In this document: positions 1 through 64,000 of the stretch, piece after piece | How the letters are laid out: each line of letters starts with the position of its first letter | Numbering within the stretch: position 1 is the first letter of the stretch | Source: an uncultured Pseudomonadales bacterium | GTDB lineage: Bacteria > Pseudomonadota > Gammaproteobacteria > Pseudomonadales > JAHEIH01 | DNA: 64,000 bases | Assembly: GCA_964598145.1 (NCBI GenBank) | Contig: CAZRAM010000002.1 | Coordinates: 403,795 to 467,794 of the forward strand | Reading direction: 5' to 3' | Made by a program: the position numbers and the translations under genes | The notes under the pieces: model-generated | What the model saw: only the letters and a program-made list of their open reading frames with translations | What the model was told of the DNA's origin: nothing | Database searches by the model: none

Positions 1-80
1 TGGGACATGGTCGCTATATGGAAGACCTGATCCAGCGTGCAGTGGGTAAGCCCAGTAGTGATGATGACGGCGAGGCCTAA
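1..80 (+). CDS. rbfA: 3' end of upstream gene, probably ribosome-binding factor A (partial, start outside window)
   Basis: Open frame from the window edge reads ...GHGRYMEDLIQRAVGKPSSDDDGEA. Stop TAA 78-80 overlaps the truB ATG (TAATG). The acidic tail and the position directly upstream of truB-rpsO-pnp fit rbfA synteny. The fragment is too short to identify by sequence alone. Confidence 0.45.
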   Translation, partial: GHGRYMEDLIQRAVGKPSSDDDGEA

Positions 81-1009
81 TGGCGCGACGTCGTAAGGGC
101 CGTCCCGTAAACGGCATCTTGGTGCTGGATAAACCCACCGGAATGTCATCCAACGCAGCGCTGCAAACGGCGCGTCGTTTGTTCGATGCGCAAAAAGCCG
201 GCCACACCGGTGCACTTGATCCGCTCGCCTCTGGTGTGCTTCCCGTCTGTTTTGGTGAAGCCACCAAATTTTCTCAATATCTACTCGATGCCGACAAGGC
301 TTACCACAGCGTGTTTCGCCTTGGGGTACGCACCGCCAGTGGCGATGCTGAGGGTGAAGAGCTATCTCGTGTTGATGCAAGTTATATCGACATGGCGGCC
401 ATCGAAGCTGCCGCTCCCGCTTTTCGTGGTGAAATTACCCAGATCCCCTCGATGTTTTCGGCGCTTAAGCATCAAGGTCAGCCGCTGTATAAGTTGGCCC
501 GTCAGGGTATCGAAGTGGAGCGCAAATCGCGCCGTGTGAACATTCACTCATTGCAGTTGGGTGAGTTTATCGCCTCTGAGCATCCTTCCTTAGCCGTTGA
601 TGTACACTGCAGTAAGGGTACGTATATTCGCAGTATTGCAGAGGATCTCGGCGATGCTCTCGGCGTGGGTGGTCACGTTGAAGTGCTGCGGCGCACGCAG
701 GCCGGCCCCTTTCATTTGGGCCAGGCGGTGACGCTCGACGAGTTGCGCGAGCGGCTTGAAAGAGATGGTTTGGATGCGCTCGATGAATTGCTGTTGCCGG
801 TGGAAACGCCACTGATGCATTTCCCTGAGGTCACTATCAGTGCTGATCTTGGTCGCTACTTCCTGCATGGCCAGCCGGTCATGAAGTCAGCTCTGCCAGA
901 TGGGCTCCTGCGTGTCTATGTCGAGGGACTGGGTTTCGTCGGCACAGGTGAATGCAACGACGATGCCATGCTCGCACCACGTCGGCTTTTCCAATTTAGC
1001 GCTAATTAG
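80..1009 (+). CDS. truB: tRNA pseudouridine(55) synthase TruB
   Basis: 309-aa ORF with TruB-family blocks GILVLDKPTGMSSN and GHTGALDPLASGVLPV (catalytic Asp). Lies in rbfA-truB-rpsO-pnp synteny. Confidence 0.95.
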   Translation: MARRRKGRPVNGILVLDKPTGMSSNAALQTARRLFDAQKAGHTGALDPLASGVLPVCFGEATKFSQYLLDADKAYHSVFRLGVRTASGDAEGEELSRVDASYIDMAAIEAAAPAFRGEITQIPSMFSALKHQGQPLYKLARQGIEVERKSRRVNIHSLQLGEFIASEHPSLAVDVHCSKGTYIRSIAEDLGDALGVGGHVEVLRRTQAGPFHLGQAVTLDELRERLERDGLDALDELLLPVETPLMHFPEVTISADLGRYFLHGQPVMKSALPDGLLRVYVEGLGFVGTGECNDDAMLAPRRLFQFSAN

Positions 1010-1189
1010 CGTAAATCCTTAATAAATCTGTGCACTTATGTGCAAAAGCGTATATAATTTCGCGTCGACTTGTATGGGTGTATTACCCGCGGGTCTATAA
1101 GGCAAACAGACCTGTCTGTAAATATGCACGGGCAGGCCGTTTCATTCACGGTAAGTTGTTCTTACCAAAGGCATATTGGAGAAAAAATC

Positions 1190-1459
1190 ATGGCATTATC
1201 AGCTGCAGAAAAAGCTAGCATTGTTAAAGAATACCAACAAGCAGAAGGTGACACTGGTTCACCAGAAGTTCAAGTAGCGCTGTTGACCCACAACATCAAC
1301 AAGCTGCAAGATCACTTCAAAGCTAATTCTCACGATCACCACTCTCGTCGTGGTCTGATCCGCATGGTTAACCAGCGTCGTAAATTGCTGGATTACCTGA
1401 AAGGTAAAAACGTCTCGCGTTATGCCGACCTGATCAAGCGTCTGGGTCTGCGTCGCTAA
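1190..1459 (+). CDS. rpsO: 30S ribosomal protein S15
   Basis: ORF-track ORF 1070..1459 trimmed to the internal ATG at 1190, which has GGAG about 10 nt upstream. The 89-aa product [16 protein letters not shown]...[23 protein letters not shown] is unmistakably S15. Confidence 0.97.
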
Positions 1460-1467
1460 GACACTCA

Positions 1468-1501
1468 AAGCCCGGCATGTATTGCCGGGCTTCATTTTTT
1501 T
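1468..1501 (+). terminator. Rho-independent terminator/processing hairpin after rpsO
   Basis: 10-bp stem aagcccggca/tgccgggctt with loop tgtat, followed by cattttttt. It sits immediately before the pnp RBS. Confidence 0.8.
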
Positions 1502-1513
1502 GGAGGAAACCCC

Positions 1514-3634
1514 GTGAAACCGGTTATTAAAACTTTTCAATACGGTAAACACACCGTAACACTGGAAACGGGACGAATTGCACGCCAGGCAACAGGCGCC
1601 GTGCTAGTAAGCATGGATGACACTGCTGTCTTGTGTACTGTGGTAGGTGCTAAGAGCGCATCACCTGGTCAAGACTTTTTCCCTCTCTCTGTGCACTACA
1701 TGGAGCGTACCTACGCGGTAGGTAAGATTCCTGGTGGCTTCTTCAAGCGTGAAGGCCGTCCCAGCGAGAAGGAAACATTGACCAGTCGTTTGATCGACCG
1801 TCCTATTCGTCCGCTGTTCCCCGAAGGCTTCAAAAACGAAGTACAAGTAGTTTGTCAGGTTGTGTCAGCCAACAAGAGCGTTGACCCTGATATCGCTGCG
1901 ATGATTGGTACTTCGGCAGCGTTGGCTATTTCAGGCATTCCTTTCGACGGTCCCATCGGTGCCGCTCGTGTAGGTTTCTCTGATACTGACGGTTATCTGT
2001 TGAACCCCACCTATGCCGAGCTGAAAGAGTCGCGTCTGGATATGGTGGTCGCCGGTACCAAAGAAGCGGTACTGATGGTTGAATCAGAAGCAGACGAGCT
2101 GACTGAAGATCAAATGTTGGGTGCAGTATTATTCGCTCACCAAGAATTGCAAGCCGTTGTTCAAGTGGTTGAGGAATTGGCCGCTGAAGTTGGCAAGCCC
2201 CGTTGGGAGTGGACTGCCCCAGAAGCTAACGCTTCTCTGGTAGATGCTCTGCAATCACAATTCGGTGCTAAAGTTGGCGAAGCTTACCGCATCACCGAAA
2301 AAGCGGCGCGTTACGACGCGTTGGCAGCGATTAAAGAAGAAGCGGTTGCTACACTGGCTAGCGATGAAATCAGCGCTGACGATATCAAAGCTGAATTCAA
2401 AGATCTGGAGAAAACCACTGTTCGCAAGCGTATTCTGAATGGCGAACCCCGTATCGACGGTCGCGATGGCAAAACTGTCCGCGCGATTCACGTTGAAACC
2501 GGCGTGGTTCCCAACGCGCACGGTTCGGCGTTGTTCACCCGTGGTGAAACGCAGGCACTGGTTGTGACTACCCTGGGTAGCGCACGCGATGCACAGATCA
2601 TCGATGCCCTCGAAGGCGAGCGTCGCGATCCGTTCATGATGCACTACAACTTCCCTCCCTACTCGGTGGGCGAGTGTGGTCGTATGGGTGCTACCGGTCG
2701 TCGTGAAATTGGTCACGGTCGTCTGGCCCGTCGCGGTTTGTCAGCCATGCTGCCTACCGAAGATCAATTCCCCTACACCATCCGCGTTGTGTCAGAGATT
2801 ACTGAATCTAACGGTTCTAGCTCTATGGCCTCTGTGTGTGGCGGTAGCTTGGCGCTGATGGACGCGGGTGTTCCCATGCGTGCACCTGTAGCTGGTATCG
2901 CTATGGGTCTGGTGAAAGAAGGCAATCAATTTGCTGTTCTGACCGACATTTTGGGCGACGAAGATCACTTGGGTGATATGGACTTCAAAGTAGCCGGTAC
3001 TTCTGAAGGTATTACTGCGCTGCAGATGGACATCAAAATCCAAGGTATCAACGAGAAGATCATGGACGTAGCGCTGGAACAAGCCCAGCAAGCTCGTCTG
3101 CACATCCTTGGTGAAATGAATCGCGTCATCAGCGAGTCACGCGAGACTCTGTCTGACAACGCGCCTTCAATGACTAGCTTCAAGATCGATGCTGACAAGA
3201 TCCGTGACGTGATCGGTAAAGGCGGCGCTACCATTCGCGGTATCACCGAGCAAACCGGTGCCTCTGTGGATCTGGAAGACGACGGTACCGTTAAAGTATT
3301 CGGCACCGATGCTGCGTCGCGTGACGCCGCTGTCGATATGATCATGGCGATCACTGCAGAAGCTGAAGTTGGCGCTGTTTACAAAGGTAAGATTGCACGT
3401 ATCGTCGACTTCGGCGCTTTCGTGACCATCCTGCCCGGTAAAGATGGCCTGCTGCACATTTCTCAAATTTCTCACGACCGCGTAGAGAACGTTGCTGACG
3501 TTCTTGAAGAAGGTCAGGAAATCGACGTTAAAGTTCTCGACGTTGACGCGCGTGGTCGCATCAAGTTGAGTGCCAAGGCGCTGATCGAGAAAGAAGCACC
3601 TGCAGAAGATGCGGAAACCGAAGCGGCTGAATAA
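1514..3634 (+). CDS. pnp: polyribonucleotide nucleotidyltransferase (PNPase)
   Basis: 706 aa with GTG start preceded by GGAGGAAACCCC. Contains two RNase PH-like domains, a KH region and a C-terminal S1 domain ([29 protein letters not shown]). Confidence 0.97.
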
Positions 3635-3666
3635 TTCGGCACAAATCGGCATTGCGCACGTAAAAA

Positions 3667-3693
3667 GGTCATAGTTTACTATGGCCTTTTTTT
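3667..3693 (+). terminator. Rho-independent terminator after pnp
   Basis: 8-bp stem ggtcatag/ctatggcc (one G-U pair) with a 4-nt loop, followed by ttttttt. Confidence 0.75.
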
Positions 3694-3711
3694 ATACACC
3701 GGAGGTATGCC

Positions 3712-4794
3712 ATGCACGTTGTAAAAAGTTTTGTTGCCGCGCTGTTTGCGGTGGCGTCGTTTTCTGCCAGTGCCCTACAGGTGGAAACAGTCACCGATGC
3801 CCTTGCTAGACCCTGGTCGATCAGTTTAATTGATGATCATGCAGCGTTCGTCACAGAAAAAGAAGGCACGCTGCAATGGATCGATCTTCGCGACGGCAGC
3901 ATGCGCACCATTGCAGGTATGCCGGAAGTATTCAGCGAAAGCCAAGCCGGTCTCCTGGGTACGGTACTGCACCCGCAGTATGCGGAAAACGGCTGGTTTT
4001 ACGTGTCCTACGTCAAGCCCTTAGGCAACGATAAGACCACCACCGCCGTCATGCGTTTTACCTTCGATGGTGAGAAAATTACCGACGCTCTCGCCATTTT
4101 CGAGGCCGCTATCGACAGTGATAACAAAGGCCACTTCGGCAGCCGTCTTGCGTTCGATCGCGATGGTTTGCTCTACATAACGCTGGGTGACCGCCGCAAT
4201 CGCCCTACAGTACAGGATATGTCGCACCACAACGGCAAGTTGATCCGACTGAACGACGACGGCACTATCCCTGCGAGCAATCCTTTTGTATCGGGCGATG
4301 ATGTCGCCAAACCTATTTTCAGTTTGGGGCACCGCAATGCGCAAGGTCTGGCAATGCGCGCCGATGGCTCGATGTGGAACAGCGAGCACGGCCCCCGCGG
4401 CGGTGACGAAATTAACAAACTACGCCCGGCGGTTAACTATGGTTGGCCGGTAATTACCTACGGTAAAGAATACATTGGTGGCGATATCGGTGAAGGTACC
4501 GAGAAAGCAGGCTTAGAGCAGCCTATCCACTACTATGTGCCCTCGATTGCTACCTCGGATATGGTGTTTTATTACGGTGAAGAATTCCCCGAGTGGAATG
4601 ATAATTTGCTGATCACCTCGCTGGCGGGCAGCCACCTGAACCGATTGACCCTTGAGGGTGATAAGGTGGTCGCCGAAAACCGCCACTTAGAGGATTTAAA
4701 AGAGCGCCTGCGCGATATTGCGGTGGATAGCCGCGGTGTCATTTATCTGATTACCGACAGTGGCAAGCTGTTGCGTTTGCGTCAAGGCCAATAA
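3712..4794 (+). CDS. periplasmic PQQ-dependent sugar (glucose/sorbosone) dehydrogenase, sGDH/YliI family
   Basis: Signal peptide MHVVKSFVAALFAVASFSASA. Beta-propeller family blocks GLLGTVLHPQY, HFGSRLAFDRDGLLYITLGDR, SLGHRNAQGLA, EHGPRGGDEIN and NYGWP. Confidence 0.8.
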   Translation: MHVVKSFVAALFAVASFSASALQVETVTDALARPWSISLIDDHAAFVTEKEGTLQWIDLRDGSMRTIAGMPEVFSESQAGLLGTVLHPQYAENGWFYVSYVKPLGNDKTTTAVMRFTFDGEKITDALAIFEAAIDSDNKGHFGSRLAFDRDGLLYITLGDRRNRPTVQDMSHHNGKLIRLNDDGTIPASNPFVSGDDVAKPIFSLGHRNAQGLAMRADGSMWNSEHGPRGGDEINKLRPAVNYGWPVITYGKEYIGGDIGEGTEKAGLEQPIHYYVPSIATSDMVFYYGEEFPEWNDNLLITSLAGSHLNRLTLEGDKVVAENRHLEDLKERLRDIAVDSRGVIYLITDSGKLLRLRQGQ

Positions 4795-4798
4795 ACGC

Positions 4799-5641
4799 AT
4801 GATTAAATGGATGCTCGCGTTGTTGTTGTGTGCCCCAGCTGTTGGTGCGCACGCCCAAATGCGAGTAGCCTCCATCAATATGTGTGCCGACCAGTTATTG
4901 TTGCTGATGGCACCGCGCGAAAACATTGTCTCGCTCTCCTACTTATCCGCCGATCCCCAATACTCCAGTTGGACAGAGCAAGCGAGTAAGTTTCCACTTA
5001 ACCACGCCGGCGCCGAAGAACTTGTCACCCTAGCGCCCGACCTGGTGTTGGCGGGGCAGTACAGTGACCCGATGGTGATTCGTTTATTGCGCCAGCAAGG
5101 TATCGATGTATATCAAATGACGCGCCCCCAGCATTTGGAACAATTGTTCGATGAGGCGCTCGCCGTGGGCAAGTTGTTGGGCCGAGAAGAGGTGGCTAAA
5201 CAGCTTATACAGACTTGGCAGCGCGATATAGCACGCTTACTAGAGCAGGGCAGCGCCCCAGAACAACCGCGCTTGGCGATCGTTGGGCCGAACGGATTTA
5301 CCGAAGGGGCGGGTAGTTTGCGTGACCAAATGCTACAACAAGCGGGCATAATAAATACCGCCGCCGAACTCGGTTTGGTGGGTAATAGTGCCTTTACACT
5401 TGAACAACTGATTACCGCGCGCCCCGATTTGATCGCCCTGGAAGACTCTACGCGTAATGTTAACTCGCTGGCGCAACGCTTGTTGCAACATCCGGCCATT
5501 GGCAACCTTGCTACGATGACGGTAGAGTTACCGGCAAATATGTGGTCGTGCCCCGGCCCGAGTTATGTACAGGCGCTCGGGGCGTTGATCGAAGCCAAAT
5601 TATGGTGGCGTGCAAGACAGGACAACGTGGTTGAACAATAA
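4799..5641 (+). CDS. ABC transporter periplasmic substrate-binding protein, TroA-like class (BtuF/HmuT/FecB type)
   Basis: ORF 4760..5641 trimmed to ATG 4799 (signal peptide MIKWMLALLLCAPAVGAHA), 4 nt after the preceding stop. Overall resemblance to corrinoid/heme/siderophore binding proteins. Followed by a FecCD permease and an ATPase. Confidence 0.75.
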   Translation: MIKWMLALLLCAPAVGAHAQMRVASINMCADQLLLLMAPRENIVSLSYLSADPQYSSWTEQASKFPLNHAGAEELVTLAPDLVLAGQYSDPMVIRLLRQQGIDVYQMTRPQHLEQLFDEALAVGKLLGREEVAKQLIQTWQRDIARLLEQGSAPEQPRLAIVGPNGFTEGAGSLRDQMLQQAGIINTAAELGLVGNSAFTLEQLITARPDLIALEDSTRNVNSLAQRLLQHPAIGNLATMTVELPANMWSCPGPSYVQALGALIEAKLWWRARQDNVVEQ

Positions 5642-6617
5642 ATGGTTTTACAGTGCATGTGCGGTATGGATACTGCTCATGTTATGGCATCTCTCGGTGG
5701 GCAGCAGTCATATCAATCTGTTGGTTGCGCTGCAGGGTGTCTGGTCGGGCGACGATAGTATCGCGGCGACCATTTTGCGCGATATTCGCTTGCCTCGTAT
5801 GGTGTTGGCTATTGCGGTAGGCGCCGTGCTGGGACTCTCTGGGGCGGCTATGCAGAGCTTGTTGCGCAATCCATTGGCGGACCCGGGGCTGGTCGGCGTC
5901 AGTAATTTCGCCGCTTTGGGGGCGGTCATTAGCCTCTATTTTGGTTGGGCGGCGATGGCGTGGTGGGTGCTTCCGGTGGGGGGAATGCTCGGTGCCGCGA
6001 TGGCGGTAGTGGCGATCTTTGCCTTGGCTGGGCTGCAAAGTAACGGCCTAAGTTTGATCTTGGCTGGTGTGGCGGTCAATGCGCTAGCCGGCTCGTTGAT
6101 CGCACTGGCGCTTAACTTTTCCGCTAACCCCTATGCCATGAGTGAGATCGTTTATTGGTTGCTGGGGTCGTTTGCCAATCGCAGTGTGGTTGATGTGACC
6201 ATGGCACTGCCCTTTATGGTGGTGGGTAGCGTAGCCATTTTGATGAGTAAAAATTTTCTCGATGCGCTTAGCCTAGGTGAAGAAACGGCCCAGTCGCTCG
6301 GTTATGATCTACTGCGGCAGCGAACCATGATCATTATCGGTGTGGCGCTCTCGGTCGGCGCGGCGGTCTCGGTGAGCGGTAATATTGGCTTTGTTGGTTT
6401 GGTCATTCCCCATTTAGTGCGCCCAATGGTGCAGCATCGCCCCAGTAAATTATTGTTGGCCAGTGCCTTGGTTGGTTCCGGGTTTATGCTGTTGGCTGAT
6501 ATCTTGGTACAGGTCTTTGCTACTGGTCAGGAGTTAAAGCTTGGGGTGGTGACGGCCTTAGTGGGCGGTCCCTTCTTCCTGTGGTTAATCTGGCGCTTGC
6601 GGAGGTCTTATGTCTAA
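5610..6617 (+). CDS. FecCD/BtuC-family ABC transporter permease
   Basis: Polytopic membrane protein with the family block LRLPRMVLAIAVGAVLGLSGAAMQSLLRNPLADPGLVGVS. The start is uncertain: GTG 5610 overlaps the upstream gene by 32 nt, and TTG 5631 is an alternative. Confidence 0.85.
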   Translation: MQDRTTWLNNKWFYSACAVWILLMLWHLSVGSSHINLLVALQGVWSGDDSIAATILRDIRLPRMVLAIAVGAVLGLSGAAMQSLLRNPLADPGLVGVSNFAALGAVISLYFGWAAMAWWVLPVGGMLGAAMAVVAIFALAGLQSNGLSLILAGVAVNALAGSLIALALNFSANPYAMSEIVYWLLGSFANRSVVDVTMALPFMVVGSVAILMSKNFLDALSLGEETAQSLGYDLLRQRTMIIIGVALSVGAAVSVSGNIGFVGLVIPHLVRPMVQHRPSKLLLASALVGSGFMLLADILVQVFATGQELKLGVVTALVGGPFFLWLIWRLRRSYV

Positions 6618-7383
6618 GGTCCCCAGCCTTGTATGCAGCAATGTCAGTTGGCGTAAATCGTCTAGATCCCTGCTCGACAATATCAACCTTGAATTGACCG
6701 AGTCTGAGTTAGTGGCGGTCATCGGCCCCAACGGGGCGGGTAAAAGTAGTTTGATGCGCGCCATGATGGGTTTAATTCCAGATATGCAAGGGAGCGTCTT
6801 GCTGGATGGCCGCGAGCTGCCTCGCATTGATATCAAAGAGCGGGCAAAGCTCGTGGCCTACATGCCTCAGCAGCAACCGGTGGCGTGGCCTCTATCGGTG
6901 CAGCACACGGTTGAGCTTGGTCGTTTACCCCACCAAGGCTTTAGGCGTCGCCTCAACAGTTGCGACGTGGAGGTTGTCACAGAAGCCATGCAGATGGCCG
7001 ACGTTGCGCACTTAGCAGAGCGCAGCGTTGACACCTTGTCGGGTGGTGAGTTATCGCGGGTGATGATTGCGCGACTCTTTGCCGGGCGGGCGCCCATTAT
7101 TTTGGCGGATGAGCCCATCGCCGCACTCGATCCTTACCACCAGTTACACATCATGGAATTGTTGCAGCAGCACTGTCAGCGTGGAGGGTCGGCGATGGTG
7201 GTTATGCACGATCTCACCATGGCGGCGCGTTTCTGCCAGCGTATTGTGGTCATGCAAAATGGTCGTGTAGTCGGTAACGGCGCCCCGGACGAGGTGCTTA
7301 GTGATGAGTTGTTGGCAGAGGTCTACGGTGTGAAAGTGACGCGTCTAGACGGTATGGTAATACCGCAGTCGCGGCTCGACTAA
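6610..7383 (+). CDS. ABC transporter ATP-binding protein (BtuD/HmuV/FecE type)
   Basis: Walker [10 protein letters not shown], signature LSGGE and Walker B IILADEP. The ATG overlaps the permease stop by 8 nt. Confidence 0.9.
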
Positions 7384-7859
7384 CGGTTGTCGTGGCGCAC
7401 GATGCGCTGCTTCTCGCGGTTCCAATCGCGATCCTTCAAGGTGTCGCGTTTGTCGTGTTCTTTCTTACCCTTGGCAAGCGCAATTTCCGCTTTGATCAGG
7501 TGGTTTTTCCAGTATAGCGCGGTGCAAACGCAGGTCAGGCCCTTAGCTTCTACCGCCAAGGCGATGCGTGCTAATTCCTTACTGTGCAGCAACAATTTGC
7601 GGTTTCGAGTCGGCTCCGTGACGTAGTGAGTACAGGCGCTCTTGAGGGGGGTGATATTCATCCCGTAGAGGTAGGCTTCGCCCTGGTGCATTTGAACAAA
7701 GCTATCCACCAGTTGTACTTTGCCTTCGCGCAGGCTTTTAACTTCCCAGCCTTGCAGCGACACGCCAGCCTCGAATTTGTCTTCGATGAAAAAGTCGTGT
7801 TTCGCTTTCTTGTTGAGAACGATGGTGTTGCTTTGGGGTTTGGGTTTCTTCTTAGCCAT
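7380..7859 (-). CDS. smpB: SsrA-binding protein SmpB
   Basis: ORF 7380..7946 trimmed to ATG 7859. The 159-aa product [44 protein letters not shown]... is typical SmpB. Confidence 0.95.
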
Positions 7860-7985
7860 GGCGCGTAGTATAAAGCACACAACGCTGGGCTGCCTATGTG
7901 ATTTGTGCCAGAAGCTAAATTTTTGTTTTTCCTTGAGACTCGCCACTTCTTGGCAGACAATACAGAGGCATAACAGGGAAGCGCA

Positions 7986-9338
7986 ATGAAACGACAGGTT
8001 AGTTCAGATCAAGGCATGTGGCGTCGCCAAATTACCTTTTTATTGGCATCGTCTGGCTCGGCTATTGGTCTTGGAAATATCTGGAAGTTCCCTTACATCG
8101 CCGGTGAAAATGGCGGTGGTGCTTTCATTTTGATGTATCTTCTCTGCATAGCTCTGGTAGGTATTCCCATTTATATGGCGGAAACCGTCGTCGGGCATGA
8201 GACCCGCCGCAATCCGGTTTCGGCGATGTCGATACTGGCCAATCAGGCCGGTCAAAGTCAGCGTTGGCGCTGGGTGGGCGGCGTGGCTTGCCTAACGGGG
8301 CTTATCGTACTGTCCTATTTCACCGTGGTAGCTGGCTGGGGTCTACACTATTTGGTGAACGCTTTTGAAGGGGCCTTTCAAAACGAAGGGAGCTTCGCCG
8401 TTCGCGGTATCTTCATCGATCTGTTATCCGACCCGGTGGCGATGGTGCGCTATCAGTCCCTGTTTCTAGTGACTGTGATGGTGGTGGTAGGCCTTGGCGT
8501 TCGCGCTGGTTTGGGCGTTGCCGGGCATGTCATGGTGCCGCTAATGTTGCTCATGTTGGGGCTGCTAATTGCCTACAGCCACTCGCTGGGAGATATGACG
8601 GCCGCCATCGATTTTATGTTTAGCTTTGACACTGATGCGCTCAGCTGGAATAGCTTTCTGGTGGCCTTGGGGCACGCGTTCTTTTCTTTGAGCATTGGCA
8701 TGGGGGCGATGATGGCCTATGGCGCTTACATGCCCAAGCGCACTTCCATCCCTACGATGGTCTTTGCGGTAGCTAGCATCGACTTATTGTTTGCCATGTT
8801 TGCCGGCCTAGCCATCTTCCCCATTGTATTTGCCAGTGGTTTGGCACCAGGCGAAGGTCCAGGGTTGATGTTTGTAAGTTTGCCGGTGGCATTTGGCAAT
8901 ATGCTGTACGGCAACTTCATGGGCGCGCTGTTTTTCGCTTTGGTGGTGGTTGCCGCCTTGAGTTCGGCGGTGGCACTGCTTGAGCCGGCGGTGGCGTGGC
9001 TCAATGAGCGGCGTGGTCTGCCGCGCCCTATCGGCGTTTTACTATTAGGAGTGCTGGTATGGCTGCTTAGCTTAATGTCGATGTTTTCCTTCAATGCGCT
9101 GCAGCATGTCAAAATTGTGGCAGAGCTCAATATATTTGAGTTTCTCGATAGCCTTTCTGCCAACGTGTTGTTGCCCGGCGTGGGTTTTGCGTTGGCCGTT
9201 TTTGTCGGTTGGCGCATGGATGTTAAGAAATTTGCCCACCGTCGCTTCTTCTCGTTGTGGATTTGGTTGCTTCGCTATGTCACCGCCCCGGCGGTTTTGG
9301 TAATATTCGTCACCACGTTAATGCAACACGCGGTCTAA
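7986..9338 (+). CDS. sodium-dependent transporter, neurotransmitter:sodium symporter (NSS/SNF) family
   Basis: 450-aa polytopic protein with the NSS signature [24 protein letters not shown]. Confidence 0.9.
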
Positions 9339-9348
9339 GCCGGTAACT

Positions 9349-9783
9349 ATGAAAACCATTCAACGCAGCGCGCTGCTCATGTATCCCGTCGAACACCTAT
9401 ACCGACTTGTGAACGAGGTAGAATCGTACCCGCAGTTTATCGATGGCTGTGTTGGCAGCGAGGTATTTGAGCGCTCTGAGACTGAATTGCGAGCCCGTTT
9501 AGACCTTGCTAAGGCGGGGGTCAAACTCAGCTTCACCACCCATAACACCATGCAACCAAACGAGCACATTGTGCTGAATTTAGTCGATGGCCCTTTTAAA
9601 GCCTTCAAAGGTGAGTGGCGCTTTACTCGTTTGCAAGAAAATGCTTGCAAGGTCGAGTTTGAGTTGCAATTTGAATTATCCAATGCGCTGTTGAGTGCTG
9701 CTGTAGGCAAGCTGCTCGATGGCGTAACAACCAATTTGGTAGATGCTCTATGTCAACGCGCGAAAACGCAACCGATTCAATGA
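9349..9783 (+). CDS. ratA: RatA/YfjG-family SRPBCC protein (ribosome-association toxin RatA / CoQ-binding-like)
   Basis: 144 aa, SRPBCC-like sequence, in conserved linkage with rnfH, smpB and bamE. Confidence 0.8.
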   Translation: MKTIQRSALLMYPVEHLYRLVNEVESYPQFIDGCVGSEVFERSETELRARLDLAKAGVKLSFTTHNTMQPNEHIVLNLVDGPFKAFKGEWRFTRLQENACKVEFELQFELSNALLSAAVGKLLDGVTTNLVDALCQRAKTQPIQ

Positions 9784-10067
9784 TTACTGTTGAGGTGGCC
9801 TACGCCACGCCACAGCTGCAAAAAATTGTCACGCTTCAAGTGGCGGCAGGCACAACCCCTCGCCAAGCAGCGCTTGCCTCTGATATTGGGCGGTTTTTCC
9901 CTGACGCCGATATTGCTGGCGCCGACATGGGTATTTTCGGCAAGGTAGTAAAGGCTGACGAATATGCGCTACAAGAAGGCGACCGGGTGGAGGTTTACCG
10001 GCCGTTGATCGCCGATCCTAAGGAAGTGCGCAAAGCGCGCGCCGCCAAGGTTAAGGCTGAGAAGTAG
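9780..10067 (+). CDS. rnfH: RnfH-family ubiquitin-like protein
   Basis: ORF 9750..10067 trimmed to ATG 9780 (MITVEVAYATPQ...), which overlaps the ratA stop as ATGA. About 95 aa in the typical RnfH position. Confidence 0.8.
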   Translation: MITVEVAYATPQLQKIVTLQVAAGTTPRQAALASDIGRFFPDADIAGADMGIFGKVVKADEYALQEGDRVEVYRPLIADPKEVRKARAAKVKAEK

Positions 10068-10086
10068 CGGCGCAACGCGCCGCTAC
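10064..10086. terminator. GC-rich hairpin between convergent rnfH and bamE (putative bidirectional terminator, no U-tract)
   Basis: Perfect 10-bp stem gtagcggcgc/gcgccgctac with a 3-nt loop, filling the 21-nt gap between the two stop codons. Confidence 0.45.
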
Positions 10087-10088
10087 TA

Positions 10089-10466
10089 TTATTCTTCGGG
10101 AGTGTTGACGACGGGGTTGCTTCCCTCGTCGGTGGGCTTATCACTTGCTTTGTTTTTCAGCTGGCCTTCTATGGTGACCAGTTTGTCGTCCTCAAAGATC
10201 ACCGCTATACGCTCTTCAATGAGTGTCTTCTTGCCGTACTGCACCAGGAAAATATAATCCCAGCGCTGATCATTGAAACTGTCGGTGATCATGGGCGTGC
10301 CCATGATGAACTTCACCTGGCGCTTGGTCATTCCGGTTTCAAGTTGGTCGAGCATATCTTGTTTGACAATGTTGCCCTGTGGTACCCGCATCTTGTATAC
10401 ACCCGGGAAGCTACATCCAGCCGCAAGAAGGGTGCTGGCGAGCACAAGTGGCAAAAGTTTTTTCAT
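10089..10466 (-). CDS. bamE: outer membrane protein assembly factor BamE (SmpA/OmlA lipoprotein)
   Basis: 125 aa with a lipoprotein signal MKKLLPLVLASTLLAAGC and the SmpA/OmlA block QGNIVKQDMLDQLETGMTKRQVKFIMGTP. Confidence 0.9.
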   Translation of the reverse strand: MKKLLPLVLASTLLAAGCSFPGVYKMRVPQGNIVKQDMLDQLETGMTKRQVKFIMGTPMITDSFNDQRWDYIFLVQYGKKTLIEERIAVIFEDDKLVTIEGQLKNKASDKPTDEGSNPVVNTPEE

Positions 10467-10613
10467 CGTCGCTGTCCATCAAAAAATATATCGAGCGATA
10501 ATACATGATGCCTTTCGACACTGCTAATGCCTGACCTCAAAAAATCGTAAAAAGGGCTGAAATTCCTGCCGCTTCCTTTTAAACTGAAGCCATCAATGAG
10601 ATTGGGAATGAGA

Positions 10614-11021
10614 ATGGATAACAACGAATTGCGCAAAGCGGGTCTCAAAGTCACGGTACCGCGCTTAAAAATTCTCGACGTGCTGGAAAACGCTGGCGAA
10701 GACGCCCACCTTAGCGCTGAGGATGTTTTCAAGATACTCATGGAGCAGGGCGAAGATGTCGGCCTGGCCACTGTCTATAGGGTTCTGACCCAGTTTGAAC
10801 AGGCAGGCCTAGTGACTCGTCACCACTTTGATAGTGGTCTATCCGTGTTTGAATTATCTAGCGATGATCACCACGATCATATGGTATGCACCGAAACCGG
10901 TCAGGTCGTTGAGTTCTATGACGAGACTATTGAAAAGCTACAACACGAGATCGCTGAAAAACACGGTTTCGAATTGGTAGACCACAGCCTCGTTCTCTAC
11001 GTTGTTCCCAAAAAGTCTTAG
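10614..11021 (+). CDS. fur: ferric uptake regulator Fur
   Basis: ORF trimmed to ATG 10614. MDNNELRKAGLKVTVPRLKILDVLE...GLATVYRVLTQFEQAGLV...HHDHMVC closely resembles the Pseudomonas-type Fur sequence as I recall it. Confidence 0.95.
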   Translation: MDNNELRKAGLKVTVPRLKILDVLENAGEDAHLSAEDVFKILMEQGEDVGLATVYRVLTQFEQAGLVTRHHFDSGLSVFELSSDDHHDHMVCTETGQVVEFYDETIEKLQHEIAEKHGFELVDHSLVLYVVPKKS

Positions 11022-12688
11022 TGTTGCACGTTGAGCATGGCCTTGGCGTGCGCCACGGTCTGCTCGCTAACACTGATCCCGCCGATCATTCTGGCGATTT
11101 CGACAATCTTTTCTTCATCATCAAGCTGCTGCAATTGCGTGGTCGTGCTATCGGCATGGTGTTGCTTACTCACCACCACGTGCTGATGGCCTTTCACCGC
11201 CACCTGCGCTAAGTGGGTGACACACAGCACCTGGGTATTGGCGCTCAGCTGGCGCAGCAAATTGCCCACCACTTCTGCCACGGCTCCACCAATGCCGACG
11301 TCGACTTCATCGAATACCATAGTGGCCACCGATGAGGTCTGCGCCACAATGACTTGAATCGCTAGGCTGATACGGCTCAATTCACCGCCCGAGGCGATCT
11401 TGCCTAGTGGGCCCGGGGTTTGACCTGGGTGGGTGGCGATGGTGAATTCGATCTCTTCAGCGCCGAAGGGGTGAACCGTTTGTTCCCACGCGCGTAATGT
11501 CACTTCGAAGCGGCAACCGCGCATAGAGAGCGCCTGCAGTTGTTGATTGACCTTGTCAGATAGTTGCTGGGCAGTGGTCTGCCGTGCAGCAGTTAACTGC
11601 TGTGCAAGTTGTTGATAGGTCTCGAGTGCTTGCGCGTGCTGAGCTTGTAGTGCTTCAATATTACCTCCGTCGCCTTCAAGTGCGGCGAGTTCGGCCTGCA
11701 ATTGCTGTTGTAGGTCGAGCAGTTCATAGGCTTGCACGCGGTGGCGGCGTGCCACTTGGTGAATATCATCGAGGCGTGCATCGACTTCGGCTAAGCGCTG
11801 GGGGTCCATATCGAAGCTGTCGATGCGGTGCTGTAATTCGTGGCTGGCTTCTTCGATTTGAATGCGCGCGCTTTCCAGCATCTCGAATACATCGCTCATA
11901 CCCGCGTCGTTATCCAAGTTGTCTTGTATCAAGCGGCAGGCGTGATTGAGTAAATCTAAGGCACCTTCGCCATCATCATTGCGGCAAACGGCTAGGGCGC
12001 GTTGATTGTTTTGCAGGATATCACCGGCATTGCTTAGCTGCTTGAGTTCGGCTTCGAGCGCATCTAGTTCGCCGTCCTGTAAGGCCAGCTTGTCCAATTC
12101 GTCCACTTGGTAGGTCAGCAACTGTAATTTGGCGCTGTACTCTTCTTCGTTGGCGAGGCGGGTGGCGAGCTTCTCATCGATCTGGCGGTAGGCCTTGGCT
12201 GCTTGGCGCACGTCTTCTGCCAGCGCTTGGTGCTTGCCAAAGCTGTCCAAGATAGGGCGGTGGTTCGCTTTTTTGAGCAGGGTTTGGTGTTCGTGTTGAC
12301 TGTGGATGTCGATAAGCCACTCGCCCAATTCTTGCAACTCGCGGGCGGTGACACTGCTGCCGTTGACAAAGCCGCGCGAGCGGCCCTCGGCGGTGACGAC
12401 GCGGCGCAGCAAGCACTCGTTGTGCTCATCTAACAGCTCGCGGCTCGCTAGCCATTCGCGAGCGGCGGGGATGTCGCTTACGTCAAAGCAGGCGGTCACT
12501 TCGGCTTGTTTGCATTGGTGGCGCACCACGCCTGCGTCGGCACGCGAGCCCAAGCACAGCGCCAAGGCGTCGAGCATGATCGACTTGCCGGCACCGGTTT
12601 CACCGGTAATCACCGTCATGCCTGCATCGAACTCAAGTTCAATATTTTCCGCGATGACAAAATCTTTGACGCTCAAATGTAGCAACAT
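11018..12688 (-). CDS. recN: DNA repair protein RecN
   Basis: ORF-track ORF 11018..13243 trimmed to ATG 12688 (MLLHLSVKDFVIAENIELEFDAGMTVITGETGAGKS), with GGAGG just upstream. 556 aa, the SMC-like RecN length. A LexA box lies upstream. Confidence 0.95.
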   Translation of the reverse strand: MLLHLSVKDFVIAENIELEFDAGMTVITGETGAGKSIMLDALALCLGSRADAGVVRHQCKQAEVTACFDVSDIPAAREWLASRELLDEHNECLLRRVVTAEGRSRGFVNGSSVTARELQELGEWLIDIHSQHEHQTLLKKANHRPILDSFGKHQALAEDVRQAAKAYRQIDEKLATRLANEEEYSAKLQLLTYQVDELDKLALQDGELDALEAELKQLSNAGDILQNNQRALAVCRNDDGEGALDLLNHACRLIQDNLDNDAGMSDVFEMLESARIQIEEASHELQHRIDSFDMDPQRLAEVDARLDDIHQVARRHRVQAYELLDLQQQLQAELAALEGDGGNIEALQAQHAQALETYQQLAQQLTAARQTTAQQLSDKVNQQLQALSMRGCRFEVTLRAWEQTVHPFGAEEIEFTIATHPGQTPGPLGKIASGGELSRISLAIQVIVAQTSSVATMVFDEVDVGIGGAVAEVVGNLLRQLSANTQVLCVTHLAQVAVKGHQHVVVSKQHHADSTTTQLQQLDDEEKIVEIARMIGGISVSEQTVAHAKAMLNVQH

Positions 12689-12714
12689 AACCGCCTCCTG
12701 TTTTTGTCTAGTAT

Positions 12715-12730
12715 ATGTATATTTATACAG
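12715..12730. promoter_or_regulatory. LexA (SOS) box upstream of recN
   Basis: The minus strand reads CTGTATAAATATACAT (CTG-N10-CAT), one mismatch from the CTG-N10-CAG core. It lies 27-42 nt upstream of the recN ATG and is flanked by TTGCGC, a possible -35. Confidence 0.7.
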
Positions 12731-12774
12731 TGCGCAAGATGTCCTTCCGGCCAGTGACATTTTTTTACATTTTT

Positions 12775-12805
12775 CCCTTGAAATGCTTCGGGTCATCCCC
12801 ACATA
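12775..12805 (+). promoter_or_regulatory. sigma-32 (heat-shock) promoter of grpE
   Basis: CCCTTGAAA (12775-12783), 13 nt, then CCCCACATA (12797-12805). This matches the sigma-32 consensus CTTGAAA-N13-15-CCCCATNT. Confidence 0.7.
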
Positions 12806-12851
12806 GCTGACATGGATATTTTTACATTCACCTCTGGCCGGAGATCTCAAG

Positions 12852-13415
12852 GTGACAGTTGAAGAAAACAAACAACACGACGAACAGCTCGACCAACCCG
12901 TGGAAGAGCAAGTAGAAGCAAGCCTCGACGAGGACACCCTCGAGGGTGATGTGTCGGCGCTACAAGCCGAACTTGATGCCGTGCGCGACGAACTCGCCAA
13001 CATGAAAGAGCACAGCTTGCGTGCTCTGGCAGAGGCGCAGAACATTAAACGCCGCGCAGAAATCGACGTTGAAAATGCGCGTAAATACGGCGCTGAAAAA
13101 ATTATCTCTGAGTTGCTGCCCGTGGTGGATAACCTCGAGCGCGCGCTGCAAGCGGCAGACGCGGACATCGAGGGTATTAAGCCGGTGCTGGAAGGCGTGG
13201 AGTTGACCCTGAAAGGCTTCGTGGATGCGCTGGGTAAGAGCAACGTGGAAATCGTCGACCCTCACGGCGAGCCCTTCGACCCCGAAGTACATCAAGCGAT
13301 GACGATGATCGATAGCCCCGATGCCGAGCCCAATAGCGTAGTGGCGGTGATGCAGAAAGGCTACCGCCTAAATGGACGCCTGTTGCGCCCTGCGATGGTT
13401 GTCGTCGCAAAATAA
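12852..13415 (+). CDS. grpE: nucleotide exchange factor GrpE
   Basis: 187 aa with a GTG start. Acidic N-terminus, coiled-coil region and the GrpE C-terminal block HQAMTMIDSPDAEPNSVVAVMQKGYRLNGRLLRPAMVVV. Confidence 0.95.
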   Translation: MTVEENKQHDEQLDQPVEEQVEASLDEDTLEGDVSALQAELDAVRDELANMKEHSLRALAEAQNIKRRAEIDVENARKYGAEKIISELLPVVDNLERALQAADADIEGIKPVLEGVELTLKGFVDALGKSNVEIVDPHGEPFDPEVHQAMTMIDSPDAEPNSVVAVMQKGYRLNGRLLRPAMVVVAK

Positions 13416-13447
13416 GCAAATTTTTTTAAAAACCACACTTGAAATAC

Positions 13448-13476
13448 GAGAATTCAAACTTATATAGAAATCAACA
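13448..13476 (+). promoter_or_regulatory. candidate sigma-32 promoter of dnaK
   Basis: CTTGAAA (13448-13454), 14 nt, then CTTATATA. The -35 is perfect but the -10 only partly matches CCCCATNT. Confidence 0.4.
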
Positions 13477-13550
13477 GCAAGAACCACCGCCCTGGAGCAA
13501 CCAACCCCAGATTCCCGCGGTACGCTGAACTGATTTAACTGGAGAAAGAA

Positions 13551-15473
13551 ATGGGTAAAATTATTGGTATTGACTTGGGCACCACTAACTCGTGTGTATC
13601 TGTACTCGAAGGTGGCAAGGCTAAAGTTATCGAAAACAGCGAAGGCGATCGTACTACTCCCTCGATCATTGCTTACACCGCTGACAATGAAATTCTGGTA
13701 GGCCAGTCGGCGAAGCGCCAAGCTGTGACCAACCCCGCCAACACACTGTTTGCTGTCAAGCGTTTGATCGGCCGTCGTTTTAAAGACGACGTCGTTCAAA
13801 AAGACATCTCAATGGTGCCTTACAAAATCGTTGAGCACGACAACGGCGACGCATGGGTGGAAGTGAAAGACAACAAGTTGTCACCTCCACAAATTTCAGC
13901 CGAAGTGTTGAAGAAAATGAAGAAAACCGCCGAGGAATACCTGGGCGAAGCGGTCACCGAGGCGGTAGTTACTGTACCTGCGTACTTTAATGACTCGCAG
14001 CGTCAGGCGACCAAAGACGCCGGTAAAATTGCTGGTCTGAACGTTCGTCGTATCATCAACGAGCCCACCGCGGCGGCGTTGGCTTACGGCATGGACAAAG
14101 CGCAAGGCGACCGCACCATCGCGGTATACGACTTGGGTGGTGGTACCTTCGATATTTCAATCATCGAGATTGCTGAAGTCGATGGCGAGCACCAGTTCGA
14201 AGTACTGTCGACCAACGGCGACACCTTCTTGGGTGGTGAGGACTTTGACCTGCGTTTGATCGAATACCTCGCCGCGGAGTTCAAAAAGGACAGCGGTATC
14301 GATCTGCACAACGACCCACTGGCGTTGCAGCGTTTGAAAGAAGCGGCTGAAAAAGCCAAGATCGAACTGTCTTCGTCACAGCAGACTGAGGTGAATCTGC
14401 CTTATATTACTGCTGACGCGACCGGTCCCAAGCACTTGGTTGTAAAACTGAGCCGCGCCAAACTGGAATCGCTGGTTGAAGAATTGGTTACTCGCTCGCT
14501 GGAGCCCGTGCGCACTGCGCTGCAAGATGCTGGCTTGAGCACCTCAGAAGTTGACGATGTCATCTTGGTGGGTGGTCAGACTCGTATGCCTATGGTGCAG
14601 GCGAAAGTGGCTGAGTTCTTTGGTAAAGAGCCTCGCCGTGACGTCAACCCCGATGAAGCAGTAGCGATGGGCGCCTCTATCCAAGGTGCAGTGTTGGCAG
14701 GCGACGTGAAAGACGTATTGCTGCTGGACGTAACCCCTCTGACCCTGGGTATTGAAACCATGGGTGGCGTGGCGACCGCACTGATCGAGAAAAACACCAC
14801 GATTCCCACCAAAAAATCACAGGTGTTCTCAACTGCGGAAGACAACCAGTCTGCCGTGACCATTCACGTGGTACAGGGCGAGCGCAAGCAAGCCGCGCAG
14901 AACAAGTCACTGGGTCGTTTCGACCTGGCCGACATTCCAGCCGCGCCTCGTGGTATGCCTCAGATCGAAGTGACCTTCGACTTGAACGCTGACGGTATCT
15001 TGAACGTGTCTGCTAAAGACAAGGCCACCGGTAAAGAACAGTCGATCCGTATCACCGCGTCGAGTGGTTTGTCGGATGACGAGATCGAGAAGATGATTCG
15101 CGACGCCGAGGCCAACGCTGATGCTGACAAAGCGTTCGAAGAGGTGGTGCAAGCGCGCAACACCTTGGAAGGTTTGATCCACGCGACCAAGAAAACCTTG
15201 GAAGAAGCGGGCGACAAAGCGACTGAAGAAGAGAAAACCGCCATCAATGCGGCGCTGGAAGAGGCTGAAACTGCCGCTAAAGGTAACGATAAAGCGGCGA
15301 TGGAAGCGGCGACTCAGAAGCTGACTGAAGCCTCTGGTAGCCTGGCGCAGAAGATGTACGCCGAGCAACAAGCCCAGCAAGCAGAGGGCGGCGCTGAGCA
15401 GCAAGCCGACAACGCGGCAGACGACAACGTCGTTGATGCCGAGTTTGAAGAAGTGAAAGACGACAAGAAGTAA
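13551..15473 (+). CDS. dnaK: molecular chaperone DnaK (Hsp70)
   Basis: 640 aa beginning [16 protein letters not shown], containing DLGGGTFD and ending in an acidic EEVKDDKK tail. Confidence 0.98.
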
Positions 15474-15544
15474 TTCGACCGTCGCGACAAGGCGCGGGGC
15501 CTTGCTCTATAATGCCCCGTTCCGTCGTACTTCGAAGAACAGCG

Positions 15545-15579
15545 GAGGTTTGGCGAGCTCGTCAAACCTCTTCTTTTTT
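15545..15579 (+). terminator. intercistronic hairpin + U-tract between dnaK and dnaJ (partial terminator/attenuator)
   Basis: Stem gaggtttg/caaacctc with a 10-nt loop, followed by ttctttttt. Located inside the 138-nt dnaK-dnaJ spacer. Confidence 0.6.
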
Positions 15580-15611
15580 CTGCCGACAGCAGTGAGATAG
15601 GTTAACAACAC

Positions 15612-16742
15612 ATGTCAAAACGCGATTACTACGAAGTCTTGGGTGTCCAGAAGGGCGTCGACGAAAAGGAGCTGAAAAAAGCCTATCGTCGAATCGCCAT
15701 GAAGTACCACCCCGACCGCAACCCCGATGACCCGAATGCCGACGAGAAGTTTAAGGAGGCAACCGAGGCCTACGAGGTTCTGTCCGATTCACAAAAACGC
15801 GCTGCCTACGACCAATTTGGTCACGCCGGTGTCAACCAGCAAGGTGGTGGCGGTGGTTTCGGCGGTGGCGAGAACTTCAGCGATATCTTTGGTGATGTGT
15901 TCGGCGACATTTTCGGCGGTGGCCGTTCCAACCGTCGCAGTGGCCCGCGTCGCGGTTCCGATCTGGCGTATACGCTAGAGCTCGACCTTGAAGAAGCGGT
16001 TAAAGGCACCACCGTCAAAATCAACGTGCCCCGCATGACCCACTGTAAGACCTGTGATGGCAGCGGTGCTAAGAAGGGCTCAACCCCGGTCAACTGCAAC
16101 ACCTGTGGCGGTGTTGGTCAGGTGCGCATGCAGCAGGGCTTTTTCTCTGTTCAGCAAACATGCCCCACCTGTCGTGGCAAGGGCAAAACCATTACCGATC
16201 CCTGTAACAGCTGTCACGGCCAAGGCTTGGTGGAAGAGACCCGCAACCTGTCGGTGAAAGTTCCCGCCGGTGTTGATACCGGTGACCGTATTCGTCTCTC
16301 TGGCGAGGGCGAAGCGGGCCCCGAGGGCGGCCCAAGTGGTGACCTGTTTGTACAAGTTGTCGTGCGCGATCACAATATCTTCCAGCGCGATGGCAAGCAT
16401 CTGTACTGCGAAGTGCCGATCAGTTTTGCCGATGCTGCCTTAGGTGGTGAGCTAGAAGTCCCCACCTTGGATGGACGCGTGAAATTGAAGATTCCCGCCG
16501 AGACTCAAACCGGTAAGTTATTCCGTCTACGCGGCAAGGGTGTGACCCCCGTGCGCGGAGGCAGCGTGGGTGATTTGATGTGCCGCGTGGTGGTGGAGAC
16601 TCCGGTCAACCTAAGCAAGCGTCAACGCGAACTGCTAGAAGAGTTTCAAACGACCCTGCAAGAGGGTGGTAAAAAACAATCGCCGCAGAAAGACGGTTGG
16701 TTCGAAGGGGTGAAAAACTTCTTCGACGACATGAAAATATAG
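15612..16742 (+). CDS. dnaJ: molecular chaperone DnaJ (Hsp40)
   Basis: J domain (DYYEVLGV...YHPDRNP), a G/F-rich region and four CxxCxGxG zinc-finger repeats. Confidence 0.98.
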
Positions 16743-16747
16743 GTTAA

Positions 16748-17563
<816 letters not shown>

Positions 17564-17580
17564 GCTGCTCGCACAGATCT

Positions 17581-17606
17581 CAAATGGCGCTTCGGCGCCA
17601 TTTTTT
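17581..17606 (+). terminator. Rho-independent terminator after dapB
   Basis: Stem aaatggcgc/gcgccattt with loop ttcg, followed by a T-run. Confidence 0.8.
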
Positions 17607-17678
17607 TCGCTCTTGACTGAATGCATTAAGTTGTTTAGTTTTAGGGGAAACAATTAAAAAGTATGATGAGCAAGCGCT

Positions 17679-18740
17679 ATGGAAAAGCATAAATGGACGT
17701 TGAAATCCCTCGCCAAGGAACTCGGCGTTTCCATCGCCACCATGTCTAATGCCTACAACCGGCCTGATCAACTTTCAGCAAGTCTGCGCGAAAGGTTGCT
17801 AGCCCAAGCAAGCGCGCTTGGCTACAACGGCCCCAGCGCGGCTGCCAGCAGCCTGCGCACCGGCCGCACCGGTGTCATCGGTGTGATGATCTCCCACCCG
17901 CTCAGCTATAGTTTCATTGACCCTGTGGCGGGCATGTTCTTAGAGGGCGTGTCGCGTGAGTTAGAAGCAAAGGGTATGAGCATGTTGCTGCTGTCGTCTC
18001 GGTTAGAGCAGGAGGCCCTAGCAGGTCATGTCTCGCTGGTGGATGGCTTTATTATCTATGGCCCGCCGCTGCCTTCGATTGCCAATTTTATGCGCCGTCA
18101 AGCCAAACCCATCGTTACCGTCGATTTCGAAATGGACGATGTACCCGCCGTGACTGTGGATGATTTTGGGGGCTGTTTCAACTTGGCACGCTACGGCACC
18201 GAACAAGGTCAACGCGTGGCGGTGATTGGTCTGCGCTTATTCGACAGCGATAAGGTCGAAAATGCCGAGGGCAAGGAACTCTTGGATGACCACTACATCA
18301 CCATTAAGCGCTTGGAGGGCTTCCGTGCGGGGGCAGCACACAATGGCATTGTTATCGAAGACAAAGATATTTGGTGTGCCCCTGAAAACTTGCACATTTA
18401 TGGCCGTGAAGTGGCGGAAAAACTGTTTGCGCAAGACGACTACCCCAATGTGGTGATGTGCATGAGCGATAGGCTCGCGCTGGCCGCAATTGAAGTCGCC
18501 CGCGAAAAGAAACTCAATGTACCTAAAGATGTCAAAATCAGTGGCTTCGACGATATTCCTGAATCCAAACGCAGCTTCCCCAGCCTAACAACGGTGACGC
18601 AGCAGTGCCAGTTGAAAGGACAAATGGCTGCGCAGATGTTCACCGGCGAACGCGAGATGGCCTCGGTTGAATTAGAAACCCAAGTGCAATTCCGTATGAG
18701 CTATTTAATGCCCATCAAGCGCGTCAAGGACATCCTATGA
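17679..18740 (+). CDS. LacI-family transcriptional regulator
   Basis: 353 aa with an N-terminal HTH ([20 protein letters not shown]) and a periplasmic-binding-protein-like sugar-binding core. The stop overlaps the glpK ATG (ATGA). Confidence 0.85.
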
Positions 18741-20215
18741 GCAAACGATTAGCGGTACTCGCCATTGATCAAGGGACCACCAGCAGTCGCGCGATGGTGT
18801 TCGATCAGACGACGGCGGTTGTCGCTACGGCACAGACTGAATTCGCGCAATTTTACCCCGCCGATGGCTGGGTGGAACACGACCCGGAAGAGATTTGGTC
18901 GACTACCTTAGCGGTGACTCAGCAGGCTTACGCCGCGTCCAACGATGTCGATATCGTTGCCCTAGGTATTACCAATCAACGTGAAACGACCGTGGTGTGG
19001 GATCGCGCGACCGGTGAACCCATCTATCCGGCCATCGTATGGCAGGATCGCCGCACCGCCGATGTGTGTCGGCAACTGGCGGCCGAGGGGCATGCCGCTG
19101 AGGTACAGCAAAAGACCGGCCTGCTACTGGATCCCTATTTTTCAGCCACCAAAGTGGCGTGGATCCTCGACCATGTCGAGGGCGCGCGCGACCGTGCCGA
19201 GCGCGGTGAGTTGGCATTTGGCACTATCGATAGCTTCCTGATATGGCGTCTAACTGACGGTGCGGTGCACGCTACCGATGCCACTAATGCCAGCCGAACA
19301 AGCTTATACAACATCCACAGCGGCGAGTGGGATGAGGGCTTATTAGCGATGTTCCGCGTGCCGGCGGCGATTTTGCCTGTGGTGAAAAATTGTGACGACG
19401 ACTACGGTGTTACCGCCCCTGGCCTATTACCCACCGCATTACCAATCCGCGGCGTGGCAGGCGATCAACAAGCCGCGTCGCTGGGTCAGTGTTGCTTTGC
19501 TGCGGGCGATATCAAAAGTACTTACGGTACGGGTTGTTTTGTGTTGCTGAACACCGGTGAGCAGGCGGTGTCCTCCAATAACCAACTGCTGACTACCGTG
19601 GCATACCAGTTGGATGGCGTGCGCCACTTCGCGCTGGAGGGGTCGATTTTTATCGCCGGTGCCGCGGTGCAGTGGTTGCGCGATGGTTTGAAAATGATTC
19701 AGCACGCGGGAGATACCGAATCAATGGCAGCGCAACTGGCCAGCAACGAGGGCGTCTATCTCGTGCCCGCGTTCACCGGGTTGGGAGTGCCGTATTGGCG
19801 CCCCGATATCCGCGGTGCGATCTTTGGCTTAACCCGCGCTACCGGTCCAGCACACTTTGCTCGCGCGACGTTAGAGGCGATTGGTTACCTCACCCACGAC
19901 CTGTTTGAGGCTATGGCCAAAGATGGTATCGCGCCGCGCTCGTTGCGCGTCGATGGCGGTATGGTGGCCAACGACTGGCTGTGCCAATTTCTCGCCGATG
20001 TGCTGCAGGTCGAGGTCATTCGCCCTGTGGTGTTGGAAACCACCGCGCTAGGCGCCGCCTATTTGGCGGGGCGCAGTAGTGGCGTGTATGGCGATCGCGA
20101 CGAGTTTGCCAAGCAATGGCAGCGACAGCGACAATTTTCTCCTCAGTACGACGATGCTCAGCGCCAGCAGTGGCTGGTAGGTTGGCGCCGCGCCATACAA
20201 CAGTTGCTGAGTTAA
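18737..20215 (+). CDS. glpK: glycerol kinase
   Basis: 492 aa. FGGY-kinase blocks [29 protein letters not shown] and [11 protein letters not shown]. Confidence 0.95.
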
Positions 20216-20221
20216 GCCACT

Positions 20222-21832
20222 ATGAGTTTGCGCCACACCTTTATCGAGCAGCAAAAACAGCGCATTTTCGATACCTTGGTGGTAGGCGGTGGTATTAATG
20301 GCGCGGTGTCCGCCGCGGCGCTGGCCGCCAAAGGTGCCGCCGTGGCGCTTATCGATCGCGGCGACTTTGCCGGTGAAACGAGTTCTCACTCCTCCAATTT
20401 AGCGTGGGGCGGCATCAAATACCTCGAAAGCCACGAGTACAGCCTAGTGTGGAAGTTGTGCCGCTCCCGCAATCACTTGATGCACAGTTACCCCTCAACG
20501 GTGGAAGAAATTCGTTTTGTGACGTCGATTCAGCGCGGCTTCCGCTTCCCCGCTTGGTTTATTTATCTCGGCGCTCTGGTGTATTGGGTGTTTGGCCGTT
20601 TTCAAACCCGTGCGCCTCGTTACCTCACTCCTGCGGCGCTCAAGGCACGCGATCCCAGTATCGATGTCAGCAACGTCAGTGGCGGCATCGAATACTCGGA
20701 CTGCTACTTGCACGATAACGATGCCCGTTTTGTGTGGAATTTTATCCGCACCGCCATCGACTATGGCTGTGCGGCGACAAACTACGTCGAGTTGCTCAGC
20801 AGTGAATTCCGCGATGGTCTGTGGCACTGCCAATTGCGCGACAACATCCGTGGCGAGTGTTACAGCCTGCGTGCCAAGACACTCGTAAATGCCGCCGGGC
20901 CTCAGGTGGATATGATCAACCGAGGCTTAGGGGTTACCACCACGCACCGCCACTTATTTTCAAAAGGGGTGCATTTGATCGTCGATCGCATTGGTAACGC
21001 CGATTGTATCAAAGCGTTTTTTGCTTCCGATGGGCGGTTGTTCTTTGTCATCCCGATGGGGCCGAAAACTTGCATTGGTACCACCGACACCCAAGTGGAA
21101 GACCCCGCGACAGTGGTCACCGATGAAGACCGTCGTTTCATTCTAGACAACGTAAACAGCCTACTAGACCTGCCGCGTCCGTTGACGGAAGCCGATATCA
21201 TCGCTGAGCGATGTGGTGTTCGCCCACTGGCGCTTGAGGGTAGCGATGGTGTCGCCGATTGGGTGAAACTGTCGCGCAAACACGCCATCGATGTGGATGA
21301 CGCTCTGCCGATGCTGAGCATTTTTGGTGGCAAGTTGACCGATTGCATCAACGTTGGCGAGGAAGTGGCCGCGCATATCGCCGCGCTGGGTGTCGAACTG
21401 CCAGAGCCTGAGCAGCGTTGGTACGGTGAGGCCAACGACGATGTTAAACGGGAATTCATGCACCAAGCACGCGCCATGCAGCTCGATGCCATGACGCCTA
21501 CGTCTTCCTCTGAACCACTGACCAAGCGCCTGTGGCGCCGTTACGGCAGCCATGCTCTCGAACTATTGGAGATGATTCGCGAAGACCCCGCCAATGCCCA
21601 GCTGCTGATCGAGAACGCCGAGTATCTACGCGGCGAGGTGGCGTTGGCAGCGCGCATGGAAATGATTACGACACTAGACGACTTCCTGCGTCGACGCTCC
21701 AAAATTGCGCTTGTGGTGAGGCGCGAAGACATTCTTTCGGCACCGGGTTTGATCGACGCATGCCAGCTTCTGTTTGGCGAGCAGGCCGAACAGGCATTGG
21801 CGGATTACCGCGCCCTGCAAACGTCGCACTAA
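20222..21832 (+). CDS. glpD: FAD-dependent glycerol-3-phosphate dehydrogenase
   Basis: 536 aa with FAD fold DTLVVGGGINGAVSAAALAAKG and the block SSHSSNLAWGGIKYLE. Lies immediately after glpK. Confidence 0.85.
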   Translation: MSLRHTFIEQQKQRIFDTLVVGGGINGAVSAAALAAKGAAVALIDRGDFAGETSSHSSNLAWGGIKYLESHEYSLVWKLCRSRNHLMHSYPSTVEEIRFVTSIQRGFRFPAWFIYLGALVYWVFGRFQTRAPRYLTPAALKARDPSIDVSNVSGGIEYSDCYLHDNDARFVWNFIRTAIDYGCAATNYVELLSSEFRDGLWHCQLRDNIRGECYSLRAKTLVNAAGPQVDMINRGLGVTTTHRHLFSKGVHLIVDRIGNADCIKAFFASDGRLFFVIPMGPKTCIGTTDTQVEDPATVVTDEDRRFILDNVNSLLDLPRPLTEADIIAERCGVRPLALEGSDGVADWVKLSRKHAIDVDDALPMLSIFGGKLTDCINVGEEVAAHIAALGVELPEPEQRWYGEANDDVKREFMHQARAMQLDAMTPTSSSEPLTKRLWRRYGSHALELLEMIREDPANAQLLIENAEYLRGEVALAARMEMITTLDDFLRRRSKIALVVRREDILSAPGLIDACQLLFGEQAEQALADYRALQTSH

Positions 21833-22037
21833 ACTTTTTTCTCTGCGCCCGCTAGCGCTGGGTTTTAAGAGCTACTGTAAACCTTTTCTATTCACCGGCC
21901 TTATAGGTCCTATAAATACTGCGCATCATGCCGCGCGAGCTATTGGCGTATAATTCCCTACCAAGGCTACCAGGGAAAGGTGGTGTCAGGAGTGATGGAT
22001 TACCCAATCACGGAAACAGTTACAGTGGAGAAAAACT

Positions 22038-22211
22038 ATGGAAGATCGAGATCTGCACAAATCTTTCTGGTTACAAGAAGCTTGGCACATCGAGCGCGAA
22101 GGCGCCCGTGCGGCCAGTATGGGTAAGTCCGATCGCGATTGCCCCTACCGTGGTGATTGGCGTGCCGATCTGTGGCGTCAAGGGCTTCGCCAAACCAATC
22201 AGCAACGCTGA
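22038..22211 (+). CDS. small Rmf/CrpP-like protein (57 aa), divergent ribosome-modulation-factor fold
   Basis: Not in the ORF track because it is under 60 aa. ATG 22038 has GGAG 9 nt upstream, and TGA is at 22209-22211 followed by a strong terminator. The translation is MEDRDLHKSFWLQEAWHIEREGARAASMGKSDRDCPYRGDWRADLWRQGLRQTNQQR. The G-x3-A-x3-G-[KR]-S-x3-CPY...W pattern parallels E. coli Rmf (GYQAGIAGRSKEMCPY...WLGGW), but the N-terminus is acidic rather than basic. Confidence 0.5.
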   Translation: MEDRDLHKSFWLQEAWHIEREGARAASMGKSDRDCPYRGDWRADLWRQGLRQTNQQR

Positions 22212-22216
22212 ATGTC

Positions 22217-22247
22217 AACGCCGCTTTTGAAGCGGCGTTTTCGTTTT
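22217..22247 (+). terminator. Rho-independent terminator after the Rmf-like ORF
   Basis: Stem aacgccgctt/aagcggcgtt followed by ttcgtttt. Confidence 0.7.
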
Positions 22248-22350
22248 AAGCATCGATATTTGCTAGTGCGCTTACGTTTAACCTTGCGCCCTGCGTGAGG
22301 CAAGCTTAGGATAGGCAGCCTTAAAAGACGCTAATCTGTAGGAGAAAACG

Positions 22351-22893
22351 GTGCTGCGACGCGCATTGCATAACTGGCTGTTTAGGTGGACGGCCGATAA
22401 GCCTTGTCGACTGATTTACGTCGAAGACCGCCCCTATCTCGAGCGCTACTACCTCGGTCAGTTGTTCGGTTACATTATTTACCTGCACCGCTTTGTGTCG
22501 AGTGACCGCGAACGCCATATCCACAACCATCCGTGGCAGCGCGGTTTTACCTGGATTGTGTGCGGTCGCTATCGCGAAGAGAAACTCATTGATCTGTGCC
22601 CCACGGCGGGCGAGTCGGGTTGTGTGACGCACATTACTACCCGCCGCTGGTTCGGTCGCGTCAACGGCAATACCTTTCACCGTATCCACGATGCCATCCC
22701 CGGTACCTGGACGCTATTTGTACACTCGCCCTTTATGAAGGACAAGGGCTGGGGGTTTATGTCGCAGTCCCCCAATGACCCGACCCAGACCATTTTCACC
22801 ACCCACCTGTCGCGCTCTAGTCGCCGCTGGTGGGAAACCCAGCCCGCGGGTCGCGACATGCCTCGCCAACCGGTGGAGTTTTTTGCGCCGTAG
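22351..22893 (+). CDS. conserved hypothetical protein with H-x-H-P-W motif (function unknown)
   Basis: 180 aa with a GTG start 6 nt after GGAG. The motif string YLERYYL...IYLHRFVSSDRERHIHNHPW...NGNTFHRI recalls an uncharacterised family I cannot name. Confidence 0.55.
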   Translation: MLRRALHNWLFRWTADKPCRLIYVEDRPYLERYYLGQLFGYIIYLHRFVSSDRERHIHNHPWQRGFTWIVCGRYREEKLIDLCPTAGESGCVTHITTRRWFGRVNGNTFHRIHDAIPGTWTLFVHSPFMKDKGWGFMSQSPNDPTQTIFTTHLSRSSRRWWETQPAGRDMPRQPVEFFAP

Positions 22894-22913
22894 CGTTCTT
22901 GTCTTGGGTGTCC

Positions 22914-23396
22914 TTAGGTCAAGGGGGCGTTTTCAACGATCGCCTGCATCGCGACATAGGTCGCGGTGTTGGACATGTGGGGTAGGGTAGAGATCTTTTC
23001 CGCCAGCACGCGGCGGTAGTCGCTCATGTTGTGGGTGCGAATTTTCAGCAAGTAATCAAAGTGTCCTGCGATCAGGTGTACCTGCTCTACTTCTGGGATG
23101 TTTTTCACCGCGTTATTAAATTCTGCCAGCGCCCGTTCGCGGGTGTCGCTGAGCTTAATTTCAACAAAGGCGATGTGGTCCATGCCTAGCAGAATGGGAT
23201 CTAGTACGGCGCGGTAGCCGCGGATATAGCCTTCTTTTTCGAGTCGCTTTAAGCGTGTTTGGGTGGGGGATTTCGACAGGCCAATGCGATCGGCCAATTC
23301 GGTCAGGCTGATACGGCCATTGGTACTTACCACACGCAGAATGGCGAGATCGAATTTATCGAGCTCAACGTTTGTTGTTCTGAATTTTTGGTTCAT
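22914..23396 (-). CDS. Lrp/AsnC-family transcriptional regulator
   Basis: 160 aa with HTH_AsnC (LDKFDLAILRVVSTNGRISLTELADRIGLSKSPTQTRLKRLEKEGYI) and a RAM/ligand domain. Confidence 0.9.
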   Translation of the reverse strand: MNQKFRTTNVELDKFDLAILRVVSTNGRISLTELADRIGLSKSPTQTRLKRLEKEGYIRGYRAVLDPILLGMDHIAFVEIKLSDTRERALAEFNNAVKNIPEVEQVHLIAGHFDYLLKIRTHNMSDYRRVLAEKISTLPHMSNTATYVAMQAIVENAPLT

Positions 23397-23506
23397 AGCG
23401 AGGCTCTGTAGCGTTGCAGTGGCTAATATCAGGAGATTGTCTGCTAATACTAGGGTATTTAGGAGATCTGTGCTCGCCAGATGCGTGACTATTTCAATTT
23501 TTCAGC

Positions 23507-23535
23507 TTGAGCGGCCGCCTAAATCGCTCTAATAT
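23507..23535 (+). promoter_or_regulatory. candidate sigma-70 promoter of umuDC
   Basis: TTGAGC (23507-23512), 17 nt, then TAATAT (23530-23535). The -10 abuts the LexA box. Confidence 0.45.
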
Positions 23536-23554
23536 ACTGTATGTTTGTACAGTA
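23535..23554. promoter_or_regulatory. LexA (SOS) box upstream of umuD
   Basis: TACTGTATGTTTGTACAGTA is a perfect palindromic CTGT-N8-ACAG consensus, ending 15 nt before the umuD ATG. Confidence 0.9.
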
Positions 23555-23568
23555 TCTAGGAGTGAGCC

Positions 23569-24012
23569 ATGTCGGTGTCAATCATGGGGCGCTGCGACAG
23601 TGTTGAACTTCAGCAGGCGCTCCCCATCCCACTTTATCTTGAACGCGTGTCGGCGGGCTTTCCCTCGCCAGCACAGGACTTTATCGAGAAAACCCTCGAC
23701 CTCAACGAGCTGTGTATCCAGCACCCGGCGGCCACCTTCTTCGTGCGAGTCGAGGGCGAGTCGATGCGCGATGCGGGCATCTACCCCGGCGATGTGTTGG
23801 TGGTCGATCGCAGCTTGCACGCCAGCCATGGCGATATCGTGATCGCGAGCCTCGAAGGGGAAATGACCGTGAAGGAGTTGTGCACGCGGCCGCGTTTGGC
23901 GTTGCGGGCGCACAACCCGGCCTATCCCACCATCGCCATTGCCAACCCGGATGCCTTCGAGGTGTTCGGGGTGGTGACCAACGTGGTGCGGCCGTTGGCA
24001 CGAGGGCGCTGA
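23569..24012 (+). CDS. umuD: translesion-synthesis protein UmuD (S24 LexA-like peptidase)
   Basis: 147 aa with S24 blocks FFVRVEGESMRDAGIYPGDVLVVDR (catalytic Ser) and GEMTVKEL (Lys). A LexA box lies upstream and umuC follows 3 nt downstream. Confidence 0.92.
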   Translation: MSVSIMGRCDSVELQQALPIPLYLERVSAGFPSPAQDFIEKTLDLNELCIQHPAATFFVRVEGESMRDAGIYPGDVLVVDRSLHASHGDIVIASLEGEMTVKELCTRPRLALRAHNPAYPTIAIANPDAFEVFGVVTNVVRPLARGR

Positions 24013-24014
24013 GC

Positions 24015-25277
24015 GTGTACGCGCTGGTTGATTGCAATAATTTTTACGCTGCCTGCGAACGGCTGTTTCGACCCGATCTCAAGCATCGGCCTATCGTGGT
24101 GTTGTCGAACAACGACGGCTGTGTGGTGGCGCGCTCCTACGAAGCCAAGGCGCTAGGAATTAAGATGGGGGTGCCTATCTTTAAGGTGCGAGAAGACATC
24201 CGCCGCCATAACATCATGGTGTTTAGCTCTAACTACACGCTCTACGGCGATATATCGGCGCGGGTGATGTGTACCCTTGAGGCCATGGCGCCGCGGGTGG
24301 AGGTCTACTCCATCGACGAGGCCTTCCTCGACTTGCACGGTGTTAGCCACTGCCGCGACTTGGTTGCCTTCGGCGCCGAGGTACGCGAGCGGGTGTACCG
24401 CGATACCGGTATCCGAGTGTGTGTCGGAATGGGGCCAAGCAAAACCCTCGCTAAGTTAGCCAACTACGCCGCTAAAGCTTATCCGGCGACTCAGGGAGTG
24501 GTCGATCTGAGTGACCTGCAGCGTCGTCGGCGGTTGATGCATATCACCCCGGTAGATGAGGTGTGGGGGGTGGGGCGTCGCTTGGCGGTACGGTTGCGCG
24601 ACATGGGTATCAACACGGCCTTGCAACTGGCGGACTACAACAAAAAGGCGCTACGGCGGCACTTTTCGGTGGTACTCGAACGCACCGCGCGCGAGTTAAA
24701 CGGCGAAGATTGTCTCGATTTTGAGCAGGTGGCTGAACCCAAACAGCAGATCATGTGCAGCCGTTCCTTTGGCGAGCGAATCCACCGCATAGAGCCGATG
24801 CGCGAAGCGGTGGCCAAGTACGTCGCTAACGCCGCCGCCAAATTGCGCGCCGAGCACCAGCGCGCACAAGCCATTAGCCTGTTTATGCGCACCAGTATGT
24901 TTAGCGACCGCGAGCCGCGCTACAGCAATGCGGCGACGGTGAAATTGATGCGCCCGAGCGACGATACGCGAGTACTGATGAAACACGCCCAAGCGCTGGT
25001 AGGCCAGTTGTGGCGGGACGGTTTTGCCTATGCCAAGGCGGGGGTGTTGTTGGGTGACTTCTACCCGCGCTATGTGTGGCAGCCCAGCCTACTCGATTTG
25101 CTCGAGGTCGATCCGCGCGCCGATAAGTTGATGGCAACGATGGATGCGATCAACGCCAAACAGCGTGGAGCGGTGTTTTGGGCGCGGCAGAACAACGGCA
25201 CGCAGTGGCGTATGAAACAGGAGTTTCTATCGCCGGCCTATACCACCGACTGGCAGCAACTGCCGCGGGTGCGGTAG
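24015..25277 (+). CDS. umuC: DNA polymerase V catalytic subunit UmuC (Y-family)
   Basis: ORF-track ORF 23712..25277 trimmed to GTG 24015, giving (M)YALVDCNNFYAACERLFRPDL, which parallels the E. coli UmuC N-terminus. 420 aa, about the UmuC length. Confidence 0.9.
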   Translation: MYALVDCNNFYAACERLFRPDLKHRPIVVLSNNDGCVVARSYEAKALGIKMGVPIFKVREDIRRHNIMVFSSNYTLYGDISARVMCTLEAMAPRVEVYSIDEAFLDLHGVSHCRDLVAFGAEVRERVYRDTGIRVCVGMGPSKTLAKLANYAAKAYPATQGVVDLSDLQRRRRLMHITPVDEVWGVGRRLAVRLRDMGINTALQLADYNKKALRRHFSVVLERTARELNGEDCLDFEQVAEPKQQIMCSRSFGERIHRIEPMREAVAKYVANAAAKLRAEHQRAQAISLFMRTSMFSDREPRYSNAATVKLMRPSDDTRVLMKHAQALVGQLWRDGFAYAKAGVLLGDFYPRYVWQPSLLDLLEVDPRADKLMATMDAINAKQRGAVFWARQNNGTQWRMKQEFLSPAYTTDWQQLPRVR

Positions 25278-25283
25278 CGACAC

Positions 25284-26102
25284 TCAGTCGCTGCTCAATA
25301 AGGGGTCGTATATCCAACCTTCGAGCGGGTCGACGCCGCGGGGTTGGCCGTAGTGAGGTGCACCCTGACGCGCGGCCCAAGCCGCTTGGGTCGCGCATAA
25401 CAGCGCGTCGATCGCATCGCCGCTGGGGTCGTCGATTAGCTCGGCGTCGGCCTGTAAACGCAGACCGTAGTCGTGCAGCAGTTGCTCACTCTGCAGGTGT
25501 TGCCACAGCGTTAAGCGCGCCTGCTGTTGTGCCGGCGTTTGCTTGGCAGGGTCGTCTTGCTTGTAGGTAAGGCGGCCGATGTAACGCCGCGCCAACAGCC
25601 CAGGGTAGCACTCTAGTCCGATACGGGGGTCGCTGTTGTCGCGCAAGCCGGGTAAACAAATACCGCTGTTCAGTAGCCGCGGTGCGCCCTCAAAAAACAT
25701 TAATCCAACAGGCGTGCCATACAGTTTTTGAGGACTAATGGCACCGGCGCGTGCGTCGGCGACACGGCGGTGTTCTTTATCGCCGCTAGGTCGGTCGGCG
25801 CGGTAGTCGTCGAGCGTGGCGCGAAATTGGACGCGATCCCACTGGCTAACTAAGTCTACATAATCGCGCCATACCGGCGGCCAGCCAATGGTTTCAATAA
25901 AACGGCGCGGCATGGCGAAAGGGAAGTCCATGCCGGCTAGCCATGGCCCCGGGCGCTGCAGAAAATGTTCAAAGTCTGCCAACGACGACCAGCGCTGTAA
26001 TCCTTTTACCCGTAGCCAATCACCATCGAGGACCGCTTCAATGCAGGTGATGTGCTTGCGCTTGGTGGGCGTACTGGTGAAATCGATGCCGTAAATATCC
26101 AT
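25284..26102 (-). CDS. DUF429-like protein (predicted RNase H-fold nuclease family)
   Basis: 272 aa. The N-terminal MDIYGIDFTS... and overall pattern recall DUF429. This is a family assignment from memory, not a search. Confidence 0.6.
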   Translation of the reverse strand: MDIYGIDFTSTPTKRKHITCIEAVLDGDWLRVKGLQRWSSLADFEHFLQRPGPWLAGMDFPFAMPRRFIETIGWPPVWRDYVDLVSQWDRVQFRATLDDYRADRPSGDKEHRRVADARAGAISPQKLYGTPVGLMFFEGAPRLLNSGICLPGLRDNSDPRIGLECYPGLLARRYIGRLTYKQDDPAKQTPAQQQARLTLWQHLQSEQLLHDYGLRLQADAELIDDPSGDAIDALLCATQAAWAARQGAPHYGQPRGVDPLEGWIYDPLLSSD

Positions 26103-26228
26103 AAACTAAGGAAACCCAATAATTTTCGGTGCGTTACAGTAATCAGTGCTAAAATTTGCACGAAATATCACAAATCATGAAAGCCATTGAAGGCAAAATT
26201 AAGATAATGATTCTAAGGCAGTGAGCGA

Positions 26229-28457
26229 GTGGGGCAAGACTTCAATAATATAAAACGTTCGACCAAAAGCATCTTTGTGGTGTTGGCTTTGCTGTTGGCC
26301 ATCATGTTGGGCATCGAATGGCAGCAGGTTAATCACCGCGTGAGCTTCGTAAATAGCGAACAGTCCGGCTTGGCGTTACTAGAGCCGACAACGCAGTTGT
26401 TGGTGGCAATGGGTGAATATCGCGGTGTCTGCAGCGCGCAGCTTGCCGGTGATAGCAGCTTTGTAAACCAGTGTCAGCAGCGCCAGCAGACCGTTGAGAA
26501 GTACTTGAGCGCCCTTGAAGAGTCGGATCTAGCGCCTTTCCGTGCCGATGCTGAATGGCGTCGTCTGCAAATGCTGTGGAATCTGCAAATACAGGAGCGC
26601 GAAACGCTCAACGCTAATGGGCTGTTCGAAGAACTCACCCGTGGTATCAACTTGCTCATGGCGATCAACCAAAAAATCTATGCCTTTTCAAATTTGAAAC
26701 TCGACGACGAATTGCTGCCCTATAACTACGCAAAGTTACGTGCCGTGGCGATCCCAGAGTTACAAGAGTCGCTGGGTCAGATGCGTGGTCGCGGCACCAG
26801 TATTATGGTGCGAGGTAGCCTCGATAGCGAACAGAACAACGCGTTGATTCGCGGCCAAGCGATGATCGTTAACCAATTGAACGCGTTGTTGGATATGCGC
26901 CAAGAACTGACCGTGAGTGGTGACATCCCCAGCGATATTCAATTGGCCTTAACCAAGGCGATCGAGCAGATTCAGTACTTTTTGGAGATTAACGTTGACG
27001 TATTGTCGCGCCAAGATCGCTTAAGTAGCGATGGCGCCGAGCTCTTTTTTAGCGCGGGTACCCAGCCTATTTTACTGCTGCAGTCGCTGTCGCAACGGGT
27101 GCACGGTGAGTTGGAATCGATACTGCAACAGCGTCAAAACCGCGGCTATGTGATGCTGATGTTTCTCACGTTTTGTGTGGTGGTGATTTGCGGTGTGATG
27201 TGGTTTTTGTATCGACGCACCACTATGGCGATTGAGGCGATGGAAGAAAGCGAAATGCGCTATCGCGATGCCAGCGATGCTAAAACTCAGTTTCTGTCGA
27301 ACATGAGCCACGAATTGCGCACGCCATTGAACGGTATCTACGGCGTGTTGCAGATTTTGGATGGCGATAAGGATCAGCCTCGGCACTTACATAAATTGAC
27401 CCGCATCGCCCTCGAGTCGACCGAAATGTTAACCTCGTTGATCGGCAATATCCTCGATTTGGCCAAGATTGAGCGCCGCGAGGTAAACCTAGATCCCGAA
27501 CCCTTCATGATCAACGACATGTTGGAGACTTATTTACCTACCTTCCGTACTCTAGCGGATAAAAATGATACCGAGTTCAACTTTGTGATCGACCCGGATT
27601 GTCACCTGTATTGGCAGGGCGACAAGTTACGCATCATGCAAATCATTAACAATGTCGTGGGTAACGCCATCAAATTTTCGCCCAAGGCCAGTGTGACCTT
27701 TGGCGCCTCTTCGCACGACAACATGCTGCGCTTTGAGGTCCGCGATACCGGGATTGGTATGGATCAGAAGACCATCGATACCCTGTTCGACCGGTTTAGC
27801 CAAGGGGATAAAAGTCGCACCCGCGAGTTTCAGGGCAGCGGCCTCGGTATGGCGATCTGTAAAGAACTGTTGGATATGATGGGCGGCACCATCGAAGTAC
27901 ACAGCGAAGTTGGCCAGGGCAGTGAGTTCATCATCGAATTGCCACTGGAACCGCTCAGTATGCCGGTACAGCCCGAGGTAGCCATTCTACAGGCCATGGC
28001 AGACTTGGATGAAGAAGATTTACACGAGGCACAAGATTGGCGTGAGAGCCATGTGCTATTGGTTGACGATGCCATGACCAACCTGTTTGTGTTGGAAGCG
28101 ATGATGGCCACTATGGTGAAGCAAGTCAGTATTGCCAGCAGCGGTTTCGAGGCCTTAGAAATCATCAACCACACCCATGTCGACATGTTAGTGAGCGATA
28201 TCAGTATGCCGGGCATGGACGGTATGCAGCTACTCAAGCGTGTGAGGGCTTATCAGCCGCATATTCCCGCGGTGGCCTTGTCAGGTAACGTGTTGAAGGA
28301 AGATATTTTGGCCTACCGCAAAGCCGGCTTTGATGAGGTGCTGTCAAAGCCTGTGCAGAAGCGAGATCTACAGGCTGCCATGGAGAAGTCTTTCATTCTT
28401 CGCCAGGCCGAGCGCAACGGCGATATACCCGCTTCGGATAACCTCACCGTTCACTAG
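26229..28457 (+). CDS. hybrid sensor histidine kinase/response regulator
   Basis: 742 aa. Two TM segments flank an extracytoplasmic helical domain of about 270 aa. H-box SHELRTPLNG (His codon 27309-27311), G1 DTGIGM, G2 GSGLGMAI and a C-terminal receiver (VLLVDDAMTN...DMLVSDISMPGMDG...SKP). The GTG start is uncertain. Confidence 0.9.
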   Translation: MGQDFNNIKRSTKSIFVVLALLLAIMLGIEWQQVNHRVSFVNSEQSGLALLEPTTQLLVAMGEYRGVCSAQLAGDSSFVNQCQQRQQTVEKYLSALEESDLAPFRADAEWRRLQMLWNLQIQERETLNANGLFEELTRGINLLMAINQKIYAFSNLKLDDELLPYNYAKLRAVAIPELQESLGQMRGRGTSIMVRGSLDSEQNNALIRGQAMIVNQLNALLDMRQELTVSGDIPSDIQLALTKAIEQIQYFLEINVDVLSRQDRLSSDGAELFFSAGTQPILLLQSLSQRVHGELESILQQRQNRGYVMLMFLTFCVVVICGVMWFLYRRTTMAIEAMEESEMRYRDASDAKTQFLSNMSHELRTPLNGIYGVLQILDGDKDQPRHLHKLTRIALESTEMLTSLIGNILDLAKIERREVNLDPEPFMINDMLETYLPTFRTLADKNDTEFNFVIDPDCHLYWQGDKLRIMQIINNVVGNAIKFSPKASVTFGASSHDNMLRFEVRDTGIGMDQKTIDTLFDRFSQGDKSRTREFQGSGLGMAICKELLDMMGGTIEVHSEVGQGSEFIIELPLEPLSMPVQPEVAILQAMADLDEEDLHEAQDWRESHVLLVDDAMTNLFVLEAMMATMVKQVSIASSGFEALEIINHTHVDMLVSDISMPGMDGMQLLKRVRAYQPHIPAVALSGNVLKEDILAYRKAGFDEVLSKPVQKRDLQAAMEKSFILRQAERNGDIPASDNLTVH

Positions 28458-28475
28458 GTAGGGGCAAGAAGACAT

Positions 28476-28514
28476 AAAAAACCCGAGGCTGGTGAACAGA
28501 CTCGGGTTTTTTTT
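28476..28514. terminator. bidirectional Rho-independent terminator between convergent kinase and LRR genes
   Basis: aaaaaacccgag ... ctcgggtttttttt, with A-run and T-run flanks serving both strands. Confidence 0.75.
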
Positions 28515-28534
28515 AAGCTTCGAAAAGCGAGTGC

Positions 28535-30022
28535 TTATCCGGCACAGTGATCTGGCAGGGTCACCTCGAGGTCGGGCAGAGCGGTTTGCAATGTGCTAAT
28601 AGACGCGCAGTCGACACTGCCTGCACCGGTCAGAATTAAGCTGTCCAGCAAGGTCAAATCCGCCAGTGCAGAAACGTCGGTTACCGCGGTGTTGCTCAGG
28701 TCCAGCGTTTTCAGATTGGTGTTATTAGCCAACGTGCTCACGTCGGTGACGGCGCTGTTGGCGGCCTCCAAAATGGTCAAAATTCCAAGGTCTGTCAGGG
28801 CGCTTAAATCGCTGCTCGCTGTATTGCTTATTACCAATGTTTTCAACAGGCTAAGGCCAGCAATACCCGTCAAATCACTGACGTTGGCCCCGTCGATAGC
28901 GAGGTAGTTCAACGCCGACATGTCGGCCAGGGCTGTCAAGTCGCTCACCGGGTTGTTCGACAAGCCCAGGGTCACTAAGCTGGTGTTGCCAGCGATAGCG
29001 GTAATATCCGAAATATTGTTGTTGCTCAAGTTGAGCAGAAGCAACGAGGTGATGTCTTGCAGGGCGCTTATGTCGGCGATGCTGTTATCACCGAGCAGTA
29101 ATTGGCGCAGCGAAGCGAGTTGGCTCAACACGCTGAGGTCGGTCAACTGGTTGCCAATCAAGTCTAAATAGGTGATCTGGGTAAGTTCAGTCAGCGCGCT
29201 GATGTCGCTTACTGTGTTGTTGCGCAGGCTCAAACGCGTCAGGTCTACCAGGGTCGACAAGCTGCTAATATCGCTGATGGCGTTGCTGTCGGCATCAAGG
29301 TTAACAAGACTCACCAAACCGGCCAAAGGTGATACATCGCTAACGGTATTGTTGTTGAAACTAATCGCGCCCAATGCCGTTGCATCGGCGAGTGGACTGA
29401 GGTCGCTCACGCTGTTGTTGTCGAACGACAGGACCGCCAACACGGTTTTGCCGGCAAGGGCGCTAATGTCACTGACTTGGTTGTCCTTCATTTGTACGAT
29501 TTCGAGCAAACTTAAGTCTGCCAAGGGGCTAATATCGGTCAGGTCCAAACCATCGATATACAATGCACTTAGTTGTGTCATATTGGCCACGACTGAAATG
29601 TCGCTCACTTGGGTATTTTCGACATTCAAAAATTCCAGCGCCGTGAAACCACTTAACGCAGAAATGTCGCTGACAGGGTTGGCACCCAGGTGCAACGCTG
29701 TGATCTGCGTCATGCTGGTCAAGGGCGTGATATCGGTAATGCTGTTGTTTTCAACGTTGAGTGAGGTAAGACCGGTCAGCGTATCGATACCTTCTAGTGA
29801 GATAACGCCTTTATTATTACAGGTCAGGCTAGTGATATCGCTGATATTTTTGTATTGGTAAACGATGGCAATATTGGTCAGGCAGGTATTGAGTGCCTCG
29901 TCGCTAACGTCAAACACCAAGTCGGTGGTGGTGGGCAGCAAATAAGGGTTGGTGGCTTTGCCAGAACAGGCCGCGAGGACAGCAAACGTAGCGGCCAGAA
30001 CAGCTGAGCGAAATAGGGTCAT
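28535..30022 (-). CDS. leucine-rich-repeat (internalin-type) lipoprotein
   Basis: ORF trimmed to ATG 30022, giving MTLFRSAVLAATFAVLAAC (canonical lipobox LAAC). About 18 tandem 22-residue LRRs follow, with Cys-containing N- and C-terminal caps. Confidence 0.85.
   Translation of the reverse strand: MTLFRSAVLAATFAVLAACSGKATNPYLLPTTTDLVFDVSDEALNTCLTNIAIVYQYKNISDITSLTCNNKGVISLEGIDTLTGLTSLNVENNSITDITPLTSMTQITALHLGANPVSDISALSGFTALEFLNVENTQVSDISVVANMTQLSALYIDGLDLTDISPLADLSLLEIVQMKDNQVSDISALAGKTVLAVLSFDNNSVSDLSPLADATALGAISFNNNTVSDVSPLAGLVSLVNLDADSNAISDISSLSTLVDLTRLSLRNNTVSDISALTELTQITYLDLIGNQLTDLSVLSQLASLRQLLLGDNSIADISALQDITSLLLLNLSNNNISDITAIAGNTSLVTLGLSNNPVSDLTALADMSALNYLAIDGANVSDLTGIAGLSLLKTLVISNTASSDLSALTDLGILTILEAANSAVTDVSTLANNTNLKTLDLSNTAVTDVSALADLTLLDSLILTGAGSVDCASISTLQTALPDLEVTLPDHCAG
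28625..29836 (-). repeat. about 18 tandem 66-nt coding repeats (22-aa LRR units)
   Basis: Units such as LTSLNVENNSITDITPLTSMTQ / ITALHLGANPVSDISALSGFTA / LEFLNVENTQVSDISVVANMTQ and so on. The consensus is LxxLxLxxNxVSDISxLAxLTx. Confidence 0.85.
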
Positions 30023-30238
30023 GTGCATTTCCATGGGTCGATTGTGATCGAGAAGAAAGGCATTGTGCCGTGATTCTGCTCGAGAAAAAAGCCCTATTTT
30101 AGGCGCTGCGAGCTGGCCTAGCAACGTGCTAAAAAAACGATGCCTACGAATGCATAGCGCAATTCACCGGTGCAAGGTTCGCAGACGGTGGCAAAGCAGG
30201 TATTATCCGCTGATAAATAACACAATAGGGATACATGA

Positions 30239-32338
30239 ATGTTCACCAAGAAGATGATAAGCATCGCGTTACTGGCTACCTCCGGCCTGTTGCTGAGCGC
30301 TTGTGATAAACCAGAACAAGTTGCAACCACCAGTGTGGCCGCGGTGGACGAAACCGCCCCCGTCAGCAGCGATTTATACAACGATTATTTGAATCGTCCA
30401 GTCACCGATGACATTTTCTACTTCGTACTTCCCGACCGCTTTGAAAATGGCGACCCAAGCAATGATGAAGGTTCTGCCACGATTGCCGAGTCACGCGGGG
30501 GTTTTGATCCCACCGATAAGGGCTACTACCACGGTGGTGACCTAGCGGGCCTGACGGCCAAATTGGACTACCTGCAGGAGATGGGTGTGACCGCCGTGTG
30601 GCTGACGCCCATTTTGCGCAATCAAGCCGTGCAAGGTGATAGCTCGGGCTATCACGGTTATTGGATCTTAGATTTCACCCAGATTGACCCCCACTTGGGT
30701 AGCAATGCCGAGCTAAATAAGTTGATCGATACCGCTCACAGCAAGGGTATGAAAGTGTTCTTCGACATCATCGTCAACCATACCGCTGATGTGATCAGCT
30801 ATCGCGAGTGCCACAACGAAGACGGTTCATTCCGCGACCCTGAATCGGTACTGTGCCCTTTCAAAACATACGATCAAATTACCTCGGGTGATACCTATTC
30901 CCCCTTCGTTGCCAAAGGCCGTGAAAATTTGAAAACCCCCGCCTGGCTGAACGATCCACAGTACTACAACAACCGCGGCGACAGCATCTGGGTTGGCGAA
31001 AGCGTGATCACCGGCGACTTTGTTGGTCTTGATGACTTGAACACCACCCATCCACGTGTGGTCCAGGGCATGATCGATATCTACAAGGACATTATCACCG
31101 AGTTCAAACCCGATGGATTCCGCATCGATACGGTTAAACACGTTGAGATGTCTTTCTGGGAGCAGTTTGACCCCGAAATTATGGCGCACGCCAAAAGTTT
31201 GGGGATTCCCCAGTTTCACATCTTTGGCGAAGTGGCGCAGGGTGACGCGGCCTTCTTGAGTCGCTACTCCACCATCGGCAAGATGCCAGCCACACTCGAT
31301 TTCCAACACTTCTACACCGGCATCGATGTGTTCGCTAAGGGCGCTAGCCCGCAAAAACTGGTGCAATTGGTCAACGATGACGATTACTACCGCGACCACG
31401 ATAGCGACGCCAAGCTGAAGTTCACGTTTATGAGTAACCACGACAATGGCCGCTTTGGTTACTTCCTCAATACCGAACAACCCGACAGCAGTGAACAAGA
31501 AAAGCTGCAGCGTTCATTGCTGAGTCACGCCTACATGTACTTCTCGATGGGTGTGCCAGTGGTGTTCTATGGCGATGAGCAGGGCTTTACAGGCGACGGC
31601 AATGACAAGGATGCCCGCGAGAATATGATGCCCTCGCTGGTGGCCAGTTATAACGACAACAATCTACTGGGCACCGATGCCACCACCGCCGAGGATAATT
31701 TTGATCAAGATCACCCCATCTACCGCGCACTGAGCAATTATGCCGATGTGTACAAGGCGCATCCCGCCCTGCGTCATGGGGCCCAGTACGTGCGTTACGC
31801 CAGTCAAAAGGCGGGCTTATTTGCCTTCTCACGGGTGATGCCAGAGGCGCGCGAAGAGTATTTAGTAGTGTTTAATACCTCCACTCAAAACCAATGGCAG
31901 ACGTTGTTGGCGACCGCCGATCGCTACGACCCCATCTTTGGTGCCGACAAAACCCTGCAGGCAGAGGACGGCAAAGTAACCGTGGCACTTGAAGGCTTGA
32001 GCTTTGCCATATATCGCGCGGCTAGTCCCGCACCGGCGGTTGAGGATCTGAGTATTGCTGTGGCCAGTGCTCGTAACGATGTTCGCTCACCATCTTTTGT
32101 GGCGATAGACTACGCGACGGTGGCAGAAGATGACTACGCGCTGCCCTTGCTGACAGTGACGACTGAAGTGCAAACCGCCGATGGCCATTTCGAATTGGTG
32201 GCCGTGGATGACAACGCGCCATTTACTGCCAAGTTACTGCGTAGCAAATTGAACGACGAGAAGGCGACGCTGCGGGTCACCGTGGATAACCATGCGGGGC
32301 AAACCGCTGTGCAGACTTTTGATATTGACGTTCGTTAA
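30239..32338 (+). CDS. GH13 alpha-amylase-family lipoprotein
   Basis: 699 aa with lipobox LLLSAC. GH13 conserved regions DIIVNHTA, GFRIDTVKHVE, HIFGEV and FMSNHD. Confidence 0.9.
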   Translation: MFTKKMISIALLATSGLLLSACDKPEQVATTSVAAVDETAPVSSDLYNDYLNRPVTDDIFYFVLPDRFENGDPSNDEGSATIAESRGGFDPTDKGYYHGGDLAGLTAKLDYLQEMGVTAVWLTPILRNQAVQGDSSGYHGYWILDFTQIDPHLGSNAELNKLIDTAHSKGMKVFFDIIVNHTADVISYRECHNEDGSFRDPESVLCPFKTYDQITSGDTYSPFVAKGRENLKTPAWLNDPQYYNNRGDSIWVGESVITGDFVGLDDLNTTHPRVVQGMIDIYKDIITEFKPDGFRIDTVKHVEMSFWEQFDPEIMAHAKSLGIPQFHIFGEVAQGDAAFLSRYSTIGKMPATLDFQHFYTGIDVFAKGASPQKLVQLVNDDDYYRDHDSDAKLKFTFMSNHDNGRFGYFLNTEQPDSSEQEKLQRSLLSHAYMYFSMGVPVVFYGDEQGFTGDGNDKDARENMMPSLVASYNDNNLLGTDATTAEDNFDQDHPIYRALSNYADVYKAHPALRHGAQYVRYASQKAGLFAFSRVMPEAREEYLVVFNTSTQNQWQTLLATADRYDPIFGADKTLQAEDGKVTVALEGLSFAIYRAASPAPAVEDLSIAVASARNDVRSPSFVAIDYATVAEDDYALPLLTVTTEVQTADGHFELVAVDDNAPFTAKLLRSKLNDEKATLRVTVDNHAGQTAVQTFDIDVR

Positions 32339-32351
32339 AATTAGAGATGAC

Positions 32352-32379
32352 AAGGCGCCTTCAAGGCGCCTTTTTTTTA
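32352..32379 (+). terminator. Rho-independent terminator after the amylase gene
   Basis: Stem aaggcgcc/ggcgcctt with loop ttcaa, followed by a T-run. Confidence 0.8.
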
Positions 32380-32385
32380 TAAAAA

Positions 32386-33450
32386 TTACTCGAAGAGGGA
32401 TAGCTGTAAATCACTATCCGCAGGATCATCTGCCAAGCGCACACCCAAACCAAGCAATCTAACAGGCAAGGCCTTGCGCGCCAATGCTTCTTGCATCAAT
32501 AGCCGATAGTCTTCTTCGCTGGGGCGGCTGCCCGCTCGCTCCACCGTGGTGCTGGTGAAGTCGGAAAACTTCACTTTTACAAAGGCACCCTTAATACCGT
32601 ATTCATCTTTCAGGCGATCAAGGCGGCGTTGAAGGTCCTGCATTAACTCCGGGATCTTGGCTTCACAGGCTGGGCCATTGGCTAAGTCTTCAGCATAGGT
32701 GTGCTCGCAACTCACGCTCTTTCTCACCCGTTCAGTATTCACCGGGCGATGGTCGATACCGTGGGCGTAGTCGAATAGGCGCTGGGCGAAATCCCCAAAA
32801 TGCTGTTGTAGAAGCTCTAAGCCGGCGCTGCGGACATCCATGCAGGTCTGAATACCGAGGTCGTGTAACTTTTGGGCGGTAACCTTACCCACGCCGTGGA
32901 TTTTGGCTACCGGAAGTTGCAGCACGAATTGTTCGACCTGATCGGGGCGAATGACGCAGATACCATTCGGCTTGTTCCAATCGCTGGCGATCTTGGCCAG
33001 AAACTTGGAATTACTCACCCCTGCCGAAACGGTAATATCCAGTGCAGCCTCGATGCGGGCGCGGATAGCTTCAGCGATGAGCGTGGCGCTGCCGTTGTGC
33101 TGCTGGCACTCACTGACGTCGAGGTAGGCTTCATCTAACGACAGGGGCTCAATCAGGTCGGTATAGTCGGCAAATATCTCACGCATGACCAACGACGCCT
33201 CGCGATAGGCCTCAAATCTTGGCTTGACCAAAATGAGTTGCGGGCACTTGCGCTTGGCAATTGCGCTAGACATGGCGCTGCGTACGCCAAAGGCGCGCGC
33301 CTCATAGTTGCAAGTGGCGATCACTCCGCGGCGATCACTACTGCCACCCACAGCCATAGGGATACCCTTCAAACTAGGGTTGTCGCGCATCTCAATGGCG
33401 GCAAAAAAACAGTCGGCGTCGATATGGATAATCTTTCGATGTGCTGTCAC
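32386..33450 (-). CDS. dinB: DNA polymerase IV (Y-family)
   Basis: 354 aa. RKIIHIDADCFFAAIEMRDNPSLKGIPMAVGG and SLDEAYLDV are typical DinB blocks. Confidence 0.95.
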   Translation of the reverse strand: MTAHRKIIHIDADCFFAAIEMRDNPSLKGIPMAVGGSSDRRGVIATCNYEARAFGVRSAMSSAIAKRKCPQLILVKPRFEAYREASLVMREIFADYTDLIEPLSLDEAYLDVSECQQHNGSATLIAEAIRARIEAALDITVSAGVSNSKFLAKIASDWNKPNGICVIRPDQVEQFVLQLPVAKIHGVGKVTAQKLHDLGIQTCMDVRSAGLELLQQHFGDFAQRLFDYAHGIDHRPVNTERVRKSVSCEHTYAEDLANGPACEAKIPELMQDLQRRLDRLKDEYGIKGAFVKVKFSDFTSTTVERAGSRPSEEDYRLLMQEALARKALPVRLLGLGVRLADDPADSDLQLSLFE

Positions 33451-33531
33451 TCACTGTCCTTTTCAAGGAGTTGTTGCAGTCTTGTAATCATACAGATATA
33501 TTGATTTTACATCCTGTCTTGCGACACCAAC

Positions 33532-36500
33532 ATGACCACGCGCGCTTATCCGACATATTATCTCGAAACGATTAGCTCTGAACAAAGTGCTGAAGCTTTC
33601 GCTGATCATATTTTGTCCCTACGCAGTTATCTGGTCCGAATTATGGTGACTTTTACCCTGTTTGTGACAGCATGGCGGATAAATAGTGGCTTAGCTCCCT
33701 ATGCAGCCACGATGGCCACATCCTGGTTCATTAATGTTTCTGCCGTAACGTGTCTTTTTGCTTCTTTTAGCTGGCCTTTTGGTCATCCCATGAAAAATCT
33801 ATACGTTCGCTATGGGTTTTGTCTGCTCTGGTTAGTTGCCTCCTTGATGTTAATAAGCAGTGCTGGCTATGCGCCGCTATGGACTTTTTGCGCGATTTTG
33901 TGTTGCCTAATTATTGTTGGTGATGACCCCGATCACCACCAAGCATGGCGACGCTGGTTTGGAACCTTACTCGCATTTGTTGCCATCATAATTGCTTTTG
34001 TCATCCTGGCGAACGATTGGCCAGTAGATAATCCAAAGATCTTTAACCGTTGGCAAATCGCTTTTGCGGCAATTGTTGCGGTGATCTCATACGCTTGGCA
34101 TGGCATTTTTTCAAATCAAAAGTTGCTACATAATGCCGCTGACCAATCGGCCCAATGGCATCAAATGGTGCTGAGGCTGAGAAAGCATTATGCGGCCTTC
34201 GATCCACTCTTTTTGATCTTGGTAGTTACTGTCCTCGTTTTCTCACTTTCTATCAGTTCACTCATTACGTCTCCTGAGCAATCGATTTTTGTCACCATGC
34301 TAACTCAACACAAGCCGTTTAGTGTGTTGCTCTTGGTTGTGTTTGTGGCAATATTCATAGCGGCGACACGAGAGCATTGGATGAAGGCAATTTCACCATG
34401 GGTGTTTGCGGCAAGCTTCGGCCTTGCTGGTTTTATGATTTTCAACGTTGGGGTAAATCAAAATGCAGGCAACTTCTTTGCTCCTATGGGATTTTTATAT
34501 TTCCTACAGCCAAACGCCTCCCGCCAGCGCTGGTTGGTGCCTGGGCTCTACGCGTGTTTGTTATTAGTCGCGCAGAGCAAACAATTTGATGAGTATTCCC
34601 TAGAGTTTTTGTTGATTTGCTGGAGCAGTTTTTTTGCCTTTGGCGCTGTTTTCGATCAGCTGAGAATGCAACACCTCAAGCAGCTAGCGGTGTTAGAACA
34701 CTTGGATGAAGGCGTCGACGATGCATCCATTCCGGCTGCTGACGTTGATAAGATTGATCAATGGATTTTGTCAAACAAGTGGCTTGGTATTACGTCGCTT
34801 GCGTGTGTCATCATCGCCTTTGCTATGTACAGCTCCCAGCAATCGCTTATCAATACCGAGATCGATGGGTTGCATGGGCTTGTTGAAAAAGAATTGGACT
34901 ATGAAATTCGCCGCCAAACCATGCAGTTAAATTTTTTGGCGAAAGATGATGACAACGATATGTTTGACGCGTTGACTCGCCAATCAGTGTGGTGTGCAGT
35001 TTGGCGGTCATCTGAGCCTTCGGGGGTGCCAGCAGTAAGCAATTGCCCATTGGATATTGTGTGGCTGCGACAATTGTTTGATGGTGATTTAAGCACTACA
35101 TTGCCGATTTTTTTTGTTAAGGACCATCGAGTCTATATGGTGCTGCGTTCAGACCTCGATGATGCCTTATCAGTCTATGGTGTGCTCGATGTGGCGGTTT
35201 GGATAAAAGCTGCTTTACACGTCTCTCTTTTTAATCGTCCTTTTCAAAAGCAATTACTGTTTGACGATGCCATATCCGATCTTCGCTGGTCGATAGATAT
35301 AGAAACCTTGCAATTGTCATCCCTTGCGCCGTCAGTTAATTTGGATTCCTCTTGGTCGGTGCAAATACGGCCAAGCGATGAAATCAGTTCTAACTTTTGG
35401 CTTGAAACGGGGCGTTTGCTGATTATTTTTTGTTTCTTCATTGCCGGCCTACGCCATTTTTATGTAAGTCGTTACAATGTTACGCGCCTGTCCACTGATG
35501 TTGCCCAGCAAGGGCGTCAGTTGGAAGAAAATAACCGACTTAGACAAGAAATCGCCGACGCACTCTACCGCGCTGAAGAGGCCAATAAGTCTAAGGATAA
35601 TTTTCTTGGCATGATCGGGCATGAAATTCGCACCCCTCTGAATAGTGTGATGGGTATGCTGCAAGCGTTGAACTTGAAACCCTTGTCCGAGGACGCTAAA
35701 CACTTAGTTAAAAATGCCTACAGTGCCTCCACAATGTTGCTCAATCTGGTCAATGACGTACTCGATTACAATAAAATGAAGTCGGGCACACTGACACTGG
35801 CTAAGCATACTTTTGCTCTGGGGCCTTTAATTGATTTGTATCATCAGCAGTACGCGACGGCGGCATCGCAAAAAGGCCTTAATTTTAAGTGTGACATCAT
35901 AGGTGATAGAGATGTTTTCGTACTAGGCGATGATATTCGGCTGGGTCAGGTACTGACCAATTTGCTGTCAAATGCCGTCAAGTTTACTGAGAGCGGTGGC
36001 ATTTTCCTGCATGTTGAAATCACTGTAGACGGCGATGACGTAACGTGTTTATTTAAAGTTATGGATACTGGTATCGGTATCGATCAGAAGTTCCTTCCCC
36101 TGGTGTTTGAACCGTTTAAACAATACGACATGAGCATGAAGCGTGAGTACCGCGGTTCAGGGCTAGGTTTGTCCATTGTTAAACATCTTGCAGAAATGAT
36201 GCATGGACACGTTGATGTGTTCTCGAGGGTGGGGCGAGGCAGTACGTTTGTCTTCAGGGTGACACTGGCGCGAGCGTTGGAACAGCCTTCTATCGCTTCC
36301 GCAAACGAGTTGGACGTTCAAGTCCCAAAAGCCATCTATAAGGGCAAGCGTATTTTGGTGGTCGATGATGATCCTCTTAACCTTGAGGTTATTAAGGAGT
36401 TATTAGAGCCATTTGGGGTGACGGTGGATTGTGCTCAAAACTCCCGCCAGTCGTTAGCTTTTGTTAAGCAACACGCGAGTGATTACCAATTTGTATTGAT

Positions 36501-36705
36501 GGACCACCAGATGCCCGATATGACTGGCTTGGAACAAACCTATCGCCTGAGAGAGACCTACGACAGCAATACGTTACCGATCATTTTGCTGACCGCTGAC
36601 TTGTCGGAAAAAGTCTTGGATCTAGCGGAAAAGGCGGGTACTAACGAGTCGGTATCCAAGCCCATCACCTTGTCTAATCTACGTCGCTTACTAGATACCT
36701 ATTAA
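33532..36705 (+). CDS. large polytopic hybrid sensor histidine kinase/response regulator
   Basis: 1057 aa. About 10 hydrophobic helices occupy the first ~400 aa, and a further ~190-aa segment is bracketed by two helices. H-box GHEIRTPLNSV (His codon 35620-35622), N box LLSNAVKFT, G1 DTGIGI, G2 GSGLGLSI and a receiver (ILVVDDDPLN...FVLMDHQMPDMTG...SKP). Confidence 0.85.
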   Translation: MTTRAYPTYYLETISSEQSAEAFADHILSLRSYLVRIMVTFTLFVTAWRINSGLAPYAATMATSWFINVSAVTCLFASFSWPFGHPMKNLYVRYGFCLLWLVASLMLISSAGYAPLWTFCAILCCLIIVGDDPDHHQAWRRWFGTLLAFVAIIIAFVILANDWPVDNPKIFNRWQIAFAAIVAVISYAWHGIFSNQKLLHNAADQSAQWHQMVLRLRKHYAAFDPLFLILVVTVLVFSLSISSLITSPEQSIFVTMLTQHKPFSVLLLVVFVAIFIAATREHWMKAISPWVFAASFGLAGFMIFNVGVNQNAGNFFAPMGFLYFLQPNASRQRWLVPGLYACLLLVAQSKQFDEYSLEFLLICWSSFFAFGAVFDQLRMQHLKQLAVLEHLDEGVDDASIPAADVDKIDQWILSNKWLGITSLACVIIAFAMYSSQQSLINTEIDGLHGLVEKELDYEIRRQTMQLNFLAKDDDNDMFDALTRQSVWCAVWRSSEPSGVPAVSNCPLDIVWLRQLFDGDLSTTLPIFFVKDHRVYMVLRSDLDDALSVYGVLDVAVWIKAALHVSLFNRPFQKQLLFDDAISDLRWSIDIETLQLSSLAPSVNLDSSWSVQIRPSDEISSNFWLETGRLLIIFCFFIAGLRHFYVSRYNVTRLSTDVAQQGRQLEENNRLRQEIADALYRAEEANKSKDNFLGMIGHEIRTPLNSVMGMLQALNLKPLSEDAKHLVKNAYSASTMLLNLVNDVLDYNKMKSGTLTLAKHTFALGPLIDLYHQQYATAASQKGLNFKCDIIGDRDVFVLGDDIRLGQVLTNLLSNAVKFTESGGIFLHVEITVDGDDVTCLFKVMDTGIGIDQKFLPLVFEPFKQYDMSMKREYRGSGLGLSIVKHLAEMMHGHVDVFSRVGRGSTFVFRVTLARALEQPSIASANELDVQVPKAIYKGKRILVVDDDPLNLEVIKELLEPFGVTVDCAQNSRQSLAFVKQHASDYQFVLMDHQMPDMTGLEQTYRLRETYDSNTLPIILLTADLSEKVLDLAEKAGTNESVSKPITLSNLRRLLDTY

Positions 36706-36708
36706 GGG

Positions 36709-37062
36709 TTATTTACTCGCCGCCAGCAGCGATTCAAATGCACCGCCGTTGGTGACCGCGGTGTACCCCGCGTTTTGCAAGGTGGCGGTGGCTTGCCCGG
36801 AGCGGTTGCCGCTGCGGCAATACAACACCATCGGCGTGTCTTTGGGGATACCCAAGGCTTTTACGCCCTCTAAAATGTTGCTGTGGGTGATGCGCGTTGA
36901 GCCTTCGAGATGGCCCTCGCGGTACTCGGCCTCGCTGCGGACATCGATTAACATGGCGCCATCGGCGACCTTTTGCAGCGCTGCAATATGACTATCGTTA
37001 AAACTTTTGCCGCAACCGAACAGGCTCATCATCATAACACCTACCAAGGCTAGTCGTTTCAT
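36709..37062 (-). CDS. rhodanese-domain protein, probable periplasmic lipoprotein (PspE-like sulfurtransferase)
   Basis: ORF trimmed to ATG 37062 (MKRLALVGVMMMSLFGC, lipobox-like), with GGAG upstream. Single rhodanese domain with the active-site loop CRSGNRS. Confidence 0.8.
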   Translation of the reverse strand: MKRLALVGVMMMSLFGCGKSFNDSHIAALQKVADGAMLIDVRSEAEYREGHLEGSTRITHSNILEGVKALGIPKDTPMVLYCRSGNRSGQATATLQNAGYTAVTNGGAFESLLAASK

Positions 37063-37144
37063 CGGATCTCCGTGAGTATTTTTTTGTTGTGAGTTCATTG
37101 TACACTCAGCATGAAGATTAATCTTTGCTAATACAGGTCAATTT

Positions 37145-37573
37145 ATGTTTTTTGTTTCCGCGGCGTTGATCGGCATCATCGCTGTCATTCCCGCCATCAT
37201 GTGGGCGCGTCACCAACGCACTGCAGTGCTGGTAAAAGTCGCTGGATGGGGATTGATTGCCGCGGCATCTATCTATGTCATCGCGGCCTTGGGTCGTGCC
37301 GACGGGTTGTGGAAAATCATCGAGTTGATGGGGGTGGGGGCTTTTGGTTGTTGTTATTGGCTCGCCAAAAAACGTCCGCTGTGGGCATTGGCCTGGGGTT
37401 GGGGTTTGCATCCCCTGTGGGATATTTTTCTGCACTACCTTGGCCCCGGTAGCTACATCATACCGGCCTGGTACAGCATCGCTTGCGCGGTGTTTGACGT
37501 GGTCGTGGCAGCGTATTTATTTTGGCGCGACTATCAACAGCGTCACCCCGTCGAAATCGTGCGCCTTTGGTAA
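37145..37573 (+). CDS. hypothetical 4-TM membrane protein
   Basis: 142 aa with four clear hydrophobic helices and a Trp-rich loop (LWALAWGWGLHPLWD). No family recognised. The 3' end overlaps the convergent DUF2063 gene by 31 nt. Confidence 0.5.
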   Translation: MFFVSAALIGIIAVIPAIMWARHQRTAVLVKVAGWGLIAAASIYVIAALGRADGLWKIIELMGVGAFGCCYWLAKKRPLWALAWGWGLHPLWDIFLHYLGPGSYIIPAWYSIACAVFDVVVAAYLFWRDYQQRHPVEIVRLW

Positions 37574-38298
37574 CCCAACACGATCTGATCTTTGTGTAGT
37601 TGTGCCAAAATACTTTCAACGTGGGGCCAAAGACTGGCGGCATCGGTATTGGGTAAGCGCTCACAAAGTGATTGGCAGGCGGCTGCCACCGACGGGTTGC
37701 GTTGAAGATCTTGCAAGAGTTGTAAGGTGGTGGCATTGATTGCATTGAAAGCCACCTCGTGTGAGGCTTTGCGATACACCGCAACACCAAACCATTCTCC
37801 TGTCGTTGCTGGAATGTCTGCACCGGGGCTGAACTGGTGCACAGGTCTAGGGTAGAGCCCAAAGTGCACCGTGGGGTTCAAAATCACGTCAATTTGATCT
37901 TGGTCCTGTTCGTCTAGCGGCTCGCTTTCACGTAAAACCACCTCGCCGGTATGTTGATAGGCCGCCAACTCCAGCCATTCGTAGTGCATTAAATCGTGCA
38001 ACCATTCAGGGACATCATCGCGCTCTGCTATCCAGTCTAGAAAGATCTCAGGAATGTCTTTAAACAGCGGCGAGTGGTGTTCTCCCGCGGCAAAAAATGC
38101 CCTACACAGGGTATTCCATTTCTCTTCACCGAGAATGGCTGACGCTATTGGAAAGCACTGGTCGATGAAACTAGTCAGGTTGTTGTATACCAGGCGGCGA
38201 TACACTTGGAAACGTGATTCGGCCACGCCATGTGGCGCCTCGCTGTTGTTTCTTAGCGCGGCGGCGATGTCGCGCTGATAGTCAGTTAAATGAGTCAT
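37543..38298 (-). CDS. DUF2063-family protein (BufC/HvfC-type RiPP maturation partner)
   Basis: 251 aa. The N-terminal pattern (QRDIAAALRN...RFQVYRRLVYNNLTSFIDQCFP) recalls DUF2063. Its ATG overlaps the DUF692 stop (ATGA at 38295-38298). Confidence 0.75.
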   Translation of the reverse strand: MTHLTDYQRDIAAALRNNSEAPHGVAESRFQVYRRLVYNNLTSFIDQCFPIASAILGEEKWNTLCRAFFAAGEHHSPLFKDIPEIFLDWIAERDDVPEWLHDLMHYEWLELAAYQHTGEVVLRESEPLDEQDQDQIDVILNPTVHFGLYPRPVHQFSPGADIPATTGEWFGVAVYRKASHEVAFNAINATTLQLLQDLQRNPSVAAACQSLCERLPNTDAASLWPHVESILAQLHKDQIVLGYQRRTISTG

Positions 38299-39140
38299 GG
38301 TGCCAGCTTGGCTGTCTTTGCCGTGACCTGCTGCTGCAGATGCTTGATGTATTGAATCTCGGGCAGTAATTCAGCCAGCGGTGGAATGTTAAAGTCTCGC
38401 TCCAAGAGTGTGGGGAAGATACCAAACTGCTGGTAGCTGAAGTCGAGAAGTCGCCATACCTCATCAACCACCTCGGCGCCATGGGTGTCGATGACTAAAT
38501 CCTCTGCCTCACGGAAGTGACCAGCGGTATGCATGTAGACTATCCGTTCAGTGGGTAATGCTTGTAAGTACTGGTAGGGATCAAAGCCAAAGTTCACGCT
38601 GTTAACGAAAACGTTATTGATATCGAGGTGTAAGTCACAGTCGGCGGTTTCAAGAACTGCGCGAATAAAGCTCGCTTCATCCATGCTGGAGTGGGGGGCG
38701 GCCATGTAAAACGACGTGTTTTCCAAGGCGATGCGCCGTCCAAGGATGTGTTGCACACGTTGCACTCGCTGGGCGACATGTTCCACCGCCTGCTCGGTAA
38801 AGGGCAGCGGCAATAAGTCGTATAGGTGGCCGTTAGCGCTACACCAAGACAGGTGCTCACTGTAAAGGGCGATGTGGTGTTTATCTAAAAAGCGAGCGAT
38901 ATCTTCAGCGAAGGCTTCATCGAGCGGATCACTACTGCCAATCGATAGTGACAAGCCATGGGCGACAAAGGGGCGTTGTTGCAGTAGCGCGTGTAGTTGC
39001 TGTCGCTTGCGGCCGCCGTGCGCCATCCAATTTTCAGGGGCAATTTCTAAAAAGTCGATGGCGTCCGGGACGCCATCGTCGATGAGGGTGGCGAGGTGCT
39101 CCTGACGAAGTCCCAAGCCACTGCCCATTGGGTAGGTCAT
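38295..39140 (-). CDS. DUF692-family multinuclear non-heme iron oxidase (MNIO; MbnB/BufB/HvfB-like RiPP maturase)
   Basis: 281 aa. The blocks GLGLRQEHL...DFLEIAPENW...HGLSLSIGS...YSEHLSW...ALENTSFY...HLDINNVFVNSVNFG...YMHTAGH are the TIM-barrel DUF692 pattern. It starts 3 nt after the precursor stop. Confidence 0.88.
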   Translation of the reverse strand: MTYPMGSGLGLRQEHLATLIDDGVPDAIDFLEIAPENWMAHGGRKRQQLHALLQQRPFVAHGLSLSIGSSDPLDEAFAEDIARFLDKHHIALYSEHLSWCSANGHLYDLLPLPFTEQAVEHVAQRVQRVQHILGRRIALENTSFYMAAPHSSMDEASFIRAVLETADCDLHLDINNVFVNSVNFGFDPYQYLQALPTERIVYMHTAGHFREAEDLVIDTHGAEVVDEVWRLLDFSYQQFGIFPTLLERDFNIPPLAELLPEIQYIKHLQQQVTAKTAKLAP

Positions 39141-39143
39141 GGT

Positions 39144-39533
39144 TTAACCCATGCCGCCGCACTTACCTTCACCGCATTTGCCGTCTTTGGCTTTCTTGGA
39201 GTCTTTTGCACCGCACTTGCCATCGTTGCCCTTCATCGAGCCGCCGCACGAGCCGTCATGGGCTTTATCGTGGCCTTTGTGGTTACCGTGGTCATGGTTG
39301 TGATCATGGTTCATATCATGGCCATCTTTCTTGTCTTTGGCGCCCCCGCACATGCCCTCACCACATTTGCCGTCTTTGGCTTTGGGCTTGTCTTTGTCGC
39401 CGTGGTGCATGGCGACTTGATAGCCCTGTTCCATACTGGTGGCACTGAACGGACTGGTGTCAGCGCTGACGTGCATGGCGGTATTGCCCATGGCAGCAGC
39501 GATGGCGATACTGAGTGTCATTGATTTTTTCAT
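39144..39533 (-). CDS. secreted Cys/His/Lys/Gly-rich precursor peptide (HvfA/bufferin-type RiPP metallophore candidate)
   Basis: Start taken at the second ATG (39533), 7 nt after GGAG; ATG 39539 is the alternative. Sec signal MKKSMTLSIAIAAAMGNTAMHVSA. The core has six G-x-C-G sites, including two DGKCGEG(K/M)CGG blocks, and a 22-aa tract with 8 His. Confidence 0.8.
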   Translation of the reverse strand: MKKSMTLSIAIAAAMGNTAMHVSADTSPFSATSMEQGYQVAMHHGDKDKPKAKDGKCGEGMCGGAKDKKDGHDMNHDHNHDHGNHKGHDKAHDGSCGGSMKGNDGKCGAKDSKKAKDGKCGEGKCGGMG

Positions 39534-39658
39534 CGTCATTCTCCGTGATTTGATGTCAAAATATTATAGAACATTGCACAGATGCATATATCTCTTTGGA
39601 TTTTCTATAGTCCAGTCATGGGCCTACGGCGTAAAAAAATAAAAATACAAGGTGCGCT

Positions 39659-39973
39659 ATGGCGAGTAAACTTCTATACGACGATTTATTAAAAAAGGGC
39701 TCGGTACCCCGCATGGTGGTGGAGTCTTACGATTTGTGTCTCTACCAGTGCTTTGCTGACCTCGGGGAGGGCGAGCGGCTGGTATGGCAAACGCCTACTA
39801 AGACGCTGACCACCCACAACCTCACCGCGATGCGCGAAAAACTCGCCAAATTGAAACCCGCCGAGGTGTTTCTGCGTCAGTCGAGTGCCTTCGATGAGAT
39901 GATCGGGCAGCCGAACAAGACAGACAGCAATGCCTTGCTGCTTCCGCTATCGTTGGACTCTATTTTTTTCTAA
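39659..39973 (+). CDS. hypothetical protein (104 aa)
   Basis: Single clean ORF divergent from the precursor gene. No recognisable motif. Confidence 0.45.
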   Translation: MASKLLYDDLLKKGSVPRMVVESYDLCLYQCFADLGEGERLVWQTPTKTLTTHNLTAMREKLAKLKPAEVFLRQSSAFDEMIGQPNKTDSNALLLPLSLDSIFF

Positions 39974-40670
39974 CAGGACGGCGCGCAACTAATGTTTGGT
40001 ACAGCAGCATCACACCGGTCAACGTGAATAGCAAAGCACTGGCGGCAAAGGCAACGAGCAACGGGTGATTGAAATCATCGCGTTCATCGTAATCCATGAT
40101 GTGCAGCATCCAGACAAAATCGAAGAGCCGCCATATATCGCTGCGCACCCGTTGCAGTTCTCCACTGATGGGATGCAGGTAAAACGAGGTGTTGTCCTTG
40201 TCCGCAAAATCTACCCGCCACATGGGGGGACGCAATGGTCTGGCCTCCATGGGAAGTTCCTGTAATAACTCGGCGCTTGTAATGTCGGCTGTTTGAGTAA
40301 ACAAGCTGCGTGCAGTATCTGTGATGTATTGCTTATCCAAGGCGGGCATTGGCTGGCCGCTAACAGCGGAAAAGTAGCTCACCTGATCAGTGACTATCTT
40401 GTACACCGGTTCGTTACCCACGCTAATAAAGGCGACCTGCTTGGCGTTTAGCCCGTGCTCGACGAGTAACGCATTGAGTGGGTAGCGATAATCGGCTATG
40501 GCTAATTGCAGTGACTGGGGGTGGCGCAAGTGATCGCCGTGCACTTCGTCGATATCGAGGCTGGCCATGATGGTGCCGCCGCCAATCCAAAAGAGCAACT
40601 GCAGGCTCAACGCTAGGCCTGCCCATTTGTGCAGCCAGCGGTTCCATCGGTAGTAGGTTATCCAGTTCAT
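39960..40670 (-). CDS. PepSY-associated TM-helix protein
   Basis: 236 aa. The N-terminal YRWNRWLHKWAGLALSLQLLFWIGGG and a C-terminal TM helix bracketing a periplasmic domain are typical of PepSY-TM proteins. Confidence 0.65.
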   Translation of the reverse strand: MNWITYYRWNRWLHKWAGLALSLQLLFWIGGGTIMASLDIDEVHGDHLRHPQSLQLAIADYRYPLNALLVEHGLNAKQVAFISVGNEPVYKIVTDQVSYFSAVSGQPMPALDKQYITDTARSLFTQTADITSAELLQELPMEARPLRPPMWRVDFADKDNTSFYLHPISGELQRVRSDIWRLFDFVWMLHIMDYDERDDFNHPLLVAFAASALLFTLTGVMLLYQTLVARRPVRKK

Positions 40671-40773
40671 CTTGTTGTGCTCGGGTTGAATACGGTCGCG
40701 CCCGCCGAGACGACTTGACGGTTACATCGTGTCAGGTCACATTGTGGCCATCATAATAACAATGGAGACGGCA

Positions 40774-42114
40774 ATGGCCTATCTTGGATTGCTTTTTGGC
40801 TTGATTCTACTCATTTACTTGGCCCTACGTGGCGTCAGTATCGTACTTGCCGCGGTACTGTGTTCTCTGGTGGTGATCGTTACTAACGGTTTGCCGCTGG
40901 CGGATAGCCTGATGCAAGGGTTTGCGCTCGGCAAGTTGGGTGCATTTACCTTTGCCGGCAAGTTCTTTTTGTTGTTTGCCTGCGGTGCCATTTTTGGCCG
41001 CGTGATGGGCGACAGCATGGCGGCTACCAGCATCGCCATGGCCATGGTCAATGCCTGGGGCCGCGATAAAGTGTTATGGATTACGACGCTTGCCTGTGCC
41101 TTACTCACCTACGGTGGTGTAGTGGTATTCGTGGTGATTTTTGCCATTTATCCACTAGGCCTGCGTTTGTTGCAAGAGGCCAATATTCCTAAACGTTTGT
41201 TTACCGGCGCGGTGGCGCTGGGCGCGGGCACCTTTACCATGACCGCCTTGCCAGGAACGCCCTCTATCCACAATGTTATCGGTTCGGTAGGTTTTGGCAC
41301 TGACCTTTATGCAGGTTCCCTGTTGGGGTTCATCGGCAGTGCCATCATGCTGGGTGGCGGTATGTTTTATTTAGAGCGCGAGCGTCGCCTGGCGGAGGCG
41401 AGAGGCGAAGTGTTTGAGCCTAGTCCTAACGATCGCATCGTCGACATTAACGACACCCATTTACCATCTTGGGTAGCATCACTATTTCCGATTGTGGTGG
41501 TACTAGGCACCATTTTGCTGCCACGTTTGATGAGTGAGGGCGGCGGTGCGATGATGGACTTTGCCCGCAGTCAGCCCATTTTGTGGCCCTGTTTCGCGCT
41601 GATTTTGGGTAGTGTAGTGGCCTTGATGATGTTTGCCGGCGTTCGCCAGCGTGCCTTTGAGGTGATGAGCCAAGGCACCCAGGAATCCATCATGCCTCTG
41701 ATTAGCACGGCCGCGGTGATTGGTTTTGGCGGTGTTGTCACCCAGACGACAGGGTTTCAGTCGTTTATTGCCACTATGGCGGGTCTCGATCTGCCGCCAC
41801 TTATTAAATTGTTTACCTCTGTCAGTTTGATCTCGGGTATCACGGGTTCTGCGACGGGTGGATTGCAGATCTTCATGCAAACCATGGCGGCGACCTATAT
41901 CGAAACTGGGATTGCGCCTGAGGTGTTGCACCGTATCGCGGTGATGGCGAGCGGTGGTCTCGATTCACTGCCGCACTGCGGTGCCGTGATAGCCATGTTA
42001 ACCATCACTGGCATGACCCATCGGCAAGCCTATCGCGACGTGGCAGTAGTCACTATTGTGATTCCCATTGTCGCCACCCTAGTTAGTATTGGACTGGTGC
42101 CCATCTTGTATTAA
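40774..42114 (+). CDS. GntP-family (gluconate/organic anion:H+) permease
   Basis: ORF trimmed to ATG 40774, 7 nt after GGAG. 446-aa polytopic protein with GntP-like N-terminal and central helices. Confidence 0.7.
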   Translation: MAYLGLLFGLILLIYLALRGVSIVLAAVLCSLVVIVTNGLPLADSLMQGFALGKLGAFTFAGKFFLLFACGAIFGRVMGDSMAATSIAMAMVNAWGRDKVLWITTLACALLTYGGVVVFVVIFAIYPLGLRLLQEANIPKRLFTGAVALGAGTFTMTALPGTPSIHNVIGSVGFGTDLYAGSLLGFIGSAIMLGGGMFYLERERRLAEARGEVFEPSPNDRIVDINDTHLPSWVASLFPIVVVLGTILLPRLMSEGGGAMMDFARSQPILWPCFALILGSVVALMMFAGVRQRAFEVMSQGTQESIMPLISTAAVIGFGGVVTQTTGFQSFIATMAGLDLPPLIKLFTSVSLISGITGSATGGLQIFMQTMAATYIETGIAPEVLHRIAVMASGGLDSLPHCGAVIAMLTITGMTHRQAYRDVAVVTIVIPIVATLVSIGLVPILY

Positions 42115-42123
42115 TGGGTACAT

Positions 42124-42147
42124 GGAGAGGCGTGTGCCTCTCCTTTT
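42124..42147. terminator. Rho-independent terminator between convergent permease and asparaginase genes
   Basis: Stem ggagaggc/gcctctcc with loop gtgt, followed by tttt. Confidence 0.7.
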
Positions 42148-42152
42148 GAACG

Positions 42153-43133
42153 CTAGTCGTCTTTAAAAATAGCGCTATGCTCGTTACCGGAGGCGTCGAT
42201 CCAAGCGCGGTACATGCCAGCCGAATTAAAACTCACTACGACTTCACCATTCGGGGCGAGGCCTACGATGCCTCCGTCGCCGCCGAGGCCGACCAATTCA
42301 TCCTGAACCACATTGTCCGCGGCCTGCTGTAGGGATATGTTTAACAGACGGCTTTGGCTACAAATGTTGAAAGCCACCGCTGCGCGGATGAAATATTCAC
42401 CGTGGCCCGTCGCCGAGATGCCACAGCTACGGTTGTCGGCGTAGGTACCTGCACCGATGACGGGCACGTCGCCGATGCGTCCATAGCGCTTGTTGCTCAT
42501 GCCGCCCGTAGATGTGGCAGCGGTAATGTTACCGTGCTTATCCAGTGCCACCGCGCCCACGGTACCGGCGCGATCGTCTAATGTTTGGCGTTCGCGTGCC
42601 TGTATGCGTTCGAGTTGTAATTGTCGGCGCTCGGTAATGAAGTAGCTGTTCTCGACTAGGCTGAGTTGGCGTTCGGCGGCAAAGGTTTCGGCGCCTTCAC
42701 CCGCCAGAAAGACGTGGGGGCTGTGGTGTATTACCTCGCGCGCTGCCAAGATAGGATTTTTGATCGTTTTTACCCCGGCAATTGCCCCGGCATTGCGATC
42801 GTCACCGCGCATGATAGATGCGTCAAGTTCCACTTCGCCGCGGTGGTTCAGCACGGCGCCATGGCCGGCGTTGAACAGCGGTGAGTCCTCCATAGAGGTG
42901 ATGGCGGCAATCACGGCGTCTTCGCTACTGCCACCGGCCTCGAGAATCTGGTGGCCGCGCCTTGCCGCTTCACGAAGCGCGGCGTGGTAAGCCAGACGTT
43001 GTGCTGGGGTAATGTCCTTTTTCAAAATCGTGCCAGCACCACCGTGTATTACGATGGCTACGGGTGCCTCGGCGGCGTAGCTAGCGGCAGAGAATGCGAG
43101 TCCAAGGGCAGACAACAAAGCGGCAAGTCGCAT
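42153..43133 (-). CDS. isoaspartyl peptidase/L-asparaginase (Ntn hydrolase), secreted
   Basis: 326 aa with a signal peptide. Blocks IVIHGGAGT and GTVGAVALD (autoproteolytic Thr nucleophile). Confidence 0.9.
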   Translation of the reverse strand: MRLAALLSALGLAFSAASYAAEAPVAIVIHGGAGTILKKDITPAQRLAYHAALREAARRGHQILEAGGSSEDAVIAAITSMEDSPLFNAGHGAVLNHRGEVELDASIMRGDDRNAGAIAGVKTIKNPILAAREVIHHSPHVFLAGEGAETFAAERQLSLVENSYFITERRQLQLERIQARERQTLDDRAGTVGAVALDKHGNITAATSTGGMSNKRYGRIGDVPVIGAGTYADNRSCGISATGHGEYFIRAAVAFNICSQSRLLNISLQQAADNVVQDELVGLGGDGGIVGLAPNGEVVVSFNSAGMYRAWIDASGNEHSAIFKDD

Positions 43134-43154
43134 AGAAAGGTCCTCGTGGTAAGG

Positions 43155-44384
43155 TTATTTTTGCCAGCAGGGGTGGTCGGGTTGGCTGGCTAGCTGTAAG
43201 AGCAGTAGGGCGCTGAGTTGCGCGCGTGGCACAAAGGTGTCGGCGAGCAAATACTCTTTGTCGGAATGGATGTTGCCACCTTGAATACCCAGTGTGTCGA
43301 TATTGATGACACCAGCGGCAGCGAGGTTGTTACCGTCGCAGCAGCCTCCGGTGGGGTGCCATTGTAGATCTAGGCCGAGCTGTTGACCGCAATCTTGTGC
43401 CAAGCGGTAAAGCTGTTCCTGCCGGCCGGCGACTTGTTTGGGTGGTCTGCCAAAGCCCCCGTGAAGAGAGAGGCTAATACCTTCGCGTTGGTTGATATCC
43501 ACGACGATTTCTTTGAGCACGCTCTCCACTTCTTGCATTTCTTCAAGGGTGGCGACGCGTACGTTAAATTTACCCACCGCGTTGTCGGGCACGATATTGA
43601 GGGCGCCACCTCCGTGGATGTAACCGGGGTTAAAGGTCACGCCCGGCCAGCGACCATTGAGCTTGTCGATCGCCGCCATGGTATCGCACAAGGCGCGAAT
43701 AGCGTTGCGACCGAGGTGGTGTTCGCGCCCAGCGTGGGCAGCTTTACCGCGGCAAACAAGGCTAAAGTTGCCCGACCCTTTGCGGTCACCGGCGAGGTGG
43801 CCATTGGGCATGCAGGGTTCGTAGATCATGCCAATCTGGCAATGCTGTGCGAGCTCTTCAAATAAATGTGCCGAAGAGGGTGAGCCAATTTCTTCGTCGG
43901 GGTTAAGTAAAACATCCCAGCCGATTTGGCCGGCAAAGGGGGAGTTTTCCAGTACCCGCAGCGCTTCAAACATCAATACCAGCCCCCCTTTCAGATCCGC
44001 CACACCAGGGCCATTGAGGGTGTTGTCATCTAGCCATGTGCAACGCTGAAATGAGCTATCGGGTGGAAATACAGTATCGAGGTGGCCGGCCAATAAAATG
44101 CGCCGCGGTGCGTCGGGGTATTTGCTCAGGATGAAGGCATCGCCAAGCGGGGATTCACGCCACTCGCCGCGATCGTCGACCACGCGGTAGGGAACCGAAG
44201 GCTCTCGGCGCAACTCGGCGCCGAGATCACAGGCGTTGGCGACCAAGGCTTCGCCGACAGCGTTAACCCCATCGGGGTTAAAACTGCCGGAATTGATGTT
44301 AGCCATTTCAACGGTAGTCTCCACCATGGCCGCTTTTTTGGCGGCCAGCGTGTCGAGCAAGGGGCTGAAACTGGCGGTGTCCAT
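43155..44384 (-). CDS. M20-family metallohydrolase (carboxypeptidase G2/deacylase-like)
   Basis: 409 aa with M20 metal-binding blocks LAGHLDTVFP and NPDEEIGSP. It starts 2 nt after the aminotransferase stop. Confidence 0.85.
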   Translation of the reverse strand: MDTASFSPLLDTLAAKKAAMVETTVEMANINSGSFNPDGVNAVGEALVANACDLGAELRREPSVPYRVVDDRGEWRESPLGDAFILSKYPDAPRRILLAGHLDTVFPPDSSFQRCTWLDDNTLNGPGVADLKGGLVLMFEALRVLENSPFAGQIGWDVLLNPDEEIGSPSSAHLFEELAQHCQIGMIYEPCMPNGHLAGDRKGSGNFSLVCRGKAAHAGREHHLGRNAIRALCDTMAAIDKLNGRWPGVTFNPGYIHGGGALNIVPDNAVGKFNVRVATLEEMQEVESVLKEIVVDINQREGISLSLHGGFGRPPKQVAGRQEQLYRLAQDCGQQLGLDLQWHPTGGCCDGNNLAAAGVINIDTLGIQGGNIHSDKEYLLADTFVPRAQLSALLLLQLASQPDHPCWQK

Positions 44385-44386
44385 GG

Positions 44387-45613
<1,227 letters not shown>

Positions 45614-45796
45614 TCAAATGTTCGATGCCTCGATCACAGGTGGGCATCTTTATGAATCTATTGTAGTGCCTCGCCACTTTTTGCAACGGGTCGCTTAGTG
45701 ACCCGTCACGGCTGAGATTTAGGTGTCATAGTATCACCTGTTTACACAACAAAATATCAGCGCGGCGACACAATTGCTGCGCAACAGCGGAGTTAA

Positions 45797-47266
45797 ATGA
45801 TGAACGGACAGTGTTTGCTCAATGGTCAGTGGCGCGATGGTAGTGGCCAGCCTTTTGAATCCCATAATCCCGCCACCGGTGAGGTGGTTTGGTCGGGCGC
45901 AGCGGCCAGCGCTGACGATGTTGCCGAGGCGGTAGCCGCGGCGCAACAGGCCTTTAAGCCTTGGCGGCAGCACACCTTGGAGCAGCGCCTTGCTGTCATT
46001 CATGCCTTCGTTGAACAACTCAAAACCCATAGTGACGAGCTGGCAGACATTATTTCACGCGAGACTGGCAAGATCCTCTGGGATGCCAAGGGTGAGGTCG
46101 CCGCTATGATTGGCAAGGCGGCCATTTCAGAAAAGGCCTACCACGAACGCACCGGGGTCGTTGAGCAAACCTTGGGCGGCGTGCAGGCGCGATTGAAACA
46201 CAACCCGTTGGGTGCGATGGCGGTGTTTGGACCCTACAACTTTCCCTGCCATTTACCCAACGGACATATTATTCCCGCCTTGATCGCGGGCAACACCATC
46301 GTCTTTAAACCCAGCGAGCTGACGCCGCTATGCGCCGAATTTACCCTGCAATTGTGGTTGCGTGCTGGTTTGCCTGAGGGGGTGATCAATCTCGTGCATG
46401 GTGCGCGTGATACCGGTGTGGCCCTGTCGCAGCATCCAGGTTTGGCGGGTATCTTGTTTACCGGTAGCGCCGAAACAGGGCGTGCGATTCACCGTCAATT
46501 GGCTGGCCAGCCAGAGAAAATGTTGGCCTTGGAGATGGGGGGCAATAACCCGCTGATCGTGGAGTCGGCTAGTAGTATTGCGGCTGCGGTGCAAACCACC
46601 ATTCAGTCGGCTTTTGTCAGTAGTGGCCAGCGCTGTACCTGTGCGCGTCGTCTGATCGTTCCTAGCGGGCAGTGGGGGGATGATTTCCTGACTGAATTAG
46701 TTGCCACCGTGCCGCGGCTAACGGTAGGCGGCTGGAATGATACCCCCGCGCCATTCATGGGGCCATTGATTGCGCATGCGCCGGTCCAAGCGGTGCTTAA
46801 TGGTCAAAAGCATTGGTCGGCACTCGGGGGTGAAGTTTTGGTGGAAGCCAAGCTGCTTGACCGCGGGGAATGCTTTGTCTCGCCTGGCATCGTCGATGTC
46901 ACCCAGGTATACACCCAACTTCCCGATAAGGAGATTTTTGGACCCTTATTGCAGGTCATCAGGGTGGCCGATCTCGATGCGGCTATCGATGTGGCCAACG
47001 CCACTCAATACGGTCTGTCAGCGGGTTTGATAAGCGATTCGGCAGCAAACTTCGAGTATTTTATGGCCAATATTAATGCCGGCGTGGTCAACTGGAACCG
47101 TCCCCTCACCGGCGCAAGTGGTGCCATGCCCTTTGGTGGGCCTGGCGCTAGCGGCAACCTCCGCCCCAGTGCCTACTATGCCGCCGATTATTGCGCTTAT
47201 CCGGTAGCGAGCATGTACAGCGAGCAATGCGCAGAAGACGATAATTTCGACCGTTTCCTGCAATAG
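45797..47266 (+). CDS. astD: succinylglutamate-semialdehyde dehydrogenase
   Basis: 489 aa. The AstD-like N-terminus (NGQWRDGSGQPFESHNPATGEVVW), the ALDH blocks LEMGGNNP and the catalytic-Cys block GQRCTCARR. Confidence 0.82.
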   Translation: MMNGQCLLNGQWRDGSGQPFESHNPATGEVVWSGAAASADDVAEAVAAAQQAFKPWRQHTLEQRLAVIHAFVEQLKTHSDELADIISRETGKILWDAKGEVAAMIGKAAISEKAYHERTGVVEQTLGGVQARLKHNPLGAMAVFGPYNFPCHLPNGHIIPALIAGNTIVFKPSELTPLCAEFTLQLWLRAGLPEGVINLVHGARDTGVALSQHPGLAGILFTGSAETGRAIHRQLAGQPEKMLALEMGGNNPLIVESASSIAAAVQTTIQSAFVSSGQRCTCARRLIVPSGQWGDDFLTELVATVPRLTVGGWNDTPAPFMGPLIAHAPVQAVLNGQKHWSALGGEVLVEAKLLDRGECFVSPGIVDVTQVYTQLPDKEIFGPLLQVIRVADLDAAIDVANATQYGLSAGLISDSAANFEYFMANINAGVVNWNRPLTGASGAMPFGGPGASGNLRPSAYYAADYCAYPVASMYSEQCAEDDNFDRFLQ

Positions 47267-47339
47267 TTTTCCTGCATAACGCTGGCAACTCTGTCACGAT
47301 GAACTAAGCTAAATTCATTTCATACTACAAGGACCCTAT

Positions 47340-47561
47340 ATGAAAATTGGCCTAGCGATCGTGGCAGTACTCTTGGTGATTTCAGGATATTTTGGCAAGC
47401 CGTACATCGATATGGTGCTTGATGGTCAGCCCGTTGGCTGCGTGATGGATCAGATCAATCTCGACATGAGCAGCGACGGTGGCATCAAAGATGAGTTGGC
47501 GCGCAAGACCAATGCCGCTAATTGCAAAGCCCAGGCCCTGCTAGAGGATGCTCGCAGCTAA
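47340..47561 (+). CDS. small membrane-anchored hypothetical protein (73 aa)
   Basis: N-terminal TM/signal anchor MKIGLAIVAVLLVISGYF and two Cys. No family recognised. Confidence 0.4.
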   Translation: MKIGLAIVAVLLVISGYFGKPYIDMVLDGQPVGCVMDQINLDMSSDGGIKDELARKTNAANCKAQALLEDARS

Positions 47562-47638
47562 TAGTTGTGACGACAATCCACCCGTGATTGTTTAAGCGGC
47601 CTTGCTAGACTTGGCTTTTCTTATTTAGGGGAATTGCC

Positions 47639-49933
47639 ATGCGACGCTGGGCCGTCTGCTTTTTATCATTACTGGCGCCGTTGGCCAGTGCTAATCACCA
47701 CGATGACGTTATTCAGATTCCATTACTGGAGGGTAGTGTTCGTGTCGACGGTGTGTTGGATGATCCTATCTGGCAACGCGCGACCAAAGTGACCATGGAC
47801 ATTGTTTCTCGTCCATACCTAAATACACCCTCGCCGATTGAAACCACCGCCTTTGTCTTCGAGGATGGCGAGACGTTGTTTGTTGCGTTCGACGCGCGCG
47901 ACCCTGACACTCAGCAGATTCGCGCTCTTTATCGCGATCGCGACAGTAATTTTAGTGACGATATGGTGGGCATTAAGCTAGACACCCACGCCGATGGCCG
48001 CTTGGCTTATCAATTTTTTGCCAATCCCTACGGCATACAAGCGGATGCCATTGAAAACCAAATGACCAACAGCGAGAGTGCCGCCTGGGATGCAATTTGG
48101 AAAACAGGAGGGCGTATTCACGACCATGGTTACGTGGTAGAAATGGCAATACCGCTCAATATCTTAAAGTTTGAAGAGAGCGATGGCGCCAAACGCTGGG
48201 CGATGGAGTTTGTGCGATTTTACCCGCGCAATGAAACCCTACGTATTTCTAATTTGCCATGGGATCGCAACAACGCTTGCTTCCTATGCCAAATGGGACC
48301 TGTGCAAGGGTTTGCTACGGCCGAACAGGGGAATAACTTGGCGCTAGTACCTTCTTTGGTGTTGGGCAGTGGGGAATCGCGCGATCCTTATGACAACCCT
48401 GAATGGCAGGGCAATAACGTCAGTGAAGTGAGCTTTGATGCCAAGTGGAGTCCCACACCAGAAATAGGGTTATTGGCCACCTATAATCCAGACTTTTCGC
48501 AGGTTGAAGCCGATGTGGCACAGCTGAGCGTTAATAATAACTTTGCGTTGTTTTTCCCTGAAAAGCGTACCTTTTTCACCGAAAACGCCGAGTACTTCGA
48601 TTCGCTTTATCGCTTTGTCTACACCCGTAATATCCAAGATCCCGATGTTGGATTGAAATTGACTGGCCGCAAAGGCGCCCACACCATGGGATTATTTGCC
48701 GCAGATGATACCTCGACACTGATCTTTGTGCCCGGCAACTTGGGTTCTAGCTTGGTGGAGTACGAGCGCCCTTCAAATAATTTAGTGGCGCGCTATCGCT
48801 ACGATGTCTCGAAGGATTTCTCGGTGGGCTTGCTGTCGACCCAGCGCCGAGCGACGGACTACAGCAATAGCCTCAATGCCTTGGATATGAAATACCAGTG
48901 GTCGTCGTTCGACGTGTTTAGGGCACAATTTGCACACAGTGAAAGCGAGTATCCGCGCGATCTATATACCCAGTTGTGCGATGTGGATTGTCTTTCAAAT
49001 GACCTCAATGAGGGGGTGTTGCGCCTTCGTCGCGATGACGTGCTGAGTGATACAGCTTACAACCTTGACTATCGCCATGAGCGGCGAGACTGGATGGTAC
49101 GCGCTCAACACCTAAAGAGTGGAGCGGATTTTCGTAGCGATCTAGGCTTTGAAAACTTTATCGATCGCACCCGTTCATTGCTCGGTGGGCACTGGCGCTG
49201 GTTTAGCAAGAACAGTTGGTGGAATACGGCAACGCTTTACGCCGATTGGGATATTACCCACAGCGAAGCCGGTGAATTATTAGAAGTGGAACGCGAGGCG
49301 CGGCTTTCGGTTATTGGCAGCTGGCAGACAGAGGCAACAGTGGGCGTGGTTGAAAGAGAAATAGCCGGCTTGCGACTCGACAATAGCACCCTGCAAATTG
49401 CCGGCAACAGCAATCGTTTTGGTGAACGAGGCGCGTTTGTCGACCTGCAGATGTCGCCTTCAATGCTCTTTACCGCCGGTTTGTACGCAAGTTATTCACC
49501 TGATAAGGTGGATTTTGCCAATGATCGCGTGGGTACTCAACGTACTTTGGCACCCTGGTTTGATTTGAATTTGGGTAAGCACTTGCAAATAAAATTGCGC
49601 CATACCTTCAGCGAGTTAGATGCGGAGGGTGCCAATGTATTTAGTGCTAATCTCACCGATTTACGCATGACCTACCAGTTCGATGCCAAACAGTTTTTGC
49701 GACTGATTGCGGTGAATTCTGATATTAAAAGAAACCAGGACAATTACCTTGAGGCAGTCGATGCTCGCAGCCGAAATTTAAGCCTACAACTACTGTATTC
49801 CTACAAGGTCAATCCGCTGACTAAATTCTTTATTGGCTATTCGCAAGCGGGTTTCCGCGATGATACGTTTACCCAATTAACCGATACCGACCGCTCGGTG
49901 TTTATGAAGATTAGCTACGCTTGGCAGCAGTAA
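47639..49933 (+). CDS. CBM9-like + DUF5916 outer-membrane protein
   Basis: 764 aa with a signal peptide. The N-terminal block VRVDGVLDDPIWQRA...LFVAFDARDP...RDSNFSDDMVGIKLDTHADGRLAYQFFANPYG is the CBM9-like pattern that precedes DUF5916 beta-barrels. The C-terminal part has alternating beta-strand character. Confidence 0.7.
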   Translation: MRRWAVCFLSLLAPLASANHHDDVIQIPLLEGSVRVDGVLDDPIWQRATKVTMDIVSRPYLNTPSPIETTAFVFEDGETLFVAFDARDPDTQQIRALYRDRDSNFSDDMVGIKLDTHADGRLAYQFFANPYGIQADAIENQMTNSESAAWDAIWKTGGRIHDHGYVVEMAIPLNILKFEESDGAKRWAMEFVRFYPRNETLRISNLPWDRNNACFLCQMGPVQGFATAEQGNNLALVPSLVLGSGESRDPYDNPEWQGNNVSEVSFDAKWSPTPEIGLLATYNPDFSQVEADVAQLSVNNNFALFFPEKRTFFTENAEYFDSLYRFVYTRNIQDPDVGLKLTGRKGAHTMGLFAADDTSTLIFVPGNLGSSLVEYERPSNNLVARYRYDVSKDFSVGLLSTQRRATDYSNSLNALDMKYQWSSFDVFRAQFAHSESEYPRDLYTQLCDVDCLSNDLNEGVLRLRRDDVLSDTAYNLDYRHERRDWMVRAQHLKSGADFRSDLGFENFIDRTRSLLGGHWRWFSKNSWWNTATLYADWDITHSEAGELLEVEREARLSVIGSWQTEATVGVVEREIAGLRLDNSTLQIAGNSNRFGERGAFVDLQMSPSMLFTAGLYASYSPDKVDFANDRVGTQRTLAPWFDLNLGKHLQIKLRHTFSELDAEGANVFSANLTDLRMTYQFDAKQFLRLIAVNSDIKRNQDNYLEAVDARSRNLSLQLLYSYKVNPLTKFFIGYSQAGFRDDTFTQLTDTDRSVFMKISYAWQQ

Positions 49934-49934
49934 T

Positions 49935-50321
49935 TCAATCGGTCTTGCTATGCTTTTGCAGCGCTTCCAAGGGAATAGTGAGCAGCGCGTTTTGGTGGCA
50001 GGCTTCCAAAAACACTGGAGGCGCCACCCCGGCTAGCAACGCTTCACCCCAGCGACTAGCGCACAGACACCAGCGATCGCCGGGTTTTAAACCGGGGAAT
50101 TCGTATTCGGGGCGAGGTGTCATCAAATTGTTGCCCCGGCTCAATGTGTACTGCAGAAATTCTTCCGTCATTTCAGCGCAAACCACGTGGCTACCCATAT
50201 CCATCGGCCCGGTGTGGCAAAATCCATCGCGATAAAAGCCTGTCTTTGGACTGCTACAACAGGGCTGTAGGGGCGTGCCGAGCACGTTTAACGCAGGTTT
50301 GGGCGTGTGTTGAGTTGTCAT
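49935..50321 (-). CDS. DUF2237-family protein
   Basis: ORF trimmed to ATG 50321 (MTTQHTPKPALNVLGTPLQPCCSSPKTGFYRDGFCHTGPMDMGSHVVCA...), the characteristic DUF2237 Cys pattern. The ATG overlaps the TauE stop (ATGA). Confidence 0.8.
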   Translation of the reverse strand: MTTQHTPKPALNVLGTPLQPCCSSPKTGFYRDGFCHTGPMDMGSHVVCAEMTEEFLQYTLSRGNNLMTPRPEYEFPGLKPGDRWCLCASRWGEALLAGVAPPVFLEACHQNALLTIPLEALQKHSKTD

Positions 50322-51055
50322 GGGAATACCACCTGGTACATGAGTCTGGCGCCGACCGCGATCATGGAAAAGTAGCTGAGGCGATAGACGAGTTTGTCGG
50401 ATACATGTTTTACGATGAAGGCACCTAAATAGACACCCACCGGCGCCAGTGGCAATAGCCACAGTGCCAAAGACAACGTGTCGCCGCTGAAATAACCTAG
50501 GCTGGCGTAGGGGACTACCTTGACCAAGTTCACCACCGCAAAATATACCGCGCTGGTACCGGCCAGCAAGAAGCGGTTAAAGGATTGTTGCAGCAGGTAG
50601 ACCTTGATTGGAGGCCCGCCGGCGTGGATGCCAAAACTGGTAAAGCCCGATACGCCACCCCAAAAATACCCCCACGGTTTACTACCGCCAAAGTGCATGT
50701 TTTCACCCCAGCCGCGCAGATAGTAGATGCCAAAGAACATGGCCATGGCACCGATACCAAAACGCACCCAATCCTCGGGTAGAAAGTGGAAGGTGAAACT
50801 GCCTACGACAATACCCACTAGCGCGCCAGGAAGGATGACTTTGATGGTCTCGAGGTGAAAACTTTTGCGATAGCGCCAAAGCGCGAAGACATCCATGGCG
50901 ATCAGTAGGGGCAATAAAATGGCCGCCGCCTTGAGTGGCGGAAAGCTGCTGCTCATGAGTGGAACGCCGATCATAGTGGTGCCTGCCACGCCGCCTTTAG
51001 ACATGCCTACCAAGACCACCGCGAGAGCCGCGGGTAACCAAACCCAAAATTCCAT
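50318..51055 (-). CDS. TauE/SafE-family sulfite/organosulfur exporter
   Basis: 245 aa with 7-8 TM helices and the typical GVAGTTMIGVPLM and LGAFIV segments. Confidence 0.82.
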   Translation of the reverse strand: MEFWVWLPAALAVVLVGMSKGGVAGTTMIGVPLMSSSFPPLKAAAILLPLLIAMDVFALWRYRKSFHLETIKVILPGALVGIVVGSFTFHFLPEDWVRFGIGAMAMFFGIYYLRGWGENMHFGGSKPWGYFWGGVSGFTSFGIHAGGPPIKVYLLQQSFNRFLLAGTSAVYFAVVNLVKVVPYASLGYFSGDTLSLALWLLPLAPVGVYLGAFIVKHVSDKLVYRLSYFSMIAVGARLMYQVVFP

Positions 51056-51205
51056 AATGTCCCCTTCTAGAGGTCGCTACGGTAAACAATTCAAACCATC
51101 CTGCCAAGCACAAGCTTGCCGTGGCATTTTTGGCCGCATTGCCAGTCGGGGCTAGCGCTACCGCTGTGCTTCACCAACAATGGGGTTTTTTTGTAGGGGA
51201 ATTCC

Positions 51206-52579
51206 ATGAACAGCGTGATTAAAACTTGCTTTGCCGTCGTGTTGGCGGCTAATAGTGTTTGGGTCTCAGCGTCTGACGATGTTCGCGGCCAGGCCATCAC
51301 CATTCAAGAGGCCGCGCGCGCCGATCTTACCGGCTATCACTTAGTGCGCGATCTGACCACCGAAGTAGGTGCTCGCATGCCGGGTACCGAGGCTGATAAG
51401 CGCGGGGTAGATTGGATGGTGAAGCGTTTTAAAGCGTTGGGCTTTGACAAAGTTTGGACCGAGCCGGTGACCTTTCCCAACTGGGTGCGCGGTGCGGAAA
51501 AGGCCTGGGTCAATGCCCCATTTAAGCAGGACCTACATATCACCGCACTGGGTGGCTCGGTGGGTACCGAGGGGCCGGTGAGCGGCGACGTGGTGATGTT
51601 CGCCGATCTTGAGTCCTTAAAACAGGCGGATCCAGCCTTGGTGGCGGGTAAAATTGTCTATGTGGCTAAGCGCATGTTTCGGCATATTGAAGGGGCTGGT
51701 TACGGCGAGGCGGTAGTGGCGCGGGCGCAGGGTGCAGGTGTGGCCGCTGAAAAAGGCGCCGCAGCCTTTTTGATCCGCTCCATCGGCACCGATAGTCATC
51801 GCTTCCCACACACCGGTATGATGTCGGCGCGCCCTAACATTGTGGCGGCGGCCTTGAGTAATCCCGATGCCGACCAATTGGAACGATTGTTGGCCAAGCA
51901 CGCTATCAGCGTGACTATCGATGTGAATGCTGGCTTTCAAGGCGAGTACACCTCGCACAACGTCATCGCCGATATCACCGGTAGCGAGTTCCCTGAAGAA
52001 ATCATTCTAATTGGTGGCCACTTGGATTCGTGGGATCTGGGCACCGGTGCCATCGATGACGGGGCGGGTATAGGTATTACCACCGGCGCCGCGGTACAGT
52101 TTTTGAAGCAGGGGCAGCGCCCCAAACGCACCATCCGGGTGGTGGCCTTTGCTAACGAAGAGCAGGGTTTGATCGGCGCTTACCACTACGCTAAAGCCCA
52201 TGAAGCCGAGCTCGATAAGCACATTGTGGCGTCAGAATCAGATTTCGGCGCCGGCCCAGTGTGGAGTTGGGTAACCAATATCGACGAGCCACTGCCCACC
52301 TGGATGAACGTGGCGCGCGAAGTGATGATGGGTCTTGAGATTCCCTATCGTGGCAATCACGCCACGGGGGGTGGGCCAGACATCATTCCCCTGTTTCAAA
52401 AAGGCGTTAAGGTATTTCGCTTGAATCAGGATGGTCGCGATTATTTCGACCTGCACCACACCGCCGACGATACTTTTGACAAGATCGATCGCGACGCCTT
52501 TCAACAGAATGTCGCGGCGTGGGCGACCATGTTATATTTCTTCGCCCAGCAACCCGCGGTTGCCACCGAACAGAAATAG
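51206..52579 (+). CDS. secreted M28-family aminopeptidase with PA domain
   Basis: 457 aa with a signal peptide. M28 blocks HNVIADITG, LIGGHLDSWDLGTGAIDDGAG, FANEEQGLIG and HHTADD. Confidence 0.85.
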   Translation: MNSVIKTCFAVVLAANSVWVSASDDVRGQAITIQEAARADLTGYHLVRDLTTEVGARMPGTEADKRGVDWMVKRFKALGFDKVWTEPVTFPNWVRGAEKAWVNAPFKQDLHITALGGSVGTEGPVSGDVVMFADLESLKQADPALVAGKIVYVAKRMFRHIEGAGYGEAVVARAQGAGVAAEKGAAAFLIRSIGTDSHRFPHTGMMSARPNIVAAALSNPDADQLERLLAKHAISVTIDVNAGFQGEYTSHNVIADITGSEFPEEIILIGGHLDSWDLGTGAIDDGAGIGITTGAAVQFLKQGQRPKRTIRVVAFANEEQGLIGAYHYAKAHEAELDKHIVASESDFGAGPVWSWVTNIDEPLPTWMNVAREVMMGLEIPYRGNHATGGGPDIIPLFQKGVKVFRLNQDGRDYFDLHHTADDTFDKIDRDAFQQNVAAWATMLYFFAQQPAVATEQK

Positions 52580-52588
52580 GAAATCGCC

Positions 52589-53641
52589 ATGCGCTACAAC
52601 AAACTCGGCAGTACCCCACTCGACGTTTCACGTGTCTGTTTGGGCACCATGACGTGGGGTAAGCAGAACACCCAGGCCGATGCCGATGCGCAAATCGAAT
52701 ATGCCCTCGCACAGGGGGTGAACTTCTTTGATACCGCCGAGATGTACGCTATTCCTCCCTCGGCGGATACCTACGGCAAGACCGAGGCCATCATTGGCGA
52801 TTGGTTGTCGCGCAACCCCGGTCGCCGCAGCGAATTTGTGTTGGCCAGCAAAATTGCCGGCAATGGTTTGGGTTGGATCCGCAACGGCGCTGATATAACA
52901 GGTGCCAACATCGAATTGGCGGTGGATGCTTCGCTGCAGCGTTTGCAAACCGACTGCATCGATCTGTACCAGCTGCACTGGCCCAATCGCACAAGTCCGA
53001 GCTTTGGCAAGCACCACGAGGGGATGATCTCGTTTGCCAACAATCGCAAAGAGGTTATCGAAGCTGATCTATTGGATATTTTGCAGGGCTTACAGCGCTG
53101 TATTGAGGCGGGTAAGATTAAGTATTTCGGCCTTTCTAACGATACCCCTTGGGGCATTCAGGCCTTTATTCGCGTGGCCGAAAAGCACGGCTTGCCGAAA
53201 CCCGTTTCGATCCAAAACGAATTCAGCCTAATCATGCAAAAGGATTGGCCATACACGCTAGAGATGTGTCACTACGAAGACGTCGCTTATCTGCCGTGGT
53301 CGCCGCTGGCGACGGGAGCCCTGTCGGGCAAGTACCTACATGGTGCCATGCCGGCCGGCACTCGCTGGTCAATGGGCCACCGCCACGGACTGTTCAGAGA
53401 TACCCCGCGCTCTCAGGCCGCCATTGCTGATTACGTCGAGCTGGCCCATAGCTTCGGGATCACTCCATCGCAGTTAGCCCTGGCGTGGTGCGATCAGGTG
53501 GAGGGTGTGACCTCGACTATTATCGGTGCCACTAGCATGGAAAATTTGCGTGAGAACATAGCCGCGTTTGATATTACCTTGAGCGCTCAACAATTGGCTG
53601 ATATCAGGGCAATCAATAAGCGACACATCGCACCGTTCTAA
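52589..53641 (+). CDS. NADP(H)-dependent aldo/keto reductase (Tas-like)
   Basis: 350 aa with blocks LGTMTWG, FFDTAEMY, DLYQLHWP and GLSN. Confidence 0.9.
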   Translation: MRYNKLGSTPLDVSRVCLGTMTWGKQNTQADADAQIEYALAQGVNFFDTAEMYAIPPSADTYGKTEAIIGDWLSRNPGRRSEFVLASKIAGNGLGWIRNGADITGANIELAVDASLQRLQTDCIDLYQLHWPNRTSPSFGKHHEGMISFANNRKEVIEADLLDILQGLQRCIEAGKIKYFGLSNDTPWGIQAFIRVAEKHGLPKPVSIQNEFSLIMQKDWPYTLEMCHYEDVAYLPWSPLATGALSGKYLHGAMPAGTRWSMGHRHGLFRDTPRSQAAIADYVELAHSFGITPSQLALAWCDQVEGVTSTIIGATSMENLRENIAAFDITLSAQQLADIRAINKRHIAPF

Positions 53642-53710
53642 AAATGTGATTGTCTTTTTTCAGTGTCGGTATAGAATGGCGCCTTACTTTAGCTATTTCT
53701 AATTTAAGCG

Positions 53711-53989
53711 ATGAAAAGAGAAGATCCCAACCACCCCGGCAACCCATCGGTCGCCAAAGAAAAATGGCAGCCCCGCTCCTATTTTGAAACACCCGATGAG
53801 GGTGTAGAGCCGCTAACGTTTTGGGAAACGTTTCGCTCCATCCTGCTCGGCCACCTCGGTGTAGCCTCGGCCAAACAGCGCGAGGAAGATTTTAACCGCG
53901 CCAATGGTTGGCACGTGTTGGCTGTGGGCATTCTCTATACCGCCATTGTGACGTTCATCATGATTGGTGTGGCGGTGTATCTTTCTTAG
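53711..53989 (+). CDS. DUF2970-like small membrane protein
   Basis: 92 aa. The C-terminal pattern LLGHLGVASAKQREEDF...single TM helix recalls DUF2970. Confidence 0.55.
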   Translation: MKREDPNHPGNPSVAKEKWQPRSYFETPDEGVEPLTFWETFRSILLGHLGVASAKQREEDFNRANGWHVLAVGILYTAIVTFIMIGVAVYLS

Positions 53990-54058
53990 CATCATCAACC
54001 TTAATGCTGCTGGAATAATGTTAGAATTCTATTTTTTCTAACGAGCGCGAATACCGTC

Positions 54059-54808
54059 ATGTTAAAAGCCCTGTTTTTCGATATGGATGAGACCCTGTGC
54101 GATACCGCCCATGCCAACGCGGTGGCAAAAAAGCTATTTGCTAGCGCGCTGCACAAACAATTGGGTGAGGGTTTTGATGGTGCCCACGTGGCCGACGAAT
54201 ACGTGCGCGGTATCTATCGCGAGTGGACAGAGGCGGAGCACGCGCGCTATATGCCGATCGTTGAGCACGAGGGCGAAAAAGCCTTCCGTGTTCAATTGAT
54301 TGCCGATTTAGCGCAACAATACGCCGGGCGCGAGATAGACAGTAACGCCGCCGCAAAGCTGTTGGATAAGTTCGATAGCGACCGCCTAAAACACTTCGAT
54401 TTCTACCCGGGTATTAGGGAGTTTTTACTCGATGCGCGCGAGTATTTCACCACCGTGGTCATCACCAATGGCCCGGAGCATTCCCAGTTACCCAAGTTGG
54501 CGGCGGTCAATATGGAAGACTACGTCGACTACATCATTGTGGGTGGGCAGGAGCCGGCGCAGAAACCTGCCGCCTCGATCTTTGAAAAAGCCTTGGGATT
54601 AGCCGGTTGTGAGGCACACGAAGCGATACACGTGGGAGATAGTTTAGCGGCCGATATCGCCGGCGCTAAAAACGCCAAAATTACCTCGGTGTGGATCCAA
54701 CACCAGCAACCACTCGATGCTGAACTGGGTATCAAACCCGAGCATACCTTGCTCCACCCCAACGAAATCCCCGCCTTGCTGTTGCAACTTGGCGGGGTGC
54801 GCTTTTAA
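54059..54808 (+). CDS. HAD-superfamily hydrolase (subfamily IA)
   Basis: 249 aa with motif I FFDMDETL, motif II VITNG and motif III/IV K...GDSLAADI. Confidence 0.85.
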   Translation: MLKALFFDMDETLCDTAHANAVAKKLFASALHKQLGEGFDGAHVADEYVRGIYREWTEAEHARYMPIVEHEGEKAFRVQLIADLAQQYAGREIDSNAAAKLLDKFDSDRLKHFDFYPGIREFLLDAREYFTTVVITNGPEHSQLPKLAAVNMEDYVDYIIVGGQEPAQKPAASIFEKALGLAGCEAHEAIHVGDSLAADIAGAKNAKITSVWIQHQQPLDAELGIKPEHTLLHPNEIPALLLQLGGVRF

Positions 54809-54811
54809 GCG

Positions 54812-56149
54812 CTAGCGGCGGTTGCCCCAGGGGTTGGTTGCATCACCTGCCGGGCGTTTGCGGCGGCGCGGTTTGCTGTTCTTTTTCGGGGCGGCCTTGG
54901 CCGTGGTTGGCTGAGTTTTGTTGGTGTTAGCCGGGGCGTGGTCGGTCTTCGGCTTCTTCGGTTTTTTGGGCTTTTTCGGCTTGCGCGGTGGTTTCAGCTC
55001 CGTGACCGGCAGCGGGAAGTTGGGCTCAAAACCTTCCATTTCTCGGCGTTCAAGCAATTTCTGAATGACCTGCTCGATATCGCGCAGTTGCTCTAATTCG
55101 TCGGCACTCACCAAAGAAATCGCTTCACCGGTGCTACCGGCACGCCCCGTGCGACCAATGCGGTGTACGTAGTCTTCGGGCACGTTGGGCAGGTCGAGGT
55201 TTATGACGTGGGGCAGTTCTTTAATGTCGATACCGCGCGCGGCGATATCCGTCGCCACCAACACCTGAATGCTATTATCTTTAAACGCCTGCAGCGCCTT
55301 GGTACGGGCACCTTGGCTTTTGTTGCCGTGAATCGCCGCCGCGCTGATATCGGCCTTGTTCAGTTTCTCCACCAGGCGGTTGGCGCCGTGTTTGGTGCGG
55401 CTAAATACCAGCACTTGGTGCCAATCATTCTGCTTCAACAAGTGAATAAGGGCGGCCGGCTTGTTGGCCTTATCAATAGGAACAATCCACTGGTCCACGG
55501 TGTGGGCGGTGGCGTTTTCCGGTGACACGGAAATTTCACTCGGGTTGTGCACGATCTCTTTCGCCAGGTCTTTGATATCGGGCGAAAAGGTGGCCGAAAA
55601 CATCAAGTTTTGGCGCTGCTTAGGAAGCAGGGCGATGATCTTGCGAATATCGCGGATAAAACCCATGTCGAGCATGCGGTCGGCTTCGTCGAGGACAAAG
55701 ATATCGATTTGGTCAAACTTAATGGCGTTTTGTTGGTGCAAGTCCAGCAGGCGACCGGGGGTGGCGATGAGGATATCGACGCCGCCGCGCAAGCGCTGCA
55801 TTTGTGGATTGATCTTAACGCCTCCAAAAACTACGTCACTGCGAATGCGAGTGTGTTTGCCATAGTGGTAGGCGTTGTCTTGCACCTGAGCCGCCAATTC
55901 ACGGGTCGGCGTCAATACCAGTGCACGCACGCTGTTAGCCTTAACTTTCGGGCCCTGTAGCAGCTTTTCAATAATCGGCAGAATAAAGCCGGCGGTTTTG
56001 CCCGTGCCCGTTTGCGCGGCAGCGAGTACATCACTACCCGCCAAAATCGGCTTAATGGCTTGTGCTTGGATGGGCGTGGGGGAGGTGTAACCCTTTTCCT
56101 CTAAGGCGCGGAGGATGTCGGGGGAAAGACCGAGGTCGGTAAATAACAT
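54812..56149 (-). CDS. rhlE: DEAD-box ATP-dependent RNA helicase RhlE
   Basis: 445 aa with the Q motif, [30 protein letters not shown] and a basic tail containing [12 protein letters not shown]. Confidence 0.92.
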
Positions 56150-56257
56150 GCTATGTGCTCATTGCTAACAGGCGCGCACTTTAGCATTTTGCGGGTCTAA
56201 TCGCGATGAAAAAAGCGTCAAGAGGAGGTGTTTCTGGGAATAGTGATACGCCCATGG

Positions 56258-56956
56258 TTAGGGGCGTTTTAAATAGTCTTCAAAAAACGGCGCCAAGTCC
56301 TCTAGGCTTTCTTTCAAGAACTCCGATAAATTCTTGGCGTGGATATCCAGTTTTACCAGGGAATTAATTTCCACTAGGCGCCCAGATTTTTGTAGTCGCC
56401 GAGCGAAACCGCTATTGACCTTTTCCATGTCGCGATAAATGGTTTCCAGTCCTGCTAAATTGTCACTATTTTGGGCGCTAAGATGTTGTCCAATCAGGTA
56501 GGTGGCCAGCGCGCGGAAGGCGGTTTCTGTTTCGCTGGCTAGCGGCAGATGCATACGCGCCATCGGTTTGAAAAAAGTCGTGTAGGGGCAGCCGGTGGTG
56601 GCCATGATGAGCCCCATCAACGACGCGAAGGCGCTCGCCATATTGGTTTGGGTGATTACCGTACGCTCGGCGGACGTCACTTCCAAGCTGACCTCGGTAT
56701 AGGACAATTCTTGACCCAGCCGGTTCACGGCGTCTTGCAAGTGGTGGGCAGGTGGGCAAACGGGGGTGTCACTAGGTTGCAATGGGCAGTGTTCGCATTG
56801 CTGAAACCCCAGTGCTGTCCACGTAGCCGGTGGCGGCAGATCGCTGGCGATCAAATCCATATTTTGGGGATTGAAGGCCATCTGAAACTGTTCTTCACGA
56901 CCGTCTTGGAAGCGAAAGATATATTGAATGTGAATGGCCATCGCGGTCGACGTCAC
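56258..56956 (-). CDS. conserved hypothetical Cys-containing protein
   Basis: 232 aa from GTG 56956, or 227 aa from ATG 56941 (MAIHIQYIFRF...). Contains C-E-H-C-P...V-C-P and C-P-Y. No signal peptide. Lies 75 nt downstream of the TonB-dependent receptor on the same strand. Confidence 0.55.
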   Translation of the reverse strand: MTSTAMAIHIQYIFRFQDGREEQFQMAFNPQNMDLIASDLPPPATWTALGFQQCEHCPLQPSDTPVCPPAHHLQDAVNRLGQELSYTEVSLEVTSAERTVITQTNMASAFASLMGLIMATTGCPYTTFFKPMARMHLPLASETETAFRALATYLIGQHLSAQNSDNLAGLETIYRDMEKVNSGFARRLQKSGRLVEINSLVKLDIHAKNLSEFLKESLEDLAPFFEDYLKRP

Positions 56957-57031
56957 GCCTCTAATTTTGGATTATTTCAGCATAGTCCAAAATTGAGGCG
57001 CTCGGCCGTATTTATAACAATGTTGCGTAGC

Positions 57032-58828
57032 CTACCAGCGGTAGTCGTAACTCAGACTGGCGCTGCGGCCCATGCCCGGAGTACCGGGGTACATTTGAAA
57101 ATCATCATCGCTGAGGTTGTCGACCAATAGGGAAAATTGGTGCTGTACGCTTGGCGTCCAAACGGTTGAAAGTCGCGCGAAAAACGCTTCTCGTGACGAG
57201 CGACGCAAGGTGTTGGGGGCCTGTTTGCGATATTCGGTATCCAGTTGAAGCGCCACTTGGCGACTCACCTGCCACTGTGCCGCTAAAGTGCTGCGCACCT
57301 TGGCGTAGTTGAGGGCATAGTAACTCGCATCGACCAGGTCAGTGGCGTATTGGAAATCCTTGTTAAGCAGCGTGACACCAACGCGAAGCCAGAACGCATC
57401 GCGCTGTAAGCTGGCTTGAAGCTGAGCCCCACTTACATCGTTGTCCATGGCGTTGGCTTGTCGAGCGTAGGGCGATTGGCTGGCATAGGTCCAGTCGGCC
57501 ACATCCTGCTCACCGCGCCAGAAAATAGACGCTTCTAGCTGCCCATTTGAGTAGGCCTTCTTTACACCTAGTTCCACTTGCTCCGCGCGCTCGCGCGATA
57601 ACTCGGGATTACCACCGAAAAGCCCAGATGTACCGGATTGCAGGGCGGTATAGCCGGGTAGTTGGCTAGTGCGGGCATAATCGACAAAGGCTGCCCAGAG
57701 TGAAGACGCGGGCTGCCATTCGAAGTAGGCATAGGGTTGCAGGGTATCGCTGTCACGGTTGCTGATGTCGCAGCTGAGACCGATATCGTATTGCAAGGTC
57801 CCATCGCTAAACACTTGTTGCTGGCGCACACCTAGGCTGCCTGTTAGATACTGGCGGCTTGTGAAGTTGCCGTGGGTCAGATCTGTGGACGAGACCAGTT
57901 TGTCGCCTGTCCACTGTGCGCGGTAGTGGAACATATCGCGCGCGCCTTCAATCGCCAAACCATAGCTCGCAGTCTCGTGTTCAAATGCGCCGGCCACGCC
58001 GGTTTCAAGGGTGCGGCGGTCAAAGTCGTAGTTATCGACTACGCGGCGGTAGTAGCCGCCCACTCGGGTATCACCTTGCTGGTGATTGAATAACATCAGG
58101 TCGGTATCGGTGTGGTCAGTTTCAGGCAGGCTGGCAAATCCAGTATAGGCGCCGGGCCAGCCGAAAAACTGGTGCTGGCTGGCTAGGATCAGAGCGCTTT
58201 GACTCTCGCCCGTGTCGCGCTGCACAGCTAAGTTAATGCGCTGGAAGTGGTGGTCGCCATTGTCGATGGTGCCATCGCCTACGCTTCGTTCCGCGGCAAC
58301 GGCGATTGTGTAGTGGCCGTCAAGGTTTTGCGAATACAGTGCTGATTGGCTATTAAATCGGTCACTACCTGCACTTAGGCCTACGCGGCGGGTGGCTTCG
58401 TTAATATCGAGATCATAGCGCAGGGTAGCGACGGTGGCGTTAAAGCCCTCTATTGCGTTTTGCGCACCAGTTAACACACCGCCAAAGGTCAGCAGTTCGG
58501 GGCTGATGGGCAGGTTGGCCGTGTAGTGTCCGGTTTGCGGATCCATCAAGACCACTGCACCGACTTTGACCGAGGTGCTTTCAAACATGCTACCGCGCAC
58601 GGTGATATCGGCTTGGCCTTCGGCTAGACCTCGGCTGTAGATTTCGACTTGTGGATCGTAAGCCAAGCTTGTGGCAATGGAGGCAAGGCTCGTGGCTGCC
58701 TGGCTGTTGGCTACACGACCGGCTTGTACGGTTACTTCTTCAAGGGTGTTGGCCAGAAGGGTAGAGGGGGCAAAAAGACAACTGCTGACGAAGGCGGCCA
58801 GCAGGGGGCGTCGAGCGTAGGCTGACAT
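57032..58828 (-). CDS. TonB-dependent outer-membrane receptor (small, 598 aa)
   Basis: Signal peptide, a plug start LEEVTVQAGR and a terminal ...SLSYDYRW aromatic residue. A Fur box lies upstream. Confidence 0.85.
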   Translation of the reverse strand: MSAYARRPLLAAFVSSCLFAPSTLLANTLEEVTVQAGRVANSQAATSLASIATSLAYDPQVEIYSRGLAEGQADITVRGSMFESTSVKVGAVVLMDPQTGHYTANLPISPELLTFGGVLTGAQNAIEGFNATVATLRYDLDINEATRRVGLSAGSDRFNSQSALYSQNLDGHYTIAVAAERSVGDGTIDNGDHHFQRINLAVQRDTGESQSALILASQHQFFGWPGAYTGFASLPETDHTDTDLMLFNHQQGDTRVGGYYRRVVDNYDFDRRTLETGVAGAFEHETASYGLAIEGARDMFHYRAQWTGDKLVSSTDLTHGNFTSRQYLTGSLGVRQQQVFSDGTLQYDIGLSCDISNRDSDTLQPYAYFEWQPASSLWAAFVDYARTSQLPGYTALQSGTSGLFGGNPELSRERAEQVELGVKKAYSNGQLEASIFWRGEQDVADWTYASQSPYARQANAMDNDVSGAQLQASLQRDAFWLRVGVTLLNKDFQYATDLVDASYYALNYAKVRSTLAAQWQVSRQVALQLDTEYRKQAPNTLRRSSREAFFARLSTVWTPSVQHQFSLLVDNLSDDDFQMYPGTPGMGRSASLSYDYRW

Positions 58829-58853
58829 GGTGAAACTCCGCGCTAAAAAAGGC

Positions 58854-58872
58854 GCAGATGATAATCATTTGC
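58854..58872. promoter_or_regulatory. Fur box upstream of the TonB-dependent receptor
   Basis: gcagATGATAATCATTtgc contains 12 contiguous matches to the core of GATAATGATAATCATTATC, about 14/19 overall. It lies 26-44 nt upstream of the receptor ATG. Confidence 0.65.
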
Positions 58873-59045
58873 AATAATAACTCAACCGCATTGGCGGCAT
58901 TTTTAGTCTGATTTCGTATGTATCAAAATAATCGAGCAATATTTACGCAATTAATCGCTGAATAGTTTACTGGCGACCTTGAGCGCTAGCGCTGAGGCAG
59001 TAAGAACAATTATCTCCCACCCCAGCTTATTCGATTAAACGTAAC

Positions 59046-60440
59046 CTAACCCTCCATTGCTTCCAGTTCTTGGCCCTTGGTTTCGTGCACGTATGCGATG
59101 ACAAATCCGATCGACAGCAGAGCAAAGAAGGCGTAGATCGCATAGGCCGCCCCCAGACCAATACCTGCCAGCATGATGGGGAAGGTAATGGTGATCAGGA
59201 AGTTGGTAATCCATTGCGCTAGGCCGGTAACGGCTAAGCCTGAGCCGCGCATCCGGTTGGGGAACATTTCGCCCAGCATCACCCACATGATCGGCCCCCA
59301 GGACATGTTGAAAAAGAACACATAGGCATTGGCGGCGATCAGTGCCACGGGGCCCCATTCACCCATACTCAAGGCGCCGTTGGCATCAATGTTGGCATTG
59401 AGAAAGGCTACCGCCATGGTGCCAAGCGTTAAGGTCATGCCTATCGAACCGTATTTCAGGATGGGCTTGCGGCCGACTTTGTCGATGATGGCCACCGTAA
59501 TCACGCAAGCGGCGATACTGACCGCGCCGCTAATGACGTTGATCAAAAGCGCGTCTGATTCCGAGAAACCCACCGCCTGCCACAGCACGGCGCCGTAGTA
59601 GAACACCACGTTGATGCCCACTAATTGCTGGAATATCGCCAAGCCAAAACCTACCCATACAATTTTACGCAGCCCGCCTTTGTGGGTATCGATGAGATCG
59701 CGCAGTGCTGGTTTGTGATCGCCGGCGAGCGATTGTTTGATATCTTCGAGTTTGTCGTCGCCTTCGCGATCACCGTACAGGCGTTTCAAAATGCCCTTGG
59801 CTTCAGTCAGTTTCTCCTGTGCCACTAAATAGCGTGGGCTTTCTGGGATGAACAACAACAGCAGTAAAAACAGCACCGCTGGGGCCAATTCGATCCAGAA
59901 CATCCAGCGCCAGGCGGCGTAATCCAACCACAGCGGTTGCATGGAAGAACCAGCGACATCGGCCAGTAAATAGTTGCTCAAAAAGGCCACAAACAGCCCG
60001 GTGATAATGGCAATCTGTTGTACCGTAGCCAGCATGCCGCGGTAGTGCGCAGGTGAGATTTCAGCGATGTAGGCGGGCGCCATCACTGAGGCGCCGCCGA
60101 CCGCAAGACCACCGAGGATACGGTAGAACACGAATTCACCCGACGAACCGGCGATACCCGATCCCCAAGCGCTGATGATGAAAAACACCGCAGAGGCAAT
60201 CAGTAACGGACGTCGACCGAAGACGTCGGCCAGTCGTCCGGCGAAGAAGGCGCCGACCGCACAACCGAGCAACATGCTCGAGACGTTGAAGCCGGTACCG
60301 ATGCTCTCGGAGTTAAAGGCGCTGCGCAGACCGTCTACGGTGCCGTTGATGACACCGCTGTCGAAGCCGAACAGAAAACCACCGATGGTGGCGATCAAAC
60401 TGACGAAGATAATCGTCTTGTGGTTGGTATTGTCGTGCAT
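59046..60440 (-). CDS. MFS sugar porter (GalP/XylE-type sugar:H+ symporter)
   Basis: 464 aa with sugar-porter signatures GFLFGFDSGVINGT, GRLADVFGRRP, PESPRYL and PETKG-like HETKGQELE. Confidence 0.92.
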   Translation of the reverse strand: MHDNTNHKTIIFVSLIATIGGFLFGFDSGVINGTVDGLRSAFNSESIGTGFNVSSMLLGCAVGAFFAGRLADVFGRRPLLIASAVFFIISAWGSGIAGSSGEFVFYRILGGLAVGGASVMAPAYIAEISPAHYRGMLATVQQIAIITGLFVAFLSNYLLADVAGSSMQPLWLDYAAWRWMFWIELAPAVLFLLLLLFIPESPRYLVAQEKLTEAKGILKRLYGDREGDDKLEDIKQSLAGDHKPALRDLIDTHKGGLRKIVWVGFGLAIFQQLVGINVVFYYGAVLWQAVGFSESDALLINVISGAVSIAACVITVAIIDKVGRKPILKYGSIGMTLTLGTMAVAFLNANIDANGALSMGEWGPVALIAANAYVFFFNMSWGPIMWVMLGEMFPNRMRGSGLAVTGLAQWITNFLITITFPIMLAGIGLGAAYAIYAFFALLSIGFVIAYVHETKGQELEAMEG

Positions 60441-60470
60441 GGCATGACCCTTATTGTTATTGCTTTGAAT

Positions 60471-63326
60471 TTATTGATGGAAAGATACACTGACGGCCTG
60501 ACCACTATAGGTCAGTTCGCGTTGCTCGGTTTCCGCGTCAACCCCTTGCCCTGCACGGTGCAAACGCACAATGACGTGTCGCTCTTGCGCCATGCCTGGG
60601 TAGCTCCCCTGGCGACCAGCAATCGACAGCGTGGCGGCGGCGTCATTCCAGTGAAGGCCGAGGCGACTGAAGGCACCCTGAGCGTACTGCATCGACACGC
60701 CGTCGTCCTCATAGAGATCAAACTGACCGTCTGCCCCTGGCCAGATGTCGACTATAAGTGGCGCATTGGGTATTTCGTCGACGTACTGCATCACCGGTCC
60801 CATGGGGATAATGCTGCCGGCTTTTACAAACACTGGCATCCGCTCAAAGGGAGCATTGGCGTCGATGGTCTTGCCACCTTCAAATAATTCGCCGCTGTTA
60901 AAGTCATACCAATCGCTTCCAGCGGGCAGATAAACGGGTCGGCTAGTGGCACCAAACGATGCTACAGGCGCCACCAGCAGGGAAGGGCCGAACAAGTAGC
61001 TATCGTTAATATGGCGAACATTGGGGTCGTCAAAGTCCATCGCGAGTCCGCGCATGATACTGCCATCGCGGTGGTAGGTGTCGGCGGCTAAGGTGTAGAT
61101 ATAGGGCATCAAGCGGTAGCGCAGCTGGCTATACCACACCATGGAGTCGCGCATGGTGCTGCCTTCGGGTGAGAGGTTGTACACCTCGCGGAAGGGGTAT
61201 TCACCGTGGCTGCGGAACAGGGGAACAAAGGCCCCGAATTGGAACCAACGCAGGTTAAGTTCACGCCATTCTTTTAGATGGGCGGGATCTTCACGCGTGT
61301 AGCGATCTTCGACCGCAAAGCCGCCGATATCAAACGTCCAGTTGGGAATGCCGGCCATCGATAAGTTGACACCGGCAGCCACCTGAGCGGCCATATCGTC
61401 CCAGCGCGCCACAATGTCACCGCTCCACAGCGCCGAGGCGGTGCGCTGAATGCCGCCCCAACCGGCGCGGGTCAAAATGAAGGGACGGGTATCGGGTTGA
61501 CTGGCCATTAAGCCTTCAAATACCCCTTCGCCGTGCACGAGAGGGAAACTGTTGAAATATTCGGCGCCGGGGCCAATGGCAGTGGGGCCCATGCGTTGAG
61601 CGCGCTCTTCCAGCGAGAGGTTGGAGTGAATATCAGGTTCGGTAGCGTCCATCCACCAGGCGTCGATGCCTAGCACGTGTAAGCGCTCTTTCATCTGCTG
61701 CCAATACAGTTGACGGGCTTCGGGTTGATACGGATCGTAATCGGTATTCAGATAGCCGGGGCCAACCCAGTCTTTTTCGCCCACCTCAAGGTTGCCCGGG
61801 TAGAAGTAGCCCTTTTCCTCAAAGGCCTTAAAGTTGTCAGTGTTGGGGTAGAACTTAGGCCACACCGAGATCATGAAGCGTGCGTTTTGAGCGTGCACGC
61901 TATCGACCATCCCTTTGGGATCAGGAAAGCGGCTGGGATCGAATTCGTGGCTTCCCCACTGGTCTTCGCGCCAGTAAAACCAGTCTTGAACAATGTTGTC
62001 GAGCGGGATGTTGAGTTCGCGGTATGTGGCGACCACATCCAGCAGTTCCTGTTGGGTGTGGTAGCGCTGACGACTTTGCCAGAAGCCATAAGCCCACTTG
62101 GGCAGCATGACGGCTTTGCCCGTTAATTGGCGGTAGCCGGCGATAACGTCGTCAATGCTTTGGCCAGGGATGAAGTAGTAGTTCACGGCCTGCGCGACGT
62201 CAGAGCTAAACCACAGCGAGTGGCGGTCGGCGTCTGGAAGGGGGCGGTTGTAGTGCAGCGACATGTAACCCGCATTGGGTTCCCATTCGATGCGGATCGC
62301 TACCGGCTTGCCGGCCTCTAACGGCAGTTCAAAGTTGTGATACCAAGGGTTCCAGTTCTGGCGCCAGCGGTCGAGAATGAGTTCGTCATTGGCGTACAGT
62401 TTGAAATAGCTCGAGCCATACAGTTGAAACTTCCACACGCCAGTCTCATCGGCAGTAACATCGCCCCGCCATATGACACGCTGGGTCTGCACCGCATTAC
62501 CAGCGGTATTTTGCCCGCTATCGGCGGCCACCGTGGTGGCTTTTGCAGCCTCTGGCCAGTGCTGTTGATCGCGGATGTATTGATAGTTGATGGTGGCTTC
62601 TTGGCGCTGCACCGCTAGTTTATCGTTGAGATAGTAACTGGCTGACCATCCCGTTTGACCGTCTGCACTAACCTTGAGTCCGTCACCCACTAGGCGGTAG
62701 GGTGCTGGGTTGCCAAAGCGGCTGATGCTGTTGTTGTCCCACAGTACGCCGTAGCCAGCGTTCGACACCACCATGGGAATGCCAATGTCGATGTTGTGCT
62801 GCAACAGTTCAAGGTCTTCGCCGTTAAAATCCATCTGGCCATTTTGATGTTGGCCAAGACCGTAAAAGCTCTCACTGCTGCCCGCATTGAACTGCTGGCT
62901 GACAGCGACAAAGGGTTGGCCTTCGACCTCAACAGGGGTGAACGTAGGTTGCTTGGACTGCTGCAGCAAAGCCTTGCCTTCGGCATCATAAAACGTCACC
63001 TTGCCTGTATCTAACGCCACTGCCGCACGGCTGTAGTCGGTAGAAATGGTGAGCGTGTTTCCGGTGACATCATGTTGCCAAGCAGCTCGTGAGTCATCGA
63101 CCACCATTAGACTGTCGGGCACGGGACGGTTGGCATCGTCGCGGCTGATAACGTGGAAAATGCCGTTATCTAACACGCTTAGGCTGATATGTTTAGCGGT
63201 GCCATGGGTGGGGTGGACGACCACACCGTGCTCGTTAAGGGTGAAATTTTGGCTGGGCGCATTACTACATGACACTTGAAGTGTCGCCACCAATAAACCG
63301 AGGGGTAGGCTCAATCGCATAGTCAT
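60471..63326 (-). CDS. GH31 glycoside hydrolase (alpha-xylosidase/alpha-glucosidase) with PA14-like insert
   Basis: 951 aa with a signal peptide. GH31 nucleophile region GIDAWWMDATEPD. A PA14-like segment reads WRGDVTADETGVWKFQLYGSSYFKLYANDELILDRW...AGKPVAIRIEWE. The MFS gene follows 30 nt downstream. Confidence 0.9.
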   Translation of the reverse strand: MTMRLSLPLGLLVATLQVSCSNAPSQNFTLNEHGVVVHPTHGTAKHISLSVLDNGIFHVISRDDANRPVPDSLMVVDDSRAAWQHDVTGNTLTISTDYSRAAVALDTGKVTFYDAEGKALLQQSKQPTFTPVEVEGQPFVAVSQQFNAGSSESFYGLGQHQNGQMDFNGEDLELLQHNIDIGIPMVVSNAGYGVLWDNNSISRFGNPAPYRLVGDGLKVSADGQTGWSASYYLNDKLAVQRQEATINYQYIRDQQHWPEAAKATTVAADSGQNTAGNAVQTQRVIWRGDVTADETGVWKFQLYGSSYFKLYANDELILDRWRQNWNPWYHNFELPLEAGKPVAIRIEWEPNAGYMSLHYNRPLPDADRHSLWFSSDVAQAVNYYFIPGQSIDDVIAGYRQLTGKAVMLPKWAYGFWQSRQRYHTQQELLDVVATYRELNIPLDNIVQDWFYWREDQWGSHEFDPSRFPDPKGMVDSVHAQNARFMISVWPKFYPNTDNFKAFEEKGYFYPGNLEVGEKDWVGPGYLNTDYDPYQPEARQLYWQQMKERLHVLGIDAWWMDATEPDIHSNLSLEERAQRMGPTAIGPGAEYFNSFPLVHGEGVFEGLMASQPDTRPFILTRAGWGGIQRTASALWSGDIVARWDDMAAQVAAGVNLSMAGIPNWTFDIGGFAVEDRYTREDPAHLKEWRELNLRWFQFGAFVPLFRSHGEYPFREVYNLSPEGSTMRDSMVWYSQLRYRLMPYIYTLAADTYHRDGSIMRGLAMDFDDPNVRHINDSYLFGPSLLVAPVASFGATSRPVYLPAGSDWYDFNSGELFEGGKTIDANAPFERMPVFVKAGSIIPMGPVMQYVDEIPNAPLIVDIWPGADGQFDLYEDDGVSMQYAQGAFSRLGLHWNDAAATLSIAGRQGSYPGMAQERHVIVRLHRAGQGVDAETEQRELTYSGQAVSVSFHQ

Positions 63327-63438
63327 ATCCTTATCGTTATGCTTTGAGTCTCACGAGTTTTGCTTACAATGACAATATCTCAGCGTCAGATTTTCTAAGA
63401 TTAGCGTTTACATAAGCGCATGCTGCCAGGGATTTATT

Positions 63439-64000
63439 ATGTTTGTTCGTAACTGTTGGTATGTGGCCGGTTGGAGCCACGACGTGGCGCCGGAAAAAAT
63501 CTTCCCGAGTCGTTTGCTGGGCGAGCCGATCGCCATTTATCGCAATGCCGAGGGCACTTTGCGTGCCGTGGCGGATCGATGCCCGCACCGCTTTGCGCCA
63601 TTGTCGTTAGGCTGTGTTGAAGGGGATGGTATTCGCTGTCGCTACCACGGCCTGAAGTTTAATGCCGAAGGACAGTGCGATGAGATTCCCGGCGGCGGCC
63701 CGCTCGATGCGATTCAGCCACTGCGGCACTACCCCGTTGCCGAGCAAGACAGCTGGATCTGGGTGTGGATGGGCGATCACGAGAAAGCGGATACGGCGTT
63801 AATTCCGCGTGCCTTTGGTATTGATAATCCCGCTTTCCATATGCGCGCTGACCACTTCGATTACAAAGCCAATTACATGCTGTTGAACGACAACCTGTGT
63901 GACTTGTCGCACGTGGATTTTGTGCATGAGAACACTCTTGGCCTCGCCACAGGCGGTGGTTGGTCGACACTGCCGGTGGACATTAAGCCCGTCGAGCGCG
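63439..64000 (+). CDS. Rieske [2Fe-2S] aromatic-ring/demethylase-type oxygenase alpha subunit (partial, runs off window)
   Basis: Not in the ORF track because there is no stop in the window. My translation from ATG 63439 is MFVRNCWYVAGWSHDV...CPHRFAPLSLGCVEGDGIRCRYHGLKF..., with the Rieske motif C-x-H-x16-C-x2-H. It resembles VanA/phthalate-family oxygenases. Confidence 0.8.
   Translation, partial: MFVRNCWYVAGWSHDVAPEKIFPSRLLGEPIAIYRNAEGTLRAVADRCPHRFAPLSLGCVEGDGIRCRYHGLKFNAEGQCDEIPGGGPLDAIQPLRHYPVAEQDSWIWVWMGDHEKADTALIPRAFGIDNPAFHMRADHFDYKANYMLLNDNLCDLSHVDFVHENTLGLATGGGWSTLPVDIKPVER

What the first reader, a model, noticed from the sequence alone, without database searches (positions are those of the whole stretch)
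28535..30022. Internalin-type 22-residue LRR lipoprotein in a gammaproteobacterial chromosome
Seen: the protein has a canonical lipobox (VLAAC) and a Cys-containing N-cap. About 18 uninterrupted 22-residue repeats follow, with consensus LxxLxLxxNxVSDISxLAxLTx, and then a Cys-containing C-cap (VDCASIS...PDHCAG). The 66-nt periodicity is strong enough to create a spurious 229-aa repetitive antisense ORF (29172-29861). Established: the 22-residue LRR with Asn followed by x-[IV]-[ST]-D-[IL] is the Listeria internalin subtype, which typically mediates protein-protein adhesion to host receptors. I believe it is uncommon among free-living gammaproteobacteria, though I did not check this. Inference: this is a surface-anchored binding scaffold, for example for attachment to a eukaryotic or algal surface or for organising surface enzymes. 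Its divergent neighbour is a GH13 lipoprotein.
Basis: partly seen in the sequence, partly recalled or inferred. Interest (0 to 1): 0.55.

Follow-up and report, generated by a model that had tools for sequence, protein, structure and literature searches.

The report
Leucine-rich-repeat lipoprotein, binding partner unknown
This is a real, well-conserved gene for a lipid-anchored, horseshoe-shaped leucine-rich-repeat binding protein in an uncultured marine relative of Saccharophagus and Teredinibacter; its repeat type is very common in bacteria, so it is a fairly ordinary new member of a known kind whose partner is still unknown.

Summary
Window 28535-30022 (-) encodes a 495-aa protein with a lipobox (LAAC, Cys19). 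It has a helical N-cap, 18 uninterrupted 22-residue repeats (residues 82-477) and a short C-cap. AlphaFold2 gives a confident solenoid (pLDDT 93.4), and Listeria InlA is the best solved match.

It is not an internalin. It lacks the Ig-like inter-repeat domain and scores far below the NCBIfam internalin cut-offs. The repeats belong to the widespread SDS22-like class: the first 106 mature residues alone hit 30,333 cluster representatives.

Orthologues (99%, 90% and 71% identity) keep exactly 495 aa, the same neighbours and all four non-lipid Cys. dN/dS is 0.07 and codon usage is native. There is therefore no sign of repeat-number variation or recent transfer.

The concave face is as conserved as the hydrophobic core. 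It carries all 11 exposed basic or aromatic residues, centred on repeats 9-12. Cys pairs in both caps covary in other proteins, which suggests disulfide staples.

The gene has its own promoter and terminator. Nothing beyond adjacency links it to the GH13 lipoprotein.

Most likely it is an envelope-anchored, concave-face binding scaffold. Surface exposure and ligand are untested. Interest is low.

The parts
28535..30022 (-). Coding sequence of the 495-aa LRR lipoprotein, including the stop codon
   Evidence: ORF and translation. The same 495-aa gene is called in independent assemblies. dN/dS is 0.066 against the 90% orthologue.
29966..30022 (-). Signal peptide and lipobox (residues 1-19; L-A-A-C, lipidated Cys19)
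   Evidence: Read directly from the sequence. Conserved in L082, L085 and L088. The model is disordered over residues 1-28 apart from the signal-peptide helix.
29918..29965 (-). Flexible tether (residues 20-35, SGKATNPYLLPTTTDL)
   Evidence: pLDDT is below 50 up to residue 28 and rises only after about residue 35; DSSP finds no secondary structure.
29780..29917 (-). N-terminal cap (residues 36-81): helix 42-55 plus a degenerate repeat 0, with Cys47 and Cys68
   Evidence: AF2 secondary structure. Alignment to the caps of homologues. The Cys pair covaries in other proteins: 51 C/C against 1 C/non-C.
28658..29779 (-). LRR repeats 1-17 (residues 82-455), 22 residues each, SDS22-like class
   Evidence: Register table. 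One beta-strand every 22 residues, from 87-89 to 439-441. Pfam LRR_4, E = 1.1e-45.
28988..29251 (-). Repeats 9-12 (residues 258-345): the most conserved stretch and candidate ligand-binding patch (R263, R267, Y285, D287, R306, Q307)
   Evidence: 17-18 of 22 residues are invariant across three orthologue lineages. All three Arg of the mature protein lie here, on concave positions.
28538..28657 (-). Degenerate repeat 18 plus C-terminal cap (residues 456-495): helix 472-481 and final strand 486-488, with Cys472 and Cys493
   Evidence: AF2 model. Cys conserved in the orthologues. A C..P..C motif follows 20 of 57 Cys-capped modules against 9 of 673 others.
30096..30124 (-). Probable sigma-70 promoter of the LRR gene (-35 TTGCTA, 17 nt, -10 TAAAAT)
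   Evidence: Consensus scan. Both hexamers are invariant in L082 and L088. The transcription start is inferred, not shown.
30023..30095 (-). Highly conserved leader of the LRR gene, with the palindrome TCGAT-N4-ATCGA at 30038-30051
   Evidence: About 97% identical to L082 although dS is about 1 in the flanking genes, and largely identical in L088. The palindrome is unique in the window. No Rfam match.
28476..28512 (.). Bidirectional intrinsic terminator between the LRR gene and the convergent hybrid histidine kinase
   Evidence: A GC-rich hairpin flanked by A and U tracts; -19.7 kcal/mol, z = -5.5.
29172..29861 (+). Antisense 229-aa ORF: a by-product, not a gene
   Evidence: Only 126 aa in the 71% orthologue. 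Selection acts on the sense frame.
30239..32338 (+). Divergent neighbour: GH13 alpha-amylase-family lipoprotein (lipobox LSAC, Asp at +2). Context only; no functional link is shown.
   Evidence: Pfam Alpha-amylase, E = 1.6e-63. N-terminus. Own promoter-like site at 30178-30206.

Best explanation
The gene is a stand-alone transcription unit. It encodes an exported, non-enzymatic binding protein.

Route and anchoring: after Sec export, signal peptidase II cleaves before Cys19, which is lipidated. No Asp follows the Cys, so the default destination is the outer membrane (inferred from the E. coli sorting rule). A disordered tether of about 16 residues then holds a rigid, curved solenoid of 20 beta-strands.

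Caps: the solenoid ends are closed by a helical N-cap and a helix-strand C-cap. Each cap is probably stapled by a disulfide, Cys47-Cys68 and Cys472-Cys493 (inferred from covariation and from the oxidising compartment).

Binding: the protein binds one conserved macromolecular ligand, most likely a protein, through its concave beta-sheet. The site centres on repeats 9-12 (R263, R267, Y285, D287, R306, Q307). This is the binding mode that InlA uses for E-cadherin.

Location: I judge it most likely to face outward as a receptor or adhesin-type scaffold. The same four-Cys-capped module recurs in giant multi-module proteins that look extracellular.

Status of each step: shown are gene reality, solenoid fold, repeat class, selection pattern and transcription signals. 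Inferred are lipidation, disulfides and concave-face binding. Unknown are orientation in the envelope and the ligand's identity.
For: - Lipobox and signal peptide are conserved.
- The AF2 model has pLDDT 93.4 and pTM 0.88, with strands every 22 residues.
- InlA, InlF, the Roco LRR and SHOC2 are the top structural matches.
- Purifying selection: dN/dS 0.066 at dS about 1, with an invariant length of 495 aa in lineages at 99%, 90% and 71% identity.
- Exposed concave positions vary in 29% of cells, against 24% for core positions and 50% for convex and lateral positions (Fisher p = 0.0014). Repeats 9-12 are the most conserved.
- All 11 exposed R/K/H/Y/F residues of the LRR region sit on concave positions and none on 162 convex positions (p = 8e-6).
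- N-cap Cys pair: 51 C/C against 1 C/non-C among cap matches. The C-cap C..P..C motif is enriched after Cys-type N-caps, 20/57 against 9/673.
- The same capped module occurs in the lipoproteins P0296 and L096 and in giant multi-module proteins.
- Conserved promoter and own terminator.
Against: - No experiment or computation here shows lipidation, disulfides, localisation or any ligand.
- A conserved concave face fits an endogenous periplasmic partner as well as an external one.
- Gammaproteobacterial lipoproteins face the periplasm by default unless a dedicated exporter moves them.
- The conservation analysis rests on only three lineages.
- The Cys covariation counts repeated modules within a few dozen proteins, so they are not independent events.
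Confidence: 0.5

Rival explanations
1. Periplasm-facing outer-membrane lipoprotein. The LRR arc acts as a scaffold or regulator for an endogenous envelope protein, such as a periplasmic enzyme or a sensor domain, rather than for anything outside the cell.
For: - Default Lol sorting puts gammaproteobacterial lipoproteins on the periplasmic face (established knowledge).
- The concave face is under strong purifying rather than diversifying selection, as expected for a slowly co-evolving self partner.
- No surface-lipoprotein exporter gene was seen among the window ORFs scanned.
Against: - Homologous four-Cys modules occur in 1,000-3,000-aa multi-module proteins that look extracellular.
- SDS22-like LRR proteins characterised in bacteria are mostly surface-bound or secreted (PMC3105044).
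- No candidate partner is encoded in an operon with it, because the gene is monocistronic.
Confidence: 0.27
2. Dedicated partner of the divergently transcribed GH13 lipoprotein. It would either tether or organise the amylase on the envelope, or bind and inhibit it as plant LRR PGIPs inhibit polygalacturonases.
For: - Head-to-head arrangement with a GH13 lipoprotein across 216 bp, kept in every orthologous locus down to 71% identity.
- Other alpha-glucan genes lie in the window: GH31 with PA14, an MFS sugar transporter and a TonB-dependent receptor.
Against: - The whole 20-kb neighbourhood (DinB, histidine kinases, DUF429, UmuDC) is collinear in the same loci, so kept adjacency carries little information.
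- The promoters are separate, and only the LRR-proximal half of the spacer is conserved.
- GH13 homologues at 51-58% identity in Catenovulum, Psychrosphaera and Allohahella have no LRR gene within 8 kb.
- No known amylase system uses an LRR partner (my own knowledge).
Confidence: 0.1
3. A true internalin-family virulence or invasion factor, acquired by horizontal transfer from Firmicutes and used to bind an animal host receptor.
For: InlA is the best solved match by sequence and by fold. NCBIfam internalin models give the top, though sub-threshold, hits.
Against: - No Ig-like inter-repeat domain and no LPXTG or GW anchor.
- Scores lie 4-7 fold below the curated cut-offs.
- GC3 is 0.653 and codon-usage distance 0.122, both typical of the window.
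- Stable synteny in an uncultured Cellvibrionales-like lineage.
- Identity to InlA (about 33-36%) is no higher than to hundreds of environmental LRR proteins.
Confidence: 0.03

Closest known systems
Listeria monocytogenes internalin A (and InlF, InlH, InlB): the internalin domain
   Same: - 22-residue SDS22-like repeats with the N-x-[IV]-[ST]-D-[IL] signature.
- An uninterrupted right-handed solenoid of similar length (InlA has 15 repeats).
- Best sequence match (E = 7e-84) and best fold match (E = 2.6e-29, TM 0.64-0.70) among solved structures.
- A helical N-cap that aligns with the InlA cap region.
- The expected concave-face binding mode.
   Different: - No Ig-like inter-repeat domain fused to the last repeat; the internalin domain is defined as cap + LRR + Ig-like domain (PMC3986869). 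A short helix-strand cap takes its place.
- Lipoprotein anchor in a Gram-negative envelope instead of LPXTG or GW modules.
- Four Cys in the caps.
- NCBIfam scores far below the cut-offs.
- The host is an uncultured marine polysaccharide-degrader lineage, not a pathogen.
Streptococcal LRR lipoproteins Slr and Blr
   Same: Lipobox-anchored proteins with a horseshoe of internalin-like LRRs. Slr binds collagen I and is modelled on InlA (PMC3105044). This is the clearest precedent for the 'LRR lipoprotein' architecture.
   Different: - Slr carries an N-terminal half with four histidine-triad motifs, and its LRRs lie in the C-terminal half (PMC3105044). Here the LRRs fill the whole mature protein, which has only two His.
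- Gram-positive plasma-membrane anchor against a Gram-negative envelope.
- No disulfide-type caps are described for Slr.
Leptospira LRR lipoproteins (LIC10831, LIC11098, LIC12759; LIC_11051 family)
   Same: LRR-only envelope proteins of a diderm bacterium. They are structural matches (E about 1e-17), and there is a weak NCBIfam hit to the LIC_11051 fibronectin-binding family.
   Different: Only 18% identity. The NCBIfam score is 59.9 bits against a cut-off of 1000. The Foldseek identity is much lower than to InlA.
SDS22-like LRR class in general (PP1 regulatory subunit 7/SDS22, LRR domain of the Chlorobium tepidum Roco protein)
   Same: The same repeat class, length and beta/3-10 unit (PMC2946307). 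There are strong sequence and fold matches: Roco at E = 4.7e-58 and 4.9e-28. This shows that the repeat type is not specific to internalins.
   Different: Those proteins are cytoplasmic and lack a signal peptide, a lipobox and cap cysteines.
Cys-flanked LRR ectodomains of eukaryotes (LRRNT/LRRCT caps: decorin-type SLRPs, VLRs, LRR receptors)
   Same: An analogous design: an extracellular solenoid whose two ends are closed by disulfide-containing caps.
   Different: There is no sequence relationship; Pfam LRRNT and LRRCT do not hit.

Membership tests
SDS22-like class of leucine-rich repeats (Pfam LRR_4) | Tandem repeats of 21-23 residues with LxxLxLxxN followed by x-I-x-x-I-x-x-L, forming beta-strand/3-10 units (PMC2946307) | tested here: met
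   There are 18 repeats of exactly 22 residues with consensus LTxLxxLxxxNNxVSDISxLAx. LRR_4 scores E = 1.1e-45 at 153 bits against a cut-off of 27. The model has one strand per 22 residues followed by short helical turns.
Bacterial lipoproteins (signal peptidase II substrates) | N-terminal signal peptide ending in a lipobox [LVI][ASTVI][GAS]C, with a basic n-region and an uncharged h-region | tested here: met
   MTLFR-SAVLAATFAV-LAAC, with Cys19. Conserved in orthologues at 90% and 71% identity.
Bacterial lipoproteins (signal peptidase II substrates) | Actual diacylglyceryl modification and membrane attachment | not testable with these tools
   This needs globomycin sensitivity, palmitate labelling or mass spectrometry.
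Listeria internalin family (internalin domain) | An Ig-like inter-repeat domain (Pfam LRR_adjacent) fused directly to the last LRR | tested here: not met
   The protein ends 18 residues after repeat 18, with a helix and one strand. Pfam gives no LRR_adjacent hit at E <= 0.01. The definition is taken from PMC3986869.
Listeria internalin family (internalin domain) | An internalin-type helical N-terminal cap (Pfam Internalin_N) | tested here: inconclusive
   Pfam gives no Internalin_N hit. However, helix 42-55 and repeat 0 align with the InlA cap region in the MAFFT alignment, and the model has a helical cap.
Listeria internalin family (internalin domain) | Score above the curated NCBIfam cut-offs for internalin_A or InlH/InlC2 | tested here: not met
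   211.9 bits against 1600, and 230.9 bits against 1050.
Listeria internalin family (internalin domain) | Gram-positive surface attachment (LPXTG sorting signal, GW modules) or secretion | tested here: not met
   The C-terminus is ...LPDHCAG, with no LPXTG; a lipobox is present instead. Pfam finds no Gram_pos_anchor or GW domain.
Slr/Blr streptococcal LRR lipoproteins | An N-terminal region with histidine-triad motifs ahead of C-terminal LRRs (PMC3105044) | tested here: not met
   There are only two His in the mature protein and no domain ahead of the LRRs apart from a 16-residue tether and the cap.
Type III-secreted 'Bacterial' class LRR effectors (YopM, IpaH, SspH) | 20-22-residue repeats with LxxLPxLPxx variable segments, and no Sec signal | tested here: not met
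   The variable segment is VSDISxLA without the Pro motif. A Sec/SPII signal is present. YopM is only a weak match, E = 3.1e-11.
Eukaryote-type LRRNT/LRRCT-capped ectodomains | Pfam LRRNT and LRRCT Cys-cluster caps | tested here: not met
   Neither model is hit at E <= 0.01. The Cys pairs occupy positions that are Ala in the ordinary bacterial cap.
Four-Cys-capped bacterial LRR module (informal grouping seen here) | A Cys pair in the N-cap (helix plus first strand) and a C-x(10-32)-P-x-x-C motif in the C-cap, flanking SDS22-like repeats | tested here: met
   Cys47, Cys68, Cys472 and Cys493 are conserved in all orthologues. The same arrangement occurs in P0296, P0297, L096 and others. Covariation is 51:1, with enrichment of 20/57 against 9/673. 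Disulfide formation itself is not testable with these tools.

The most novel reading that the evidence does not exclude
The protein is the minimal, single-module member of an undescribed family of disulfide-stapled (four-Cys-capped) LRR modules in marine bacteria. In this lineage it is the dedicated partner of the divergently transcribed GH13 lipoprotein. It would either dock the amylase on the cell envelope or act as a PGIP-like LRR regulator of a glycoside hydrolase. Such a role has not been described for any bacterial LRR protein.
Probability: 0.07. Interest if true: 0.6.

Novelty: new member of a known kind. Interest (0 to 1): 0.2.

Why it matters
As it stands it matters little. It adds one more SDS22-like LRR binding protein with an unknown partner to the tens of thousands already in environmental bacteria, and it shows that resemblance to InlA does not make a protein an internalin.

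Two points have modest value.
- The case is clean for study. The protein is small and single-domain, its repeat number does not vary, and its chemically bland surface carries one conserved Arg/Tyr-rich concave patch. That makes it a convenient target for finding what LRR lipoproteins bind in marine polysaccharide degraders related to Saccharophagus and Teredinibacter.
- The covarying Cys pairs in both caps point to a disulfide-stapled variant of the bacterial LRR module. This could interest protein engineers who use LRR scaffolds.

If the LRR-GH13 partnership were real, it would be a new way for bacteria to organise or control a glycoside hydrolase.

Tried and rejected
- **DNA-level tandem repeats.** Tandem Repeats Finder reports none and repeat units are 45% identical on average. 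A slippage-prone contingency locus is rejected. In line with this, every orthologue is exactly 495 aa.
- **Recent horizontal transfer.** GC3 and codon usage are typical of the window. Rejected.
- **Structured RNA or riboswitch in the conserved leader.** No Rfam hit at E <= 1. The predicted long-range pairing of AAAAUAGGG with the start-codon region (z = -3.3) uses bases of the conserved -10 box, which would lie upstream of the transcript start, so I do not rely on it. A GGA hairpin at the ribosome-binding site, read by eye, is not kept in L088.
- **Regulon search.** The leader palindrome and the adjacent conserved 16-mer occur nowhere else in the window.
- **Cap-specific homologues.** A word-indexed search with residues 1-125 found nothing. 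The exhaustive search with residues 20-125 was swamped by giant multi-LRR proteins whose many repeats add up. It did, however, yield the Cys-capped modules that were then analysed locally.
- **Source names.** None are held for those proteins, and no paper mentions the assembly or run accessions.
- **The afdb50 fold library** was unavailable, so no organism-labelled structural census was possible.
The model therefore rests on 32 distant homologues.
- **The target protein and its orthologues** are missing from the collection behind search for homologous proteins. Orthologues had to be reached through neighbouring genes and contig look-ups.
- **Paralogues.** None in the window.
- **Diversifying selection on the binding face.** Rejected, because the concave positions are among the most conserved.
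Full report

Yes. The minus strand of window 28535-30022 encodes a 495-aa protein starting MTLFRSAVLAATFAVLAAC. The longest ORF runs up to a TTG at 30124. Independent gene calls in other assemblies use the ATG at 30022.

The N-terminus has a basic residue (R5), an uncharged hydrophobic stretch and the lipobox L-A-A-C, with Cys19.

From residue 82 to 477 the sequence falls into 18 rows of exactly 22 residues with no insertion or deletion. The consensus is LTxLxxLxxxNNxVSDISxLAx, and Asp is invariant at position 16.

The periodicity is far above background:
- Protein self-identity is 0.37-0.39 at lags 22 and 44, against a mean of 0.10.
- DNA self-identity is 0.465 at lag 66, against 0.284 for other multiples of three.

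Pfam LRR_4 matches at E = 1.1e-45. Besides the lipobox Cys there are four cysteines: 47 and 68 before the repeats, 472 and 493 after them.

The 229-aa antisense ORF at 29172-29861 exists, but it is only 126 aa in an orthologue of 71% identity. The sense frame stays open and is under purifying selection. It is a by-product. Tandem Repeats Finder sees no DNA repeat, and the units are only 45% identical at DNA level. I therefore attribute the open antisense frame to skewed codon content more than to the 66-nt period; this is an inference.

The divergent neighbour (30239-32338) is a GH13 protein with lipobox LSAC.

**2. Where does it come from?**

The window is ordinary chromosome. It carries TruB, PNPase, RecN-like, DnaK, DnaJ, DapB, glycerol catabolism genes and UmuDC.

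DnaK is 93-100% identical to proteins from unnamed metagenome bins labelled Pseudomonadales or Pseudomonadota. It is 85-87% identical to DnaK of Aestuariicella, Teredinibacter, Saccharophagus and Sessilibacter. The source is therefore an uncultured marine lineage close to Cellvibrionaceae, a group known for polysaccharide degradation (my own knowledge). 'Gammaproteobacterial chromosome' is right.

**3. Structure.**

AlphaFold2 was run on an alignment of 33 sequences. It gives mean pLDDT 93.4 and pTM 0.88. The model shows:
- residues 1-28 at low confidence (signal peptide and tether);
- a helix at 42-55;
- one short strand at 65-67;
- 18 strands spaced exactly 22 residues apart (87-89 to 461-463), each followed by a short helical turn;
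- a helix at 472-481 and a last strand at 486-488.

Foldseek against the PDB puts InlA first (E = 2.6e-29, 33% identity, TM 0.62-0.70). Next come the LRR domain of the Chlorobium tepidum Roco protein, InlF, SHOC2 and the Leptospira LRR proteins. The PDB sequence search agrees: InlA 7e-84, Roco 4.7e-58, InlH, InlB and PP1 regulatory subunit 7.

**4. Is it an internalin?**

It works like one, but it is not a member. The internalin domain is defined as a helical cap, the LRRs and a fused Ig-like domain (PMC3986869).
- Here the chain ends 18 residues after repeat 18.
- Pfam finds neither LRR_adjacent nor Internalin_N.
- The NCBIfam internalin_H and internalin_A models score 231 and 212 bits against cut-offs of 1050 and 1600.
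- There is no LPXTG or GW anchor.

The repeat type is the SDS22-like class (PMC2946307), which internalins share with cytoplasmic eukaryotic and bacterial proteins.

The closest architectural precedent is the streptococcal LRR lipoprotein Slr, which binds collagen I. Slr, however, has a histidine-triad N-terminal half that is absent here (PMC3105044).

**5. How common is it?**

The class is extremely common.
- The full-length search scored 4,605 proteins at E <= 1e-5 among only 8,000 candidates. The hits came from many phyla and carried many accessory domains. InlA ranked eighth, at an identity (36%) no better than its neighbours.
- The first 106 mature residues alone match 30,333 cluster representatives at E <= 1e-3, and 1,013 at E <= 1e-30.

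I could not make a census by taxon, because the libraries carry few names and the AlphaFold-database fold library was unavailable. 'Uncommon in free-living Gammaproteobacteria' therefore remains unverified. Nothing in the data suggests that the repeat type is unusual.

The orthologue group itself is narrow. I recovered it only from this lineage, at 100%, 98.8%, 89.9% and 71% identity. Everything else is at or below about 45%.

**6. Evolutionary behaviour.**

All orthologues are exactly 495 aa with the same 18 repeats, so repeat number does not vary. Against the 90% orthologue, dN/dS is 0.066 at dS about 1. That is similar to the flanking kinase (0.059) and somewhat higher than GH13 (0.022). 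GC3 (0.653) and codon usage are typical of the window. This is a stable, native, functional gene. It is neither a contingency locus nor a recent import.

**7. Where is the functional surface?**

I classed the 22 positions as core (1, 4, 7, 9, 12, 14, 17, 20), exposed concave (5, 6, 8, 10, 11) or convex and lateral (the rest). This classification comes from the standard LxxLxLxxN geometry.

Across three lineages, the fraction of cells that vary is:

| Position class | Cells that vary |
|---|---|
| Core | 24% |
| Exposed concave | 29% |
| Convex and lateral | 50% |

Concave against convex gives Fisher p = 0.0014.

Repeats 9-12 (residues 258-345) are the most conserved, with 17-18 of 22 residues invariant.

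The mature protein is chemically bland: pI 4.05, 60% L/S/T/A/D, and no Trp. Yet all 11 exposed Arg, Lys, His, Tyr and Phe residues of the repeat region lie on concave positions, and none lies on the 162 convex positions (p = 8e-6). The only three Arg of the mature protein (R263, R267, R306) sit together with Y285, D287 and Q307 on repeats 9-11, and all are invariant.

This pattern is expected for one conserved ligand bound in the arc, as in InlA/E-cadherin. It argues against an arms-race surface.

**8. The caps.**

Cys47 and Cys68 occupy positions that are usually Ala in the ordinary bacterial cap: '...LRAAI...' and '...LxA...'.

It gave 51 unique matches with Cys at both positions, 1 with Cys at the first only, and 15 with Cys at the second only; many of those listed have a gap at the first position.

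Modules with the Cys-type N-cap are followed by a C-x(10-32)-P-x-x-C motif in 20 of 57 cases, against 9 of 673 for other modules. Examples:
- P0297 has four complete [Cys-cap, LRRs, Cys-cap] modules.
- P0296 is a lipoprotein with FN3-like (read by eye) repeats followed by one such module.
- L096 is a lipoprotein with an extra N-terminal domain followed by one such module.

I infer two cap-stapling disulfides, which is reasonable for a protein exported to an oxidising compartment. I also infer that the window protein is the minimal single-module form of a recurring module. The counts include several modules per protein and are not independent events. Cys-Cys distances could not be measured because the coordinates are not exposed.

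**9. Transcription unit and neighbours.**

A promoter-like site lies at 30096-30124 (-35 TTGCTA, 17 nt, -10 TAAAAT). Both hexamers are invariant in the 90% and 71% orthologues. The roughly 70-nt leader is almost unchanged, although synonymous sites in the flanking genes are saturated. The GH13-proximal half of the 216-bp spacer is much less conserved and has its own promoter-like site.

Downstream, a strong symmetric hairpin with A and U tracts (28476-28512, z = -5.5) separates the gene from the convergent hybrid histidine kinase. The LRR gene is therefore monocistronic.

Adjacency to GH13 is kept in all orthologous loci, but so is the entire neighbourhood: DinB, two hybrid kinases, DUF429 and UmuDC. 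GH13 homologues of 51-58% identity in Catenovulum, Psychrosphaera and Allohahella have no LRR gene within 8 kb. The evidence for a functional link is therefore weak.

**10. Most likely mechanism.**

It is a lipid-anchored binding scaffold of the outer membrane. Sorting to the outer membrane is inferred from the absence of Asp after the lipid Cys, following the E. coli rule. A short tether holds a rigid, disulfide-capped arc that captures one conserved macromolecule on its concave face around repeats 9-12.

I lean towards an outward-facing receptor or adhesin role, because the same module builds giant, evidently extracellular proteins and because characterised bacterial relatives are surface proteins. 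A periplasm-facing scaffold for an endogenous partner is a serious rival (0.27). A dedicated GH13 partner is possible but poorly supported (0.10). A transferred internalin virulence factor is essentially excluded (0.03).

**11. Verdict.**

This is a new member of a known kind: an SDS22-like LRR lipoprotein. Two modest extras emerged, the Cys-stapled caps and a sharply defined conserved concave patch. Interest is 0.2.

Noticed in passing
window 30023-30125 (minus-strand sense): The promoter and roughly 70-nt leader of the LRR gene are about 97% identical in the 90% orthologue and largely identical in the 71% orthologue, although synonymous sites nearby are saturated (dS about 1). The region contains the palindrome TCGAT-N4-ATCGA (30038-30051), unique in the window, and two pyrimidine-rich direct repeats, CTTTYTTCTCGA (read by eye). 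No Rfam family matches. It is probably a regulatory site of unknown kind.
   Followed up: partly
window 28476-28512: A symmetric GC-rich hairpin flanked by A and U tracts (-19.7 kcal/mol, z = -5.5) lies between the convergent LRR gene and the hybrid histidine kinase gene. It looks like a bidirectional intrinsic terminator. The simple terminator scan missed it.
   Followed up: yes
window 30239-32338 (+); L082 6001-8100; L088 3711-5801: The GH13 lipoprotein has Asp directly after the lipid Cys (LSAC-D) in the window and in L082, and Glu in L088. Asp at +2 is the inner-membrane retention signal in E. coli and occurs in the type II-secreted pullulanase PulA (my own knowledge). Apart from three Alteromonadales-type genera and Allohahella, its best genomic homologues are actinobacterial (Streptomyces, 43-45% identity).
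   Followed up: no
window 33532-36705 (+): This hybrid histidine kinase (1057 aa) has GC 0.457 and GC3 0.49, against 0.537 and about 0.63 for the rest of the window. It is the most atypical composition among the 29 ORFs compared. Its counterpart in L082 is 1093 aa. It may be a replaced or transferred gene.
   Followed up: no
proteins P0296, P0297, P0270, P0224, P0189, P0294; locus L096 215-1717: Four-Cys-capped SDS22-like LRR modules recur, up to several per chain, in proteins of 1,000-2,800 aa from unnamed metagenome assemblies. They also occur in two other lipoproteins: P0296, with FN3-like (read by eye) repeats, and L096, with an extra N-terminal domain of about 110 residues. I did not find this cap variant described in the papers searched.
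   Followed up: partly
window 47639-49933 and 57032-63326: Further carbohydrate-related genes are present: a CBM9-like/DUF5916 protein, a TonB-dependent receptor, an MFS sugar transporter and a GH31 alpha-glucosidase-type enzyme with a PA14 insert. Together with GH13 they suggest alpha-glucan use, but they lie 17-30 kb from the LRR gene.
   Followed up: no
window 28535-30022 and its orthologues: The LRR protein and its orthologues are absent from the protein collection behind search for homologous proteins and the listing of cluster members. Their neighbours from the same contigs are present, and the contig index does hold the gene. Homology lists for this protein therefore lack its closest relatives.
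   Followed up: yes
window 37543-39140 (-); L001 883-2480: An MbnB/TglH/ChrH-family (DUF692) gene is paired with an HvfC-type gene next to a small ORF. This arrangement is typical of heavy-metal-binding or RiPP-like peptide loci (my own knowledge).
   Followed up: no

Follow-up and report, generated by a model that had tools for sequence, protein, structure and literature searches.

According to PMC12452194, clusters in this area of RiPP biosynthesis differ in how they combine genes for the RiPP, a multinuclear non-heme iron oxidative enzyme (MNIO), DUF2063 and DoxX, and one class among them, the captophorins, corresponds to the EGKCG or Lys-Cys precursor group that also goes by the alias Buf_EGKCG/oxazolin. 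Members of the family carry Sec signal peptides that are cut by signal peptidase I (PMC11252979; PMC12452194), and the product of the fonABC cluster, with its seven 5-thiooxazoles, can bind as many as four Cu (PMC12668002). The oxazolone/thioamide assignment of the HvfA modification has been revised to 5-thiooxazole (PMC12668002), a revision that the original authors accept and under which oxazolin is now described (10.64898/2026.07.17.739211); for fontiphorin, oxazolin and gonophorin, alkylation-assisted HMBC was incompatible with an oxazolone/thioamide (PMC12668002). The revised chemistry leaves the mass change at −4 Da per Cys. Even the characterised members of the class may serve either in detoxification or in acquisition (PMC11252979).

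The locus described here lies in a 64-kb stretch of DNA, called the window in what follows, and consists of three intact ORFs, hvfA, hvfB and hvfC, placed head to tail on the minus strand, to which all coordinates of the cluster refer. As the earlier note had described, the precursor stop TAA (39146–39144) is followed by ACC and then by the MNIO ATG at 39140, leaving a gap of 3 nt, and the hvfB stop overlaps the hvfC start by 4 nt in the sequence ATGA (38298–38295); both distances, 3 nt and −4 nt, recur in the relatives L001 (the MAG Cellvibrionales Ww495) and L002. The reading of the triad as precursor, MNIO and DUF2063 partner of the Hvf/bufferin type was borne out by a profile-HMM check in which all three proteins passed curated cut-offs, with E-values of 1.3e-120 for the HvfB family, 3.1e-61 for HvfC and 9.2e-9 for the HvfA-family domain, and the match of the three proteins to their families is far beyond chance. 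Between the window and L001, dN/dS is 0.064 for hvfA, 0.081 for hvfB and 0.096 for hvfC, values that show strong purifying selection on all three genes (dN/dS 0.06–0.10), and the same locus is present on at least 12 public contigs from several samples. To the reading that this is a minimal, functional cluster of the HvfABC type, in the captophorin class and with a copper-binding product, we give a probability of roughly 0.8; the individual steps of this reading are modelled on HvfABC, FonABC and NgoABC. The HvfABC/captophorin family is already described and widespread, and the single unusual trait here is a His-rich stretch in the peptide. The suggestion that the locus is an undescribed variant system does not hold, since the HvfA-family model is matched above its cut-off and the layout without DoxX is that of the characterised "minimal" fonABC (PMC12668002).

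The precursor gene (hvfA, 39144–39533) most likely begins at the second ATG, 39533, and encodes 129 aa; the longest ORF extends to 39539 and has 131 aa. The downstream start is favoured because a Shine-Dalgarno sequence, GGAG (39541–39544), lies 7 nt 5′ of it and only 1 nt before the ATG at 39539, because the upstream ATG is missing in L002, because the product called on public contigs has 129 aa, and because the homologue P0001 begins MKKSMTL. The ribosome-binding block CACGGAGAA is kept in L001 and L002 in an alignment of the upstream regions. The features of the Sec-type signal peptide that had been proposed are present when the sequence is read by eye, with the start refined to 39533: the predicted signal MKKSMTLSIAIAAAMGNTAMHVSA (39462–39533) has two Lys (KK), a hydrophobic core LSIAIAAAMG and V-S-A followed by D, with predicted cleavage after VSA. 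Directly after it comes a conserved N-terminal region, DTSPFSATSMEQGYQVAMHHGDK (39393–39461), with a PF...GY motif; a homologue search returned 482 proteins at E ≤ 1e-3, the motif PF-x(5–10)-GY occurs in all of the best 120 of these 482, and the region is possibly a docking site for HvfC.

All six Cys stand in a G-x-C-G context, as had been seen before (DGKCG, EGMCG, DGSCG, DGKCG, DGKCG and EGKCG), at spacings of 5, 34, 11, 13 and 5. They form two double and two single motifs, namely DGKCGEGMCGG (39342–39374; Cys57 and Cys62 in the 129-aa numbering), DGSCGG (39240–39257; Cys96), DGKCGA (39207–39224; Cys107) and DGKCGEGKCGG (39153–39185; Cys120 and Cys125), of which the last is where the NCBIfam HvfA-family domain matches. 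This model, NF050137 (KCGExKCG_twice), scores 34.8 bits against a cut-off of 19.5, best over residues 106–129 of the 131-aa ORF, and a Pfam search of the precursor gave no match. The HvfA equivalog NF050188 scores 42.2 bits, below its cut-off of 95, which excludes orthology to Haemophilus influenzae HvfA but not membership of the family. The earlier note did not recognise the precursor design as a characterised one, and this stands for the His-rich linker, which is rare, but not for the precursor as such, which matches the HvfA-family domain and has a FonA-like pattern of scores.

HMMs place the product of hvfB (38295–39140) among the MNIOs of the HvfB family, with 401.9 bits against a cut-off of 360 for NCBIfam NF003818 and 347.6 bits for Pfam PF05114 (MbnB_TglH_ChrH); the BufB model gives 284.8 against a cut-off of 310 and the MbnB equivalog TIGR04159 only 44.4 bits against 325. 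Its nearest solved structure is PDB 3BWW (E = 3.5e-71). Residues H61, H96, E140, D173, N176, H204, H208, D218, H220 and E247 are at least 97% conserved among 81 homologues, and by analogy with the structures of MbnB and HvfB the His, Asp and Glu residues among them are the expected iron ligands. The pair D249-F250 is conserved and aligns with the catalytic Asp249-Phe250 of FonB, and Gln13 stands where FonB has Arg16. The product of hvfC (37543–38298) is assigned by HMMs as the DUF2063/PME1 partner with a C-terminal NGO1945_C (RRE-type) domain (207.2 bits against a cut-off of 142 for NCBIfam NF050145; Pfam scores of 82.1 for DUF2063 and 52.4 for NGO1945_C), and its nearest solved structure is PDB 3DEE (E = 1.5e-11).

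By homology, the precursor would be made with its Sec signal peptide, and in the cytoplasm a heterodimer of HvfB, a TIM-barrel iron enzyme, and HvfC, its RRE-containing partner, would carry out, with O2 and a mixed-valent di-iron site, a four-electron oxidation of each x-C-G Cys, yielding one 5-thiooxazole per site. Each site would lose 4 Da, up to 24 Da for all six, and the product would absorb maximally near 305 nm and be open to alkylation; the earlier expectation of −4 Da per Cys is thus still right under the 5-thiooxazole structure. The modified peptide would be exported by Sec and relieved of its signal, leaving 105 residues (about 10.9 kDa before modification), and in the periplasm the thiooxazoles would bind Cu(I), at roughly one Cu per two heterocycles, such that excess copper is sequestered. 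Homology supports, in this qualified sense, the Sec-exported, Cys-modified and copper-binding peptide that had been proposed.

The number of modified sites may be lower than six. FonBC processes a DGKCG variant completely, tolerates Ala, Arg or Thr at the position before Cys, is impaired by a bulky Phe or an acidic Glu there, and requires a small residue after Cys (PMC12668002), a position at which the window precursor has Gly at 6 of 6 sites. Because Phe and Glu before Cys are harmful, and the contexts of Cys62 (Met-Cys-Gly) and Cys96 (Ser-Cys-Gly) fall outside the reported FonBC variants, either Cys could escape modification, even if the Ser before Cys96 would, by analogy with those variants, be tolerated.

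The His-rich linker HDMNHDHNHDHGNHKGHDKAH (39258–39320) separates the first Cys motif from the second; 9 of its 21 residues are His, and it contains a tandem duplication of 12 bp (a repeat at 39288–39321 with a period of 12 bp and 2–2.5 copies). Among the best 120 of the 482 homologues only five have at least 7 His, and a His-rich linker is common only to the five closest metagenomic relatives. In the relatives, Cys and His contents form a series that runs from 6 Cys and 7 His (P0002, P0003) through 5 Cys and 10 His (P0004) to 4 Cys and 17–18 His (L002, P0005), the far end having MDHSHGQG repeats. These repeats of the 4-Cys precursors resemble what we take to be the Met/His copper-binding octapeptides of Pseudomonas CopA; a literature search on the CopA Met/His octapeptide found no confirmation. 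The words "His-rich" and "histidine" are absent from the MNIO landscape paper, as is "histidine-rich" from the captophorin literature found, and the linker is a feature without description in the literature searched.

We infer that nine His would provide classical imidazole sites, beyond those of the characterised members, for metals such as Cu(II), Zn or Ni. Perhaps, although we would not bet on it, the linker defines a small undescribed sub-type of captophorin with two ligand chemistries in one secreted peptide. If this is true, 5-thiooxazoles would bind Cu(I) and encoded His (in the sister lineage, CopA-like Met/His) would bind Cu(II) or other metals, and the clade would present a series, from 6 Cys and 7 His to 4 Cys and 18 His, along which ligands made by the enzymes give way to encoded ones. 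It can also be envisioned, again with the odds on the other side, that the linker makes the peptide a broader periplasmic metal buffer, for Cu(II), Zn, Ni and Co, in which imidazoles matter as much as thiooxazoles and progressively replace them in the sister lineage. The density of His and its direction of change across the series both fit such a role, and the linker is invariant among the strain variants L081–L084; that said, His-rich low-complexity linkers can arise by slippage, of which the tandem duplication could be a trace, and may be neutral spacers. Pseudoalteromonas luteoviolacea (L062) has an independent His/Lys-rich linker in the corresponding place, which speaks for the broader buffer; the strong constraint still acting on the Cys motifs and the enzymes speaks against it.

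The minimal HvfABC-type reading has also to account for what surrounds the operon. The remark that there is no DoxX gene holds for the whole 64-kb window, where a search with a profile HMM of 24 DoxX proteins, taken from related loci, gave no match better than E = 0.5 (best 0.52). The neighbourhood survey disagrees with the further view that this context is uncharacterised: DoxX is directly downstream of hvfC in only 24 of 79 related loci and not directly there in the other 55, and hvfX (DoxX) is an accessory in the hvf cluster that is not required for modification. The DUF6010-like convergent gene at 37145–37573 was considered as a remote DoxX and rejected, with an hhalign probability of 0.3% against the 24-member DoxX alignment and no DoxX-type match in Pfam at E ≤ 10. 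The window shares with L001, L087/L088, L086 and L002 the downstream DUF6010-like, rhodanese and hybrid kinase genes and the upstream DUF6482 gene; these relatives also have hvfABC with the spacing found in the window and a precursor whose linker is rich in His. Across 80 loci, the rhodanese, DUF6010-like, DUF6482 and PepSY_TM-like neighbours are confined to the three or four nearest relatives, so their presence is synteny by descent and not functional evidence, and they were rejected as functional partners of hvf.

Directly upstream of hvfA, L001 and L087/L088 have a divergent hvfX together with an ECF sigma gene and a small gene for an anti-sigma factor (hvfX of L001/L087 matches the NCBIfam HvfX family with 226 bits). 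The place of this module is taken by a TRAP transporter and TauE in L002 and by a TauE fragment in L086, and the window has none of these. According to blastn breakpoints, a lineage-specific segment of 71 bp (39557–39627) stands where L001 has a module of 1491 bp, which suggests that the 1.5-kb module was probably replaced through deletion. With the module apparently lost, another promoter probably drives hvfABC, for which the perfect TATAAT at 39568–39563 inside the segment is the candidate; neither a scan nor inspection by eye gave a −35 element in the 71 bp. A scan of 36.6–40.8 kb for sigma-70 promoters and terminators, with counts at shuffle level, gave neither a promoter upstream of hvfA nor a terminator after hvfC. 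When the window, L001 and L002 are aligned upstream of hvfA, only the ribosome-binding block and the start codon are conserved, and thus no regulator site can be inferred.

Loss of the stress-type sigma/anti-sigma module in the window lineage bears on a further alternative, in which the biosynthesis is the same and the peptide scavenges copper as a chalkophore instead of buffering or detoxifying it. The possibility has been raised explicitly for oxazolin (PMC11252979) and would agree with the lack of copper-efflux genes nearby; no copper-homeostasis gene or copper-responsive regulator was found in the 64-kb window. We nevertheless regard a scavenging role as unlikely, as the characterised 5-thiooxazole pathways are induced by excess metal and not by starvation, bufferins improve growth under copper stress (PMC12452194; PMC12668002), and no dedicated uptake receptor adjoins the operon, the sole TonB-dependent receptor-like ORF in the window being 18 kb away.

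An operon that fell silent or is decaying after the loss of the hvfX, ECF-sigma and anti-sigma genes is very improbable: 71 bp in place of the module of L001 and L087 and a consensus scan without a sigma-70 promoter upstream might be read in this way, but the three ORFs are intact and under constraint, key residues are conserved, the layout without the module recurs in several samples, the TATAAT is perfect, and the characterised fon cluster works without hvfX, ECF-sigma or anti-sigma genes. Finally, an oxazolone/thioamide pair as in methanobactin, which the earlier note assumed for HvfA on an assignment that is now outdated (PMC12668002; 10.64898/2026.07.17.739211), goes back to the original HvfA work (PMC11252979) and survives in the wording of NCBIfam model names, yet it is barely credible given the HMBC results, the 5-thiooxazoles now reported by the original group and the distance of the window HvfB from MbnB (44.4 vs 325).

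As a minimal HvfABC-type cluster, the locus is one more environmental example, from a Cellvibrionales-like gammaproteobacterium, in a class of which over 24,000 MNIO-PME1 loci are known, and as such opens no new question. The contrast between module-bearing relatives and the window strain could show what hvfX and the ECF-sigma and anti-sigma genes contribute, and the strain itself could provide a natural test of the need for HvfX and for dedicated regulation. The series of His-rich and Met/His-rich precursors could likewise show a trade-off between thiooxazole and side-chain ligands in periplasmic metal buffering.

Among the known systems, methanobactin MbnABC likewise has an MNIO that acts on Cys of a ribosomal copper-binding peptide, but with MbnC as partner in place of HvfC, a leader peptide in place of a Sec-type signal, an oxazolone/thioamide product and a function in copper acquisition. 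Bufferins (BufA1/DUF2282, and BufA2 with BufBCD; PMC11626156, PMC12452194) share with it the enzyme superfamily cluster, the PME1 partner and precursors with Sec signals, as well as, by homology, the 5-thiooxazole product and periplasmic copper buffering; the window precursor differs in having no DUF2282 domain, and its enzyme is below the BufB cut-off. The "type 1" of Buf_EGKCG/oxazolin (PMC12452194) has regular repeats of 17 residues, each holding a pair of EGKCG motifs, and a predicted beta-helix, a pattern that the window precursor does not follow. The enzymes belong to the same HvfB and HvfC families as those of hvfABCX from nontypeable H. influenzae (oxazolin; PMC11252979; 10.64898/2026.07.17.739211), whose HvfA has six modified Cys, is exported by Sec and binds Cu(I), as the window precursor would by homology; the H. 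influenzae operon has hvfX (DoxX), which the window lacks, and its HvfA has an N-terminal disulfide pair, C38/C43, without counterpart here. The fonABC cluster of Fontimonas thermophila (fontiphorin, a captophorin; PMC12668002) likewise consists of a precursor, an MNIO and a DUF2063/PME1 partner without DoxX, and FonB (L072) is 58% identical to the window HvfB. FonA and the window precursor both have a signal peptide and [E/D]GKCG motifs, and both pass NF050137 and stay below NF050188 (51.4 vs 95 for FonA); FonA has seven regular EGKCG-type sites and 1–2 His, and the window precursor has six irregularly spaced sites and a linker with 9 His.

The locus belongs to a system that has already been described, curated and characterised, its DoxX-less form included, and its distinctive feature is the precursor peptide. 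The three minus-strand genes lie where the earlier note had placed them, with the precursor ORF (hvfA) at 39144-39539, the second gene (hvfB) at 38295-39140 and the third (hvfC) at 37543-38298. After the TAA stop of hvfA (39146-39144) come ACC and the hvfB ATG at 39140, and the hvfB stop shares an ATGA (38298-38295) with the start of hvfC. Translation of the precursor probably begins at the second ATG (39533), which would give a protein of 129 aa, since a GGAG lies 7 nt 5′ of this codon, the first ATG is absent from the related locus L002, and 129 aa is the precursor length in the gene calls of public contigs. Antisense to the precursor gene runs a 142-aa ORF (39096-39524, plus strand) that mirrors the repetitive coding sequence, is of low complexity and is almost certainly not a gene.

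Profile searches supported the DUF692/MNIO, DUF2063 and HvfA-family assignments alike. In Pfam, the second protein matches MbnB_TglH_ChrH (347.6 bits) and the third matches DUF2063 (82.1 bits) and NGO1945_C (52.4 bits). In NCBIfam, the second protein passes the HvfB-family MNIO maturase model (401.9 bits against a cut-off of 360), falling below the cut-off of the BufB model (284.8 against 310) and far below that of the MbnB model (44.4 against 325), and the third passes the HvfC-family maturation protein model (207.2 against 142). The peptide passes the “HvfA family” domain model KCGExKCG_twice (34.8 against 19.5) and fails the Haemophilus influenzae HvfA equivalog (42.2 against 95). The experimentally characterised FonA, precursor of the Fontimonas thermophila captophorin system, shows the same pattern, scoring above the domain cut-off (63.2 bits) and below that of the equivalog (51.4 bits), and because this pattern is shared, the window peptide can be ranked as an HvfA-family member at the same level as FonA. 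The Fontimonas locus is itself among the related loci, its enzyme being 58% identical to that of the window. The nearest solved structures, 3BWW for the enzyme and 3DEE for the partner, are the two assigned in the literature to the MNIO-PME1 class (PMC12668002). When 81 homologues were aligned, conservation extended to the His, Asp and Glu residues that were expected and to Asp249-Phe250 of FonB; FonB Arg16 corresponds to Gln13 in the window enzyme.

The 64-kb window contains no DoxX gene anywhere; its absence from the gene context of the locus had been noticed from the sequence. Yet the idea of an undescribed variant system falls away: in the 80 best related loci, sampled at one genome per species, hvfC was recognisable in 79, and a DoxX gene lay directly downstream of it in only 24, so the gene context of the window locus is not unusual. 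In the nearest relatives, namely L001 (the MAG Cellvibrionales Ww495, whose enzyme is 86% identical to the window's) and L087/L088, a divergent DoxX gene, an ECF sigma factor gene and a small anti-sigma-like ORF stand between a DUF6482 gene and hvfA. This DoxX gene scores 226 bits on the NCBI HvfX-family model; the anti-sigma-like ORF reaches 49.3 bits against a cut-off of 50 and has HxxxCxxC. The module lies directly 5′ of hvfA (L001 4127-5617, 1491 bp; L087 4481-5998), and where L001 has these 1491 bp the window has 71 bp (39557-39627). Homology restarts 23 nt 5′ of the hvfA start, where the anti-sigma ORF has its final codons, and for this reason the comparison suggests that the module was deleted in the window lineage; its gain in the L001/L087 lineage instead is a conceivable alternative. 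In L002 and L086 the same slot holds a TRAP transporter and TauE, or a TauE fragment.

The operon is alive. Between the window and L001, dN/dS is 0.064 for hvfA, 0.081 for hvfB and 0.096 for hvfC, and at least 12 contigs, drawn from several samples, have the same module-less locus. Where the precursors of these strain variants differ, they do so in the signal peptide and N-terminal region; no variation touches the Cys motifs or the His-rich linker. Loci L081-L084 (7608-7997) encode an identical HvfB protein and two precursor alleles that differ only in the signal peptide and N-terminal region, their Cys and His core being identical.

Regular KAKDGKCGEGKCG repeats mark the typical precursors of the family, whose median His count is 3. 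The window peptide, in contrast, has two double and two single motifs, whose Cys lie 5, 34, 11, 13 and 5 residues apart, and 9 of the 21 residues in the linker that joins its first and second motifs, HDMNHDHNHDHGNHKGHDKAH, are His. Among the 120 best matches, only the five closest clusters have at least 7 His, and within this small His-rich clade the Cys count drops as the His count climbs, from 6 Cys and 7 His (homologous precursors P0002 and P0003) through 6 and 11 (the window and P0001) and 5 and 10 (P0004) to 4 and 17-18 (L002 and P0005). The L002 precursor (5554-5997), close to P0005, has 4 Cys and 17 His, with repeated MDHSHGQG units, and intact hvfB and hvfC still follow it; these repeats look like the Met/His octapeptides by which Pseudomonas CopA presumably binds copper. 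The window linker was probably built by slippage, because a 12-bp tandem duplication (39288-39321, 2-2.5 copies, encoding HD/HN units) lies inside it; the linkers of P0002 and P0003 are about 11 residues shorter. In Pseudoalteromonas luteoviolacea, the first double motif of an otherwise typical EGKCG precursor (L062, 5368-5847) is followed by a His/Lys-rich linker (KGEHKGHEKGKHKGEEKG), which sits where the window peptide has its own and appears to be of independent origin. The literature searched on MNIO and captophorin systems makes no mention of His-rich precursors.

The gene identities are what this analysis establishes, and the rest of the mechanism is modelled on characterised homologues. 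The precursor would be translated with a Sec signal peptide, and in the cytoplasm HvfB-HvfC would turn every x-Cys-Gly site into a 5-thiooxazole, each site losing 4 Da. After Sec export, signal peptidase would cut off the first 24 residues, leaving a 105-residue periplasmic product whose thiooxazoles would bind Cu(I). The G-x-C-G context seen in the original reading fits all six Cys, so that Gly follows Cys in 6/6 cases; FonBC needs this Gly, and it processes DGKCG completely (PMC12668002). Cys62, in a Met-Cys-Gly context, and Cys96, in a Ser-Cys-Gly context, are putative modification sites.

The flanks hold ordinary chromosomal functions (GntP permease, asparaginase, M20 peptidase, aminotransferase, DinB, alpha-amylase, DnaK/DnaJ/GrpE, Fur, RecN, glycerol genes, PNPase and GH31) and no copper-homeostasis genes. 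Four genes accompany hvfABC in the closest relatives only, a DUF6010-like gene, a small rhodanese lipoprotein gene, a gene for a 1057-aa hybrid histidine kinase and the upstream DUF6482 gene, and this reflects synteny by descent and does not speak for a functional link. The DUF6010-like gene (37145-37573, plus strand) encodes a 142-aa multi-pass membrane protein with a weak DUF6010 match (26.7 bits against 27.3), converges with hvfC with a 31-bp 3′ overlap, and is kept in L001, L002 and L086 with a dN/dS of 0.05; a relationship of its product to DoxX was ruled out (hhalign probability 0.3%). The rhodanese-domain protein, with a lipoprotein-like N-terminus (LFGC), is encoded downstream of hvfC on the same strand (36709-37098, minus). 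Mycobacterium tuberculosis DoxX reportedly works with the rhodanese-type protein SseA; among the related loci, no rhodanese-hvf association was seen beyond the closest relatives. The DUF6482 gene (39659-39973, plus strand), divergent from hvfA, is conserved in all closest relatives, and a PepSY_TM-like membrane protein gene (39960-40670, minus strand) converges with it with a 14-bp overlap, being present in L002, L086 and L087 and not detected in L001. In all, the window has two hybrid histidine kinase genes (26229-28457 and 33532-36705) and two Y-family DNA polymerase genes (approximately 23569-25277, plus strand, and 32386-33450, minus strand), one forming an umuDC-like pair with a Peptidase_S24 gene and the other a dinB-like gene standing alone.

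Among known systems, that of nontypeable H. influenzae uses HvfABC to modify six Cys on a Sec-exported, Cu(I)-binding peptide, and the fourth gene of its operon encodes the DoxX homologue HvfX, regarded by the authors as non-biosynthetic (PMC11252979). A genomic survey counted about 2,000 “Buf_EGKCG/oxazolin” precursors, chiefly in Pseudomonadota, in clusters that combine RiPP, MNIO, DUF2063 and DoxX genes variously (PMC12452194). The Mitchell group, counting more than 24,000 MNIO-PME1 loci, demonstrated that the fon product has seven 5-thiooxazoles and binds Cu, revised the oxazolin structure from oxazolone/thioamide to 5-thiooxazole, and put forward “captophorins” as a name for the class (PMC12668002). 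In the current description by the Rosenzweig group, too, oxazolin has 5-thiooxazoles, which come from a mixed-valent di-iron HvfB acting with HvfC as a required partner (10.64898/2026.07.17.739211). The biochemical reading in the earlier note was essentially right, but its oxazolone/thioamide heterocycles are outdated (PMC12668002). Only two things give the window locus its interest, the rarity of a His-rich linker in such a precursor and the regulatory/HvfX module that it has apparently lost.

Follow-up and report, generated by a model that had tools for sequence, protein, structure and literature searches.

The gene hvfA, at 39144..39533 on the minus strand of the 64-kb stretch of DNA that we analysed (henceforth the window), probably encodes a Sec-exported captophorin precursor that heads a minimal hvfA-hvfB-hvfC operon, is built on an ancestral cysteine module and carries a clade-specific histidine tract that may add metal sites. 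Its product is a 129-aa RiPP precursor of the HvfA family, in the Lys-Cys (EGKCG) group of captophorins. Judged by sequence comparison, the histidine tract is the only non-standard feature of the precursor and is confined to one clade; the locus is otherwise an ordinary member of a described system. Captophorins comprise oxazolin, fontiphorin, gonophorin, bulbicupramide and the bufferins, number more than 20,000 RefSeq clusters and are among the most abundant predicted RiPP classes (PMC13097082); their physiological role is debated, the candidates being copper detoxification, acquisition or other functions. Family membership, operon structure, site motifs and conservation were computed here, and from characterised homologues we infer the chemistry.

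The hvfABC operon and its precursor

Two genes follow hvfA closely on the same strand. The hvfB gene (38295..39140, minus strand), encoding an MNIO (DUF692) maturase, begins 3 nt past the hvfA stop, and hvfC (37543..38298, minus strand), encoding a DUF2063/NGO1945_C partner protein with a RiPP recognition element (RRE), overlaps hvfB by 4 nt (ATGA). All three products score above the cut-offs of NCBIfam models: HvfA with 34.8 bits against NF050137 "KCGExKCG_twice", the HvfA family (cut-off 19.5), HvfB with 401.9 bits against NF003818, the HvfB family (cut-off 360), and HvfC with 207.2 bits against NF050145 (cut-off 142). HvfB also matches Pfam PF05114 (5e-104) and HvfC matches PF09836 and PF22106; a Pfam match was not obtained for the HvfA precursor, which so lacks the DUF2282 domain of bufferin precursors (BufA). 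Among solved structures, 3bww comes nearest to HvfB (243 bits) and 3dee to HvfC (47.6 bits), both cited as parts of the captophorin system (PMC13097082). Tested as a bufferin enzyme, HvfB reached 284.8 bits with the BufB model, below the cut-off of 310 and below its own HvfB-model score; tested as a methanobactin enzyme, it reached 44.4 bits with the MbnB model TIGR04159 (cut-off 325).

The precursor has at least two KCGExKCG repeats (two KCGEGxCG doubles, accompanied by two single xGxCG sites), a Sec signal (by inspection), an NPF...GYQVA segment, and adjoining genes for both HvfB and HvfC. With the HvfA equivalog model NF050188, which stands for H. influenzae oxazolin, it scored 42.2 bits (cut-off 95), and it has no cysteine before the first module and hence no N-terminal Cys pair. 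Failure of the equivalog model together with the missing pair marks HvfA as a family member and not as an oxazolin orthologue. A tblastn search of the window with the DoxX (HvfX) protein of the sister locus L085 found no DoxX (best E 0.09). DoxX is frequent in the HvfA family, not required, and was found to be dispensable for modification in bufferins (PMC11626156), so that its lack does not rule out membership.

The preliminary description of this DNA had read the ORF from the ATG at 39539 (39144..39539, minus strand) and had placed six cysteines in it, Cys59, 64, 98, 109, 122 and 127, in the contexts GKCG, GMCG, GSCG, GKCG, GKCG and GKCG in N to C order. Translation from that ATG reproduced positions and contexts alike, but the start itself had to be moved. 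The true start is almost certainly the ATG at 39533 (MKKS...), since the Shine-Dalgarno sequence GGAG (39541..39544, minus strand) lies 7 nt upstream of it and only 1 nt from the ATG at 39539, since the orthologues in loci L084 and L002 lack an upstream in-frame ATG, and since gene callers choose MKKS. The sole upstream block conserved across all four aligned clade loci is CACGGAGAA, the SD block being all that the upstream regions of the clade loci have in common. Numbered from ATG 39533, the cysteines become Cys57, 62, 96, 107, 120 and 125. We took an antisense ORF of 142 aa (39096..39524, plus strand) for a shadow cast by the low-complexity gene and rejected it, since the minus strand carries the operon and is the strand matched by the family model and the homologues.

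[quoted passage not shown] It lines up with the signal peptides in an alignment of 62 members of the family, and H. influenzae HvfA loses a 24-residue Sec signal peptide at the same position (PMC11252979). The mature peptide is predicted to have 105 aa and 10.9 kDa. It begins with an N-terminal core segment, SPFSATSMEQGYQVA (39411..39455, minus strand), that contains the family motif NPF...L..GYQVA, which takes the form SPF/NPF...GYQVA across the family; in an alignment of 62 family members (A5) its P, F, G, Y and A are nearly invariant columns (P28 in 58/62, F29 in 61/62, G37 and Y38 in 62/62, A41 in 57/62). This segment may be the region recognised by HvfC. The HH pair that follows it (aa 45-46, counted from ATG 39539), also present in the earlier account, reflects a recurrent family feature, as His occupies the two positions after GYQVA in 13 and 22 of the 62 members, respectively.

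The remainder of the peptide consists, on the minus strand throughout, of double module 1, KAKDGKCGEGMCGG (39342..39383; Cys57 and Cys62), a His/Asp-rich tract, HDMNHDHNHDHGNHKGHDKAHD (39255..39320; aa 74-95 from ATG 39539), with 8 His in 22 residues as had been reported, two single-Cys modules 11 residues apart, DGSCGG and DGKCGA (39207..39254; Cys96 and Cys107), and double module 2, KAKDGKCGEGKCGG (39153..39194; Cys120 and Cys125). The last is assigned by its motif and by NF050137, whose best-scoring stretch (aa 106-129 from ATG 39539) falls there, and single DG[KNS]CG[AG] modules are common among other family members. The family pentamer [DE]G[KMS]CG holds all six cysteines. The double modules thus flank the His tract as first described, with two single-Cys modules also lying between them.

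In H. influenzae, HvfBC modifies six cysteines in three AEGKCGEGKCG motifs of HvfA, and the product, oxazolin, binds Cu(I) in a ratio of roughly one ion to two modified residues (PMC11252979). Cu(I) binding by the modified peptide has been shown for oxazolin, fontiphorin, bulbicupramide and bufferins in the papers cited here. The cysteine modification of captophorins, initially described as oxazolone/thioamide, has been reassigned to 5-thiooxazole (10.64898/2026.06.05.730506; PMC13097082; 10.64898/2026.07.17.739211), the signature of which is a change of -4 Da per Cys and absorbance at 302-305 nm. The earlier proposal that the peptide bears MNIO-derived heterocycle and thioamide ligands therefore stands as far as the MNIO substrate goes, given the HvfA model and the adjoining hvfB and hvfC, and is superseded in the oxazolone/thioamide chemistry.

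By analogy with these homologues, HvfC would bind the precursor in the cytoplasm, where HvfB, an iron enzyme, would oxidise cysteines in the [DE]G[KMS]CG pentamers to 5-thiooxazoles. The peptide would leave via Sec, with removal of the 24-residue signal peptide after VSA, and the periplasmic or secreted product of ~105 residues would chelate about one Cu(I) ion per thiooxazole pair, up to three ions for six sites. To the thiooxazole sites the His/Asp tract may add auxiliary sites that are independent of modification. FonBC, the fontiphorin enzyme pair, tolerates Ala, Arg and Thr before the cysteine and requires that a small residue follow; it modifies a DGKCG substrate completely and leaves isolated single-repeat peptides unmodified, and GMCG is outside its tested substrates (PMC13097082). 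By these rules the GSCG and DGKCG sites are plausible substrates; it is uncertain whether Cys62, Cys96 and Cys107 are modified, because GMCG falls outside the FonBC set and isolated single repeats went unmodified.

It is highly improbable that the product stays unmodified, as a metallothionein-like Cys/His peptide or with its cysteines in disulfides only. Although unmodified HvfA does bind 2-3 Cu(I) in vitro and form disulfides (PMC11252979), hvfB and hvfC are intact here, tightly coupled to hvfA and above curated cut-offs, HvfB shares the H/H/E/D/N/H/D/H/E pattern and Asp249 with the active FonB, and hvfABC synteny is conserved in all clade loci.

The window is 98.97% identical to the metagenome contig L081 over 12.4 kb, from which we take the two to be of the same species. 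Loci L081-L084 share a gene order of Y-family polymerase, hybrid histidine kinase, rhodanese, DUF6010-like membrane ORF, hvfCBA, DUF6482, PepSY_TM-like and GntP genes. Directly upstream of hvfA, L001 and L085/L086 carry doxX, an ECF sigma factor gene and a gene for an 84-residue HxxxCxxC anti-sigma factor; none of the three was found in the whole window, L081, L084 or L002. Neither a sigma-70 consensus scan upstream of hvfA nor an Rfam scan of 36000-41000 (E up to 0.1) gave a match. Within hvfB, a conserved hairpin with a T-run lies at 39056-39078 and might attenuate transcription. A metal-resistance island was rejected, as the window holds housekeeping and polysaccharide-use genes (dnaK/dnaJ, dapB, glycerol kinase, GH13, GH31, TonB receptor), and co-transcription of the downstream rhodanese gene was rejected on account of a convergent ORF between it and hvfC.

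Age of the repeated module

The block KAKDGKCGEG[MK]CGG is indeed present twice, at aa 53-66 and at aa 116-129 (the second copy having been given as 117-129). Within it, the 20-mer CATTTGCCGTCTTTGGCTTT, which encodes KAKDGKC, occurs exactly twice on the plus strand, at 39175 and 39364 and thus 189 nt apart, as stated before; by simple arithmetic, an exact 20-mer repeat is expected ~0.002 times per 64 kb. The preliminary description took this for an in-frame internal duplication and proposed that the core evolves by adding modules. We compared the modules with those of homologues. A full-length protein search gave 552 homologues and an exhaustive search of representatives 231, from which 266 distinct sequences were retrieved; a second sample, of HvfB neighbourhoods, covered 80 loci of other species, 58 of them with candidates, and contributed 63 precursor-like ORFs identified by motif.

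Most of the 266 family proteins have 2-4 copies of KAKDGKCGEGKCG. Six is their commonest Cys count and the range is 2-12 (excluding one spurious match of 1,020 residues), the 63 ORFs near HvfB homologues have 4-14 Cys, and relatives carry 2-7 double modules joined by linkers that are generally variable. These counts indicate that the repeated module is the ancestral unit of the family. Variation in module number is already published: Microbulbifer precursors have 5-8 Cys (PMC12538549), and precursor lengths of 31-506 residues and Cys counts of up to 58 have been recorded (PMC12452194).

Could the two copies nevertheless stem from a recent in-frame duplication or gene conversion, as a sign of ongoing module addition? 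The exact 20-nt match at a distance of 189 nt speaks for this, as does the low chance (~0.007) that six codons would match by window codon usage. At the DNA level, however, the two window modules are identical at 37 of 42 nt, which amounts to 9 of 14 codons the same, 4 synonymous changes and 1 non-synonymous change, and this paralogous divergence equals or exceeds the differences between orthologues of different species. A window module resembles the other copy in its gene no more than it does the paralogous copy in a different genome, the codons of the 20-mer are largely conserved among orthologues, and the AAAGCCAAAGA start is conserved in all of them. Moreover, the family model is itself named KCGExKCG_twice, and the C-terminal double module has been lost, with reduction to one Cys, in two lineages of the clade (P0004 and L002/P0005; 2/6 members). 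Recent duplication or conversion, which we rejected on the synonymous-site counts because the paralogues are as diverged as orthologues, is thus very unlikely. By these comparisons the KAKDGKCGEGxCGG repeat is old and conserved at the protein level: the duplication is real, yet it is a family-defining repeat that has diverged like orthologues and no local innovation. Module number does vary across the family; this clade is losing modules and not gaining them.

The histidine/aspartate-rich tract

At the His frequency of the window (2.2%), at least 8 His in 22 residues have a probability of ~1.5e-8 per position; like the 20-mer repeat, the tract is no product of chance. At least 5 His per 22 residues occur in 5 of the 266 family proteins (P0001-P0005), all from the window's clade, which collapses into one 50%-identity cluster, and in 2 of the 63 precursor-like ORFs near HvfB, namely L001, from a Cellvibrionales MAG (HvfB 86% identical to the window's), and L002, from a Pseudomonadales MAG (HvfB 75% identical). 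A search with the segment from module 1 through the His tract to the next module gave 59 candidates, missed the 94%-identical P0001 and is no measure of tract frequency. The linker at this place is K/A/E/D-rich as a rule, and its elaboration into a His/Asp-rich tract is specific to one lineage, a small group of gammaproteobacteria that are uncultured and Cellvibrionales/Pseudomonadales-like. Weaker His enrichment was observed elsewhere in the family, in L062, L019/L021 and P0206.

In six of six clade members (66-94% protein identity) module 1 is retained and so, in an unchanged position, is a His-rich tract, of which the C-terminal part (H-[DE]-K-[AT]-H-[DE]-G-x-C-G) is best conserved. The window precursor has 10 His in total (maximum 8 per 22 residues), 6 Cys and an 11-residue insertion, AKDKKDGHDMN, that is shared by P0001 (94% identical; 11 His, maximum 8/22, 6 Cys). 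P0002 and P0003 are without this insertion and have 7 His (maximum 5/22) and 6 Cys, P0004 has a different insertion with 10 His (maximum 8/22) and 5 Cys, and L002/P0005 has 17-18 His (maximum 6/22) and 4 Cys. The window tract is HD-rich with a single Met and includes a 12-nt tandem repeat found by TRF (NHDH x2), and the expansion in L002/P0005 is built of His/Met/Asp/Gly repeats (MDHSHGQGM and similar), which resemble the CopA octapeptide DHS(Q/K)MQGM. Papers on the CopA/CopB octapeptide were looked for and none came up. Two strains that are 99% identical show 1 difference in the centre of the gene, tract included, and 22 in its two ends. The homologue alignment proposed at the outset thus finds both module number and His tract variable. 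As for the concern that both might be unconserved drift, the repeat is conserved family-wide and the tract is kept in all six clade members, yet varies in length.

An extra metal-binding role of the tract is plausible, and from its composition it most likely adds modification-independent Cu(II), Zn or Ni sites. A metal-related role is favoured by the fact that the tract is clade-specific, kept throughout the clade and of His/Asp/Met flavour, that its expansions are limited to ligand-type residues, that in its expanded form it is similar to the Met/His/Asp-rich motifs with which periplasmic CopA binds many Cu ions (PMC3847284), and that the gene centre is nearly invariant between the two strains. 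The tract might instead be neutral, a low-complexity disordered linker whose His and Asp residues drifted in by replication slippage, leaving an ordinary three-site captophorin. Its length and sequence differ among the six members, with the 11-residue indel and the other version in P0004, its 12-nt unit is of slippage type, neither the other family proteins retrieved nor 61 of the 63 HvfB-adjacent ORFs have it, and family linkers vary in general. AlphaFold2 modelling of the precursor on the 62-sequence alignment, uninformative at a mean pLDDT of 47.7, yields no predicted secondary structure. Against drift, the tract is His-rich at the same place down to 66% protein identity, its terminal H-[DE]-K-[AT]-H-[DE]-G is largely conserved, expansions always bring metal-ligand residues (His, Met, Asp), and the 22 differences between the strains fall at the ends of the gene with 1 in its centre. 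We regard neutrality as a possibility on the unlikely side.

The tract could also be aimed at another metal, Zn, Ni or Co; the peptide would then buffer two metals or deliver metal as a chaperone, instead of binding copper with higher capacity. Periplasmic tracts rich in HD and HxH resemble the His-rich loop of ZnuA and the Ni-binding proteins Hpn and HypB. Some bufferin clusters are tied to other metals, e.g. mercury (PMC12452194). Set against this, the 64-kb window has no Zn or Ni uptake or efflux genes, and the MDH-type repeats of the expanded relative are more typical of copper proteins (PMC3847284), so that we hold a switch to another metal to be decidedly unlikely.

Returning to a tract that adds sites to a copper-binding captophorin, the ligand counts of the clade form a series, from 6 Cys and 7 His (P0002, P0003) through 6 Cys and 10-11 His (window 10, P0001 11) to 4 Cys and 17-18 His (L002/P0005). 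A speculative reading, to which we give little weight, is that the clade's scaffold is shifting from thiooxazoles to encoded His/Met/Asp ligands, with the tract as a Cu(II)/Zn antenna of a composite metallophore. Were this true, the tract would pass metal on to the Cu(I) sites formed by thiooxazoles or extend the range of metals, and the peptide would be a product type without description among captophorins. We found no description of a His-rich linker in a captophorin in the literature searched; the word "histidine" occurs nowhere in the text of PMC12452194, PMC12668002 and PMC12538549, and once in PMC11626156. A thiooxazole and His-tract variant with relatives in which one grows as the other shrinks makes a natural comparison set, which could separate the share of each ligand type in metal capacity, oxidation-state preference and selectivity.

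Comparison with known systems

With H. influenzae oxazolin the window peptide shares the Sec signal, six Cys in xGKCG repeats including KCGEGKCG doubles, and an MNIO and a DUF2063 partner immediately downstream that pass the same NCBIfam models. It differs in lacking the N-terminal Cys38-Cys43 disulfide pair of the oxazolin precursor, in having two single-Cys modules in place of the middle double module, in its 22-residue His/Asp tract, and in the lack of an hvfX (DoxX) gene in the window. Fontiphorin (Fontimonas thermophila, L072) likewise derives from an EGKCG-type Lys-Cys precursor. Window HvfB is 56% identical to FonB, has R12 as the equivalent of FonB Arg15 and keeps Asp249/Phe250, a pair named for Lys-Cys-type enzymes (PMC13097082); the six window sites fit the FonBC substrate rules, GMCG being outside the tested set (PMC13097082). 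FonA, by contrast, has seven sites and no His tract, and FonB Arg16, for which a contact with the motif residue Glu1 has been stated, corresponds to Gln13 in window HvfB, where motif position 1 is mostly Asp.

The bulbicupramide precursor MmrA of Microbulbifer has three EGKCG cassettes and is accompanied by mmrB and mmrC with no further dedicated genes; its relatives, with 5-8 Cys, show the same plasticity of module number as the window's clade, and a leader/core arrangement is described for it and no His-rich linker is reported (PMC12538549). Precursors of the Buf_EGKCG|EF-hand_5 type (PMC12452194; e.g. P0035 and P0096) do combine EGKCG motifs with a second metal-binding element, which shows that the scaffold accepts inserted metal-binding modules; that element is a folded Ca-binding EF-hand pair and not a low-complexity His tract. 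The periplasmic low-complexity His/Met/Asp repeats of P. syringae CopA, PcoA and CueO (PMC3847284) are like the tract by composition only, and CopA-type motifs sit in multicopper oxidases or outer-membrane proteins rather than in RiPP precursors. Methanobactin (MbnA/MbnBC), finally, is also made by MNIO modification of Cys to an N,S-chelating heterocycle for Cu(I), but there the product is an oxazolone/thioamide made with a leader peptide, a small secreted chalkophore with dedicated transport genes, whereas captophorins have 5-thiooxazoles and a Sec signal.

A hairpin in hvfB and strain variation in hvfA

Inspection of the precursor gene hvfA (39144-39533, minus strand) and the gene for its maturase, the MNIO HvfB (38295-39140, minus strand), revealed a G+C-rich hairpin of 10 bp, CGATGGCGTC-CCG-GACGCCATCG followed by ACTTTTTAGA, at window positions 39056-39078 on the minus strand. 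Together with the adjoining ACTTTTTAGA it occupies nucleotides 66-88 past the stop codon of hvfA, within the first codons of hvfB. All five orthologues from the clade with a His-rich linker in the precursor keep this stem and a run of 5-7 T (dG -12.7 to -17.8). The hairpin could attenuate transcription, leaving more message for the precursor than for the enzyme. Across these five orthologues the stem shows one G-U pair and no compensatory changes, and the same nucleotides double as coding sequence for the conserved DGVPDAIDF[FL]E.

We also compared the window with L081, a locus of the same species that is 98.97% identical across 12.4 kb. The most divergent stretch is hvfA itself, with 23 differences in 390 nt, most of them at 39147-39165 and 39426-39516: 17 fall in the signal-peptide and N-terminal region, and the last module (the EGKCG-type Cys repeat) contains five third-position changes, all synonymous. 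By comparison, the central 260 nt, encoding module 1, the His tract and the single-Cys modules, hold one difference. The first ~200 nt of hvfB are likewise enriched in differences, a pattern that suggests patches of allelic recombination.

Neighbouring genes and a regulator set in sister loci

An ORF of 142 aa (39096-39524, plus strand) runs antisense to hvfA. We rejected it as a shadow ORF that arises from the low complexity and GGC/AAA richness of the hvfA coding strand and has nothing to support it. At the other end of the operon, a 142-aa multi-pass membrane ORF (37145-37573, plus strand) is convergent with the partner-protein gene hvfC, shares 31 nt with the end of that gene and matches DUF6010 weakly (26.7 bits against a cut-off of 27.3); its synteny is kept in L081-L084. 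DoxX, a usual companion of such operons, is likewise a small membrane protein and of comparable size. Further downstream, a rhodanese-domain gene whose product begins with a signal resembling that of lipoproteins (LFGC; 36709-37098, minus strand) follows the hvf operon in every clade locus, but is probably not co-transcribed with it because the convergent ORF stands between hvfC and this gene. Elsewhere in the window, a 529-aa protein made up almost entirely of leucine-rich repeats (28535-30124, minus strand; LRR_4, 1.7e-45) sits in an otherwise free-living polysaccharide-degrader context.

In two sister loci, hvfA is immediately preceded by a divergent doxX and genes for an ECF sigma factor and its 84-aa anti-sigma factor of the HxxxCxxC type (4129-5635 in L001; 4481-5998 in L085 and 583-1388 in L086). 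All three genes are absent from the window, L081-L083, L084 and L002, and a window-wide tblastn gave a best E of 0.09. The His tract is shorter in loci carrying the set (5 His per 22 residues); loci without it have 6-8 His per 22 and a total of 10-18. The association may be coincidence, as it is drawn from just six loci.

Unusual linkers and enzyme residues compared with known systems

The sister precursor of L002 (5554-5997, approximately the same as P0005) has 17-18 His and only four Cys. Its MDHSHGQGM and MDQNHGHGM repeats resemble the CopA/CopB octapeptide of Pseudomonas syringae, DHS(Q/K)MQGM, and its HvfB has Ala at the Phe250 equivalent. More distant candidate precursors (L019, 2581-3042; L021, 1160-1633), each with an HvfB homologue ~600 nt downstream, contain seven Cys, each set in G[SA]CG, and linkers rich in Met and His with eight His, for example AMMKGHDGACGMSGMSDMKHDD; on sequence grounds, this looks like another independent drift to Met/His ligands.

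In FonB, the characterised MNIO of the fontiphorin system, Arg15-Arg16 reportedly holds Glu1 of EGKCG in a clamp and is described as a conserved pair of Lys-Cys-type enzymes (PMC13097082). By contrast, the window HvfB and its two closest relatives have Arg12-Gln13 here, and motif position 1 is mostly Asp in their precursors. Finally, two family members, P0035 and P0096, carry an EF-hand pair (PF13405/PF13499) flanked by EGKCG modules, whereas in the Buf_EGKC|EF-hand_5 type the EF-hands lie C-terminal to a short EGKCG domain, without flanking modules (PMC12452194).
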